This document shows positions 1 to 64,000 of a stretch of 64,000 nucleotides of DNA, piece by piece (positions within the stretch are counted from its first letter, which is position 1; each line of letters starts with the position of its first letter). A model generated the notes under the pieces. It saw only the letters and a program-made list of their open reading frames with translations, searched no databases and had not been told where the DNA came from. This stretch comes from Phoronis australis. Its lineage: Eukaryota; Animalia; Phoronida. Both the position numbers and the translations under genes were made by a program. The stretch is from assembly GCA_002633005.1 (NCBI GenBank), contig NMRA01000158.1, positions 428,733 through 492,732 of the forward strand, given 5' to 3'.

Positions 1-263
1 CTACACTGTATATCTAAAGCCTGTGAACTGTTATGGCGTGACGGTAATTTGCAAAGAACTCATGCCCAAAGTTCCGAAATACAGCGCAAGGCGGAGTTAT
101 TTTAAAAGAAATGAACAACGAAGACAGTTCTCATTTGATGAAGGAACAGCAGGGTCACCTCAGCTCAGGTCACATGATCTGCGTTGTCAAACCCGGTCAC
201 TTAGATCTTATAACTTAACTTAAGCCTATTCAGATAACTTATCATGCTGAACCCCTTATCAAC

Positions 264-3200
264 ATGTCTCTGCTGTCCACAGTCAACCGCAGTAAATTCT
301 CCATAGTGCTTTTGTGTTTTCAGATACTTTTTCTCGTTCTATTCGCTATTTTCGTAGATTATGGCGAAGATGCAAGTCCGAGGAGGCATCACGATGCGTC
401 TAACGAACTGCGGGTGACTGGGTCATCCATTCAAGCAGTTATGAAGAAGCGCAACTCCCTGGCTGAGTATTATCCGAGTACGTATGCTTGTGTTAAAAGG
501 TTTCACCGTTATGGCGAAGACCAGAAGCAAGGCCGATAATTGTAGTGGATTATCTAAAAGCAACTATCACTTTGCAAATTTTGCATTTCGAATAGAGAAT
601 GTATTGTATTTAAAGTTGCATGTCGTTCTGTTTAGGCTGGCTGAAATCGAAAATGGAACTACCGTATTCGCCATAATAACCGCCCATGCCCCTATAATCG
701 CCCCCACACGTTTTCAGACTTATGCTAAAATAAGCGCCCAGCCCATGAACGTGTACGTGAGAAAAATGTGCTACCTACAGTCCTAAAATTCTATAGTAAC
801 GTCATCAATTTATCAATAATATCCGACAATCCTGAAAAAATCATTGTGTGCAGAATTTGTAGACCACGAGCCTTGCCGCTATGTCGGTATTTAGCCGTGA
901 CTATACACTTCAAACTTCTGCCATGCCTCAAAACGAACACAAAAGTTTTGCTGATCTTGCGAGGACCAATGGTCTGGCCTTTCAGAACAGACCTAGTGTA
1001 CTTGTCTACGGGATTGCTTTGAAGATATTTAACGCTTTCAACAGGAATCCAACAAATTTCTTTGTACACGTGAAAACTGCGAATCGAAGACTAGTAATAA
1101 AAAGCTTGGACAGTGTTACAAGCACGTGGCAAGGAAGCGCGTGCTTCATACATGAACCTGTTATCAAAGACATTACACCGAAAAATAACTGTCACGTACG
1201 CATCCAGACACACGGCGACTAATATGGGCCTTACCGAGACAAATGTCGAATGTTTTTAGCACATGAGACCGCCAAGTGCTGAATGAAACACGCTCTGGTT
1301 TAGGCCTACTGCTTGTGCAAATTTCTTTAGATACAATGAACATCTAGTAGCTCGTTAGATTGCGTGGCTCTGGCCAAAAGACGGTCTCTGGTGACACCGA
1401 CGCATGCGCTCGCTTACTCAGCGCAGTCGAACTTCAAAACAAACGTCACGTGACAACAACATGTGTGTTCGTCCAGAAATATTTCTCATGTTGCTGATCA
1501 TGCATGTACAGGTAGATGGCACAATGTAGCACAGATTGTACTTAAACCTGCCGTTAATCCCGACTCCACGGGAACTTAAAAATCTTAGGGGCGCTACTTG
1601 GAAAACTTCAGGAGGATTTCAGGTGATTTGCTTGCTGTATTTTTATTCAAGAATTCAATTCACCATATCGACGATTGCGAAGCAGTCAGTCGGCGAGTTT
1701 TCGCCCTGGGATTTCAGCAGTTTTCTGAAAAATGATGGCCGCAATGCACCACAATTTTGTAGTAAGTCTTTCATAGATTGCAGATACGTCACAGAGCGTA
1801 AACGTGATGAATCTTAGTTTCCGATTTCACACGTTGGAGACCGGCTTTCAACAGCCTTGGGTTATAATAAGCTCCCCCCCTGAAACGAACTTTTCTAAGC
1901 GCCCTGGGCGGTTATTGCAGTGAATACGGTAGGCATTTTACTCCCATAAAGTCTGTCTTGTAATGTTTATTTACCGTGATAGGAGTCAAAAGCCGTTACC
2001 AAACACAACATGGAAACCGTCAGCGTCCCAAGAAATAGCTGCAGAGTTTACTGCGAATTCGAAAATGGAGCATGAGAACACTTTGCCTGTACTTGGAGTC
2101 GGAAATGGCTGGAATCCTATCACGCTCATCACCACAATGGGTACCGGGTATTTTGAGACCGATTTTGTGAGAGTAAAGGCCTTATTCGGTTTTCGTTTTT
2201 AGCCAGCTAAACAGGGCGACGTGTTACTTTAAATAGTGCACGCAAGACACTCGTGCAGATCTCTTTAATATTCCAGATGTCCAAGTTGTTCCGGGTTCGT
2301 CCAACGCGATGACCCTTCATAATGATTGACACTTTTGACAGTGTTTCAGGACGTGCACGTGATGATCTACATCGGTTTCGGCTTCTTGATGACCTTTCTG
2401 AAAAAGTATGGCTATGGTGCAGCCGCCATCAACATGTTGATTGCTGCCTTCGCCGTGCAGTGGCGCATTCTCTTGGGTGGATTCTTATCATTGGATGGAG
2501 GGAAAATACACATTTCTGTAGTAACGTAAGCTGACATTAAAATCAATTCTGTTAAAATTAACTTGAACTTGAAGAACCCAAATAAAAATGTAAACTCAAG
2601 CACGAATGTTAATTCCTGTCAGTGGTGCCAGGCATTTTTAAAAAATTCTGCATCTACGGCTGTAGTCGAGATTAGCATATGCTCTAATGGTGCCTCAATC
2701 TAAGAAAAATGGAGCTTCGATTTTGTTGCCATGCAAATTCCATGACAACGTCATGCAATATGCAGTGTCTCGATCGAAAATTTCCGTGTATTTTTCAACA
2801 ACCTGATACCCAGTCGTGTTATTGAACAACCCATTGTAATGTCGCATTGGTGTCAAACAATTTATTGGATTTACTTTTAGTTTGCTGACCGCCGAGTTTG
2901 CAGCCGCAGCCATCTTAATTTCTTTTGGTGCTGTTCTTGGAAAACTAAGTCCGCTGCAGTTGGTTATAATGTCTTTTCTTGAAATCATCGTCTTCGTCGT
3001 CAATGAATTCATCGGCGTGGAGATGCTCAAGGTATGTGCACTTTCAGATGTTAAGTTATTTTGTTGTGGAAAATGTGTTTTGTGTGCAATACATGCGCGC
3101 ACCCACCCTAAAAATGGGGAGGGGGCTCGAATTTTTGAGAATGTGGACCTTTTACTAAGATTCACGGAGTACGTTCAGAGGTATGAATTGTGTATTTGCA

Positions 3201-6200
3201 GAATTTTGGTAGTTCATGCCTTTTTAGTGGACTCATTGCCTCGTTTTCTACTTTTCTCGTAGTTTTTGTTTATCTTAGGTGGACCTTTTTCCCACTTCGC
3301 CAAATTGGGGGGAGGCTCACTCGAGCCCCTGGGTGCGCCCATGCAATAATTAATTTTATTTGTCTTAATCTGATAGTGACTTGATAGAATACCAAATCCG
3401 GTTTTTGGCTTAATAGCAGATACTAAAAATGACTTTCCTATCAATTTCTCTTAAACAAAATAACTCTCTGTTACCCTCGATAACTCTCAAAAGATTTGAG
3501 GACAGTTTGAATACTCCTTCCAAAGACTGTCAAATGGGCCAGCGGGACCTACGCTTGTAACAAATTACTCGGCAACCAAGAATTATAATATCCAATATGT
3601 GACAATGGGAGTACGAGTTTTTAGTTTATTCCTGCCTTGATCTTTCAAGATTGACGTCAATGATGCATCAGCAGGTGACAGAACGAGGGTTTACCATCCT
3701 TTTACGTGAGTCATGCGGCGCCGGAAAATTGCTGTTCACAAAATTTAAATTTCGCAAATTATAGAGTTTGTTTACAGCCCCAAGAGCAAAATTTTGACCT
3801 GGAAAGTGTCCAAAACAGTCGATTGATCTCCGGAACTTAAAAAAATCGTTTTTCTTAACCCTCGGTGTTAGATGAGTATTATGATACGTACGTAGTCACA
3901 TAGTAGTCGCTTACATTAAAGGAGAATGCCACCCAAAACAACCTATTTTGTATCAATTTAGATCGAGTAGTTCTACTCGATAACGGCAGGTTCGGTTGCG
4001 TTACCTGACACCTGACGGCAGACGGAGGTGTTGAAATTATCCAATGACGTAATTGGTTTCACACGCAGTCTGTTCAGCAGTTCACAACACGGGTTAGTGG
4101 TGTCAGCTTATCGCTTGAATTCATCGTTTAACACCAATAAATCATCAAACTTCGACGTAAAACCATTAAAAATACACAGAGTTCTATATAAAAACGTGTT
4201 GTTATATTTCGCTTTTACTTATTTACTGGTACATGTATTTGGACACACCGTAGCCCGTTCGGTAGGCCAACTCAGTTACCAAGGTCCGTAGCAGGAGTTT
4301 GGGGTCTGTTCGGAGATAAATTCGAAGTATTCTTCTGTGAAATACAGACAGGAGAACCCAGANNNNNNNNNNNNNNNNNNNNNNNNNNNNNNNNNNNNNN
4401 NNNNNNNNNNNNNNNNNNNNNNNNNNNNNNNNNNNNNNNNNNNNNNNNNNNNNNNNNNNNNNNNNNNNNNNNNNNNNNNNNNNNNNNNNNNNNNNNNNNN
4501 NNNNNNNNNNNNNNNNNNNNNNNNNNNNNNNNNNNNNNNNNNNNNNNNNNNNNNNNNNNNNNNNNNNNNNNNNNNNNNNNNNNNNNNNNNNNNNNNNNNN
4601 NNNNNNNNNNNNNNNNNNNNNNNNNNNNNNNNNNNNNNNNNNNNNNNNNNNNNNNNNNNNNNNNNNNNNNNNNNNNNNNNNNNNNNNNNNNNNNNNNNNN
4701 NNNNNNNNNNNNNNNNNNNNNNNNNNNNNNNNNNNNNNNNNNNNNNNNNNNNNNNNNNNNNNNNNNNNNNNNNNNNNNNNNNNNNNNNNNNNNNNNNNNN
4801 NNNNNNNNNNNNNNNNNNNNNNNNNNNNNNNNNNNNNNNNNNNNNNNNNNNNNNNNNNNNNNNNNNNNNNNNNNNNNNNNNNNNNNNNNNNNNNNNNNNN
4901 NNNNNNNNNNNNNNNNNNNNNNNNNNNNNNNNNNNNNNNNNNNNNNNNNNNNNNNNNNNNNNNNNNNNNNNNNNNNNNNNNNNNNNNNNNNNNNNNNNNN
5001 NNNNNNNNNNNNNNNNNNNNNNNNNNNNNNNNNNNNNNNNNNNNNNNNNNNNNNNNNNNNNNNNNNNNNNNNNNNNNNNNNNNNNNNNNNNNNNNNNNNN
5101 NNNNNNNNNNNNNNNNNNNNNNNNNNNNNNNNNNNNNNNNNNNNNNNNNNNNNNNNNNNNNNNNNNNNNNNNNNNNNNNNNNNNNNNNNNNNNNNNNNNN
5201 NNNNNNNNNNNNNNNNNNNNNNNNNNNNNNNNNNNNNNNNNNNNNNNNNNNNNNNNNNATTAATTTTATTTGTCTTAATCTGATAGTGACTTGATAGAAT
5301 ACCAAATCCGGTTTTTGGCTTAATAGCAGATACTAAAAATGACTTTCCTATCAATTTCTCTTCAACAAAATAACGCTCTGTTACCCTCGATAACTCTCAA
5401 AAGATTTGAGGACAGTTTGAATACTCCTTCCAAAGACTGTCAAATGGGCAAGCGGGACCTACGCTTGTAACAAATTACTCGGCAACCAAGAATTACAATA
5501 TCCAATAGGTGACAATGGGAGTACGAGTTTTTAGTTGATTCCTGCCTTGATCTTTCAAGATTGACGTCAATGATACATCAGCAGGTGACAGAACGAGGGT
5601 TTACCATCCCTTTACGTGAGTCATGCGGCGCCGGAACATTGCTGTTCGCAAAATTTAAATTTCGCAAATTATAGTGTTTGTTTACAGCCCCAAGAGCAAA
5701 ATTTTAAAATAGGACAACTGGAAAGTGTCCAAAACAGTCGATTGGTCTCCGGAATTAAAAAAATCGTTTCTCGTAACCCTCGGTGTTAGATGAGTATTAT
5801 GATACATACGTAATCACATAGTAGTCGCTTACATTAAAGGAGAATGCCACCTAAAATAACCTATTTTGTTTCAATTTAGATAGAGTAGTTCTACTCGATA
5901 ACGGCAGGTTCGGTTGCGTTACCTGACACCTGACGGCAGACGGAGGTGTTGAAATTATCCAATGACGTAATTGGTTTCACACGCAGTCTGTTCAGAAGTT
6001 CACAACACGGGTTAGTGGTGTCAGCTTATCGCTTGAATTCATCGTTTAACACCAATAAATCATCAAACTTCGACGTAAAACAATTAAAAATACACAGAGT
6101 TCTTTATAAAAACGTGTTGTTATATTTCGCTTTTACTTATTTACTGGTACATGTATTTGGACACACCGTAGCCCGTTCGGCAGGCCAACTCAGTTACCAA

Positions 6201-9200
6201 GGTCCGTAGCAGGAGTTTGGGGTCTGTTCGGAGATAAATTCGAAGTATTCTTCTGTGAAATACAGACAGGAGAACCCAGACCTGTGTTGTTTATACTTGT
6301 GATTTTTTTAGTTCTAAACACACAAAACGCTTGACTTGTTATCCCGGGCAGTGGCTTGGAACCCGATCAGGTCCCGGCCGTCGCGGCCGCCGGGACTGGC
6401 ACGAACATAAACCAGCTTGAGTTGGGAACTAAACCTCCAGTCACGAAAAGACTATAACAGTGACCCAAAGAAATAATGTGCACGCAATTATTTATGTGAA
6501 TTAGCTACGAAACTGAAAATCTACTAACTTGTCGGAGGCCACCACGAAGTCGGGTTCCATTTCCTCAGACCGTCAGGGCACTGAAGGTTGTACAGTAACA
6601 ATGAATGAATAATGTAGTTGTATTTCTAAATAAAGATTCCCCTAACATGTGACCATAGCATATAAAATCGAGCAATTGTTTCACAACAGCTTTGTGTCAG
6701 CAAACACTAAATTAGCATGCGCTCACACGGCTTCGGTGCCCGGTCAACTACCTTTGTTGCCGGCATCCCAAAAGCCGGTAACGCAGTGGTTTATTCATTG
6801 CTGGCTTCTCAAAACATTTGCAATCACGAGCACACAAGGCATTACAAATTGTATCTAATGAGACAAGCTTGGTTTTACTTTCATATAAGCATCGGTTAGG
6901 ATCATTTTAGGATGAGAATAATTGATTTTGAAACAGAACGCAGAATAATAAACGTCTACATGGCAACTCGCCCGGCGCCAATCCCGACTTAGTCAAGACG
7001 AAGACTCACGGGTCGGGTCGTTAGGTTTCACAGTCTATTAGTTCGAACCGGAATACACTGATCAAGAATACTAGAGAGGCGCCGTGAATATGCATAGGCA
7101 ACGGAACGTATGGATAGTTTTTTGGTAAGCCGGAATTCGTCAAAGAAATCACTGTGGACCGTTGCCGGCCACAGACACGGAGATGTTTCACAGCCTCATA
7201 CTTGCTATGAATAGCATACCTTTCACTATCTTCACTACCGCGAGCCACTTCCTAAGCATTTCGGGCTCTCAAGGAAGTCGAAAAAAACGATATACCCGCT
7301 TTCTTCGCAGCTTCATATTTCGGACAAGCGGGAACGATGCACCGCAATATAGCAGAGACGAACCACTGACGTCGCTGCGTCGCTTCTCACCTTCCTCACA
7401 CGTTACGCGACACCTCTCGGCAAGATGAGTTCGACTTATAAGAGGCGATGTGGATATAGACCGATTAAGACGGTAAAAAGACTAATTAAATCGGGTGGCA
7501 TTCTCCTTTAACAAGTAGAAATAAAACTCAAACTCGGTCCATTGTTGAAGAATTGTGACTGTAAAGTTGATTAGGATACTTAACATTATTTGCTTTGAGA
7601 AGTATGATAGCGTTGGATAAGTCCGATGAAACAATGCCTAGAAAGGGGACACGTACTCAGAGTGCTTGAGTTTATTCTGATTATAAATAGTATATTGTTA
7701 ATAGTATATTGTTATTTTTCTCAGCAGGATGAGCTGTGCGACCGGCAGCAAACAGTGCTTTAACATCCCTTCTCAGAGCGATATTTTTGTAATGTGCATT
7801 TTTGTCTAATCTGTAAGCCTAGAAGATTCCGAATGGACTATTTTCAATTGCGTTTTTAGCTGAAATGGCAACGTGCTGAAAAATCATGTTTTACGTATAT
7901 CATTTGCAGTAGTAATCTTTTCAATTAACAACTCGTTGATAAAAACGTATCATGTTTTCACACACTCGCTGATCTGGGCTATCGAAAAGGGAAGCCCAAC
8001 TACTGTTTTCCAAATAAAAATTTTAGTGGGCGCGTGTCCGCTGCCCCCATCCTTAATCCACTTATAAAGGGGTTAAACAATTAGAGGGCCTATTTTTTAA
8101 ACATCAAGTTCAAAGGTTGTGAATGCTTTTCAATTCGCAGGCCGTTGACATAGGCGGATCCATGTTTGTCCACGTGTTCGGCGCTTATTTCGGCTTGGCA
8201 GTGGCGCGCGTTCTGTATGCCGATGACGTAGAGAAATCGTCGAAAGAGGGCTCTGACTACCGATCAGATTTATTCTCAATCATAGGTAAGTTGATGACGT
8301 CATGTTCTGAAGTCTACGTAGACTTGTTTCAACACAACTAGTTGAAAAATGAGCAGCATTTTGCAACAACCACAGTTTGTGTCACATGTCACGCTATCAC
8401 TGGTCGGGGTGTTGGCAATTCTACTAGCGACAGAAAGCGACGCCTCCTCCGTATTTTTGAACAATTATAACGAGCAAATATTCTCAGTGAAAGCAGCTTT
8501 CGCCTATGTGCTCATGAAGATATATTACCGGTTGCTATGGCTACATTTTTAGCATTAGTTTAAACGCCTTCATCATAAAAATGTGTATTTCCACAGCCAT
8601 GAGTGTAGATTATCATCGTATTGGATACTTAGATGAAAATGAAAGTAGCAAACTTTTGAGTACTGCAGTTTGGCAGAAACCCTTTCTTTCACTGACAAAG
8701 GCTAAAATCATTAAACTCGTCGAATGCATGGTCTACAAATGCACATAGAGTACGCCAAGCGACTTATAAGGAGCCCAGAAAAATTGCAATGTAATTTAGA
8801 TAGAGTCTTGTTATTTTGTCAAGCTGACTACAAAACAAGACAGTTCAATGTGTTCTGCCTTTTACCTGGGAATCAGTGATTTGGTTTCCTAGTAAGCCTA
8901 TTGAACGCAAAATGCAAACAAATGAAAGACGTGTGCAACTTTAAGTTTGATGTTCATTCAAGACGGAGTTGTCGAGCAAGCTTAAGAAGTGAGTCGATCG
9001 CAGTCCGTGCAAAGCACACTCGAACTATCTAATATAACATCGCCAAGGATTTCTAAGCAGGTAATTTTGCGGTCGTGCCTCTGCAAAATTATCACACACG
9101 AGTAATTTGTCGTTTTAAAAATTCACTGTATCATATCGCACTTCACAACAGGTTTTCTGCTTTTTACGTACTTTCATATCATAATGACGTGTGGCATGTG

Positions 9201-12200
9201 ACCACCTATTTGATCTTCAGGTACACTATTTGATCTTCAGGTACACTATTTGATCTTCAGGTACACTATTTGATCTTCAGGTACACTATTTCTCTGGTTG
9301 TTCTGGCCCAGTTTCAACGCTGCTCTTGCTCCGGGAGACGCCCAGCATCGCGCCGTCATCAACACGTACTTTGCGCTTGCCTCCTGCTCTCTTGTAGCAT
9401 TCGCAGCGTCGTCGATGGTGGATAAACGAGGGAAATTCAACATGGTAGGTTTTGTTGGATCGTTGCCCTGGCAACACAAAAATATCCAATGGCCCGTTGC
9501 CCGCCCACGTCTTCGGGTTTCCGGTTAATGCCACCAGTTTAGATGGTAAAGAACTAATTTCACCGTCACTCAGGCTTAGTTAATACCGCGGTAGGTCCAC
9601 CTTTAGTTGTAATGCCTGTTTTCTCAAGGAGACTCATAAAGTGCAAACGAGCTCAAGAGATATTTGCAAGGCCTCTCCAATAATGGAGGACTAGGCGCAT
9701 ACGCTATGGCAGCTCTCTGCCCGGCTTTGGCGCCTCTGACATATACAATGATTTTGGCTCGATAGACAACTGCATGCAGTGTGAACAAAAGTCACATCCA
9801 CGACGTGATTAGGCGGAGTGTGCTCACGGTAGCAGCCTGTGTTGTGAAATATCACGCTTTAAAGTTGGCAACGCAAACATAAAAAACAGATGCGTGACGT
9901 CATATGAGTCGCAGAATTGTTGAGAAGACTTACACATTTCAAAACTTGGTTTTCTATTTTTAGGTGCACATTCAAAATGCGACCTTAGCAGGCGGTGTAG
10001 CTGTCGGGACCAGTGCAGATCTGATGATACATCCCTGGGGTGCCATTCTTATTGGCTGTTTAGCCGGAAGTTTGTCCGTGGTTGGTTTTCGATTTTTGCA
10101 GGTCAGTGCACGCGTAAACTGACTTCTCTCATGTTTCTGAAATGTGGCAACCCGCCTTTGTGAATTCGTATTCCTCATGATACGTAAAATCTAGAAAGAA
10201 AGTGAAAGAACTGAAACAAATTTGGTTTTATAATGTAATTAATCTCTTCATGATCATCAGAGACAAGGTTTTATACCGTACGGATAGCTCTGGAGAAAAG
10301 TGTGCAAATGCATCAAAGGTCACGGAGTGTCCCCTTTGCCTGACGAGCTCGCAGTGGGCACCGTCATTTCTTATAAGAGTCTTCCTGATATCATGATTTA
10401 AAATTCAATATCATCTGTACTTTCAGTAAACATTGTGGTTAAATATTGATACATAAGCATAATATCATGAAGTGAAAATAAGGAAATTCGAAATTGCGAC
10501 GGGACTAAATCTTTGATGACAAATTCAATGACGGTCCCATGGACGGTACGTTCACCGAACAGAGTCCAATTCATGTTCATTCTAATGTTCAGTACAGTTG
10601 TCCACTCTGTCGTACTTACAACAATGCTTGTGGTTCAATCGTGATATTATAAAGTGAGGGTATTTAACTGGTCAATATTTTTCCACCCTCGCATGACATT
10701 AGTTTTTCACCATTTTACAGCCGGTTTTACTAAAGAAATTCAAATTCCACGATACATGCGGAGTGAACAACCTTCACGGGATGCCGGGCATTTTGGGTGG
10801 ACTCGCAGGAGCTATCGTTGTCGCTATGGCAACAACGGACACCTACAATTCAAGGTAACGACAAATCAATTTTATTCTCAAACTCCAGTGCTGAGATCAA
10901 ATTGTTCTAAATTGAAATTCCCTTCATTAAAATTAAGACCTTCACAACATCACGTTCGAAATAAATTAGCCTATTTAGCTCAGTCTTGAGTTTTCACACA
11001 ACATTTATACCAAACCCAATGCTTTTCGTTCGCGACATACAACTTGCCGCATTTTAGAGCAGCAGAGCACACCGGTCAACTCTGATGCTCACGTGACCTA
11101 AGTGCAGAGGAATACAACTACGCAATAGGAGTAAATCTAAAAATGTTTAATTTTATCATTTCCAAAAATCCATCCAACTTATCTTTATTTTTTGAGTAAT
11201 TGTCTTATCTAATTCGGTACTCTCATTCCAGTTTTGTTTCTAACATTTCGTATTGCCATCTCTTACAGCTTGTATGAAATAATTCCGGCAATGAGTCCAG
11301 CCTTAAACTCATCACAGCTTTCAAACGCCACTAGCCATGATTCACTGGGACTGGGACGGTCCCCCGCCGTGCAGGCGGGGTATCAGGTTATAGCGCTGGC
11401 TGTTACTATAGCAACCGCAGGTGTTGGTGGGCTTCTTACAGGTGAGCACTGTTGAAAGTGGAAGTGTGGTCATCCTTCAGTTTCACTGAGAAGGCGAAAG
11501 CTACTCCAGGCGCCNAAATCTAAAAATGTTTAATTTCATCATTTCCAAAAATCCATCCAACTTATCTTTATTTTTTGAATAATTGTCGTATCTAATTCGG
11601 TACTCTCATTCCAGTTTTGTTTCTAACATTTCATATTGCCATCTCTTACAGCTTGTATGAAATAATTCCTGCAATGAGTCCAGCCTTAAACTCATCACAG
11701 CTTTCAAACGCCACTAGCCATGATTCACTGGGACTGGGACGGTCCCCCGCCGTGCAGGCGGGATATCAGGTTATAGCGCTGGCTGTTACTATAGCAACCG
11801 CAGGTGTTGGTGGGCTTCTTACAGGTGAGCGCTGTTGAAAGTGGAAGTGTGGTCATCCTTCAGTTTCACTGAGAAGGCGAAAGCTACTCCAGGCGCCCAC
11901 CTTCGGGCGACGCTTAGCCTGAAAATCTGTTTGTGTTGTACATGTACCTACCGCCACACCAGTATGAACGCACCCAGCCTAAAATATAGAGGGGCTCGAC
12001 TTCATCGGTATGCGTACCTTTTACTGAAAGAAACCCACGAGGACTAAAAAACGGGGCCGTGAATTTTGTGGACTTTTCTCTCGTTTACTCGGACTTTTTG
12101 TTTCACTGAGGCGGATGTTTTTACTCAATTCGCCAAATTAGGGGGCTCGTTCGAGCGCCCCGAGCCCCCCCCGTTAGTGCCCTTGACCAGATTGTGTTTT

Positions 12201-12443
12201 TGCCTAAACATCCCACTTTTGTCAAAGCTTTATCACTTATTTCTATACCAGGAACTACATGTTCAACTATAACAAAGTGCTTTCGACAACTTCACATCGT
12301 CTTCTGCAGGTCTAGTGCTGCGATTACCGTTCTTGGACCAACCAACAGGAACTTCGCTCTTTGATGACGTGGAGTTTTGGGAGCTTCCGGAACAAGATCT
12401 TGAAACCAAATATTCCAAAGTTGCAATGGTAGAGATATCTTAA
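264..12443 (+). CDS. Rh-family (Rh50/RhAG-RhBG-RhCG-like) ammonium transporter, 9 coding exons
   Basis: Exons with GT-AG borders and compatible phases: 264-477, 2342-2525, 2881-3031, 8141-8285, 9281-9444, 9964-10101, 10721-10854, 11269-11441 (duplicate copy 11652-11824), 12310-12443 (TAA). Rh hallmark motifs: [102 protein letters not shown]. Both pore histidines are present. Confidence 0.95.
662..1929. mobile_element. Non-autonomous TIR element with TA target duplication (Tc1/mariner/pogo-like) in Rh intron 1
   Basis: Left end TA|CCGTATTCGCCATAATAACCGCCCA; the reverse complement of the right end reads TA|CCGTATTCACTGCAATAACCGCCCA. No recognisable transposase ORF. Confidence 0.7.
3092..3343. 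mobile_element. ~250-bp MITE with CATG ends and 5-bp target duplication (related copies near 39026 and 44076-44322)
   Basis: CATGCGCGCACCCA...TGGGTGCGCCCATG inverted ends flanked by CAATA/CAATA. The internal motif GTGGACC..TTACTAAGATTCACGG.GTACGT recurs at about 44120-44152. Confidence 0.65.
3348..6280. repeat. ~1-kb near-identical duplication either side of an N gap (3348-4361 vs 5259-6280); probable uncollapsed haplotypes
   Basis: Sequence after the gap restarts with the sequence seen at about 3348 and differs only by scattered SNPs and small indels. Confidence 0.85.
5838..7507 (-). mobile_element. Kolobok-like non-autonomous DNA transposon with degenerate THAP domain (copy 1)
   Basis: TTAA|AGGAGAATGCCACC ... 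GGTGGCATTCTCCT|TTAA. TTAA target duplication with purine-purine termini is the Kolobok signature. Minus strand about 7350-7160 reads [38 protein letters not shown]...KHLRVCG (THAP-like). Confidence 0.8.
9206..9291 (+). repeat. 20-bp tandem repeat (about 4 copies) spanning the Rh exon 5 splice acceptor
   Basis: Unit GTACACTATTTGATCTTCAG, with AG at 9219-9220, 9239-9240, 9259-9260 and 9279-9280. Confidence 0.95.
11133..11897. repeat. 382-bp tandem duplication containing Rh exon 8, joined by a single N; probable assembly artefact
   Basis: 11133-11514 is approximately equal to 11516-11897, with N at 11515. The exon-encoded peptide is identical in both copies. Confidence 0.85.
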
Positions 12444-12645
12444 TGGCCAGAACCTGAGAAATGAATCATTACAAGGCGACAGTCAGGGGTATGGGACATA
12501 GTGGCGTGTTTCATGGTATTCGAGAATTTTATTTTCCCCAAAGTGCCCTTGAATGACTGTGTATGTGTCCTCACTTGGTACGTTTGATGGTTATAATGGT
12601 TCATACATTTCTGGGTACATTTTGGTTTGCACGACCGGGTAAATC

Positions 12646-12651
12646 AATAAA
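12646..12651 (+). terminator. Candidate polyadenylation signal of the Rh gene
   Basis: AATAAA about 200 nt downstream of the stop codon at 12441-12443. Confidence 0.4.
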
Positions 12652-13638
12652 AAACACTCTCTCACAGGCTGCAGATATTGATATTTTAGATAAATTTTAA
12701 TCATAAAATCACACACACACAAGTTACAAATGAAGCTGTACATATCTTTCCTTTTTTCATGTTTAAGTTTCCTAAAATCAGACTTCTCAGTTATTGAAAA
12801 ATTCTCTATTGTGCAACTAATATAAAAAAATTCCAAGTAATGCATTTATAGGAAAATAAAACTTGGATTTGTAGATACACAAATATTGAATTATTGACAG
12901 TATAATTGTTAATACATCGGTTGTTCAGGTCACTCCAGCATTTTGGCTCATGAGTTCATAATTCGTGTCAACTCTTATCTCACTCAGATACAGTTAGGGC
13001 TTTGAAAGAACTGTACACCTCATTAGAAACCTCAATAGTTCCATCTTAAGTCATACATCAAAAATAACACCTAACGAATGAATTAAAAAGGTGCTTCTTT
13101 TTACACATCAGTTTGATCTTTTTTAACCATTTTTTGAGTTATAACTCTAGCGCCATTCTGCGGCCAGCCGCTGCAAGTCTTTGGTCAACATATATGATGA
13201 CACTTATCCTAGTCTGATCACATTGGCCCTTAATTTGCCGTGTCCTTAACAAACTCAACTGATTCAAAGTATTCCCATTCCCACGCGCAACTAAAGTGTG
13301 AAGACTTTCTGGATATACATCTTGCTTGAAAAGGCGTTTAAAATATTTACACAACAACACCCCGCTTTGCTTTCTAAATAATCTCATTTGCTGTCAGAAG
13401 CGAAACAACAAAACACTTGGAAGTTCTCATCCTCCAAATCTCTTAGGAAACATTTTGCACAGCTACAATTACTAAATCTTTGGGCATCCACGTTACTGAA
13501 ACCATCAATTAAAATCGAACAAATGGCAAGTTTTAGATAAGGAACATTTTCCATTATAGAGCCACGTGCTTACGTTCGGATAAGGTACGTGGCCGTCTTT
13601 TATATCTGTGGAGTACCAACGCCATATCCATGATTCAG

Positions 13639-16600
13639 TTATAACCGTAAGTCGCCAATGAACGCCAAGGAAGCAGGGTGTCCTCCATCAAGTCTCTTTT
13701 CCATATCGAGCGACTGCATCAGAAACTCTATGTATGCCATGTGATCTCCAAGAGATAAAAATGCAAAAGCGAGATTTCGTAAACTGATCGCGATGTCCTT
13801 GTGATCTCCATCACCGTACATCCTTTTGCGCATGCTCAGTGCTTCTATGAACGATTGCTTAGCTTCTTCATTCTTGCCCAATCGTGTATACATTACGCCT
13901 GCTCTATCTAAGCATGAAACTATGAAAGCACCATCTTTGTCGCCGATTGCTTGTCTTTTAAGTTCCAAAGCCTTCAAGTAGAATTCCAGCGCTTCCTTCA
14001 AGTGTTCCATGTTATCATGTATACATCCCACATCAAACAACGACTTAGCAATGTCAGAGAAATTGCTACGTAAGCGCGTTCTCATTTCTAAAGAGTCCTT
14101 GTGGTATTCTAGTGCGTGGTCAAAATCCTTCCTCATACTTAACACGTTCCCAATGTTGCTTAAACATATCGCAATGTCTGGATGGTCTCTGTTGTTATGG
14201 CATCTATTCATCATCGCCAAAGCATCTTGGTGGATTTGCTCTGCGGTTTCGAGTTGCCCTTTGTATTCTTCCAATTTGCCGATGTTATTCAAAGCCGCAG
14301 CAATGTGTGGGTGGTCACCGTTGCTATGCAACCTCTTATACATGTCGAGAGCGTCGTTGAGAAACTTCTCTGATTGCTCAAAATCTTTCATTTTTCTGTA
14401 TACCGTCCCGAGACTGGTCAAAGAAACTGCAATGCTGGAATGGTCTTGGTTGTTGTTCAGCTGCCTGTCCATGCTTAAAGCCTGTTTGTGATGCAGTAAT
14501 GCTTTGTCATAATTCCCTAAGTTGGTATAGACCACGGCTGTGTTGTGCAAACTCGCTGACAGATCCGGGTGATTTCCATTTCCGTGCAGCCTGAGCCTCA
14601 TGTCCAGAGCTTGAAGGAGGTATCGTAAAGCCTCATCAAACTCACCTTTCTCTTTGTAGGCGTGGCCAATGTTAGCAAGACTTCTAGCTATTTGAAGGTC
14701 GTCACGCTGACCATTCAGCTTCATTTTCATGTCTCGCGATCTCATAAAATGCTGCAATGCCTCATCGGGTTTACCCAGGTCCAGGTACGTGCTTCCGATA
14801 TTATTTAAGCAAAGCACCATATCGTCATGATCTTCATCACCATGTATATGTCTCCATGCATCATGTGAATTTAGAATGGTTGCGAAGGCCATATCAGACT
14901 TCCCTTGTGCTACATACAGGCAAGCCATGCGGTTCAGGCTATAGGCAAACGCAGAAGAATGGTCGCCTCTTCTTTCGAGAATACTCTGCACAGTGTTTTC
15001 GTAGAACAAAGTCTCATCCAGTCGGTCTTCGAAAAAATATGAATTACCTATTAGTACCAGACACTGTCGCATCTTCTCGTCCGTTTCACAATACGTGATA
15101 TCACGCCCTTCGTACGTTATTTTCCGCAGGTCAGCTTTTCCTTCAAATTTGTTACCTTCCATCATTCTTTCAATATGTGACGCAAAATGATTTCGCGATT
15201 GCTTGAACATGCAACAGTGAAGTTCAACGAGCCCTGTTACGAATTCGTTGTGTTCGTAAAAAGTCTGCCCGAGTTTAATTTTCTTCAAAAACGCATCGTT
15301 ATCATTTTCTTGTAAAGCGCTGGTAAATGGTATTATAGTGTAGTAGCATCGGAACACTAGGGTATGGTTTTGAATATGGGCAACTGGGTTTGACCCTGGA
15401 GTTGTATTCAGATGAGAGCTGGGACAGAGCAAGCTTATAGACTCTTCTTGGTGTTTCTTCTCAGAGTAGATGGACAATCTCAGGAGCGAAACTATTGATA
15501 CGACACATTTCAAATTGTGAACAGCCTCTTGCGTGAGTATATCTGCTGACCCCATCTCCTCTAACACCTCCCATGTGCTGTTACTGTTCAAGGAGTAGAG
15601 GGTTTTGAATAGACAGATGACTAGTGTAGGTAATCTGAACAAGTCTTTCTTGATATCGTGGACAACTGCATCTTTATGAAAACTCATATTTGGATAGAAG
15701 TCGCCTATGAGATCTTGGATTTCCCCGAACGCCTTCACTTTCACGTCATCGCTGTTTTTAGCTTGGGCCCGAGCTGAAGTGAATTCGTCCAAGAGTTTGT
15801 TCGCTTTGTTACTTCCATCGATCTGTACGATGGAAGTCATTATGCGATCGATGTTATAACCCTCTTTCAGCGCAGTGTTATATTCACACAGCTGTGCCAT
15901 ACGCTGAGGTGTCCGGATCAGTTCACGACCTTCCTTGGTTGGCCTGTCCGGTCGACCAAGAGGCGTGTTACACGCATAAGGGGCGGCGCTGTCGAACTGA
16001 AACCCACGAAGTGCAACATTGTCTATAAACCAATTCCCGCCTGGTGTGTCGTAGTCGTTTAGTGATTTGATGGCAAGGGATTTTAGAAGAGTTTCTTGAA
16101 TATTAAGAACGAACAAATGGACCATCTTAGCTAAGTTCTTGAAGTAGTCCATGTTCTTTGTGTCATCTTCTACTAAAATAGCCCATTCAACATCAGAATA
16201 AGGAGTTGTCTCCCCTCTCGCTAACGAGCCTAGAGCAACAGCTACATATTCTTGAGGTGGCATACCGAGGATATCTTTGCTTAGAGACAGCAAATACCGA
16301 AAGAACTCAATGATTGCTGCACTCAAGTCAGCAAACAGACGCTGCGTCTTGTCGTTAAAGTCCTTTTCTATCTCAATGCGTTCAGAGTCAGGGGCATCAA
16401 GACTGTAGTTACTCTCCATTTCTTTCAGTAGGTTTTGAGATCTTTCAGAAAATTCAATTCTTAACTCAGCTAGTCTGCCTTTAATATCAGCCCTAAAATC
16501 TGATGGTAGTTTATTAGGTTTTACTGACACAGCTTTGCAAAATTCGCATTCCGTTTCCTTCAGCAAGAGTTCCAGTTGATCAACTAAACTGGACTCCTTA

Positions 16601-18429
16601 GTTCTCATTAAACCCGCGTGGAGGAGCGCTGCTGACTTGATGAAATGGTCTGTGTCTTTTGTCACTCTCCCACGTTCACAGTACACGTTCCCCATATCTT
16701 TCAGAATCCGTGCGTCAGCCTCAAGGTCTTCACGCGAACCATCTTTCAGGAGCTGTGCCAACTTCTTTTCTTCTACCTCTAGCGCCAAAACGTGATCGTC
16801 TGTAACCAAAAATAAAACATCAGCTGCAATGAAAATTTTTGCTTTTGCATCTCGTGTTGTATCCAAATTTTCAGCATTATCCGGGTACTTTTCGGAAGGA
16901 AGGAATTTAACGGCACTCAGTCTATCGCATGTATTCAAGACATCCATATTTATAACGTTTGTTCATCAATCAATGTATTTAATTATGTAATAAAGGTCAT
17001 AATTCCAATGTACAAAAGAACAATACTTAAATGTGCAGCAAGCTATCACGGAGACGAAAGGCATAAAATACATATTTACATATATTAACTAATTTAGCAT
17101 CATAATCTGTTGACATCCATCTACTGAACTTGAAAAAAGACGGTAAATTCCAGTAGTACATCTCAGTATAATTTTAACTCAATTAGAATATTTATCACAA
17201 CTTAGGATCGTTTTCAATACCACTGGGGCAGAAGGGACACACTCTGTGTGCCCTATCCAAATTCAAGTGCCTGCCTACTTCAATCATGAGACTGTGGCTA
17301 AAACAACGAAAAGTGTCATTGACAAAATTTATGCACAAGGTATATTCAGACTTAAAAAAATCCAAATTGAATTCCTTTTTAAGTTGATCATAAAAACACA
17401 GTTGAGAATTACTCTCAACACTTTGTCTCCATCATAGAAACATAGACCATGTTGGTGAAGTGAAAAGCGTCTGGGGTTAAACCAGGTTTTACTAGACCAC
17501 TGGTCTAAAAGTTACACCACTTTTACAATATGCAGATTATCTTTAAACTTGATCTAAATCCAGTTTAAACGAAGTTTAACTTTAAATCGCTTTTATGAAA
17601 TCGGATGTATAAGTCTAATTGATGTGGCCTAATTAGGGAGTTTGTTTGTCTTCGGATAAAGATGTTGACGATATACTCCAGGTGCAATGACGAAACAATC
17701 ATTCAAAATAAATTACAATACTAATGAATTATGAAAGCACTTAATAACATTTCAAAAGTCTAGGAAGACTAATCCGCGTTTCACGTTTCTCTAGAGCGGG
17801 GAATAAATTTGTCGTACAAAACCCAGATGCAAGAATTTTTCTGAAATCTATGTATTACCTCTAGGAATGCAAATATACTGATATTAGATGATATAGGGTA
17901 TAAGGTAAAATAAACGGGGAAATGTAAGATAGTAATATTTTATTTCCAGTATATATGAATGAGATGCTCTCTGGCGAAAATCTGCTGTGGTTAACCTTTG
18001 CACATAAAGGAAATAGTATGCTCCTAAGGCCGTATGAAACGAGGATCCGGGGACTCGTGGGTAGTCATCTCTCTTACCCCCTAACAATTTGCTGGGGTAG
18101 GGGCGAAGCCTCGTTGGTGACAAGAGGTAATGCAAAATTATATACCGACGACGGGATGGGAGGAGGGGGAGGGGGTTGGGGCACAGTTTGGGGAAGTCGA
18201 ATTTGATAATTTGCGCCACAAATAAATTTTACCGCCCTCCACACCTGTGGGCGGTTTTTGTTTCATCCCTGCATGTCCTAAACAGTGTCGTTACGAAAAG
18301 CCACTAACAGTTCTGCCAGTCCTCTGTCTAACAAAACCAACTCTCTGAAACTATAGCCGGCTTACCAAAATCCCGCCTCTCGAGTTGCTCTGTATCTCGC
18401 CAATCATCAGAGTGTTCGTTCTCCGCCAT
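13639..18429 (-). CDS. Nucleotidyltransferase (GlnD/DUF294-like) + helical domain + TPR-array protein, paralogue 1 (~1074 aa)
   Basis: Predicted exon 1 is 18429-18366 (MAENEHSDDWRDTEQLERRDF, donor GTAAGC, phase 1). Exon 2 is 16799-13639 (acceptor TTTTTGGTTACAG), in frame with the 1102-aa ORF. NTase motif VALGSLARGETTPYSDVEWAILV at about 16240-16175; DUF294_C-like segment DIKKDLFRLPTL...STWEVLEEM...LLRL; then about 10 TPRs of the DHPDIAxSLNNIG type. Confidence 0.85.
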
Positions 18430-19812
18430 GACAGTCGTCATTGATATCAGAATGTCTGTCTAACGAAACTCGACTGCAACTGAAACTGAAACAAAGTTAC
18501 CATTACACAACCGTGAGTGTCTTCATACTGAATTCAGACCATGGTATAAATTGCACGGTGTATGATGACGTCGTATACCTTCGATATTGTTAATATTAAA
18601 CCAGTCCATATTAGGCCTCTACACCCTTGGTCAATGATGTTCCTGGAAACACCATAAAAATTAACCAATGCAGTACTGACTCCGGTGTATATAAAGCTAA
18701 CGAAGGTGAACCGCCGTTAAATTAATATGATAAAACAGCGGTCCTGCTCACTGACATGACACTGTCACAACACAACACTAAGGTGACATACCTTTAGATA
18801 AACACCTCGCTCTAAAGTACTGTTACAAGATGCATCCTTATCCACGTAATACACTCCGACACTGTTGTACTTCCTGGTCGCGCACGTAGGGTCACTGAAT
18901 GGTTTACATTAACCGAGAGGTTTTTACTTCAGTCAACAAAAGGATACAAAGGTGCAAACACGTACAACTCTTTCATCTGGGATTTTTTTCTTCGCAACTG
19001 CATTTTCACTGCTAGTATAAGACTATCAGATATCCGGAATATACAGACACCGAGTTTCAGCGTTCAGGTGACGAGAATCATTTGAATACTGCATGTGAGT
19101 TCACCTCGTCCTTGGTCCGAGTTGTAACCCTGGAATGACACAGGGGCCCTTCAGTATGGGAAGAAATATGCTTTCCTTGCTCCCGAACCTGTTTTTGTCT
19201 AAGCGAAATATTTGTGCTAGAATAACTAAGGCTCCCTTGCAATTGGGAAATACAAACGGAAAAGTAAAGCAATCCAGATATCATTGATAAACATGGATCG
19301 TCTTGCAAAATGTTTATGATATAGTACAGAATGTTTTTATTTGTAAACCAGGGCCCCTTGATGAGCAAGTATAACTTATAGGAGATTTTTAAGTTGTCAT
19401 TTTATTGAAAAGCAGGTGGCATTGGAGACGGACGAAGCATGACGCTTCAATCGTCTTTTAAAAAGTCTATGATATGGAATAACTTGTTTAAATTTGTAAA
19501 CTAGCGCCCTCTGAGAACTTGAACAGCTGCAACTTGAAACGCAGCAGGAATTAAGAAACGGACGCAGCGTGAAGCTGTAGCGACGATTTCACTGAATTTG
19601 TCTCCTCCGTGGAAGGAAAATAGTTGTCAATGGATGGCATCTGCTATTCGCTTCCTAAAAATTCAGAGTTGTTGTTTTAAAAACTGCTTGGAGTTTGATG
19701 AACGAGAGTTCACGTCTTTCACGGAAGCCATTCGAAAGAGACAAACAATATTTATTCGCACACGGTTTACGAATTTATAGCGAACGATGGGCTCAGGTGT
19801 AACTGGCAATAA

Positions 19813-19968
19813 CTGGCGTGCGTTCAGTAGACGCTAGGACCTACGCTAGGACCTAGCTAAAATCTAGTCAAAGTCACGTGTTCTCATTTGAAATGCACGG
19901 CAATATCTCACGTAATCTCGCGAAGTCTTGATTTTTAGCGAGGTCCTAGCGTTACTGAACGGGAGGCT
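19813..19968. mobile_element. ~155-bp MITE-like element (second copy at about 61714-61876)
   Basis: CGTTCAGTAGACGCTAGGACCT ... AGGTCCTAGCGTTACTGAACG inverted repeat; the same sequence recurs 42 kb away. Confidence 0.7.
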
Positions 19969-21199
19969 GGTTTATATGTATGTAAAAATAAAGCAATACA
20001 ACGTAAACGCTCTATTACGAACAGCCACGTAAGCTACCTGAACCGTTTCTGCGTGCGAGATTGTCTCGCCGCTTGTTGAAGGTTTGTGCTACCGTTTCGC
20101 TACACCATCAACGTCCGGTTTTATGACTCAGTGGCGGACCTAGGATGCGATAAGNNNNNNNNNNNNNNNNNNNNNNNNNNNNNNNNNNGAGGCAACAAAC
20201 AAGCGTGCGTGCACCCAGCTTAAAATGTACGGGGGAGCTCCAATTACTGAGCTGGGAGTGTGAAGGTTTTTGAAAGTTTCACCAAACACAAACGGACAAC
20301 TAAAACGGGAATATGGCTGTGCTGCTGGTCCGAGCCCTCATACACGCACGCACAAGCTGGAATTGGACGACTTATTAAATCTTGTTTCACCCACATGTTC
20401 ATTACCAGGCTTGATTGAGCTCAATGTTTGCTCACGCTCATGCTCTCTTGCAGTTTTATTTTTTTTGCGGCAGTCAAGGGGGGGGGGGGCTAAAGCCGCC
20501 TATGTGACTTACGTCAAATTTGACTTATTGACTACTAACACGTATTGGCCATTATGCTTGAAACCGATGTTTTATGTCCAAACAGTGGCAATGGTTTTGG
20601 ATGTTTGGAACACGAGCGCTTTCACGTTTACGTTGATGCTAAAACGAGACATGCTGTCCTTAACAACAGTACACAGCATTCATTTTTGCAGCGCCACCAA
20701 AGCGTGCAAGTAGTGCATTATTACGCTGTGTATCATTGTAATCACCTACGCGACTCCTATTTGGTAACTATAACGCCGTCACGAACTGTTGGTTGTGTTA
20801 TAACACCCTTATATTCCCTTTTGAGCGAAAATGTAACGTCGCCGGTGGCGTTTATGTGTACTGCGGCGGTCACTTCACCTTTGCATTTTGGACCTGTCCC
20901 GCTTTTTATTGTAAAGGGGCGCGTGTTGATATAGAGGAATGAGGCACGGGTATGTAGTTTCAGTTGTTCATTTCACGAACTACAAAAACAAAAAACACCA
21001 TATAAAATAAAATAAAACAACAAAAGTAGTAAAATTTAATATCAGAGCAACCTTACGTCATATACACCATAGGCAAAGCAACAGTGTTTACATTCCTTGA
21101 AATTCATCAGCACCTATTAATGCCAATTACACAAGTTAGACACACGGACAATCATAATTTTGCCTACTATGTATGGAATACGGAATGAGAGTGGATGGC

Positions 21200-22340
21200 T
21201 GTGCCTGGAAGAGCAAGCTGGCGGTAATAGGGTTACGTAATCAGCAGCGTTGGCTGCAACCAGACCGTTAACAATGTTGTAGAGAAAAGTTTCACTGAGG
21301 TCAGCTCTTCTATTTTTCAGAGATCTCAGTTGAGCTGATGAAGTATGTTCGACACCCTGGAACTTTGTATATGTTTATTAGCTACGCGCTCTGCACTGGA
21401 CCATGTCAATGTTTTGACCTTCCGTTCCACGTATGGGTCCAAGACGCTAAAGCCGAGTATTCCAAGACTGGCCTCACAAGAGATTTGTTGGCACTTTCTT
21501 TCACACGTAAATTGCTCACATGTAAGCTACGTAGAAAGCTCAATAGTTTCTTGTTGGCTTTTGTTGTGATGGTATCTACATATGACTTCTACGATAAGTC
21601 AGCTGTATAAATAAGCCAAAGGCACTTAACTGAGTCAACGATCTCGAGTGTATGACCGTGAAATTGATAATGGGACTTGACAACTTTTACCCCTGTAAAC
21701 ACGTAATAGGCTACCTGGCACTCATCAGGATGGCATTTCATCAGCGATCTAGTCTCCCAAGCAGCAAGCCCGCAAGGTCTTGATGGAGCTTCGCTAAATC
21801 AGATTGGCTTATAATTGTCAGATAGGTTATGGTGTCATCTGCAACGAGGCGAGTTTTGGATGTCATTGATACCAAACGGAGACAGGATACAAGGACTGAT
21901 CCCTGAGGGTCTCCAGATGATACAGTAATCGAGAACCACTATCTGTAAACGGAATGATAAGAAGGGATGAATCCGCAGGAGCCGGGTTTGCCACTGACAC
22001 CGTGTCGATAGCTTGTACAATAGTCTAGGATGATTTACTTTGTCAAAAGCTTTCGAGATGTCCGTGATCAGAACTTCTGTTTCCACACCTGATATCTTGT
22101 TTAAGAGATCATATGTAAATTGTATGAGTTGAATATCACATGATGGCTTTACTCTAAAGCCATGTTGGAGGTCATACAGGATGTTGTTAGATGACGCCGC
22201 ATGGTCCATGATGTTGCTGACCAAGATGGGCTTCATTAGCTTACTAGCAATCGATGATAAAGAGTAGTCTCTAGTTGGGTGGGTCGAATCGTTTACCCTT
22301 TTTTGAAGATTGGAGACAAATTGCCATTTTTCCAGTTGTT
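21200..22340 (-). mobile_element. Degenerate non-LTR retrotransposon (CR1/L2-like) reverse transcriptase remnant
   Basis: NNILYDLQHGFR..SC..QL...DISKAFDKVNHPRLLYKL in ORF 21835-22236. Downstream RT-type motifs (RPVLEYSALASWTH) are broken by stops and frameshifts. Ends approximate. Confidence 0.8.
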
Positions 22341-22408
22341 ATGTGCCGCCCTTACCACGTACTACGTTATTCTAATATACTATATGTTTAGAAGACAGCT
22401 TACCTTAA

Positions 22409-24627
22409 AGGAGAATGCACCTGTTTAATTAGTCTTTTTGCAGTCTTAATCGGTCTATATCCACATCGGTTCGCATACGCTCGACCTTACCTTGCCAAGA
22501 GATGTCACGTTAACATGTGAGGAAGGTGAGAAACGACGCTAGCGACGTCAATGGTTCATTTGCAGAGTGAATGCCACTATGTTGCGGTGATTCGTTCCCG
22601 CTTGTCCAAACTATGCAGCTGCGAGGAAAACGGGTATATCGTTTTTTTGACTTCCTCGAGAGTCCGAAATGCTTAGGAAGTGGCTCGCGGTAGTGAAGAA
22701 TGAAAAGTACGCTGTAAATAGCAAGTATGAGGCCGTGAAACATCTTCGTGTCTGTGGCCTGCAGTCGTCCACAGTGCCTGACGTCGGAATGCCGGCTTAC
22801 CAAGTAACTATCCATACGTTCCTTTATCTGAGCTTGTTCACGGCGCCTCTCTAGTTTTTCTTCATCACTGTATTCCTGTTCGAACTGATAGCCTGTGAAA
22901 CTTAACGATCTACCTGCGAAGTCTTCGATGAGTTCTCGTCTAAGTTGTAATTGCGAGTTGCCATGTTGACGTTTATTACTCAATGATCTGTTTCAAAAAT
23001 TAATATTCTCACCCTAACCAATACTTATATAATACTGAAACGAAGTCTGTCTCATTAGATGCAATTTGTAATGCCTTTGGAGTGTTCGTGAGTGCAAATG
23101 ATTTGAGAATCCAGCAATGAATAAATCACTGCGTTACGGGCTTTAGGTGCAATAAAACTAATTGACGGGACACCGAGGCCGTGTGAGCCCATACTAACTT
23201 AGCGTTTGCTGACAGAAACTCGATTTCCATCCCACGGCCAGGTGTTACGAGAATCTTTATTTACATTTACATTATTCAAATAATGATTGTCAATCATTAC
23301 AGCGTTCGGTCGTTCAGTAACTTTTCCACACGTGAGGGGTGCTGAACGTGCGATAACATCTGGCTCTTTTGTTAACTGCCCAGCTCAGTCTTTTGTCCCG
23401 TATGATAAGCAGGCCAATTATCTCCCAGGCTTCGAGGGAAACGTATGGTGGTTGCACGGTATTACCGAACGCGTATTCAGAACACAGTCAAACCCGCGTT
23501 GGTAATCCGTTTGGACTGAAAAGATTGTCTTAAATTCTGTTGTAGTTGGGCGATTTTGGTGATTCAAAAACTTAACATGGTGAGCATTTGACGAGGAATT
23601 CAGAAATGCTATTGGTTTCAGCTCAAATATGTAAAAACTCAACTTTCATTTTTATCAGCCCAGTCCACTCAGGATAGATACGATCTGATCGGAGATATGA
23701 GCAATTATCGAACAAAAGAGCGCAGGCCCTCCAACCATAAATGCCAGAATGGAGCTAATTAGTCGTGTAAGATATTGGCTACAGGGGTAAACCTCCCAAC
23801 TTGTTATTGGGCTATAGAATCGAACAAGTTGGGAGCAACGGGATGTCGCCGTCATGGTACAACTTCTGCCCTGACGGTGCTGTGGCCAAAGCGGAACCTG
23901 AATTCGCGGCTCCTGACGAGTAAGTAGATATGCAGTTTCGTGACAAATTCACCAACATAATCACGTGCACGTTACTTTGGCTCACTAGTATAGTATTTTC
24001 TTGAGTGGAAGTTTAGTTTCCAACTTCGACTGGTTTATGTTCGTGATGTCTGATCGGTTTCCGAGCCACTGGCAGGGATAACGACGGTCAATCCGGCCGC
24101 GACGGGCCTGATCGGGCTCCGAGCCACTGGCCAGGATAACATGCGTTTTGTGTGTTTAAAACTCAAAAAATCACAAGTCTAAACAACACAGATCTAGCTT
24201 CTCCTGTCAGTATCTCACGGAAAATACTTCGAATTTATCTCCGAACAGACCCCAAACTCAGTCCTGCTACGGACCTTATTGGCCTGTCGAACTTTGTAGG
24301 CTACGGTGTGTCCAGATACCAATAAATCCGTAACAGCAAAATAAAAAACACGTTTTTATAAGAACTTGGTGTATTTTAAGGGTTTTACATCGAAGTTTGA
24401 TGATTAATTGGTGTTAAACGGTGAATTCAAGCGATAAGCTAACACCACTAAATCGTGTTGTGAACTGGTGAACAGACTGCGTGTGAAACCACTGACGTCA
24501 TTGGATATTTTCAACACTTAAGTCTGCCGTAAGGTGTCAGGTAACGCAACCGTACGTGCCGTTATGGAGTAGAACTACTTGATCTAAATTAATACAAATT
24601 AGGTTGTTTTTTGGGTGACATGCTCCT
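22409..24627 (+). mobile_element. Kolobok-like non-autonomous DNA transposon with degenerate THAP domain (copy 2, inverted relative to copy 1)
   Basis: TTAA|AGGAGAATGCACC ... GGTGACATGCTCCT|TTAA; colinear in reverse complement with 5838-7507 plus about 550 extra bp. From 22579: [58 protein letters not shown]. Confidence 0.8.
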
Positions 24628-25043
24628 TTAACTGGATACAAACTGGTCCCGGACACAGCAAATACACTTGAAGATATTATAAATCGTCTGGAATGACTTC
24701 AAAGCACGTCTCGTCTCTTTCGAGTCCCAAGTACGAAGCACGACTGCACGAGTTACTAAAATAACTAAAACGGCTTACCTCAGTTCAGCTTCCCTCAGTC
24801 CACTCTGAACTCTACAAACTACTGCAAACATGAACTAATATACAGATACACACATATGTGCACAGTGACTATCCCAAGTCACACACACAGCTAAACACGT
24901 CTGAACACTCAGAGTTCACGGCGGCAACTCCCTAACGCTGAACTGCTGCTCTACAGGGATTCTGAAACTCCCGGGATGTGACGTCACTACCATAGATTCG
25001 CTGGAGCGCGGTCCACTACAGAGTCTAAATGCATCATGCACCT

Positions 25044-25631
25044 ACTCGCTGGTTCCCTGCGTGGACTAGGTGGGGCGGTAGCCGCCCCAGCACTCAGGTA
25101 TCACTTAATTTTCCTTGGTAATTTTTTTACACCGGAGTTTCTGATTGGCTAGTCGAATTCTCAACAGGCAGCGCTTTACGCAAACAAACTGGCATGACTG
25201 ATGGACTAAAGTGTAAATGTGGTCTGTTGTACAGACAAATCGGTGCTTAAAATTAATGTTCAGGAAATATGAGGCCTAGAAATTGTGATTGCGCCTTTTC
25301 ACTGAGAATGCATCTTTCTGCTGTCGATGACTTCTGTTTACGATAGTGTCCTATACTCATACAGTATGAATAAAACACCGATTAAGTCGACCAGATATTG
25401 TACATGTATGTTCTTCAAGAACGCGACTAATAAACTTCACTGCAGAAACGAAATAGTTGCTGCGACGCCACGTGCATGACAAGGCTAAAAATCGTTCACA
25501 GTCCGCCATTTTTTCACGGTGTTGTAAAGCTAACCAATGACTGCCGAGGTTACATCGACCAATGCTAAAGCGCGTGCCACTGCGTGATACCTGCGTGCCG
25601 GCTGGGCTAAGCACGCAGGGAACCAGCAAGT
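25044..25631. mobile_element. Non-autonomous TIR element with 8-bp target duplication
   Basis: ATGCACCT|ACTCGCTGGTTCCCTGCGTG ... CACGCAGGGAACCAGCAAGT|ATGCACCT. A related end occurs at about 36766-36785. Confidence 0.8.
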
Positions 25632-25657
25632 ATGCACCTCTCGAGTGACTTTTGAAT

Positions 25658-25816
25658 CACTGGCGGATTTAGAGGGGGCCCAAAGGGAACATGGCACCCG
25701 CTACAATTCTTCCAGATTCCATTTAGCTGTTCGGGGGTGCGAATGTCTGACGGGCAAAATCCTGGCTAATACTCTGCCCTGGCCCCCCCTAACTAAAAAT
25801 CCTGGATGCGCCCCTG
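25658..25816. mobile_element. ~160-bp MITE with 5-bp target duplication
   Basis: TGAAT|CACTGGCGGATTTAG ... CTGGATGCGCCCCTG|TGAAT. Confidence 0.65.
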
Positions 25817-27573
25817 TGAATAATCCTGTTTAGAGCAGTATTTCACCTGACGCTACATGAGTCAGGTAAAGACAAGTGCGAGACTAGCGAAAAGTAACGA
25901 GGAGAAGATATCCGGTTGCATTTGTTAGATCTGTGTCCCTTCGACATTTTGTTCGTCAACAGGCGTGATTCTGCGTAACTTCAGCGAAATGGAACCCGGT
26001 GAAGGAAGATTTGCATAGATACGTTCAAATTATTTTGATTGAATTGTTTCCAGAATCATAGCGTGCGTTAGTTATGATTCAATGTGTATATATGCATGTT
26101 CCATTCGATGTTATTTGAGACGAGTAACCATATATGTGACTGAGTAGGCGATCGCACGCGAAGAGTTATTACAGAGCGAGATAGAGACAAATATTTTACA
26201 TCCAATGTTCAAATTCATGCTCCGACACAAACATGGCATACTAATGAGTAACAAAATAACACATTACAGAATTACACTGCACTTCAGCACTATGTGGCAA
26301 AGTTCCCATACTATAACAATATAACTACTGTTGCCCTACCCAGGTACAGTTCACTTACAAGACTGCAGCAATGTATACAGTATAAAACACAACGAAAAAC
26401 TAACCTGAGACGTACTTCTCAACACTTCTCCCCAAATATGTTGCAACCGAGACAAATGTCCATGCAAGTGAATAACCTTGACCTACAAATCTGTTAACTG
26501 ATTGGTCGTACCACCAAAAGACTAGCAAATAAAGAACAAAATCATTACATAAGAAAACAATGCTAGAATCATTAACACCCCTCATGATGTAGTGCTAAGA
26601 TAGTAACTGGCTAGAGTCATGCTGCAAGGGATCAAATTCTCCCAAGTATAAGGACGCTTTCTATGCTTTGTTCTACAAATATAAACAATGAAGTTACGTA
26701 AACTGAACTTCGCTCTACCACACTGTTACGTTGTCTCACGTTTTTAATCCGTGTCATTTTTTTCATCGTTGGATATTGGCAACAAAACATGAAGCCAATG
26801 CGAGCTTAATGGGTCTAGTGTTTTGCTAAATTCTATTTTTGTTTAATCCAGTTCCAACGCAAAGGACCCAAATCTGGAGTTATTTTTGTACAGTGAAAGG
26901 TTACAAACCCCTGCTTTAGCGATTTCGACCAATGCTCGTTCTTTCACCTGCTAATGCATCATTGACGTCCACCTTGAGTTATAAAAAGATGATTGGATTA
27001 AAACATGGATATTATTGTTCTTGGCGGGTGATCTTTGCCTATAGTTACCTTGTAACTCGCCTAAAGCGCACGTGGCCTTGCCTATTGAGCAAACTTTCAA
27101 AGGAATTTGGCTCCACGATTTTGAATGTTGTCGAGGGTTACATAGCAATATTTTGTTTCAGAGAACTGGATGAGAAGGTCGCTTTTTATATCAGATTATA
27201 GTCCAAAACCGGGCTTGGTATCTTTTTAATATTCTGCAGTGTTGTTTCAGTCTAGTGGCAGAGGTATTTAGTTTGAATGGACGTTACACATCAAAACTTT
27301 GGTTTAGCGTGCACAGAACCACATTTTCGGGACGTCTGTGTATTTCAACGCTTCATTTTCTGTCTTATCTTTAATGGTAAATGTGATCTTCTAACTGTTT
27401 TTCTTCAAGTACACGTAGAATCATTTTGTCCAGCCGAGAATCCTAAACGGTCATATTTGAGAACAACGTGGACTTAGATGGCGTAACGTACATGGCCATC
27501 AAACATAAAGCAAATTCATGTTCTACATGTGCCTCGTAATGGGTGGAGTGAATGTAAGTTCGACACAGTACTA

Positions 27574-28017
27574 CCGGGAATTTCCGTAGATAAACCCATG
27601 GGCGTGTAATCAGAAAATGAAAATTTTCAGGCGTTTTAGCAACACCAAATAAACGCCTTGGCGTTTATTCGGAAAAGGGGGCGTGTAAAGGGAAAGTCAT
27701 AGTTTTGCATGATTTGACACCATTTTACATAAAACTGTGTTTTTATTTTTTTGTTAATAAATGCATAGTTCGCCAACACCTTGTTCGTTTTTATAAGTGA
27801 TAAACGCTCCACAAAACTGAATTTGTAACAAAAAGTTGACACTGAGTGGCCTTTTAGGATGAAATTTTCCAAAATAATGTCCCACTGTCTGGACACTTGA
27901 CACCAAACGTTGTGACACAAAATAAACACCAGTTGGCTTGTACATTATTTGGCATAATTTTCCGAATAAATGCCCTTGTGCGTTTCATCGGATGGGCTTA
28001 TTTACGAAAAAAACCGG
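27574..28017. mobile_element. MITE with TA target duplication
   Basis: TA|CCGGGAATTTCCGTAGATAAACCCAT ... ATGGGCTTATTTACGAAAAAAACCGG|TA. Confidence 0.65.
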
Positions 28018-28819
28018 TAGATCTGAGAAAGCAGTATGTAAAGCACCAGCGAACATGAATTTTTCACCTCAACTTTGGTTGCCTGATGACAGACATCTCC
28101 AATGTTTGAAAACCTTGTTATAACCAATTGTTGCCATCCCCATGAAGATCAACGACCTTCATTTGGTAGTTGGTGTTAGAGGTGTTATCATTGACGTTTG
28201 GAGTGTTTCTGATCTCTACTCAAGTTCACTGGTTCAATACAAACGACATCGAAAACGATTTTGTATGAAATTCGTAGGATCCACATTGTCACAATTTGGT
28301 CTGACCTTGTATATGGTTTGGTTATCGAGAGGTTACCGTTGTTAGTTGGTCTATACTGACTTATGCTCACCGACGAGTTCGTTTTGCAAGTGCAGGTAGC
28401 AGTCACACTAATGCTGGTATACACGTGTTGCTTGGCAGTCTACCGGTGGTTTGGGCGGAGGATAGTTGTGTTTTGCCACGCTCTTTACTTTATATTTGAA
28501 GCACACGGTGCGCGTACCAGTTAGAACATTTTGGAACATGTTAGTGCGACTTGTATCGAATATTTGTTAGTACAGGTACTTATAATATGATGTGTCAGTT
28601 TAATTTACCTGGGCGTTATGTGAAGGTGGTTTTACCGTTCCTTCTAATTGCAATTCGAAAATACGTTTATGCTATGCTTGGGCTATTGAGACGGTCGGTT
28701 CACTCACTTGTTAGTGTATCTGAGTAATTTTTAAGTGACTCTTAAGTTCTATCACCACGCAGCTGAAGCACGAGTGCAGGAGGCTGGTCAAGCTGGGGTG
28801 GCGTAATATTGTCAGAACA

Positions 28820-28999
28820 GTGGAAAATCTGTGATGGTGACAAGACAAAGTTGTGGCACTGTGTAGTGGAAAATCTGTGATGCTGACAAGACAAAGTTGT
28901 GGCACTGTGTAGTGAAAAATCTGTGATGCTGACAAGACAAAGTTGTGGCACTGTGTAGTGAAAAATCTGTGATGCTGACAAGACAAATTTGTGGCACTG
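28820..28999. repeat. 46-bp minisatellite, about 4 copies
   Basis: Unit GTGGAAAATCTGTGATGCTGACAAGACAAAGTTGTGGCACTGTGTA starting at 28820, 28866, 28912 and 28958. Confidence 0.95.
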
Positions 29000-29374
29000 C
29001 TTAGGACCCTAAAGAGACACTGAGACCTTTTTGAACTATAATAATTTTCGTATCGGCAATCATTATAATAAGTTTGTGTGTTGTGTGTGTGTTTGAGGGG
29101 TAATATGTATTATAAAATTAACTGTATTCTGTCTATTGTGTCTTGAGGAATTGGCTGCCACTAGACAAACTTGACACACATGGTGTGCAATCAACCAGTT
29201 AATAGACAAAACTTTTTATCTTATTTTTTAATTAATCCCAAACTTGATGGACAGTTGGACTTGCCTTTATATAACTATAAATCTTAGATAACTAGAAGAC
29301 TTATCTTCTGTTTTGTCTTTCCCTCGACATTTGCAATGCTTTCCCACCGGGATCAACGTTGCGGTCACATTACT

Positions 29375-30032
29375 ATGGTGGGCCGTTGAGGGGAAAGTGT
29401 CGCCGTAAAATTACGCTCGTAACTACGAACGTAAATTAAATTGCAGGAGTGTCGCCGTACAATTACGCTCGTAAATTAAATGGGGAAAAGTTTCGCCGTA
29501 AAATTAGGCTTGTAATTACGAGCGTAACTTAAATTGCAGGAGTGTCGCCGTACAATTACGCTCGTAAATTAAATGGGGAAAAGTTTCGCCGTAAAATTAC
29601 GCTTGTAATTACGAGCGAAAGTTAAATTGCAAAAGTGTTGTAGTAAAATTACGCCCGTAAATTAAATGGGGGAAATGTCGCCGTAAATTACGCTCGTAAA
29701 ATACGTTCCAAATTTAAACCGATCAGTGATGACCTAACATACACGACTGTTGCTAGGCAGCTCGTATGGCAGCAGCGATTTGATCCGCCATGATTCAGCG
29801 CTCATATCGTAGACATGACATCCGTCAGTAAATAAGTATTTCCATGAGCGCGCGCGATCGTGGATTGTAAAACCCAACGTCATTGGCTAAGAGTTTAAAC
29901 TAAATTACGAGCGTAATTTTACGCCGTAAAGAATTAAATTAAACTCGTAATTTTACTGCGTAAATAACGGCGTAATGTACACAATTACGCTCGTATTTTT
30001 CCGGCGACACTTTCCCCCCAACGGCCCATCAT
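29375..30032. mobile_element. Foldback-like TIR element with subterminal repeats and 8-bp target duplication
   Basis: ACATTACT|ATGGTGGGCCGTTGAGGGGAAAGTGTCGCCG ... CGGCGACACTTTCCCCCCAACGGCCCATCAT|ACATTACT. The interior carries many copies of CGCCGTAAAATTACGCTCGTAA in both orientations. Confidence 0.8.
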
Positions 30033-31240
30033 ACATTACTATGTATTTGTTATTTACGTTGCTTTTCTTTGAAATACACACTAAAGAAACGAGTTTTTCA
30101 GTAGGGCCTTTCAAAAACAACAAACACCAGTTTTTGGTGGTAACACATTTTCTATGTATAAAACTCGTTTGCCTATTATTGGGTGGGGGAGAGCTATTAA
30201 ACCCATAAACCCAAAGTTTCGCCCTGGTGTAAGTGCCGCGAGGCACTGAAAGTGTCTTACTATTGCAGTCTTTAGGCAGTGCTGAAGACGAAGTAGGGTT
30301 TATTCAAGACACTACATACTCAAAACCGAGGAATCACTGGTATACAATCTCCTAGTCAGAACTGAAAAACACCAGAATCATTTTGAAACGAATTATATTA
30401 TTTGTAAAGATGATCACGTTTCAAGACGTCCAAACTGGTGACAGGAGTGATGTGTTTAACTACCGATGTACTCCCAACAGGATCAAGAAACAACTTAAAA
30501 AATGATTATGCAGCGGCTTGAGACATAACTGGCTTCATGATTGCTCAAATGCTACCTTAAAAGGATACTTAACCCTGTTTTGATTATTTCAAACAATCAC
30601 GTTACGTCGGACCTGGTAATAAATCATTGGTGTTTCACGGTTCTCGGTGGTGGTCTTTACTTACAGTTGTCTTCAAAGCTTAGGTCACGTTAGCCAGAGT
30701 AGGCGACTTTGAAAGGAGATTCAAAATTTTGCTCCAAGCTTTTGAGGGTTGTCGAACGTTTTTTTTTTTGGTTCAGAGAACTGGATGGAAAAGTCGTTTT
30801 CAATATCTCTTGCTAGGACAAAACAGGGTTTAGTATCCTTGTAAGGAAGTGTAAAAATATATACACACGCACAAAAACACACACACAATAAGATGACTAA
30901 TAGATGAAAGTTCCAAAATAACACCTAACAGACTTTGAAAACAAGGTTGAAAAAAGTTTTGGACACATTCACGTGACACTAGGAGTATGATGGCTATCAA
31001 GAATTTGAGAAGAAAATGTGCGTTTAATTTAAGCTTCTAAGTTCTAGGTAACAATCAGAGCAAGTCACGTGGAACACCATATTTTGCAAACTATGTTTAA
31101 CGTGGTACACCTTGTTTTGTTTAAATTTTGCTTTTTATTACAAGTTATCGTCTCTGGTGTGATTATTATAAAATATGATTAAATCTTTTGACTAAATGTA
31201 ATTCATTCAATGATCGCTTCATAGAACAGTTTTCCAGTCA

Positions 31241-34200
31241 CTAATTTGACTTATTCATGTTAAGTTTCGGCTTGTCCCTAGTAGCTCTGCACGGAACTTT
31301 GGGAGAGTTTTGTCCCTTGACTTTAGAAGTTTTTTTACAAACACGAGTGCATCTTGTCAGACTGTTAATGCATTCCGGGTGCGTTTTAACTCCGTGTATT
31401 TCACACCTCATGTTGAAGGCATTGCGGTGATACTTCAGCGCCAAATCAAATTTAGCCATCCTAAAGTAAACCATTCCAAAATTGTTCAAAGTGGCTGCAA
31501 TTTGCCGATGATTGACACTTCCAAAAAGCCTTCGTTTCATTTCAAGCGACCTTTTCAAGAATTCGCAAGCTTTTTGATATTGTTTCACCATCATGAGTAC
31601 TGCTCCAATATTGTTCAAACACTTTCCGATTACCTGGTGATCACGTGACCCATATGCCAAGCTTGCCTGTGCCAAGGAGTTCTTCAGATGTTCTAAAGCT
31701 TTTTTGGTGTTACGCTTCATAGCATACACCATCCCGATTTGTAGGAGGTATACGGGTGCGTTTGGAGATACACGCCCCTTTTGAAGTCGATTGAGCATGT
31801 CTAATGAACCCGTGCCGTACTGTAACGCAGCGTCCCACTCTTTCTTTGCTATGTACGTGAGCATGATACTGCCCAGGCTTATCACAATTTCTTGGTGGTC
31901 AGCAAAATAAACCCGTTTCTTCATATCGAGTCCGCGAAACTGATAGTCCAATGCGTTGTCTAACTCTCCTTTATCGCAATACAAGTTTCCAATATTAGCC
32001 AAGCTTATTGCAATTTCAAAATGATCCACGTCACCATAAAGTCTTTTTTTCATCTTAAAGGAATCATCCTGGTACTTCAACGCTTCGTCTACCTTCCCTA
32101 AACATCTTTTGACTATTCCGACAAAACTAAGACTATTAGCTATACTCTTATGGTCCTCGTTGTTAAAGAGCTTTCTGTTGAGACTCAGCGATTCACTGTG
32201 AAATTTTAATGCTTGTGTGTAGTCCCCGATACGTCGATACGTTTCTCCGATGTTTGTCAAAATGGTACTTCGAAGACCTTCATTGCTGTGTTTGGAGTCC
32301 TTTCTAACCAGTGCAAGCGAGTTCAGCAGGTATTTCAAAGACACCTCCAAATTCCCTATGGCCCCATAAACTAGACCGAGAGTGTTTAAGACACGAGGAA
32401 TTTCAGGACTGTCGCTTTGCAATCTTTCAAACATGCCTAGTGACAACATACAATACTTCAAAGCTTCTAATGTGTGACACATATCAAGGTATACACGAGC
32501 CAAACAGTGCAAGCTTGCCGCTGTTTCCAGGCAATCATTGTTTCCATGTAATTTCTTGTACATCTGCAATGAATCCATACAATAGTCGAGGCTTTTAGCG
32601 TAATCGCCCATCTGGCAATAGATGTCGCTAATGCTATCTAAGCAAGAGGCAATATCTGAATGATCACGACCGTTGTGTACTTTCTTCAAAATTTTCAAAT
32701 CCCTAGTGAAGAAGTCCAGCGCTGATTTTAAATCATGGTAACCGTGTTGCTTGAAGTATAGGCTGCCAGCCAAATGCAACACATGCAACTGCAATGTGAT
32801 CTCAGAGTTGATCGTATTGAATGTATTTCCACCGCCAGTGGCATTTTCATTAATTTCTGCACTGGAATGTGCGCCAACGCGAGCCCATTTTTTCATCATA
32901 CTGTCAAAGTATTCTGATGCTTTACAAAATTTTTTTGTCGTTGACGCCTCTTCGAGGAACACCCTTGCTTCATGATACTTTTGATCAATTTCAAGAAATT
33001 CCAAATTCCACAAGAACTCTAGACAAGTTCCAATACGTGGATGATCATTTGAGCCGTGTAATTGTATCCTAACCGTAAGTGCTTATCTGAAAAACTTTGA
33101 AATGCACCCCTATAATTATCCATCATAAAGTACGCATTCCCGAAATGTTCCAAATTTAGCGCCACATCTGGATGAATCCCATTTCCGTGAATTTTGAAAT
33201 GCATATCGCGAGATCTTTCGAGATAGCGCAATCCTTCTGTAAATTTTTTTTGGAAACAGTAAATATTTCCGAGATTTGTCAAAGACAGTGCTAAATGAGG
33301 ATGACCATCTTCACCAAACAATCTTTCCAACATGTCTACAGACAATGTGGACCATTCAATAGCCTTTTCACAATCCCCACGTTCCAGCAGTAAACAACCC
33401 ATGTTATCGCACAAAACTCCAATTTCTAACGAATGTCTATCGCCATTCAAACTGCGGAAGGTCTCCAGTGCCCGATTGGTAAGCTTTTCAGCCAAACCGT
33501 AGTCCTTTGTCTGTGTAAGTAAAGTTGCCATCTGAGCTTCATACTCAACCACCTTTGGCAAGAGACAGCCAGTCGTTTCACACATGTCTACTGCCAAACC
33601 AACATATTTCAATGCCAAAGGATAGTTAAAATCAAATTCAAAAGTTCTGCCTATCAAGCTGAAACATTCTTGCACTTCTGCATCAGTTTCTTTGTATAAA
33701 ATCTTCTTGTTTTTGTAAGCGATTGCCTTAATGTTTTTGTTGCTTTCGCTCAAGTGGGTGCTCCGTTTGTAGATATGCTTGAAAAAGCTATTGCGTGCTT
33801 CTTCATTCAAACAGCAGTTGAGCTCTATTTCGCCCTTGAACCTATCGCTGTCCTCATAAAAGCTGTTCCCGGAATAGCGCAACTCCACTTTCAAGCCATT
33901 ACTTTCATATCCAGAAATAATGATCCCCGATAAGGGACGCACAGTGAAGCAATATCGGATAACAAGGATAGCAAAGTTGTCTAAGTAAGCAACACCATCA
34001 GAATGAAGGCTGCGGGCGGAAGAGTGTTTTTCAGGGAGTATGCTGATCAATTCGTCTTGACACTTTTTTCGCAAATACGTGGCGAGTCGAAGAAGTGACG
34101 ATATCGATACCATACATTTCAGGTTATGAGCTCCCTCTGAAGTCAAAAGGTTTCTGGACACCATCTCTTCTAGCACTTCCCACGTGGTGTCAGCACTCAA

Positions 34201-35956
34201 ACCAAAACAAGACTTGAACAAAGTGACAACCAACGTGGGCAATCTAAACATACTCTTCTTGATGTCCCGAACGGTAATGGATGGCCGGTTGAAATTTAAT
34301 TTCGGCATGAACTCAACAAAAGAGGCCTTAATTTCGGCAACAGCTTTTATTTGAACTTTAGCATTGGTTTTAACTTGTGTCCGTATAGAGGCAAATTCGT
34401 CTACAAGCTTCTTTGCCCCATTACTCCCGCCAATATGTAGGACAGAAGTCATTATACGATCAATGTTATAACCCTCTTTAAGCGCAGTTTCATATTCACA
34501 CAGCTGTGCCATACGCTGAGGTGTCCGGATCAGTTCACGACCTTTCTTGTTTGGCCTGTCCGGTCGACCGAGAGGTGTATTACACGCGTAAGGCGCGGCG
34601 CTGTCGAACTGGAGACCACGAGGCGCAACTTTGTCTTCAAACCATCCGCCAACCGTGTCGTAATCGTTCAATGATTTAATGGCTAGAGACTTAAGCAGAG
34701 TTTCCTGAATGTTCAATACAAACAAATGGACCAATCGTACCAAATTTTTGAAATATCCGATATCCTTTGACTCGTCTTCCACTAGAATTGCCCATTCGAG
34801 ATCAGAATAAGGAGTCGTATCACCTCTGGCTAATGACCCTAGTCCAATGGCTGCATATTCCTGGGGCGGTGGACCAAGGATGTTCTCACTTTCAGAAAGC
34901 AGATATCTAAAAAAACCTACCATTTTTTCTCTTAATTGCCCAAAAATATGTTGTGTTTTTTCAATGATCACTTTCTCGGCAGACACGCGCTCAGACTCAC
35001 TTACATCGAGGCTATAGCTACCTTGGATTTCTTTCAATAAATCATCAACCCTGCCACCAGTTGCTTTTCTTATTTCATCTAACCTACTGTTTACCTCAAA
35101 CCTAAAATCCAAAGGTGTTTTCTCAGGGGTAAGAGATAAAACCTTACAAAAAGAAAGTTCAGTGGTCTTTAATTGTCTTTCAAGATCTTCCACTAAACCT
35201 GGTCCCCGTGTTCTCAACATTGCTGCGTTAATGAGTGCCGCCGATTTCACAAAGTTGTCCACGTCTTTCGTCAACAGACCACGTTCACAATAGACCTTTC
35301 CCATTTCCATTAATAATTTAGCATCTCTCTTCAGATCATCACGTGACCCTTCCTTCAACAAGTCCGCCAGTGCTTGCTCACTTTGGTCCAGCTTGGAAAG
35401 ACAAATACCGTCTAAAACATAAGGAAAAGGAAATTAATAAGATTCACGTAGTGNACTTGTCCGACGGCCTGCGTAAATGGCTTCACAGTTTTTTTTTTTC
35501 GGGCAGGGTTCTCGCATTCTCGCATTCTCACACGCGATCGTAAAGCAAAAGTATGAGCTTTCAATAAATATGAAACAGCATTAGAGGGCGCAACAGCGGG
35601 GAAACGAAGAGCCGTCTCAGCCTATTTTAGAAGTCTATAGTCTCTTCATTTTTTGGACGATCTTAGCAACTCAACAAAACCTAAATTACAAAACGAGAAC
35701 TTGATGTACATACACTTTAGGTTTCGTGTTATTCACCGTTTGGTTTCCGTTGTCTAAACGAAGGTATCAAAAATAAGATTCACAGTAAATACTGCTGTTA
35801 TTGCTACTTTTGTATAACAATAATTTCCAGTAATTATAACTGTATAACTGGATTTCCAGTGACATCTACAGTAATGGTGATGTTTAGGGCTTTGGATTGA
35901 ATTGACACTATTTTCCATTGCTCTGACTTACCGTCAGTTCGAGTCATGTCCGCCAT
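31241..35956 (-). CDS. Nucleotidyltransferase + TPR-array protein, paralogue 2 (~1400 aa if repaired); one frameshift at about 33083
   Basis: Exon 1 is 35956-35932 (MADMTRTD, donor GTAAGT, phase 1). Exon 2 starts at 35411 (acceptor TTATGTTTTAG). NTase motif IGLGSLARGDTTPYSDLEWAILV. ORFs 33019-35361 and 31241-33013 join by a frame change at ...TCA GAT AA GCA CTT..., which restores the TPR-like ALTVRIQLHGSNDHPRIG. Confidence 0.8.
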
Positions 35957-38369
35957 GCTCTCGTTATTAGTTTCACTTCTTTAAATCTTCAGGTTTTCCG
36001 AATCCTTTTGAATGAAAAAATCAGCCTCCTAACTCACTGGTCAGCTAAAACAACAAAATGAGAAAGTAGGCAAACTTATGATTTACCAGGGTTGAAATCA
36101 GAAATTCTACAACAGAATACGATCACGACAGACCAACGATGAGCGACCTAAGCCCCTGCCTGCCGATACAGAGACTTCAGTAACACACTGAGCCTGCACA
36201 ATGCCGGTGTTCGTATCTCAAACCTGATTTCATGAAACCAGATATGATTCTATTTTCAAGCCCATAACTGAGTCGTCGGATTTAGTTCTACACGCGACCG
36301 AAAAATAAAATGTCACCTACGTGGAACGTCCTAGATCATGCAATGGGGCGCAAAATTACCAGAAACGCGCGAATGTATTTAACAACCCGTACAATGCCCA
36401 AACTAAGACACGCATTTTTGTCCTACACGGCGTGCAAGTTTGAAAACATCTCAAAGGATTCCTTCGCAAAAAATGCTTATTTCAGACGTTACAAAACTGG
36501 CCTAAACTCATGCCTAATATAAGAAGTTTGTTACTGTTCGGTGAGTTGTCCAGCCCCTGGAATCATTTTTATTCAAAGAAAAGTACAAACCTACTGCAAA
36601 CACCCTTTCCTCTTGATTTTTTATCATTTTTATCACTATGATATTCCACCGCTGTTTAGTTCCCAATGTTGAAACCCAAGGGCTTTGAAATTTAAACACA
36701 CTGCCGCACTCATCCGATATTGCCGAATGAACTGCCAGTACTCATGTCACTGCAAAGTTTACGCCTAGCTGGTTCCCTGCGTGCCGCTGGGTAGTCAGTA
36801 GCCATCACGTGCTGGCTAGGCACGAAGATAGCCAGCGAGAATGCGAGAGTGTACGCACGCGCCATTTCCAAAATCGCAGTTCTAGGGTTGGTCAACCGAA
36901 AATTTTCTGAAGCTTTTTCTTAAGCCACTGGTGGTTTTGATGTCCTTGTTGGCAAAGGAAATCAAGTCCTGTCATGACGAGGAATATTAGGAGACAGGTG
37001 TTATCAACTTGAGCTTGCGTAGGAACTAGAAAAATGTACAAAATGTGCAAACTTTGTAACATCATACCTTAGAAACGATTAATTGTATTCATATGAAAGT
37101 TGCATATACTGTGCGTTATGCGCTAGTCTAAAATGTGCTAAACATTGTTTTAGAATTTTCTTCCTTTGCATGAGAGGCTATAAAAATAGTTGCGTTTTGA
37201 CTTTTACGACTACAGGCTCTAAAGTTAAGTCGAAAAAAAGTCATATTTTAGAAAACTAAAAACGTATCATAAACGTTGATGTTATTGATACTATTGTTTT
37301 TCTATCATTGTAGCTTTACGTTTGCTAACTTTTACTAACAATCATGATCACGGGGCGTAATTGACGGCAAATTGGTGAAAATCAAATGCTACAGGCTGTG
37401 TACACTTTAACTGAGTTACAATTAATAGTTCAGACTGCGCAGAATCAGGTAAGTGAAAGCCGACTGGTGTCCGAAAATGGTCGAAACCTTTACAAAATGA
37501 CGACCAGCCAACAATGCGAGTCGCCAGCCGACTAGAACGACGTCTTTCGTGAGAATGCCACTTAAGTGAATGATCGGCCGGGCGAGGTTGGAATCTTGAA
37601 TCATGGGATAGAACTAACAAATTATAAGATAGGCTACGATTCACTGTGTTCGTTCCGCGAAAAATTTTGCCACACGTACAAACTAATGTCTTGGGTGTAC
37701 GGAACAGTCTTGTATACTGTGTCGATTCCACCTGAGGGTTGACTAGCGGGCATTCGGGCAGTGTCTCGTGGACCCCTCTCTCCTTAATAAGGAGAAATGG
37801 TTTTAATGCTAGTGAAAGTTGACACTAATTGGATGCAATTAATTTACGAGACATGACGTCCTTGATATTAGAGTCCCTAGGATCATAACCCTTTCCAATA
37901 AATTCGGACGACAAGTCAAAGCAATCATGAGATAAATTAAGGAGTTCAAATCACGTGGTCTGTGTGACGAGCGGGGTGGTCCGCCATATTGATTAGTGGG
38001 GATGGAAGTGAGTCGACCTCCCCATTGACTTAAGCATTAACAGCAACCAAACGGCAGCCATTTTTACTGTACGTACGTCAAGAAACGTTATGTACACGTA
38101 GTAACCCAGACCAGTGTCCTTATCAGGCTAACTTAGCAACATCATATCTTGCTGATTGATTAGACTCATACGAAACAGACACTGGGCTACATGAGTGATT
38201 CCCCAACGCGCCGTTACGAATTGTTTTTAAAATGTTCCACTTTTGCATAAGACGACTTTGATGATATTCATATTAATTTGAAAAATAATCAAAAGTTACA
38301 TAAATCGACAATGAAATGTAACAGAGTTCTTGAGATTTCATCTTCTGATTTGTGATCCCATACGCTAAT

Positions 38370-41300
38370 CAGGCCCGTAGGAACGGAAAAATATGGGGGG
38401 GGGGGCACAAACCAATTTGACTTCGCCAACCTACCCCCTTGCTATCAGCACCCCTCCCCCCGTTCTCTGTGTGTCACCATATTTGTACTGCACCCCACCC
38501 CCGACGACCGCCATAGGTGGAGGTAATACCGGGGATGCAACCATCGGAATTTGAGTAACCGTGAACCAACAGTTTCACGGAGAGTACGAGTTGGTCTAGG
38601 GCCATCACACTGACGGGTAGATGGGAGCTGCCTGAAGTAACTATAGCTGGGTTCCAACAGTGGATTCGTACCTATTCATCTGCTCTGGGTTGAAGGTCAA
38701 AGTTTGTTTGATTATGATCCAGTTTCGGGGAATACTTCATTTTATTAATGGCCATTCTTGGAAGTAGTTTTTTGGAAAGGTGAGGTCCCGAGGTGCCTGG
38801 TGCGAATGCCTTTGTGGCCGTTTCAGAATCCCTAGACAAAACACAGCCGGTAGTCCAGTTTCTGGTTGCTGGAGGAAATGATACAGAGTGTGTCCCAAAA
38901 ATGTACACACTTCAACGTCTGGAGTTCAAATTCAGTTTCCGTGGGTAACTGAGATTCTCTGCAGGCCTACTGCATTGTTACACCTTATTTCTAACGTGGG
39001 TGTACCACTCATGGCGTGCTCCATGCATGCGCGCACCCATGGGGAGGGGCTTGGGGGGCTCGTTCATTTGGAAAAGTGGGCAAAAAGGTCCGCTTTAAAG
39101 AAACAAAAATTCTGAGAAAAACGGGACAAAACGGGAATTCGCATATGCAGAGTTCATAATTCTGAACGAACAACGTATTCCGTTTTTTTTTAGTAAAAGG
39201 TCCACATCCTCAAAAACTCGAGCCCTCTATAGTTTTGAAGAACAAAAATTCTTTGTGCAATACTACTGGACACTAAAAACATCAAGGAAGTGCAAAGAGC
39301 ACATTTCCAATTTGATGACCGATGACTTAGATTTTATTTGTTAAATACTTAAACTTCTTTTTCGATCTATGGTTTGTAAACTTAAACCCAGTAATCTAGT
39401 TCCTAAGCCAATGAACAATTTATAGTCATTTGAATTGTGACAACATTTTGGGACACTTTGTAGATGTGTTCCAAATTCATCAATTTCCTTGAGACTTATT
39501 TCAGATAGACAAAAATCGTTTAGAGTACTTTTATATTTGGGGATCTGATGATAGATCGAATTTTCCCAATTTCCGCCTGCAACTAAGTTCATTGAAGTAT
39601 TGTCATTTCTTACAAGATTAGCTTCTATTTGTCAAAGAATCATCTCTCAATCAGTCCATTTCCATAGATACATAAACATGTAAATCAGAAACCAACAATC
39701 AAATCCTTGAGAAATGCGTTTACCTTGATTTAAATTGACTTAATTCCTGTTTGATACCCTGCTAGTAAGTTTAAGCAGCAAATCTTGTACCGAAGTCATT
39801 TGAATTGTGAGTAAATTTTTGGGAAGTGTCCAATTTTCATCAATGTCTTTCAATTGATAATTATTTAAATAGGCAAAAAGCGTAAAAGTGCACTTTCATA
39901 TTTGGGGATTGGATTATATTTTTTTCCATATTCAGGCTTCAAGTTAATTCCCTGAATCGTAATCATTTCTTAAAAGATAAGCTTGTAATTGCCAAAAATC
40001 AGCTATTCGCTTGTCGGTTTTCGTAGATACATAAACATGAAAATCAGAAACCAACGAATTTGTTGATCAAAACGGAATATTATAAGCATTTTCCGCTGGC
40101 ATGCTCGCAGATTTTTGACGGGTATCCGGGGAAAATAGGAGATTGGGTATTCATAGTAAGGTGTATTTTTCCTTATTTCCGATGTACACTGTACCTACAA
40201 CAGTTCAGGAGTTAAACTTGACCTCAAAAAAGCTGAAATATTTGTTTATTATTGCCAGTATTTGAGTACATTCGTTCGACATGTACACGGTCATCCTAAC
40301 GGTAGCCTCGACAGCAGTATTTTCCACATGTGGGAATTCCTTACAAACAATTCATAACCATATTCAAACGAGATTCTATTCTATGGGAATCCGTAACATT
40401 ATTCTTTAACTAACCATTGGAAATAGTCCTTTTGTGTAATTAGCAAATAGCGGTCTTCACGCTCTTCAAAATTCCGCCCTTTCGATTGCGGTCAATCCTA
40501 TTGCATTTTTTCACATTTATGGTTGTTTTAGTAGAATTTCTTGAAACTACTGTTCTGTGCACGAGTGTTTTGTGTTTTCTATGAATAATTTGGAATCTCG
40601 ACTTCCCTCATGAATACTTGGCAGTGTCAGATTTACATGTATAGAGGGACAAAGGGACATTTCCCCGAACTTCTCCACCGAGAGAGGGTCCCGTCTGAAA
40701 TGGGACAACTTAACTATGAAAGGCTAAATATTATCAAGCTTGAAAAAGAGTGAGAGTTCATTCCACCACAAGACGGTGCAGGAAATGACCTTCCCCAACA
40801 TGAAAGTTGTTTGCACCAATCTATGGTTGCACGAGTTCACGAAAAACAGGAAACTAGACGTAATCGAGTCCAACTTTGGGTCTTCTCTGCGTGAGTGGAC
40901 CCTTAGGAATTTGTCAATAAAAACATAGAATGTCTTCAATGGCTTCCGTCAAAGGTGGGGCCCCCCAATTTGAAAAATCATGAAATGTGCACCAATTGAT
41001 CATATCTGTCAGATCACCAATTTTTCTCAAGCGATATACATTTCAAGAAGAATGCGGTAGTTGTCTCAGTTAGCCCATGCCACAGATAGGGGCCTCTGGA
41101 AAAATGTGGTTTTTGCAGTCGCAAAATTGACTTATTAAATTTAAAAATCCAGTAAATTAATACTCTCCGCAAAAGCTTCACTTTACATTTTTTTCGATTT
41201 TTCGAAATATATGCATGATTCATTACGTGCATGTTTTCAAGTGCGTTTAGACGACCTGTGTTGCGAAAGCGAAGACCCCAACAATGTCATGTCCAGGGTC

Positions 41301-41522
41301 CTCAAAAGGTAAACCATGCAGTGATACAGAGTTGTTAAATATTCTCTAGAATTTTCTCCCTTATCCGCATTGAGCAGTGAGCAGTCTTTCTTTCCTCGAC
41401 TGTTCACGTCCCATGCGTATGTCGGTTGCTACGGTTTAACCCTGAAGCCTGAAAAGTTTTGGGGGCCTATGCCCCCCCCCCNNNNNNNNNNCCCCCCCGG
41501 CCCCTCGCTTCCTACGGCCCTG
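38370..41522. mobile_element. 3.15-kb putative TIR element with 5-bp target duplication enclosing degenerate cargo
   Basis: CTAAT|CAGGCCCGTAGGAA ... TTCCTACGGCCCTG|CTAAT; a G-run near the left end and a C-run near the right end. Confidence 0.55.
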
Positions 41523-41539
41523 CTAATATATCGTCTGCT

Positions 41540-41980
41540 GGCGCCGCTTCCTCGTAACTACATTACCAAATATTGTAGTTATTTAACTATTTTCAGGAGA
41601 TGTTACAACTTCAATGTACAGTTACAGTTGTTTTCATGTTTGTTATCTCCCTTCAGGTAATAAATCGTTACATTTAGAACTGTTTCTTTTACTAGATATA
41701 AATTGCAACCTAACGCGCAAGTACATAATAGGATGTGTTCCGCCACGTGAACAGTCTGAGTGAAGTATTTAAAAAATCTGCGGAAAAACGAAAGAAGCTT
41801 AGGAATTGGAAGCGTATGGTAAATACAAAACGTACTTCGAGAAGCGTAGATGAAGTAATATCCCACTCGACATCTTTCCGCGTATCGACCTCGACCTTCT
41901 GTCTCGGTCGATAGGTGGAATAATGTCGTGAGGGATATTACTTCTTCTACGCCAATCTCGGTACGTTTTGTGTATTTATA
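41540..41980. repeat. Dispersed repeat of unknown class, shared with about 57055-57445
   Basis: Shared blocks CAGGAGATGTTACAA, TTGCAACCTAACGCGCAAGTAC, ATATCCCACTCGAC and TCTCGGTACGTTTTGTGTAT. Confidence 0.75.
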
Positions 41981-42427
41981 ATGAATAAAAATTTTTTTTT
42001 TTGCTGTCAACATACCTTTCGTTTAAGCTAAAGTTTACTTAAAGAACTTGGTCACACGACTGAATTAATGGCAGATAGACAAATAATCAAACATCTGATT
42101 GTACAGGTGTCCTGCTTTCAGAAATTACACTAAGTTAAACATGTACAGACTTGTCGATGGGTGCCCACATGGCCTTAGGGCCAGTTACCTTAAAAACCGT
42201 GGACGTCTTTCCGTTTACCTCAAGATAATTTAAACTAAAGATGGAGCCTAAGTGAAGAATTGTAATCAATTCGTGTTAAACTTTTACATGTATCTCCAGG
42301 GTAGAGACCAGTAGACTGCAAGATATCAGTTTCAATATGCGGCAGTGAATCAGATCCCATAATTCAATATCGAAACCGTCACTGTCCAATCACCTCAAAA
42401 GCCGCCGTTTTGATAGGACAGGCTCGT

Positions 42428-42630
42428 AAGCACGAACTTTAAAATTAGCGCGTAAGTAAATAACGACATATCTATATGTGTACCTGTACAGTCTCTTCTC
42501 TACCTGTGTCGCTTGTTTTGAGTTTGTAACTGTTTCCTAGAGAATGGTTTAGTGAAATAAACCGAAACGTTGGATTGGATAGATATGAATGTCGTTATTT
42601 ACTTAAGCGCTAATTTTAAAGTTCGTGCTT
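42428..42630. mobile_element. ~200-bp palindromic MITE-like element
   Basis: AAGCACGAACTTTAAAATTAGCGCGTAAGTAAATAACGACAT ... ATGTCGTTATTTACTTAAGCGCTAATTTTAAAGTTCGTGCTT (about 42-bp inverted arms). Confidence 0.75.
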
Positions 42631-45600
42631 CTGTTCAGGCCTAAAGCAAATGTGATCAACTGGCTCGTAAGCTTCGGAGCATACTAAAAGACTTGCATTT
42701 GCTTGGCCTGGTTTTGCAAGATCTTGCTTTTCATTCAAAAAGTAAGCCTAGGCCTACGAACCCTCTACATTACTGTTTTGAAGAAGCGTAAAGAAAAGAT
42801 AGGTGATAGAAATTGCTTTTGATTATTGGTTAATACATTCATTTGTCTTCTTGTCAAATACATGGGTTACCCACCATATCACAATTCTCTCAATCATCCA
42901 CAGAGCCCATCCGCTCCAATAGGTGGCACTCAACAGTTTTTGCTGATTTTGGTCTTGAAATGTCTTGGCAGCATCAACAGTCGGTTCCACAGGATGTACA
43001 AAACCTGAAAACACGAACAGTATGCCTACACGGGACAAAAAAAAATAACAAAAAGTGAAGAAAATGGGTTCGGCCCGGCTTGACGGCAGTTTTGTGGACT
43101 AAATGGAAAGTGATTGCCACAAATAGTATTCAGTAGTTTTTTGAAGCTGTTTTGAGTAAGCAGAGTCTAGAAGTTTGGCCCGTGCTCTTGTAGAATACGA
43201 AAGTATTGTCATTTTAAGTGCATATCCTTGCTGAGTTTTGAAGTGTTGGCGCGAATCCAGGTTGCCAAAAACCTGAATTTTTGTAATCTAGAGTGTCTCT
43301 TTTCTTGCGCCGGGGTAGGCGTGAATTTGCGATTTTAGGTAAACGTAGCGAATCTCGAACTTTTTTGGTAATTTTTGGCATCTCGTTGTTTCACGGTGGC
43401 TGTAGCAAGGTAAAAGACATGGAACAATTCAATTTTGAGAAACGCCGTAGAGTGCACTTTCTGTCATCTATGCTTTTTTCAGGTGTAAGCGACATTTGTG
43501 CAAACAAGGGCTTTGATTAATCCAGGCAACTGAGAAGGCCAAACTCAGTCACTGGTACTTTGGTTTACATGTAAGTCTTTATCTACCAGGAAACGGAAAT
43601 CCTGGCATTTTCAAAGCACATAATTGTTCATTAGTGAGAAATTTTTGGCAAGAATAAAGATACCCTTCAGACAAGAGGGAATGGGCAAAATGTGGTTTGC
43701 AATACCTTTTAATGTAAATTTCTGGAATCTAGAGTGCAAGAGCATTTAGATTCTTCCTCTCTTGCCACAGCCAAGGTAGTCACGAATGTGTGGCTTTAGG
43801 TAAAAAAAGTGAAAGCACAATTTTTGGTCATTTGATCTCAAATTTTTGGCTTCCCAAATGTTCTGGTGGGCGTTGGCAATGACGACAAAAAGACACGCCT
43901 TTGTTGAATTTATTCACCCTTGAGAAACCTGCAGCGAATGCACTTTCTTAAATTATACCTTTTTTCAAGTGTCTTGTTACACGGTGTAAACAAGGGCTTT
44001 TGTTGTTCCAGACCGGCAATGACGTCAAAAAAGACACCGTAACTGTGGCCTTGAACCTATAATAAGACGATGGTGCATGCGTGTACTCAACTTAAAAATG
44101 GGGATCGAAGTTTTGAGTATGTGGACCACTTACTAAGATTCACGGGGTACGTACCATAGCTATGAGTAGAGAAATTGGCCGAATTTTGGTAGTTCCTGTT
44201 ACTTAGTGGACTTTTGTCTCGAAGTTTCTATTTTTCGGAGTTTTTGAGGGGGACGTTTTTGCCCACTTTGCCAAATTGGGGGCTCGTTCGACTCCTCAGG
44301 CGCCCCTGGGTGTGCGTATATGTGACGATGTTACAAAACGACGGGTAATGATGAAGAGGTTGGGGGAGAAAATGATGACCGAATTCCCAATTCACTCTAC
44401 GGATAAATGTTCGCAGAAACATTCTGGCGTTTCGATTAGCTGTCTGATTTCGACGAGACCATTACACAAGAGAGTCTCAAATCGGCGAATGCGACCGCCC
44501 AAACGCCATACAACTTAATTCATGAGGTCTGTTTCATTAGAAGTTAGCACGAAGGATTAAATCAATACGAAATAAAGGTTTAACCATAGACATCACAGTA
44601 TTATTATTTCAATGGATTTAACCCTATAACTGTTAGTGTAGGTTAGCCTGTAATTTTTATTAAAACTTAAAAGTTGAACAAGTAACAGAAAAAAAACTTT
44701 TGATGTACAACAAAATTATTTACAAAATTCTATCTTTGCCGAAGCATATTTTGGATTCGGTCTCGTTCCATAAGTGGTAATAAGTTCTCGGGTAAAGAGC
44801 TAACGCTTCTTGATTTGAGTAAACTTTTATCTTCACCACAGCCAAAACAAAGGATATTCGCCGACTATTTGAGTTGTGGGTGTGTTAGCGACAACAAAAT
44901 GAGAGCAGCACTTGAATGATACTGGATGCCACTTTTTAGACTTCAAAAATGAAAACTTATGCAAGCAGAGAAAATGGAAATGTGTAGAAGGTTCATGACA
45001 GAAATTATAATGGTTTTAAAAGCGGGATGACTCATCCCTACCTACTCGAAGCTCAGTGCAAAGCCCAAACGATCCTGATAACGGCTTGACATTTTTAAGT
45101 CTTTACTTTTAAGTCAGATCTGATTTTGAGACCCTTCTGAAAGGTCCCATAGTTGTAATGACACAGCATTAAATGTCTCACCTGATGATCAACGAAGAAT
45201 ATCTCTCATTTCCACTCGGTTAAATACCGTAAACCTACGCATGCCCTGGTAGGTACACCCATTGAAAGCATGAGATAAGGTTTGCAATTTGGGCCAATAA
45301 ACCGTTCGATTTTTACTACGTCGTAAATTCACTCTGATCACAAGACACTTCCAAAGGTCATACTCCCACTGAGGTAACGCCGGTTTTTCCACGACAGTCG
45401 TGGACAATTCATTGCTAATGTGACGCAACGTTTTTCACAAGAGCAAAACATTGCAATCGACGTAAAATATCTAGCTTGTCATGTAGCAGTTGCGTTGGGT
45501 CAGTATTGTAACGGCTGCCATGTTTACGCGTCCATTTGAAGATTGCAATTTTGAAAAAATAGATTAAGTAAAAACTCAAACGCCTTAGCAATGCTGCCAG

Positions 45601-48112
45601 CAAGAAGCGCTTGAACTAATTTCCATACTGTTCCTGCCGCTATTTTGATTGTGAGCTCGTCATCAAATGTGCAGAGCCAGAGGAGAGGTTCTCTGGTCAC
45701 GACGTGGCCTGAAAGAAGAAAACAAACTGCCAGCCTCCCGTTCAGTAACGCTGAGACCTCGCTAAAGAGAGGCTTCGCGAGATTACGTGAGATATTGCTT
45801 TGTATTTTAAATATAATCATCTGACTTTAGCTATTCGCGCCAACAGAGGCGATGGTCATTGCCTATAAAGGTGGGTGACAAGCCTGCCAAGGGACTATGG
45901 CCCAATGTTGCGACGAGACAAAGAGATCACGTGGTACAATTACACCAATAATCGTAGAACAAAGAGGGTCACGGTAGTGACCCGAGAATCCAAACAATAT
46001 GATAATGAGGACGAAGCAGTATAGCTTACATAAAATAATTTAATACTTAAATAATTTTTATCACTAACTACACAATCTAGTAACTTGCCTGCACATTAAC
46101 ATGCTGAATTTCCCCTGAGAATCTTAGCCACGGAAATTTAAATGTCTTGTGCCAATTTTACTAGACATCAATAGAACGCCAATCGCGTTTTGGTCGATCG
46201 TGGTAGACCGACCCGAAAAACCTACCCTCATTTTCGGATCGACGGAAATTCCCGAGAGAACCACAAACCTTTGCTTGGAAGGTAACATGCCATTTCACGC
46301 CTATAGGCCTACACATTACCTGATAGCGTTATGTTCTATTGCCAGACCAGGCGTAATTACCATGTTTATTGCCCTCAGTTACAGCCGAAATTGCGAACTC
46401 CTGATGGCGCATGTGGGCACATTGCTTGCGAGTTTCCAGCGCAGTTGGCAACAACTCAGAGTCACCAAAGCACTTGGCTTAAGAGCTAAGCAGCGGCGAA
46501 ATGGCCAATTAACATGTTTAAACAACGACGTCATGCATCGAGATTTCTTGAATAAATCCACCACTCAGGCTGTTTTTGACATGTTTAAAGCTGCATTGAG
46601 TCTTGAGAGTTTAATAAGCCGGGCAAGTCCTAAAATTATCATATGAAATCGTAAGTGGGTCACGCCCACATTGTCTTTGAAATAAGTTGCCGGCGCATTC
46701 GGCAGCAACTCAAAATGGGAGAATGACCGACTGTAACATTTTCAAACCAAATGCACACTGGTTAAGAATAATTCAATATTGACAGCCAAACAAGTGCAAA
46801 ATACAACTTTTAACAAGTGTATGCTGAAAGGTTTGTCGGAGACTGACAGACTATGCCTTCTCGCCCTAGGCTGCACTGCTTTGCATTTTTTAAACTTTGC
46901 TCACTAGATAAGTTGCCCTAAAGTGAAGGGTAGGACAACACCATTGTGATAAGGGACTGTGCTGGTTATCATTCACACGTGACTTAACGAGGTCACTGGT
47001 TCTTGTTATCAGTCAGTGATGTTGAGACATCACTAAACACTGCCCGCCATATCGCAAAAGCACCGGGAATTTTTCAGTGATAGAAAGATCCAGGGCCTAT
47101 TTTCGGAAACTGACACAGGTCCACTTTCGTATTGGGGGAGCCTTAATGAACGGACAATGAATCATGGTAATTTTTAACTGTTTATTTCTTCTGACCAAGG
47201 ATATGCAAGACAATACCGTGCATGTCCACAAACAGTACATACACCTAAGTATTACATTACTGACAGCTGCCTGGTACAAAGTAGTTGTAAGGATTACAAA
47301 CGAGCGTCTGAAACAACTACCTGATTGTAAATTAACAAAAATATAAACCACAAGATCTTAAAAAACATGTTTAGATACATACACACAAAGAGCGAAATGA
47401 TTCTGTTAAAATTCACCTGCTCTGAGCGGACTAATGGACTTCACTTTGTCAGTTTTACCACAAACACTCATGGGGATAGTCACGTGGACTCTGAATGTCC
47501 ATCACAGTTAGTACTTATGGTTTAGCAAAGCACATTTTGATTGAAAAATCAGAAACCTATGATAATAAATGCTCTCTAGTTCTACTAAAGCCTAATTCTG
47601 CCTGAAACATGCAGATAACATTCTCTTTGACACTACAAACCCTGAATAATGTCAATGTGTTTTCAAAGGTGGGTCCAGGTGCTTACACTTGGGAAATTCC
47701 CGAAGACATAATGATGTAGCTGTCCTTGCAGTGCAGACTTCCTGGTGTAGAATGTCTGATCTATGCGCCCTCTACTGCCATCCACAGAACCCATTTATAT
47801 GTAATAGCAAGCCCTATCACTGTGCACTATTTGCTGCCACTGACAGTTGAATCATAACCAAAGGCACTGACTGGTGCTGATGCTGAGCATCCAACACTGC
47901 TACTCAACATTTTTTGGTACACACAAACCCATTTTGGTGGATGTGAATTCAAAGCAGGCATGAAGTTTGATCAGCCATCTGCACCATTTATATGAATTCA
48001 TAGAAATGGTTGATACGAATTCCCATAAAGAATGAACAAAATACGATCAACCAAAGAAGCCTGAAGTGTGGTTCAAAATGATAATCCTTATAACTAGCGC
48101 CTATTTCTACCA

Positions 48113-49124
48113 TCAGTGAGGTATCTGTTCCCCAAACTTGCTTCTGTGGGCGGCATCTTTGGCTTCAAACAGAATCTACAAGACAAAGTGATGTGAAATC
48201 AATGTAAGACAATTTTAAGACAACCGCTTTATAAAAAGATCAGCTGTGTGCTCAACATGTGAAACATTAACTGTTATGAAATCCATCCACGTCATTGTGC
48301 ATTTTGCAGACTGAGGTATTTTGATGATTAAGAAATCAAATCTAGTAAGGGCTCGCCACTATATTCATAGGTAATGGCCTGATGTAAGGTACCCTAATTT
48401 TGAGAACCAGTTTTCTCCACTGAGTAACAGGCATCATACTGGTTCTCTATTTCCGGATCCTCTAACACAATTATTAATAATTATTAAATTACGTCATCCA
48501 GATTCCAACAATTATAGCTCAACAGCTCCAGTTCGATCTCTTCAACTCAAGTGAAAAGAATCATGGGACTGGCGCACTCTATGATCAAACAACTGACTTA
48601 CTGGGTGGTGGACATATGAGTCGCATGCGTAACACCACACTGACAGGTCGGCGTAACTCAGCACCACCCTATTGCCAGTCTCCAAACCATGCATCAACAT
48701 GTGCTCATTAATATATCGACCACAGTACACCTGAAACAGAGTGCATAGAATGACAACTGGTGCAAACTTCACAGATATCCCATAACTTCCCATGATGCAA
48801 GACACTAATGAAACTGAAAAGTACACACATGCTACCTTACCTGTCACATTAGAACTATTTTGAAATCTCTGCTTTGCACCTAGTATTAAAAACTAGCTGT
48901 ACAAAAGCCATTTTACTGATAAATGCTCCCATTAAACCAAGCTAGCCAATCACTTTGTTATTACTTCGTAACACTGTAAACAGACCCAGTTCTCTGTAGT
49001 TCCACCACACTCCCTACAGGGGGCAGCACAGTCCAGTACTCCACCAATGAGGAACCTCCTGGACCAGCTCAAGATGCGGGCACCAAGGCAACGGGACTAC
49101 AGCAAACATTTGGTCCGGTGGATT
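48113..49124 (-). pseudogene. HDAC6: HDAC6-like C-terminal ZnF-UBP (ubiquitin-binding) domain, three exons, frameshifted
   Basis: Exons 49124-48965 (MFAVVPLPWCPHLELVQEVP/fs/IGGVLDCAAPCRECGGTTENWVCLQCYE), 48730-48602 ([43 protein letters not shown]) and 48175-48113 (ILFEAKDAAHRSKFGEQIPH*). These match the human HDAC6 C-terminus as I recall it (PLPWCPHL...[21 protein letters not shown]...AHQNKFGEDMPH). Confidence 0.85.
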
Positions 49125-49139
49125 CTGCAGTTAGAAGAT

Positions 49140-49930
49140 GAAGTAACTATGTGCTCCAACAAAATGGTTAGACTCCTGTCATCTTTCCTGAGCTCGGTCA
49201 GACAGGGACAATCCATTTCCGGCCAACCGGTGAATTTGAGGGCCGGCACCCCCAGGGGTCTGTCCTAAGTCCGTTGCTATTTTTGATCTATGTCAACAAC
49301 CTACCAGTTCACCCAAGGGACAAAGTTCAGATATCCCAGTTCGCCGACGATCTCGGGTTCTGAACAAGTGAAAAACAGGAGACAGTTGTCCAAGCACGCC
49401 TCCAGCGGGCACTATAAAAACTGGAGGACTGGTGCTCCATCTGGCGCATCAAACTCAATGCCGCAAAATCACAGGTCATCCTGTTCCACCGCAAACGCAA
49501 ATTGCGACCGTTCAGTCTTTCACTATTTGGTGTCAGGCTCACACCAAAAGCAGAGACCACTCTGCTAGGGGTAACCCTTGATCAAAAACTGACGTTACTA
49601 CCCCACGTCGCACGCCAGAGTCAAACTTATGTATCGATTGAAGGGCACAGGGTGGGGCGCTAGGAGCGACTGCCTTCTACTGGTATACAAAATGTACTTC
49701 AGACCCCTATTCGAATATGACGCGATCAACCTGTGCTCCTTCCACAATCGAAAGACTACAGAAAGTACAAAACTGGGCGCTGAGAATTGCTCTCGGACAG
49801 CCCAGACATTCCCGAACTGACACACTACACGAGCTCAACGGAATGCAGACTGTCTCCGACAGGCTGCAGTCACTCCGCGAAGCCACACTAAGCCGCATAA
49901 GTATCCGAGACAAGCCTATTCCAGGAGCAC
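49140..49930 (+). mobile_element. Degenerate non-LTR retrotransposon RT remnant (I/Nimb/Jockey-group-like)
   Basis: GTP(Q)[53 protein letters not shown]...YFRPLFEY and LQKVQNWALR across several frames. Confidence 0.85.
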
Positions 49931-50409
49931 TTAAGGGTCCTGGCCCTATTCAACTGGTAAAAACTGTCCCGACTTGGCAGTATAAAGACAACAAAACTTT
50001 CGTGACAACCATGTACCGGAGCACTAAGGGCTCGGGCTCTGCGCTACTGGTAACTGTTCCGAAGGGGCGTCGGGGCAGTATAAAGACAACGGGGAAAAAA
50101 CTGTCCCGACGGGGCCGTATTAAGACAAACAATCAGTAGCATGACAGCTGTTGCCAACAAGCCGGCTTCACACCTAAGATGTCAATAACGCTGTTGCCAT
50201 CCAGCCAGCGTCTCGTCTCCAGAAGAAGATCAAGAACACCACCTCTACCACCACCTCTACCACCACGGCCTACCACGTCCTGCCCTCGATCCACGTCCAC
50301 ACCAACCACAGCAAGGACAGAAGGCGAGATCCTCCGTTCCTGCGAAGCTGTCTGAGGGCTTCGCCCTCATCCACTCTACTCGCCAGAATAGTCTCTCGTC
50401 ATCTCAACT

Positions 50410-51470
50410 CCATGCATATTGATATTTTGTTCACGTCTTTTGTACTTCCACATCTAGATTACTGTGACATAATCTACCAATCGGCAAAGGCTGACATACT
50501 TCTTTAATCAAGGAACTTTAGCCATAACAGGGGCATACAAAGGATTCAACACAACCAAGGTTCTAAATAGTCTCAACTGTGGAGCAAGCTAGCAACCTGT
50601 CGTAATCTCCACCTGTCCATGTATACATTCAAACATAAACAATTATTCAAACAAAATCCTCTTTGACTCTTACAGAAGACTTAACACAAGACCATGATTG
50701 CGGCAAAGCAACATTTTACACTATTCCATCTTCCCTCAGTCAAGTCTTCAAGAGATCTAGGATACTAATTTACATTGACAACTGAAATTCCTTACCATCC
50801 AAAATAAAAGAAAGCGCTTCAATCATCACTCTGAAAATAACTTTAAACTGCATACCACTACTCAAGACTTGCCAGTCACATTAACATCATTCCAACTTCC
50901 TCGCAAACATGAAATAATCCTATACAGAACAAGATGCGGTCTATTCCTAAACTACTAGAAATTTAGACATAATTTTTATAATATTTCGCCTCTGAGTTCT
51001 CGTGGAGACACTCAGACAAATGCTCATGTTTTCTTTGCTTGTAAAGTAGGCAGGGAGCAGAGGGTACAGCTTTTCCAGACACTCGAACAATATCCCAATG
51101 TTTACAAAAATATTCTGATATTTCTCTAATGTATATTTTTTCTACATGGATGTCAAAAACTCAACCCAAATGAAAATATGGTTTTATTCGAAATAGTATC
51201 AAAATTTCTTCATAATATCAATTCTCTTTGTGTGAGTGGTTAGAATGGTATACATATAAAACAACTAATTGTGCCTGAAACTTATTTATTTACATTCGTA
51301 ATCATATGTCATTGTAATCTCAACTTCAATTTTTAATTAATGTATTTCTGTATAATAATTGTATATTTCTTTGTATTTAATGTATTTAACTCAGATATAA
51401 TGCCTCTTGGCGCTTTCTGGGCAATGCATATTCATTGTACTGAAGATTTCGTAATAAACATTAAAAAACT
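50410..51470 (+). mobile_element. Degenerate CR1/L2-like LINE 3' remnant
   Basis: FVLPHLDYCDIIYQ and AITGAYKG motifs, an HVFFAC near 51025, and an AT-rich tail ending AATAAACATTAAAAAA. Ends approximate. Confidence 0.55.
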
Positions 51471-52700
51471 GTTAAGTCACAACTGACGGGAGTATAACAC
51501 AATGACAGGATGGCGTCAGAAGCAAGGCATGTGTGTGGAAAATGTTGATATTTTGCATATACTGCCGACTTCTTTCATTAAATGACTGTTCTGTTTGGTT
51601 AGAAACTGTTCTGTGTTTGCTTTCTTTAGGCCTTGCAACAATCTCTGGTACGATTTAATTTGCAGTATTTGGGGAAAATTGTGTTCCACGGTTTAATAGT
51701 CTTTCGGAGCGTATCTGTAAATACTTATTTACAGACGGGTTCCGTGTCTAAGATGCTAAAAAACAAAGCAGCTCGATGCTTCTCATCACGTGGTATCTAA
51801 AGAAGTTGGAAATTTTCGGGTGTGATCGACTTTATTCAGTTATTCAACTGGTCTTGATAAGAAAGAAAAATATTAAAAGTACAGTTACGATGATTGCATA
51901 AGAAGTGTTAAAACATGCACAAATACGCCTAACAAGAAATTCGACACAAATGGGCGAAAGACTATAGAATTAAAACTATTCAAATTATAACATACTATCC
52001 AGGGACTTAGACTTGGAAATGTTAATAAAAATACTTATAGGATGTCAAAATCAAGATTGTAAGCTATTGTACATTAGTTTGTGCAGCCGGACTTTTCAGT
52101 TTCTGTGAACTGGATCTGAGACCATCACTACACGTGGCAAACCTAAGTCTCAGTACATTAGATTTAGAGAGTCAAGGTCCAAAAACTTTCATAATTTTCT
52201 AAGACACTTTAGAACAAATGAAATCTACTTGCACGTCCCAGGTAATATGTCTATTAAGAAAAAAATAAATGTTTCACCTCGGCACCCCTTTAAATTGGCT
52301 TAATTGAAATATTCCGATCACTGTAGGTTTAATGAACCCTCAGAGCTGGGAACATTCGTAGTGAACCCTGTAACGACGATGGAACACCAACATGCTCTGT
52401 TGATAACGTTGCAGTAGTTCACACGATAACAATGTGAATCTAGATGTCGGTGACGAAACACTCTCGTACAATTTCGTACATGTAATTCATAGTGTGGGTT
52501 TATATTGTACTAAGATAAAACCCGAGGTGGTTCGTAGAGAAAAATACTTGTGCTCGGTATGATGTATTAAAAGCTTCTGATGTGACAGTATAAAGAACTA
52601 ATAACATATAGCATGCAAGTGAACATATTCGACCAATCAGAATGTGCGCAAAATATAAAACTAACCAATGGGGAAGATGAGCTAGGGCTGGGATGATTTT

Positions 52701-52833
52701 TAAATATATGTCAAGAGGTAGCAATTAATAAGTTTAAACTGAACATATACAGGAAATACCTAAGCTAAATATATGTCAAGAGGTAAAAATTAATAACTTG
52801 AACTGAACATGTACAGGAAGTACCTAAGCTAAA
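52701..52833. repeat. ~65-bp tandem duplication
   Basis: TAAATATATGTCAAGAGGTA...ACAGGAA.TACCTAAGC occurs twice. Confidence 0.85.
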
Positions 52834-53450
52834 TAAACCAAGAAAACCTGTCACAAACACATTCCAATACATAGCAACTCAAATTATTTTGTAAATGCGT
52901 ACGCTACTCTCGTTCATATTGAAAAATGCAATCGAGTGCATTCCGATCGCCGATGAGAATGTTTATAGTCTGGTACTCGCGTTAAATTATGATCTAGATT
53001 TTGTCCTTATTTGCCACCGTACCATAATCTGAACTTGTTATTCCAGTGATTTCCGGATTCACGTGTGCATTGTACACCGATGGTATGTGCACGTGCAATG
53101 AGTATTTCTTGTTAGGGTTGTTGCGACATTTGCCTTTGGGCTATAATGTCAAAGTACTCTGTCACTCCCCAGATAAGATTAACGCGGTGTTGTACATTCT
53201 GACACATGTATGAATAACTGCGTTTTACTCGTTCTGAAAAGGCCACATTGGCGTTCTATAGGTTTCAGGGGTTATAGTTCATGTCCTATCGAAGTAGTAA
53301 ATTTTCAAAACAGAGTTTTTCGATGTAATGAGCACCGCACGAGGTTTTGTGTATTCGTGTAACTGCTTTTGTCGTAAAATTTTGTTATTATAGTCCGAAT
53401 CGCTTCTGAACTCAAATACAACGATCATCGAATGAAATTCAAACGACTCA

Positions 53451-54600
53451 TCCAAGCAAACCTTGAAGGAAATGTATTTCATTGACGAATATGTAGTGAT
53501 CATACAACATATCTTCATTTATTTTTAGATAACCGCAAAAGAAATTCATTGTAAAGCAACACACCGTTTTGAGATACAAGCAATAGGTACAGGCTGAAGC
53601 AGGTCTGGTTAACTCTCACAGAAGTGTATCCTATTCTTTTATTGTCGATGACCCTTTGGCGCATAGTTCTCTGTGGTAGTGTAGCCTTAGGAGATAGTCC
53701 TAACATTATCAATTGAATGACCAGTCTGTGAACATTTTAATATTGTTATGCCGTTACAATTTTGATATGTCTTTTAAAATTCACAAGATTAGAATTTCTT
53801 AAAACGTAAGTTAGTACATTAATGAAAGCGAATATTACCAGGCTTCTATTGCAGACACAAGCTTTTGATTTGGACCACATATTACCATTATGATATTGAG
53901 GGTGCCGTCAGGGCTTGGAAAGATCTGTCACTTATTCATTTGTTAGAGCAAAATCTTAAATTTCAGGTCACTCCCTGATCTGGAATTTTATAAGATTGGT
54001 CTAAAAACGACTCAACAGTTCTTCCNCCAAGCAAACCTTGAAGGAAATGTATTTCATTGACGAATATGTAGTGATCATACAACATATCTTCATTTATTTT
54101 TAAACAACCGCAAAAGAAATTCATTGTAAAGCAACAAACCGTTTTGAGATACAAGCAATAGGTACAGGCTGAAGCATGTCTGGTTAACTCTCACTGAAGT
54201 GTATCCTGTTCTTTTATTGTCGATGACCCTTTGGCGCATAGTTCTCTGTGGTAGTGTAGCCTTAGGAGATAGTCCTAACATTATCAATTGAATGACCAGT
54301 CTGTGAACATTTTAATATTGTTATACCATTACAATTTTGATATGTCTTTTAAAATTCACAAGATTAGAATTTCTTAAAACGTAAGTTAGTACATTAATGA
54401 AAGCGAATATTACCAGGCTTCTATTGCAGACACAAGCTTTTGATTTGGACCACTTATTACCATTATGATATTGAGGGTGCCGTCAGGGCTTCGAAAGATC
54501 TGTCACTTATTCATTTGTTAGAACAAAATCTTAAATTTCAGGTCACTCCCTGATCTGGAATTTTATAAGATTGGTCTAAAAACGACTCAACAGTTCTTCC
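53451..54600. repeat. ~575-bp tandem duplication joined by a single N; probable haplotype artefact
   Basis: 53451-54025 is approximately equal to 54027-54600, with N at 54026. Confidence 0.85.
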
Positions 54601-54696
54601 CAAGCTCAGAGATGAATTATACCGAAGAAATCGGATACAACCAATTTTGCAATGGTAAGTGGCCTAAACCAGAACTTATTTTTGATAGAAAGCACG

Positions 54697-56488
54697 TCAA
54701 TTCACTTTATCAAATTTTCTCCTATGCCAGTCATGAAGGGCTTCGTAACACTCCTTGGCATGGTTTTGGGACATTCCGGTGATTTCCTTAAGCCATTCAG
54801 TGAACCGCTTTTCTACCCGGTTGAGTGCCAGGTACATTCCGAACAGTTGAAAGGCCTGAAATATATCACAAAAAACAATTGGCAATCAGTCTTATATTTA
54901 TCAGTTGATTTGTCATGTGTCATGTCAACAAAGCGTAGGTAGAATTAGGGGGGCAGGGAACCCTCCCCCCGCTTGGGGGCCGTAAAACAGCAAAAGCGTG
55001 AGGAAATATTGAGTTTATGAATTAATCCCAGTACTTTTAGACCCAAGCAAAATTTAACAATGTGCGGAGATTTAGTTTCTTTGTGCGTGTGCGGGGGTCT
55101 CAGACCCGATTTCAAGTGTCCGTTTCAATCTTCCGGCGCAATCGGTAACCATTGCTAATTATGGCGCTCCCGGTCGATATGCGCGTAACATCCCAGGCGA
55201 CCGGCAATGGCGGTGCGCACTACCACTCCTTTTTTACATCGTCTGCTCCACTGGGCAATGAAGATAATAACTTCATTTTTCAAAGTAAATGGAAGCTGAG
55301 TGACGATGAAGAAACAGAAGCTGTTGGTAAGATGTACATTTTAATCGAAGACTGTGAATTCTCAGAAAGTCGTAATTCTCTCTTTGTCAAACATTAAAAT
55401 TAAGACGATTTGTAAAGCAAGCACGTGGTTAATGCCAACACGATTTTTTCATTTGGGTAACTGAAGACTGTTTTAAACACAGCAATTTTTGCTACGAACT
55501 GGTTGCACAAAATATAAAGCGTGAAATAAACATTACGGAAAGAAGCAGGTTCGCGTGCAAACGCTGTGGACCATAAACAAGTATATCTCATAGCACGGCG
55601 TTGTCTGCATGCGCACTCTAATCAGTAGGTTATGAGTTCGCATCCGTGCAATTTTACTAATTTACATTTTAAATCACCTGTCCGAAGTAATGCCGTCGAG
55701 GGCTGATTATACTTCAGAAACCAAGAAAAGTGTTTGCTTTAAGAGGCAAGAACAAAAATCAATTTCCCCCCTTGCCGACCACCCCGTATTTTGCGCTGCG
55801 CGATTCTGCAATCAAGAGACAAAACGTTGTGCATCCCTTATGATATCCTAGATTCGCCATTTCAAAGGCTTATTATAAAATGGGAACATGATTTGTAAGC
55901 AATGAATCTGTAGATGTAGGTAGGCTTATGTGCAATTCCGTGTTTGGGATGCCGTAGTATATGACGAGAACCTAGTATAGGAAATGGAAACTGACTCTTA
56001 CCACGGGCGTGCATACCTAACACACAATGCATAATTCTTACCAAGCACAAAAACCCTGAACTCCAACCACAAGCAGGATTTCTTAACACCAACACTTTAA
56101 TACAAGTTACCAAAGTGCTCGACCCAGCTACTGTGTGTTGAATTTTCGGTTTATTGTGCCAAAAAATTACTCCGCCAAGAGTGTTTGGGTGTGGTTGGCG
56201 TCAACACTCCGTGGTAAGAGTATTGGTAGGTGTTTTTGGGGTGTGTGGTAAGATTGCATGCACTCCTAGGATAAAAGCTGGAGTTTACCCCTAGACAATA
56301 TTATGTACACATTTGTCGTCAGAACTAATTTAAAACTATAAAGTAAAAAATAGTTGTACCTTATGATATTTAGCCCCTTTCAAACGCTTTTTATGTTCAG
56401 AACCAATACCGGGCAAGGTCTCCAAGTCTTTGTCAGACATTCGGCTAGTAACGAAGTCATGGTGTTTCTGACTTTCTTCCTCAGCCAT
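54697..56488 (-). CDS. Barrier-to-autointegration factor (BAF/BANF)-like protein, 95 aa, 2 coding exons
   Basis: Exon 56488-56360 MAEEESQKHHDFVTSRMSDKDLETLPGIGSEHKKRLKGAKYHK (donor GTACAA) plus exon 54855-54697 AFQLFGMYLALNRVEKRFTEWLKEITGMSQNHAKECYEALHDWHRRKFDKVN* (acceptor TTTCAG), phase 0. Aligns without internal gaps to human BAF as I recall it (SQKHRDFV..M..K....L.GIG...K.L....K/A....G..L.L......F.EWLK...G......C...L..W). Confidence 0.88.
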
Positions 56489-57054
56489 GTTTCACTATGA
56501 AAAAACAACACAAGTAGATTTCTGAATGTGCAAATGAAAACGCTTATTATATAATCATCTGAAGAAAATCTAATACGAGAGAGGAGTAAGTGTGTGTAGA
56601 AATAGGTGGCGCTTCAGCAAAATGTCTCCATTTCTGCAGTTTCGCTTCAATAGAAAAAGCTGCAAGAGCGAATGAGGCTTTCTGTTACTCCCCATGGAAG
56701 GCCATCATGGATTGCACACATGGTCACTATGACATTTAACCCACGCGCGTTGAATCTGTCGAGGGAAATACGGCCCTGAAATAAAGTTTTCCGTATTCAC
56801 CCCCGGCACTACTTGAACAGCGACCTCTGACATGGAAAGTTCAAAAGGTAGGTCAATGTCGACTCGACTGTCTTCTGAGCCGGTTCGATCATCAAACTTT
56901 CCGAATATAGTTTAAAGTAACACAGTTGCAACAGTGTAACTAACACTCGACATGCACCCAGGCCCTCAACGTAAAATCTGGAACAAAACTGTTAATTATA
57001 AGACACTTATGTCTCAGTTTTCAATTGCTGAATAGTATAACAACTGCAACTCAC

Positions 57055-57900
57055 GCCCCAATTCCTAGGAAATTAAAATATCAAATATTGTTGTTTTTTA
57101 TATATTTCCAGGAGATGTTACAAGTTCACTGCTCAGTTGCCATTGTTTTCATCTTTGCTACCTCTTTTCAAGAAATAAATCGTTGCTTTTAAAACTGTTT
57201 CTTTTACAAGAGAAAACTTGCAACCTAACGCGCAAGTACTTAGGATGTGATCCGGCATGAGAACAGTCTGGACGAAGTATTTGAAAAATCTGCCGAAGCG
57301 TATGGGATAAATACAAAACGTACCTCGATTGGCGTACATGAAGCAATATCCCACTCGACCTCATTCCGCGTCGATACGCGGAATAATGTCTCGTGGGATA
57401 TTACTAATTCATGTACGCCACTCTCGGTACGTTTTGTGTATATATATCCCCGGGCACGTGACTGGTTAAAGCATGACTGGCACATTTCCGAAGAAATGGG
57501 TTACAATCTTCAATTTCTTCAAAAACCGCGCTGTCGTAGGGGCATGCAAAGATTGCAATGGTAGGCAGAACTCTCAAAAATCGAAAAAAATGTACAGTGG
57601 TCCTGTCGAATATCTTCAAAACGCATATTGTAATGACACGCGAAGACTGACAGCAACGGTAAATACTAATTACCATAAACTCGACTTCTTTCCAAGGCAA
57701 GAAACTAGACAGTGGCACTGTCTAATTTCTTCAAAACGCCATATTCCGGTGGAATGCAAAAATTGCAACTGTAAAAGCCTTGCAGAAGTCTACATCTATT
57801 TTTTTAACGAACACGAATGCAATACAAGTGAACTTCAGTTAAAATGAATTTTAGCAACGTACTGTTGTACTGCGATTTACTTTGCTAACAAATCTAAGAT
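57055..57900. repeat. Longer copy of an unclassified dispersed repeat
   Basis: The left half matches 41540-41980. The right half, from CCCGGGCACGTGACT, resembles 58748-59165 and 60288-60705. Confidence 0.65.
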
Positions 57901-58308
57901 GTGGCTATGGCTATGATCATTAACGATCGAGGCGTATAACCAAACGACTGTTTGAATTAAGGAACTTACAAAGATTTGGAAAATTACTTTCCAAAACTAT
58001 GCTACAAGTTAAGAGAACCTTATCAGCCAGTCTGCATTTTGTAGAAAAGTGGATGACCAATCTGAAAATTTAATTTGACTTCGACCACGCATTTGTGACG
58101 GATTCCACTGAATGGATTCCCTCAAAACCGAATTCGAAAATATGTTTAGCATTTAGTGTTCCGCTATAATACGGACTTTAGGTAATTATTGATTATACTG
58201 TGTTCCTCAGTGCAGTACAAATGCGTACTTATGACTCCTAGGTCGAGCTACAACATTGAGTAAAAACTAGAGACTAGAGTAAAACTCGAAGTTCCACATA
58301 AACCATGG

Positions 58309-58374
58309 CATACTCCGGCACAGAATATCTTAGACACTTATCATACTCCGGCACAGAATATCTTAGACACTTAT
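58309..58374. repeat. 33-bp perfect tandem duplication
   Basis: CATACTCCGGCACAGAATATCTTAGACACTTAT occurs twice. Confidence 0.9.
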
Positions 58375-58471
58375 CTTCACCTCACACCAAAATAATTTCA
58401 AGTTCGAGTACAAGAGATTAGATCCCGACTCCTAAGTGATGCTCTGAAGTTATCAAACAGTCATAGTTATT

Positions 58472-60935
58472 TCCAGTGTTACTTTGTCTCATCAGCTGAA
58501 AGACCCGCTTTTTTCCAAAGTCCAACAACAAAAACATGAACTTAGATTTTTATCAACTAAATTTATGTTGACTTTATTTTGACAAAAAAAATTATGACAT
58601 ACTTGAAAGAGCATTACTTGCTTATTATAGGGCCTTAGTTGCCGATAAAACTCAATTGATGGAGTCTTTAACTACAACGAATCAAAATGCATTAACCCCA
58701 TGGCCAACGCCGGCGTTGATTGTACTAATGATAACAATGGCATGTGACCCCGGGCACGTGACTAGTTGAACAATGACACGTTTTCGAAGAAATGAGACTG
58801 ATGTCCTGTCCAATTTCTTCGAAAACACACTGTTTCAAGGGTATTCGCAGATTGCAACGGTAGACAGGATTTTCAAAACTGGATCCCGTTCGAGAAAATT
58901 TGATAGTGGCGTTGTCGATTTTCTTCAAAACGCCATGTTGCAATGACTCTTACTTTACAACGGTAAAAGGAACTTCTTTTTTCAAAGGAACTAAGCAGTG
59001 ACACTATCCAATGTCTTCGAAACTCCATGATGCGGTGGCATAGAAATGTTGCATTATTAAAAAAACTCCACTTCTGTGTCTTTAATGAATACGTTTCAAG
59101 TGAAAATCAGATAAAATAAATTTTAACATTCTACCGTTGTAGTGCGGTTTACTCTGCTAACAAACCCACGACAGTGATTTTCCCACCATTCCCTACAAAG
59201 ATTTGGAAAATAACTGCAGCCAGGCACTACGCAAAACATTATAAATGTGGTCGCCCGAGATACAGTACAACACTTACGTAACCGAACGTTTGTTGTTGCT
59301 ATAGTCTTACACGTCTTGTTGCTTCACAGGGGTGTGTCTGAAACTGACGCGTGGTTTCCTTGTTGCCCATGCGAGTTTGAAAAATAGCGGCTGCCACTTA
59401 AAGTCACTATTTCCTTTACTTTCGCCTGCTTAGATCACAAATTAAGCTTTGCCAATCTAAAGATATCACTAAAATTAACTCTTTTCGTAAATTACAACCA
59501 TGTGCATACTCTCGTTATTTTACTATTAATTTTTTTTAAATTTATAAAAAGTGGGCGGACCTTGAGCCAAACCTCTGTATGCAGGGTTGCCAGTGAGAGA
59601 TTACCCATAATGCACACGAATCAGCTGACGGAAAAGAAACATGTCAAGCACAAGCGGTCGAGGTGAGTTAGGTGTTTTGGGACTTCTTGCCAGCTAAACA
59701 AGAAATCAGAATGTACAAACATTTGGAAATCACAGCTTGATTCTTACTCGTGAACAACAAGATTAATTTGTTCTGAGCCTCGGTTCTCTCAACTAGTTCT
59801 GTCGCTATCCCGAGTCATTCGAAGTCGACCGTGTACTTGTCTATATTACATAATATACAGGCTACCCTACAGCCTCGTGAGTTGTGTTCAATTTTAAATC
59901 TGCAATCGAGTCTTAGTGATTCATGACTTCGCCGAGCTTGGTTGATAACGTTTCCTCTTCTGGGAGATTATGTACAACTCGGAGGTGCACGATATCAGTT
60001 GCTTACGAANTCCAGTGTTACTTTGTCTCATCAGCTGAAAGACCCGCTTTTTTCCAAAGTCCAACAACAAAAACATGAACTTAGATATTTATCAACTAAA
60101 TTTATGTTGACTTTATTTTGACAAAAAAAATTATGACATACTTGAAAGAGCATTACTTGCTTATTACAGGGCCTTAGTTGCCCATAAAACTCAATTGATG
60201 GAGTCTTTAACTACAACGAATCAAAATGCATTAACCCCATGGCCAACGCCGTCGTTGATTGTACTAATGATAACAATGGCATGTGACCCCGGACACGTGA
60301 CTTGTTGAACAATGACACGTTTTCGAAGAAATGAGACTGATGTCCTGTCCAATTTCTTCGAAAACACACTGTTTCAAGGGTATTCGCAGATTGCAACGGT
60401 AGACAGGATTTTGAAGACTGGATCCCGTTCGAGAAAATTTGATAGTGGCGTTGTCGATCTTCTTCAAAACGCCATGTTGCAATGACTCTTACTTTACAAC
60501 GGTAAAAGGAACTTCTTTTTCCAAAGCAACTAAGCAGTGACACTATCCAATGTCTTCGAAACTCCATGATGCGGTGGCATAGAAATGTTGCAACATTAAA
60601 AAAACTCCACTTCTGTGTCTTTAATGAATACGTTTCAAGTGAAAATCAGATAAAATAAATTTTAACATTCTACTGTTGTAGTGCGGTTTACTCTGCTAAC
60701 AAATCCACGACGGTGGTTTTCCCACCATTCCCTACAAAGATTTGGAAAATGACTGCAGCTAGGCACTACGCAAAACATAATAACGTGGTCGCCTGAGATA
60801 CAGTAGAACACTTACGTAACAGAACGTTTGTTGTTGCTATAGAGTCTGACACGTCTTGTTGCTTCCGAGGTGGGTCTGAAACTGACGCGTTGTTTCCTTG
60901 TTGCCCATGCGAGTTTGAAAAACAGCTGCTGTCAT
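58472..60935. repeat. ~920-bp duplication (58472-~59395 vs 60011-~60935) with N at 60010; probable haplotype artefact
   Basis: Near-identical sequence restarts immediately after the N. Confidence 0.8.
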
Positions 60936-61713
60936 TGATATATTGATTTACGGTTTCTATTGTGCCTTTATGTACTTTCATTTAAAAAGATTTATGTCAT
61001 CATATTTTCTCTGTGCGTGTGGGTAACAATAGGTATACCTCCACTTGCCAGTAAAGTCCAAATGAAGGCATTAATTATAGTTAGTCTCCGTCAATTTGAA
61101 ATGATTTCAGTTCTTCGGGTTAACTATAGTACTTCCATTCGGTCTTATGAGGCTCGCACATCCAGAGTAAGTGATGTTGAAAGTTCAAACAACTGAAACG
61201 TAGCGAACGGATATCTTACTGTAAAGGTGCCACAATGTCCCCACAATTCCACATCACCCTACAAACTTCACAACTCCCCACAATTACCACAACACCCCCA
61301 CAAAACCCCGCAAATTCATAACAGCTGAGAAGCCACAACTGCCACATTCGGTCATTCCCATTGTTTTAAATCTGGTAAACCCTTTTCAGTCTACTGTTAC
61401 GTAGTATGCGGCGACCAAATCGGACTTGAATAGTCGCAATTTATTAAAAGGTGCAGTGATAGAAGTAAACAAAATCAAGGGAACACCGAGCCCGTGGCTA
61501 AGCCCAAACAAGTATAGTGCATTGAAGGCGTGTGCAAGTGGTGCCGATCGATAAACTTCCGACCAAGCATGCGCATTGATGCCCACGCGCTCAATGTGTC
61601 GTTCATCATGTTTCCACAGGTACAATTTTCAGTATAGGTGGCGCTGTGTCAGAGAAGTTAGGACAACTGTTTGTCACTTGTCCAGAACCCAAGGTCATTG
61701 GCAAACTGGAATA

Positions 61714-61876
61714 CCAGGCGGGCGTTCAGTAGACGCTAGGACCTACGCTAGCACCTAGGTAAAACCTAGTCAAAGTCACGTGTTCTCATTTGAAATAGAC
61801 GGCAATATCTCACGTAATCTCGTGTAGTCTTGCTTTTTAGCGAGGTCCTAGCGTTAATTACTGAACGGGAGGCAGG
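61714..61876. mobile_element. Second copy of the 19813-19968 MITE-like element
   Basis: Same inverted ends and same interior (CTAGTCAAAGTCACGTGTTCTCATTTGAAAT). Confidence 0.7.
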
Positions 61877-64000
61877 NAATTCATTGGATGCGACACGATT
61901 AAAACGGAGAGGAAGACAGACAACATCAGCCAATCTCCACGAAGGGCTTGACTCTCTCTCTCTGTGTATTTTCAAACGTAAAGAGTACATATAATTTGTG
62001 AGCAATAGATGGAGGATTGAAGCAGCTAAACTTGGCATCGGTTTGCTGGATTACTCGATGGTTAAAAACAAATATATTTGCTAAAGCATACGTACTTTGC
62101 AGTTTGTTGGCTATACTGTAGGCTTATCTGATTTTGACTCCGGAGTTTCACTCGTCTGGGGCGCATTTGTCTCGGCATCATATCAGCTGGATCTCAGCAT
62201 TAATCTAGAGGCCAGGAAATTTTTTTTCACTAAGGACATTTTTATTATTTTTAATTTATTTCGACCTATAATGGACATCCTTCTATTTCGTAGCGCAGCT
62301 ACATTTTATGTTATTCATATACCCGTAGGCTGGGGTTCAACTGAACTTTTCACCAAAATTGACACGGATTCGATTGGCACACGCAGGGAGGGGCACTAAA
62401 TTACTGAACTCAAAGCCTCGTTCGAGCTGTTGTCATGAAAAAGTAAACAGTTGAATTACTTTTTGGTGAGAACGTCTAGTTTACACTACGCCTTTAGAGT
62501 CAAGGAGAGTTCATTTTGTAGGTGTTCAAACACCATATTTGGATTTATGATGCTTTAAAAAACAATTTTAGTTAATTTTGTAAATGGCCACTTTTTACCA
62601 CTACACCAGACTTGTCATCTTTTGTTACCATACCACAGCTTAGTGATCATGTAACGTTTAAAATTAAATGAAAGCTACCTTTATGCATTGAAACTACAAA
62701 ATATGTAAAGTTCATCAGAAGGTTGGCCTCACTTAAATGCCTTTATGGTGCACTGAATTACGGCCAATTCCATGCCTTAATTTGACTTTTGGACACTATC
62801 CTAGACCTACCGGGGCAAACAGTTTGCCTAGGATACATTGAATATGTGCCTGAGCCTTGAACCTGATTTTTTAATTAAAATATTTCGATCGAATATTAGA
62901 AAAGTATAAACAGTGCTATCGACTCGACCTATTTTACTCGGAGAATCCCATCAGTCGTGACTTACATGTACATTTCATTTGGCGAAGTTGAGAAGACGGC
63001 AGAGTAAAAATATCGGCGAATCTTCATTGATTTTGTCCGAAATATCCTGAAATTTATGGCATCGTACAGATAAATTGACTTTAAGGTACATGCCGAGCTT
63101 TACATGAACATATCGCATCTGTGGCCTTGTCAGTTTTCAAGTGAAGGTATACCCCATGTGGATTTTCGCTGGCTCCGAAATACTTTCTCACGAACATTTA
63201 TTTTTTCATCGTCGCCTTTACATGAACGTACGATTCTCAGCTGAAAAGTATCGCCTGTTGTCTTTGTCGAAGAGTTTTCGGAAAGTGCGAAAAACACTCA
63301 GGAACGTCGTTTAGCGACAGTGTACAATGTATTTGCCTCTGACATCTTGTTTGTTTGTCTGGTGTCACGTGACTTTTCGCAAGGGGGCGGAACTTGCGAT
63401 ACGTCAATTGACGTCGTCATCCAACAGAGACGACCAGGAGCATTTACTATGAGAGGTTGCTATTATCCCAATTTCATACGATTTTTCGAAAAATTGTCCA
63501 CGTCTCTTGTGCTCCGAAAATGGATCCACGTTTAGTGGTGTTAATAGAAGTGTACTGATCACCTTCTTACCTTGCAATGGAACTTGTTCTCTGTCGAGGA
63601 GAGATTAAATCACAATCAGTGATAAAATTTTCCCATCCGGGATGATCTTGGGAATACTTTCAATGTTGGAAAAAAGTTTGAATTTGTACAGAATTCCACA
63701 TTTTTGCCTCTAAGTAGATGATTTTAAGGTTGTCTTAAAAAGCTGTTACATATTGCCTCAAAAATTATACCCGTGAACACAACAGTGATGTGTTTCTTGA
63801 TTGAACTGTTTTGAAATTGTTATTCTGGCTAAGTGTATGTGAAAAAGTGAACATAATCACTACAATGTTTCAGATTTTTTGCAACAAATATTGATCTGGA
63901 GACAAGGCTGACTTCGGGCTCACGCTGTTGACCCTTACTAATAGTCGGTGGGCCAGATCTCATAGCGTTCATCCTTGTGAGTACTTTGGGGGGGGGGGGG

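Follow-up and report, generated by a model that had tools for sequence, protein, structure and literature searches.

Two related genes in the genome of Phoronis australis, each coupling a nucleotidyltransferase core to TPRs, raise the question of what such an enzyme might do in an animal. The window (the whole stretch of DNA analysed here, 64,000 nucleotides of contig NMRA01000158.1) holds the pair on its minus strand, with ~18.6 kb between them, and a six-frame search of the whole window found these two copies of the enzyme domain and no third. Our preferred reading, in which belief just outweighs doubt, is that gene 1 encodes a predicted DrrA/GlnE-type nucleotidyltransferase that would transfer AMP or another NMP to a protein selected by the TPRs, probably in defence, and that gene 2 is a frameshifted paralogue.

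Layout of the two genes

Gene 1 is a single, intact open frame of 1107 codons (13639-16962, minus strand), and its residues are numbered here from the start of that frame (Table 1). Its AG acceptor (16801-16800) is similar to that of gene 2, and when donor patterns were scanned over 16850-30600, 18441-18366 was the sole phase-1 ATG-to-donor candidate for a first coding exon. The gene 2 intron (35931-35412) has GT and AG at its ends, and the reading frame joins correctly across it. The known first exon of gene 2 and the candidate first exon of gene 1 comprise just 8 and 25 codons, respectively, and neither main ORF has a Pfam match to an F-box, OTU, GEF or P4M domain. An HDAC6 exon is present in the window at ~48600, so the locus sits in an animal genome. 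Bacterial contamination was rejected on the basis of this exon, the GT-AG intron and the grouping with animal sequences in the trees described below.

Using a profile made from gene 1, nine TPR units score above 5 bits in gene 1 and one more is weak; in gene 2, the same profile finds one clear and three weak units before the frameshift and 10 after it. The TPR numbers proposed in the initial annotation (about 10, and more in the second protein) therefore stand at ~10 and ~14, with the qualification that the last 10 of gene 2 are out of frame with the enzyme. Similarly, the tandem pair of paralogues that it described is indeed a pair of related genes, one of them broken.

Table 1. Features of the two genes, with positions in the window
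Feature	Position	Strand	Basis
Gene 1 candidate first coding exon, phase 1	18366..18441	-	ATG-to-donor scan of the sequence
Gene 1 main coding exon, intact: helical cap, nucleotidyltransferase, HEPN-like helical domain, TPR array	13639..16799	-	Open frame; putative splicing
Gene 1 N-terminal TPR-like helical cap	16507..16785	-	ORF residues 60-152
Gene 1 nucleotidyltransferase core	15757..16266	-	Residues 233-402; Pfam DUF294, family conservation, model and fold match
Gene 1 helical substrate-binding domain, DUF294_C/GlnD-type, HEPN-like, no RxxxxH	15418..15756	-	Family DUF294_C matches, DrrA alignment
Gene 1 TPR array, ~10 kinesin-light-chain-type units of 41-43 aa	13663..15075	-	Pfam and profile
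Likely gene-conversion tract, gene 1	15835..15999	-	Residues 322-376, including D324 and the loop after it
Gene 2 first coding exon, 25 nt	35932..35956	-	ATG at 35956 and GTAAGT donor
Gene 2 second exon, 5' part: cap, nucleotidyltransferase (motif 34795-34839), helical domain, first TPRs	33083..35411	-	ORF 33019-35433, stop at 33019
Likely gene-conversion tract, gene 2	34447..34611	-	DNA 92.7% identical to gene 1 tract
Frameshift inside gene 2 TPR array	33083..33100	-	tblastn frame change
Gene 2 3' part: 10 more TPR units, out of frame with the enzyme	31241..33082	-	ORF and profile

A DNA contig spanning the frameshift (32503-33245) is identical to the window, with no differences and no gaps, the run from which it derives possibly being the assembly's own source. 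A second contig (33644-34519, depth 4.7) differs from the window at 76 letters and has 11 gap letters. Among these are the loss of one base and the gain of another ~145 bases apart, which are frame-breaking, as the window has stops in both alternative frames there; this contig may represent a second broken allele or a paralogue. In addition, two reads of one run link 30976 with 32340, suggesting that one allele is without the final gene 2 TPRs.

Catalytic core and predicted fold

All of the motifs quoted in the initial annotation are present in both proteins, where it had placed them: VALGSLARGETTPYSDVEWAILV and GFQFD in gene 1 (ORF 13639-16962, minus strand), IGLGSLARGDTTPYSDLEWAILV and GLQFD in gene 2 (ORF 33019-35433), and DIKK..FRLPTL..TWEVLEEM..(A/V)HNL..LLRL in both. 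The Pol-beta signature G[SG]-x9-13-[DE]h[DE] is present as G245-S246..D257-x-E259 in gene 1, and likewise in gene 2, and is near-invariant over 177 domain units from the family (173 of the 176 that could be scored). On the structural model, the third carboxylate is likely to be D324, which adjoins a beta-bridge and is kept in 176 of the 177 units; an alternative, D314, is kept in 172. D257, E259 and D324 would form a predicted Mg-binding triad, matching D110, D112 and D150 of DrrA. The window pair departs from the family consensus at K332N (lysine in 169 of 177 units), G325S and P294K.

Both proteins match Pfam DUF294 (PF03445) above its cut-off of 21 bits (29.8 bits for gene 1, 23.6 for gene 2), over profile positions 17-94 of 138 only, and the same profile is matched in all 20 alignment members (E<=0.1). 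DUF294_C is matched in 10 of 20 family members and in neither window protein, its structural equivalent being seen in the model. Matches to SidM_N are weak (13.1 and 14.7 bits, cut-off 27), as are those to MntA and ANT(4'); NCBIfam GlnD/GlnE (PRK03381) gives 12.7 bits against a cut-off of 631 and PADLOC only weak matches to the nucleotidyltransferase motif. Single-sequence structure prediction was unusable (pLDDT 40). The predicted fold that was compared has a carboxylate-bearing sheet and matches DrrA and GlnE in Foldseek at E ~1e-6 to 1e-7, with 11-15% sequence identity. The proposal that the proteins belong to the GlnD/GlnE/DUF294 group of Pol-beta nucleotidyltransferases, with a trailing helical domain, had been coupled to Pfam and fold searches as a check; DUF294 and the nucleotidyltransferase fold were both recovered, whilst the closest solved fold is that of DrrA and not GlnD.

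In the fold comparison, the helical domain of gene 1 aligns with residues 209-331 of DrrA. K438, R443, R495 and Q505 in this domain are conserved in the family. The active HEPN RNase motif R-x4-6-H has no match in the helical domain of either paralogue; according to the accessible sections of PMC3710099, it is absent from the GlnD/DUF294_C group. The RPID segment of DrrA is RLPT in the window proteins, at what we take to be the position of DrrA D249, and no acidic counterpart of D249 is apparent. D249 is described as an extra acid of DrrA in the available portion of PMC8097203.

The N-terminal AMP-transferase of Legionella DrrA/SidM (PDB 6yx5, 3nku; Pfam SidM_N) is 15% identical to the window protein and is followed by GEF and P4M domains, where the window proteins have a TPR array; the latter differ also in their TPR-like cap and in being encoded by an intron-containing animal gene. 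Unlike GlnE and GlnD, they have one catalytic domain rather than two. The superfamily of the DrrA/GlnE fold includes antibiotic and nucleotide modifiers.

These comparisons bear on three other views of the chemistry. According to the first, the proteins make a diffusible nucleotide signal when the TPRs sense a ligand, resembling cGAS/OAS by convergence, and nucleotide-signal synthesis had indeed been one suggestion of the initial annotation. Membership of the Pol-beta superfamily is common to cGAS/OAS, cGAS-plus-TPR fusions are reported from oyster in the part of PMC8195603 that was available, and one relative has a CARD (see below). The fold comparison disfavours this route, however: set against the E values for DrrA and GlnE there is a single CD-NTase among the Foldseek matches listed (E 0.17), and the trailing domain belongs to the DUF294_C/GlnD type. 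We regard a signal synthase as unlikely. The 50 structural matches listed for a second fold comparison include no cGAS or OAS structure and no CD-NTase, although such structures may follow further down.

A second view, that the acceptor is an RNA or a small molecule (a tRNA end or an antibiotic-like compound) instead of a protein, draws on the kanamycin nucleotidyltransferases that come next in Foldseek (E 0.01-0.08) and on the weak MntA and ANT(4') matches. These are some four orders of magnitude weaker than the DrrA/GlnE matches, and protein targets accord better with relatives of the effector type and with a TPR array that is both long and variable, making such an acceptor distinctly unlikely. 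In the third view, the enzyme removes AMP from effector-modified host proteins, as does the N-terminal removase domain of GlnE. The asparagine required for removal (N169, corresponding to G697 and four before the first Asp; available text of PMC4454073) is T253 here; at this class-specific position GlnE has Asn in its removase and Gly in its transferase domain, whereas threonine is found in 173 of 176 family members and in the transferase DrrA. Removal of AMP is very unlikely on this evidence.

Relatives in animals and bacteria

Scanning for the family gave 1544 clusters at E<=0.001, of which 1051 pass a threshold of 1e-10 and 284 one of 1e-30, full-length profiles being dominated by TPRs in such searches. 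Identity never exceeds 38% among the best 150 clusters. Thirty clusters were looked up, and these included 13 from Branchiostoma, six from Owenia and one each from Clavelina and Parachlamydiaceae; a separate search added four Clavelina proteins, one from Neochlamydia and one labelled Gigaspora. This is a multi-copy family with lineage-specific expansions, whereas a single-copy housekeeping family would have counted against the initial annotation. It is concealed by names such as KLC4 and TTC28, and to this extent automatic annotation misses the enzyme as had been foreseen, although several animal members carry the UniRef name 'Protein-PII uridylyltransferase N-terminal domain'.

A CARD is present in one of five relatives scanned singly and in none of seven in another set, and one other relative has an OTU domain. 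Of 62 long N-terminal extensions, 39 fall into a single cluster; death-fold fusion seems uncommon, since no signalling domain was recognised in the same seven proteins, which were scanned from this cluster.

Amongst prokaryotes (one genome per species), a scan with a single sequence gave no matches and a profile-type scan gave 26 loci. Half of these (13) are labelled Chlamydiae, Rickettsiaceae, Midichloriaceae or Holosporaceae, groups that live inside eukaryotic cells; the remainder come from Gammaproteobacteria (six), Bacteroidota (one) and uncultured bacteria (six). The Neochlamydia protein has a homologous domain (E 1e-29, 28% identity). The accessible part of Domman et al. (PMC4209131) describes NEX2, a set of 50 Neochlamydia proteins with an F-box, sometimes an OTU domain, and then DUF294, given just as a putative nucleotidyltransferase, and TPRs, with type III secretion signals in the members tested. 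On that description, the phoronid proteins resemble NEX2 in their homologous domain, in having DUF294 in mid-protein followed by C-terminal TPRs, and in birth-and-death expansion, but they have no F-box or OTU Pfam match and are encoded by the host rather than secreted by a symbiont. Bacterial DUF294/DUF294_C proteins are alike in that DUF294 scores above cut-off and in the TM of 0.57-0.59 to the model of an amphioxus homologue, and unlike in being fused to CBS or cNMP sensors, which the window proteins lack.

In a 165-row tree, most of whose rows are unlabelled, the window pair forms a separate long branch (support 100), apart from a 60-row clade containing amphioxus and a 43-row clade containing tunicates. 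When bacterial loci were added (59 rows), all named animal rows fell on one side of a branch with support 96; a quick tree of 35 rows, from which unnamed, long and redundant rows had been removed, likewise put the named animals on one side (support 99). All trees are unrooted and their supports are of the SH type only, and placement of the window pair with bacteria was not rejected by an AU test (p 0.314). On these sequence comparisons a single animal origin of the family is plausible, and we infer that the direction of transfer was from bacteria to animals. The family may have originated from effectors of intracellular bacteria.

Divergence, transcription and proposed function

Over 772 aa, the paralogues share 48% identity. 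By region, identity is highest in the core (80%), intermediate in the N-terminal helices (51%) and the helical domain (52%), and lowest in the linker (34%) and the TPRs (27%), so that the conserved core on a fast-diverging TPR array that had been predicted is borne out. Core dN is 0.12. Nearly all of the alignment is close to saturation at synonymous sites, and dN/dS is therefore not estimable by domain. The exception is residues 322-376, in which eight of 50 informative codons differ synonymously, compared with 188 of 309 outside; none of 20000 shuffles was as extreme. RNA structure was rejected as the cause (z -0.9, no Rfam match), as was protein constraint, residues 233-265 being more conserved (0.74 versus 0.57) and yet saturated at synonymous sites. 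Judged by the sequence pattern, the best explanation is recent gene conversion, which selection may favour or which may simply happen where the copies are most similar. DNA contig depth is 4-5 times higher over 15764-16071, and six RNA reads diverge at the 3' edge of the tract into different in-frame sequence; further paralogues therefore carry the tract.

About one-fifth of each of three RNA runs of unstated conditions was mapped to stretches of the window that cover the main exon of gene 1 and gene 2. Gene 1 is covered at low depth (0-6 reads) in all three, mostly on its own strand, with some antisense in two. Coverage of gene 2 is thin in two runs and confined to three bins in the third: the first-exon bin 35821-36047 has depths of 1.07 and 1.23 and bin 35594-35820 a depth of 0, with no splice-junction reads among those listed, whilst no RNA is seen over 31054-32188 in any of the three runs (rough Poisson chance 0.008 and 0.03). 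At the frameshift, RNA depth is below the 3-read listing threshold. Among the coding differences listed for gene 1, 11 of 20 are synonymous.

The presence of transcripts in all three runs and these synonymous differences would fit an enzyme that modifies proteins constitutively, in housekeeping or in development, and has no link to defence. Set against this are the expansions in particular lineages, the broken paralogue and the differing lengths of the arrays, which are not what a single-copy housekeeping gene would show, and we think such a role quite improbable. Alternatively, the pair might be a relic in decay or a scaffold without catalytic activity, in line with the gene 2 frameshift, the further frame-breaking indels of the second low-depth contig, the low expression, and K332N and G325S. 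Gene 1, however, is open throughout, the core has retained its low dN despite near-saturated synonymous sites, and both paralogues retain their catalytic acids; decay is the least credible of the readings, and highly improbable.

We return, then, to transfer of AMP or another NMP. This is favoured because the DrrA and GlnE neighbours transfer AMP to proteins, the signature is intact and Thr occupies the position that marks removases; the substrate would accordingly be a protein. The TPR array would most likely choose the target, or else gate the enzyme. Both have parallels in the available texts: the TPRs of FICD pick its target (PMC12409994), and Rab1 allosterically activates DrrA. We infer a role in defence from a family that has expanded and turns over its copies, from its variable arrays and its relatives of the effector type, and from the single instances of CARD and OTU. 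The family may evolve by birth and death, with conversion holding part of the active site uniform as the arrays diverge.

The enzyme class and the layout of DUF294 plus TPRs are already known from bacteria; the novelty here lies in the tandem pair, with its one broken paralogue and its conversion tract. A literature search lying largely outside subscription journals found no description of the animal family, which supplementary tables may list, and there was no mention of it in the accessible parts of a 2026 review (PMC12894286), a nucleotidyltransferase classification (PMC2794190), a polymorphic toxin survey (PMC3482391) or the TRADD-N paper (PMC8195603). As far as the available text of each extends, a 2015 survey places DrrA-like proteins in Legionella only, and a 2021 review gives Fic and SelO as the only two metazoan AMPylase classes (PMC8097203). 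Metazoan FICD resembles the window proteins in coupling TPRs to AMP transfer, but the folds of FICD (Fic) and SelO (pseudokinase) are unrelated to theirs.

Gene 1, as an intact, transcribed and well-modelled member, is suited to a first assay. If active, the family, with its DrrA/GlnE fold, intact signature and more than 1000 clusters (animal and bacterial), would constitute a third metazoan AMPylase class. More tentatively, and with doubt prevailing, it may be a third class of protein AMPylase in invertebrates derived from effectors of intracellular bacteria, its members acting as immune receptor-enzymes in which variable TPRs recognise targets and trigger or aim modification, whilst conversion maintains one part of the active site as shared by all paralogues. 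It would then be a case of a host retaining a symbiont-type effector enzyme.

Reads and contigs across the gene 2 TPR array

Two RNA reads from run X6 join position 30976 to position 32340, with 23 other letters in between, and the RNA runs compared with the window provide no coverage of 31054-32188. Taken together, these reads and the RNA-free interval point to the possible existence of an allele of gene 2 that is without its last TPRs. The same array contains a divergent patch at 31907-32057, where the window and a DNA contig differ at 12 positions in 150 bases (six synonymous, six non-synonymous); over its 1493 bases this contig shows 15 differences, most of them within the patch. Directly after the frameshift that splits gene 2, the periodicity of the TPRs is broken by ~80 non-repeat residues (33098-32850, minus strand).

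Repeats, duplications and a neighbouring exon

Other features of the window are collected in the table. The direct duplications at N gaps are likely to be assembly artefacts of a heterozygous genome. One of the two inverted repeat copies sits between gene 1 and gene 2.

Additional features of the window
Feature	Position	Strand	Remarks
Near-identical direct duplications	3349-6054, 11133-11897, 53452-54326, 58472-60570		Flank N gaps
Repeat element, ~2 kb	3935-7490 and 22424-24610		Two inverted copies, 82-95% alike
Exon for ZnF-UBP end of HDAC6	48542-48892	Minus	Best matches include sea cucumber, newts and ribbon worm
Fragments apparently similar to a LINE-type reverse transcriptase at its 3' end	49287-50507	Plus	

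Domain architecture and possible origin of homologues

Among the homologous proteins, P0013, P0014, P0015 and nine others have the NTase domain in duplicate or triplicate within a single chain, P0093 has a RickCE-like protease domain, and in two chlamydial members (L005:2885-5400 and L003:2156-5200) a methyltransferase domain is fused ahead of the NTase. One homologue labelled as fungal (P0012, Gigaspora margarita) is placed on a long branch among bacterial sequences in the tree; its source may be an endosymbiont.
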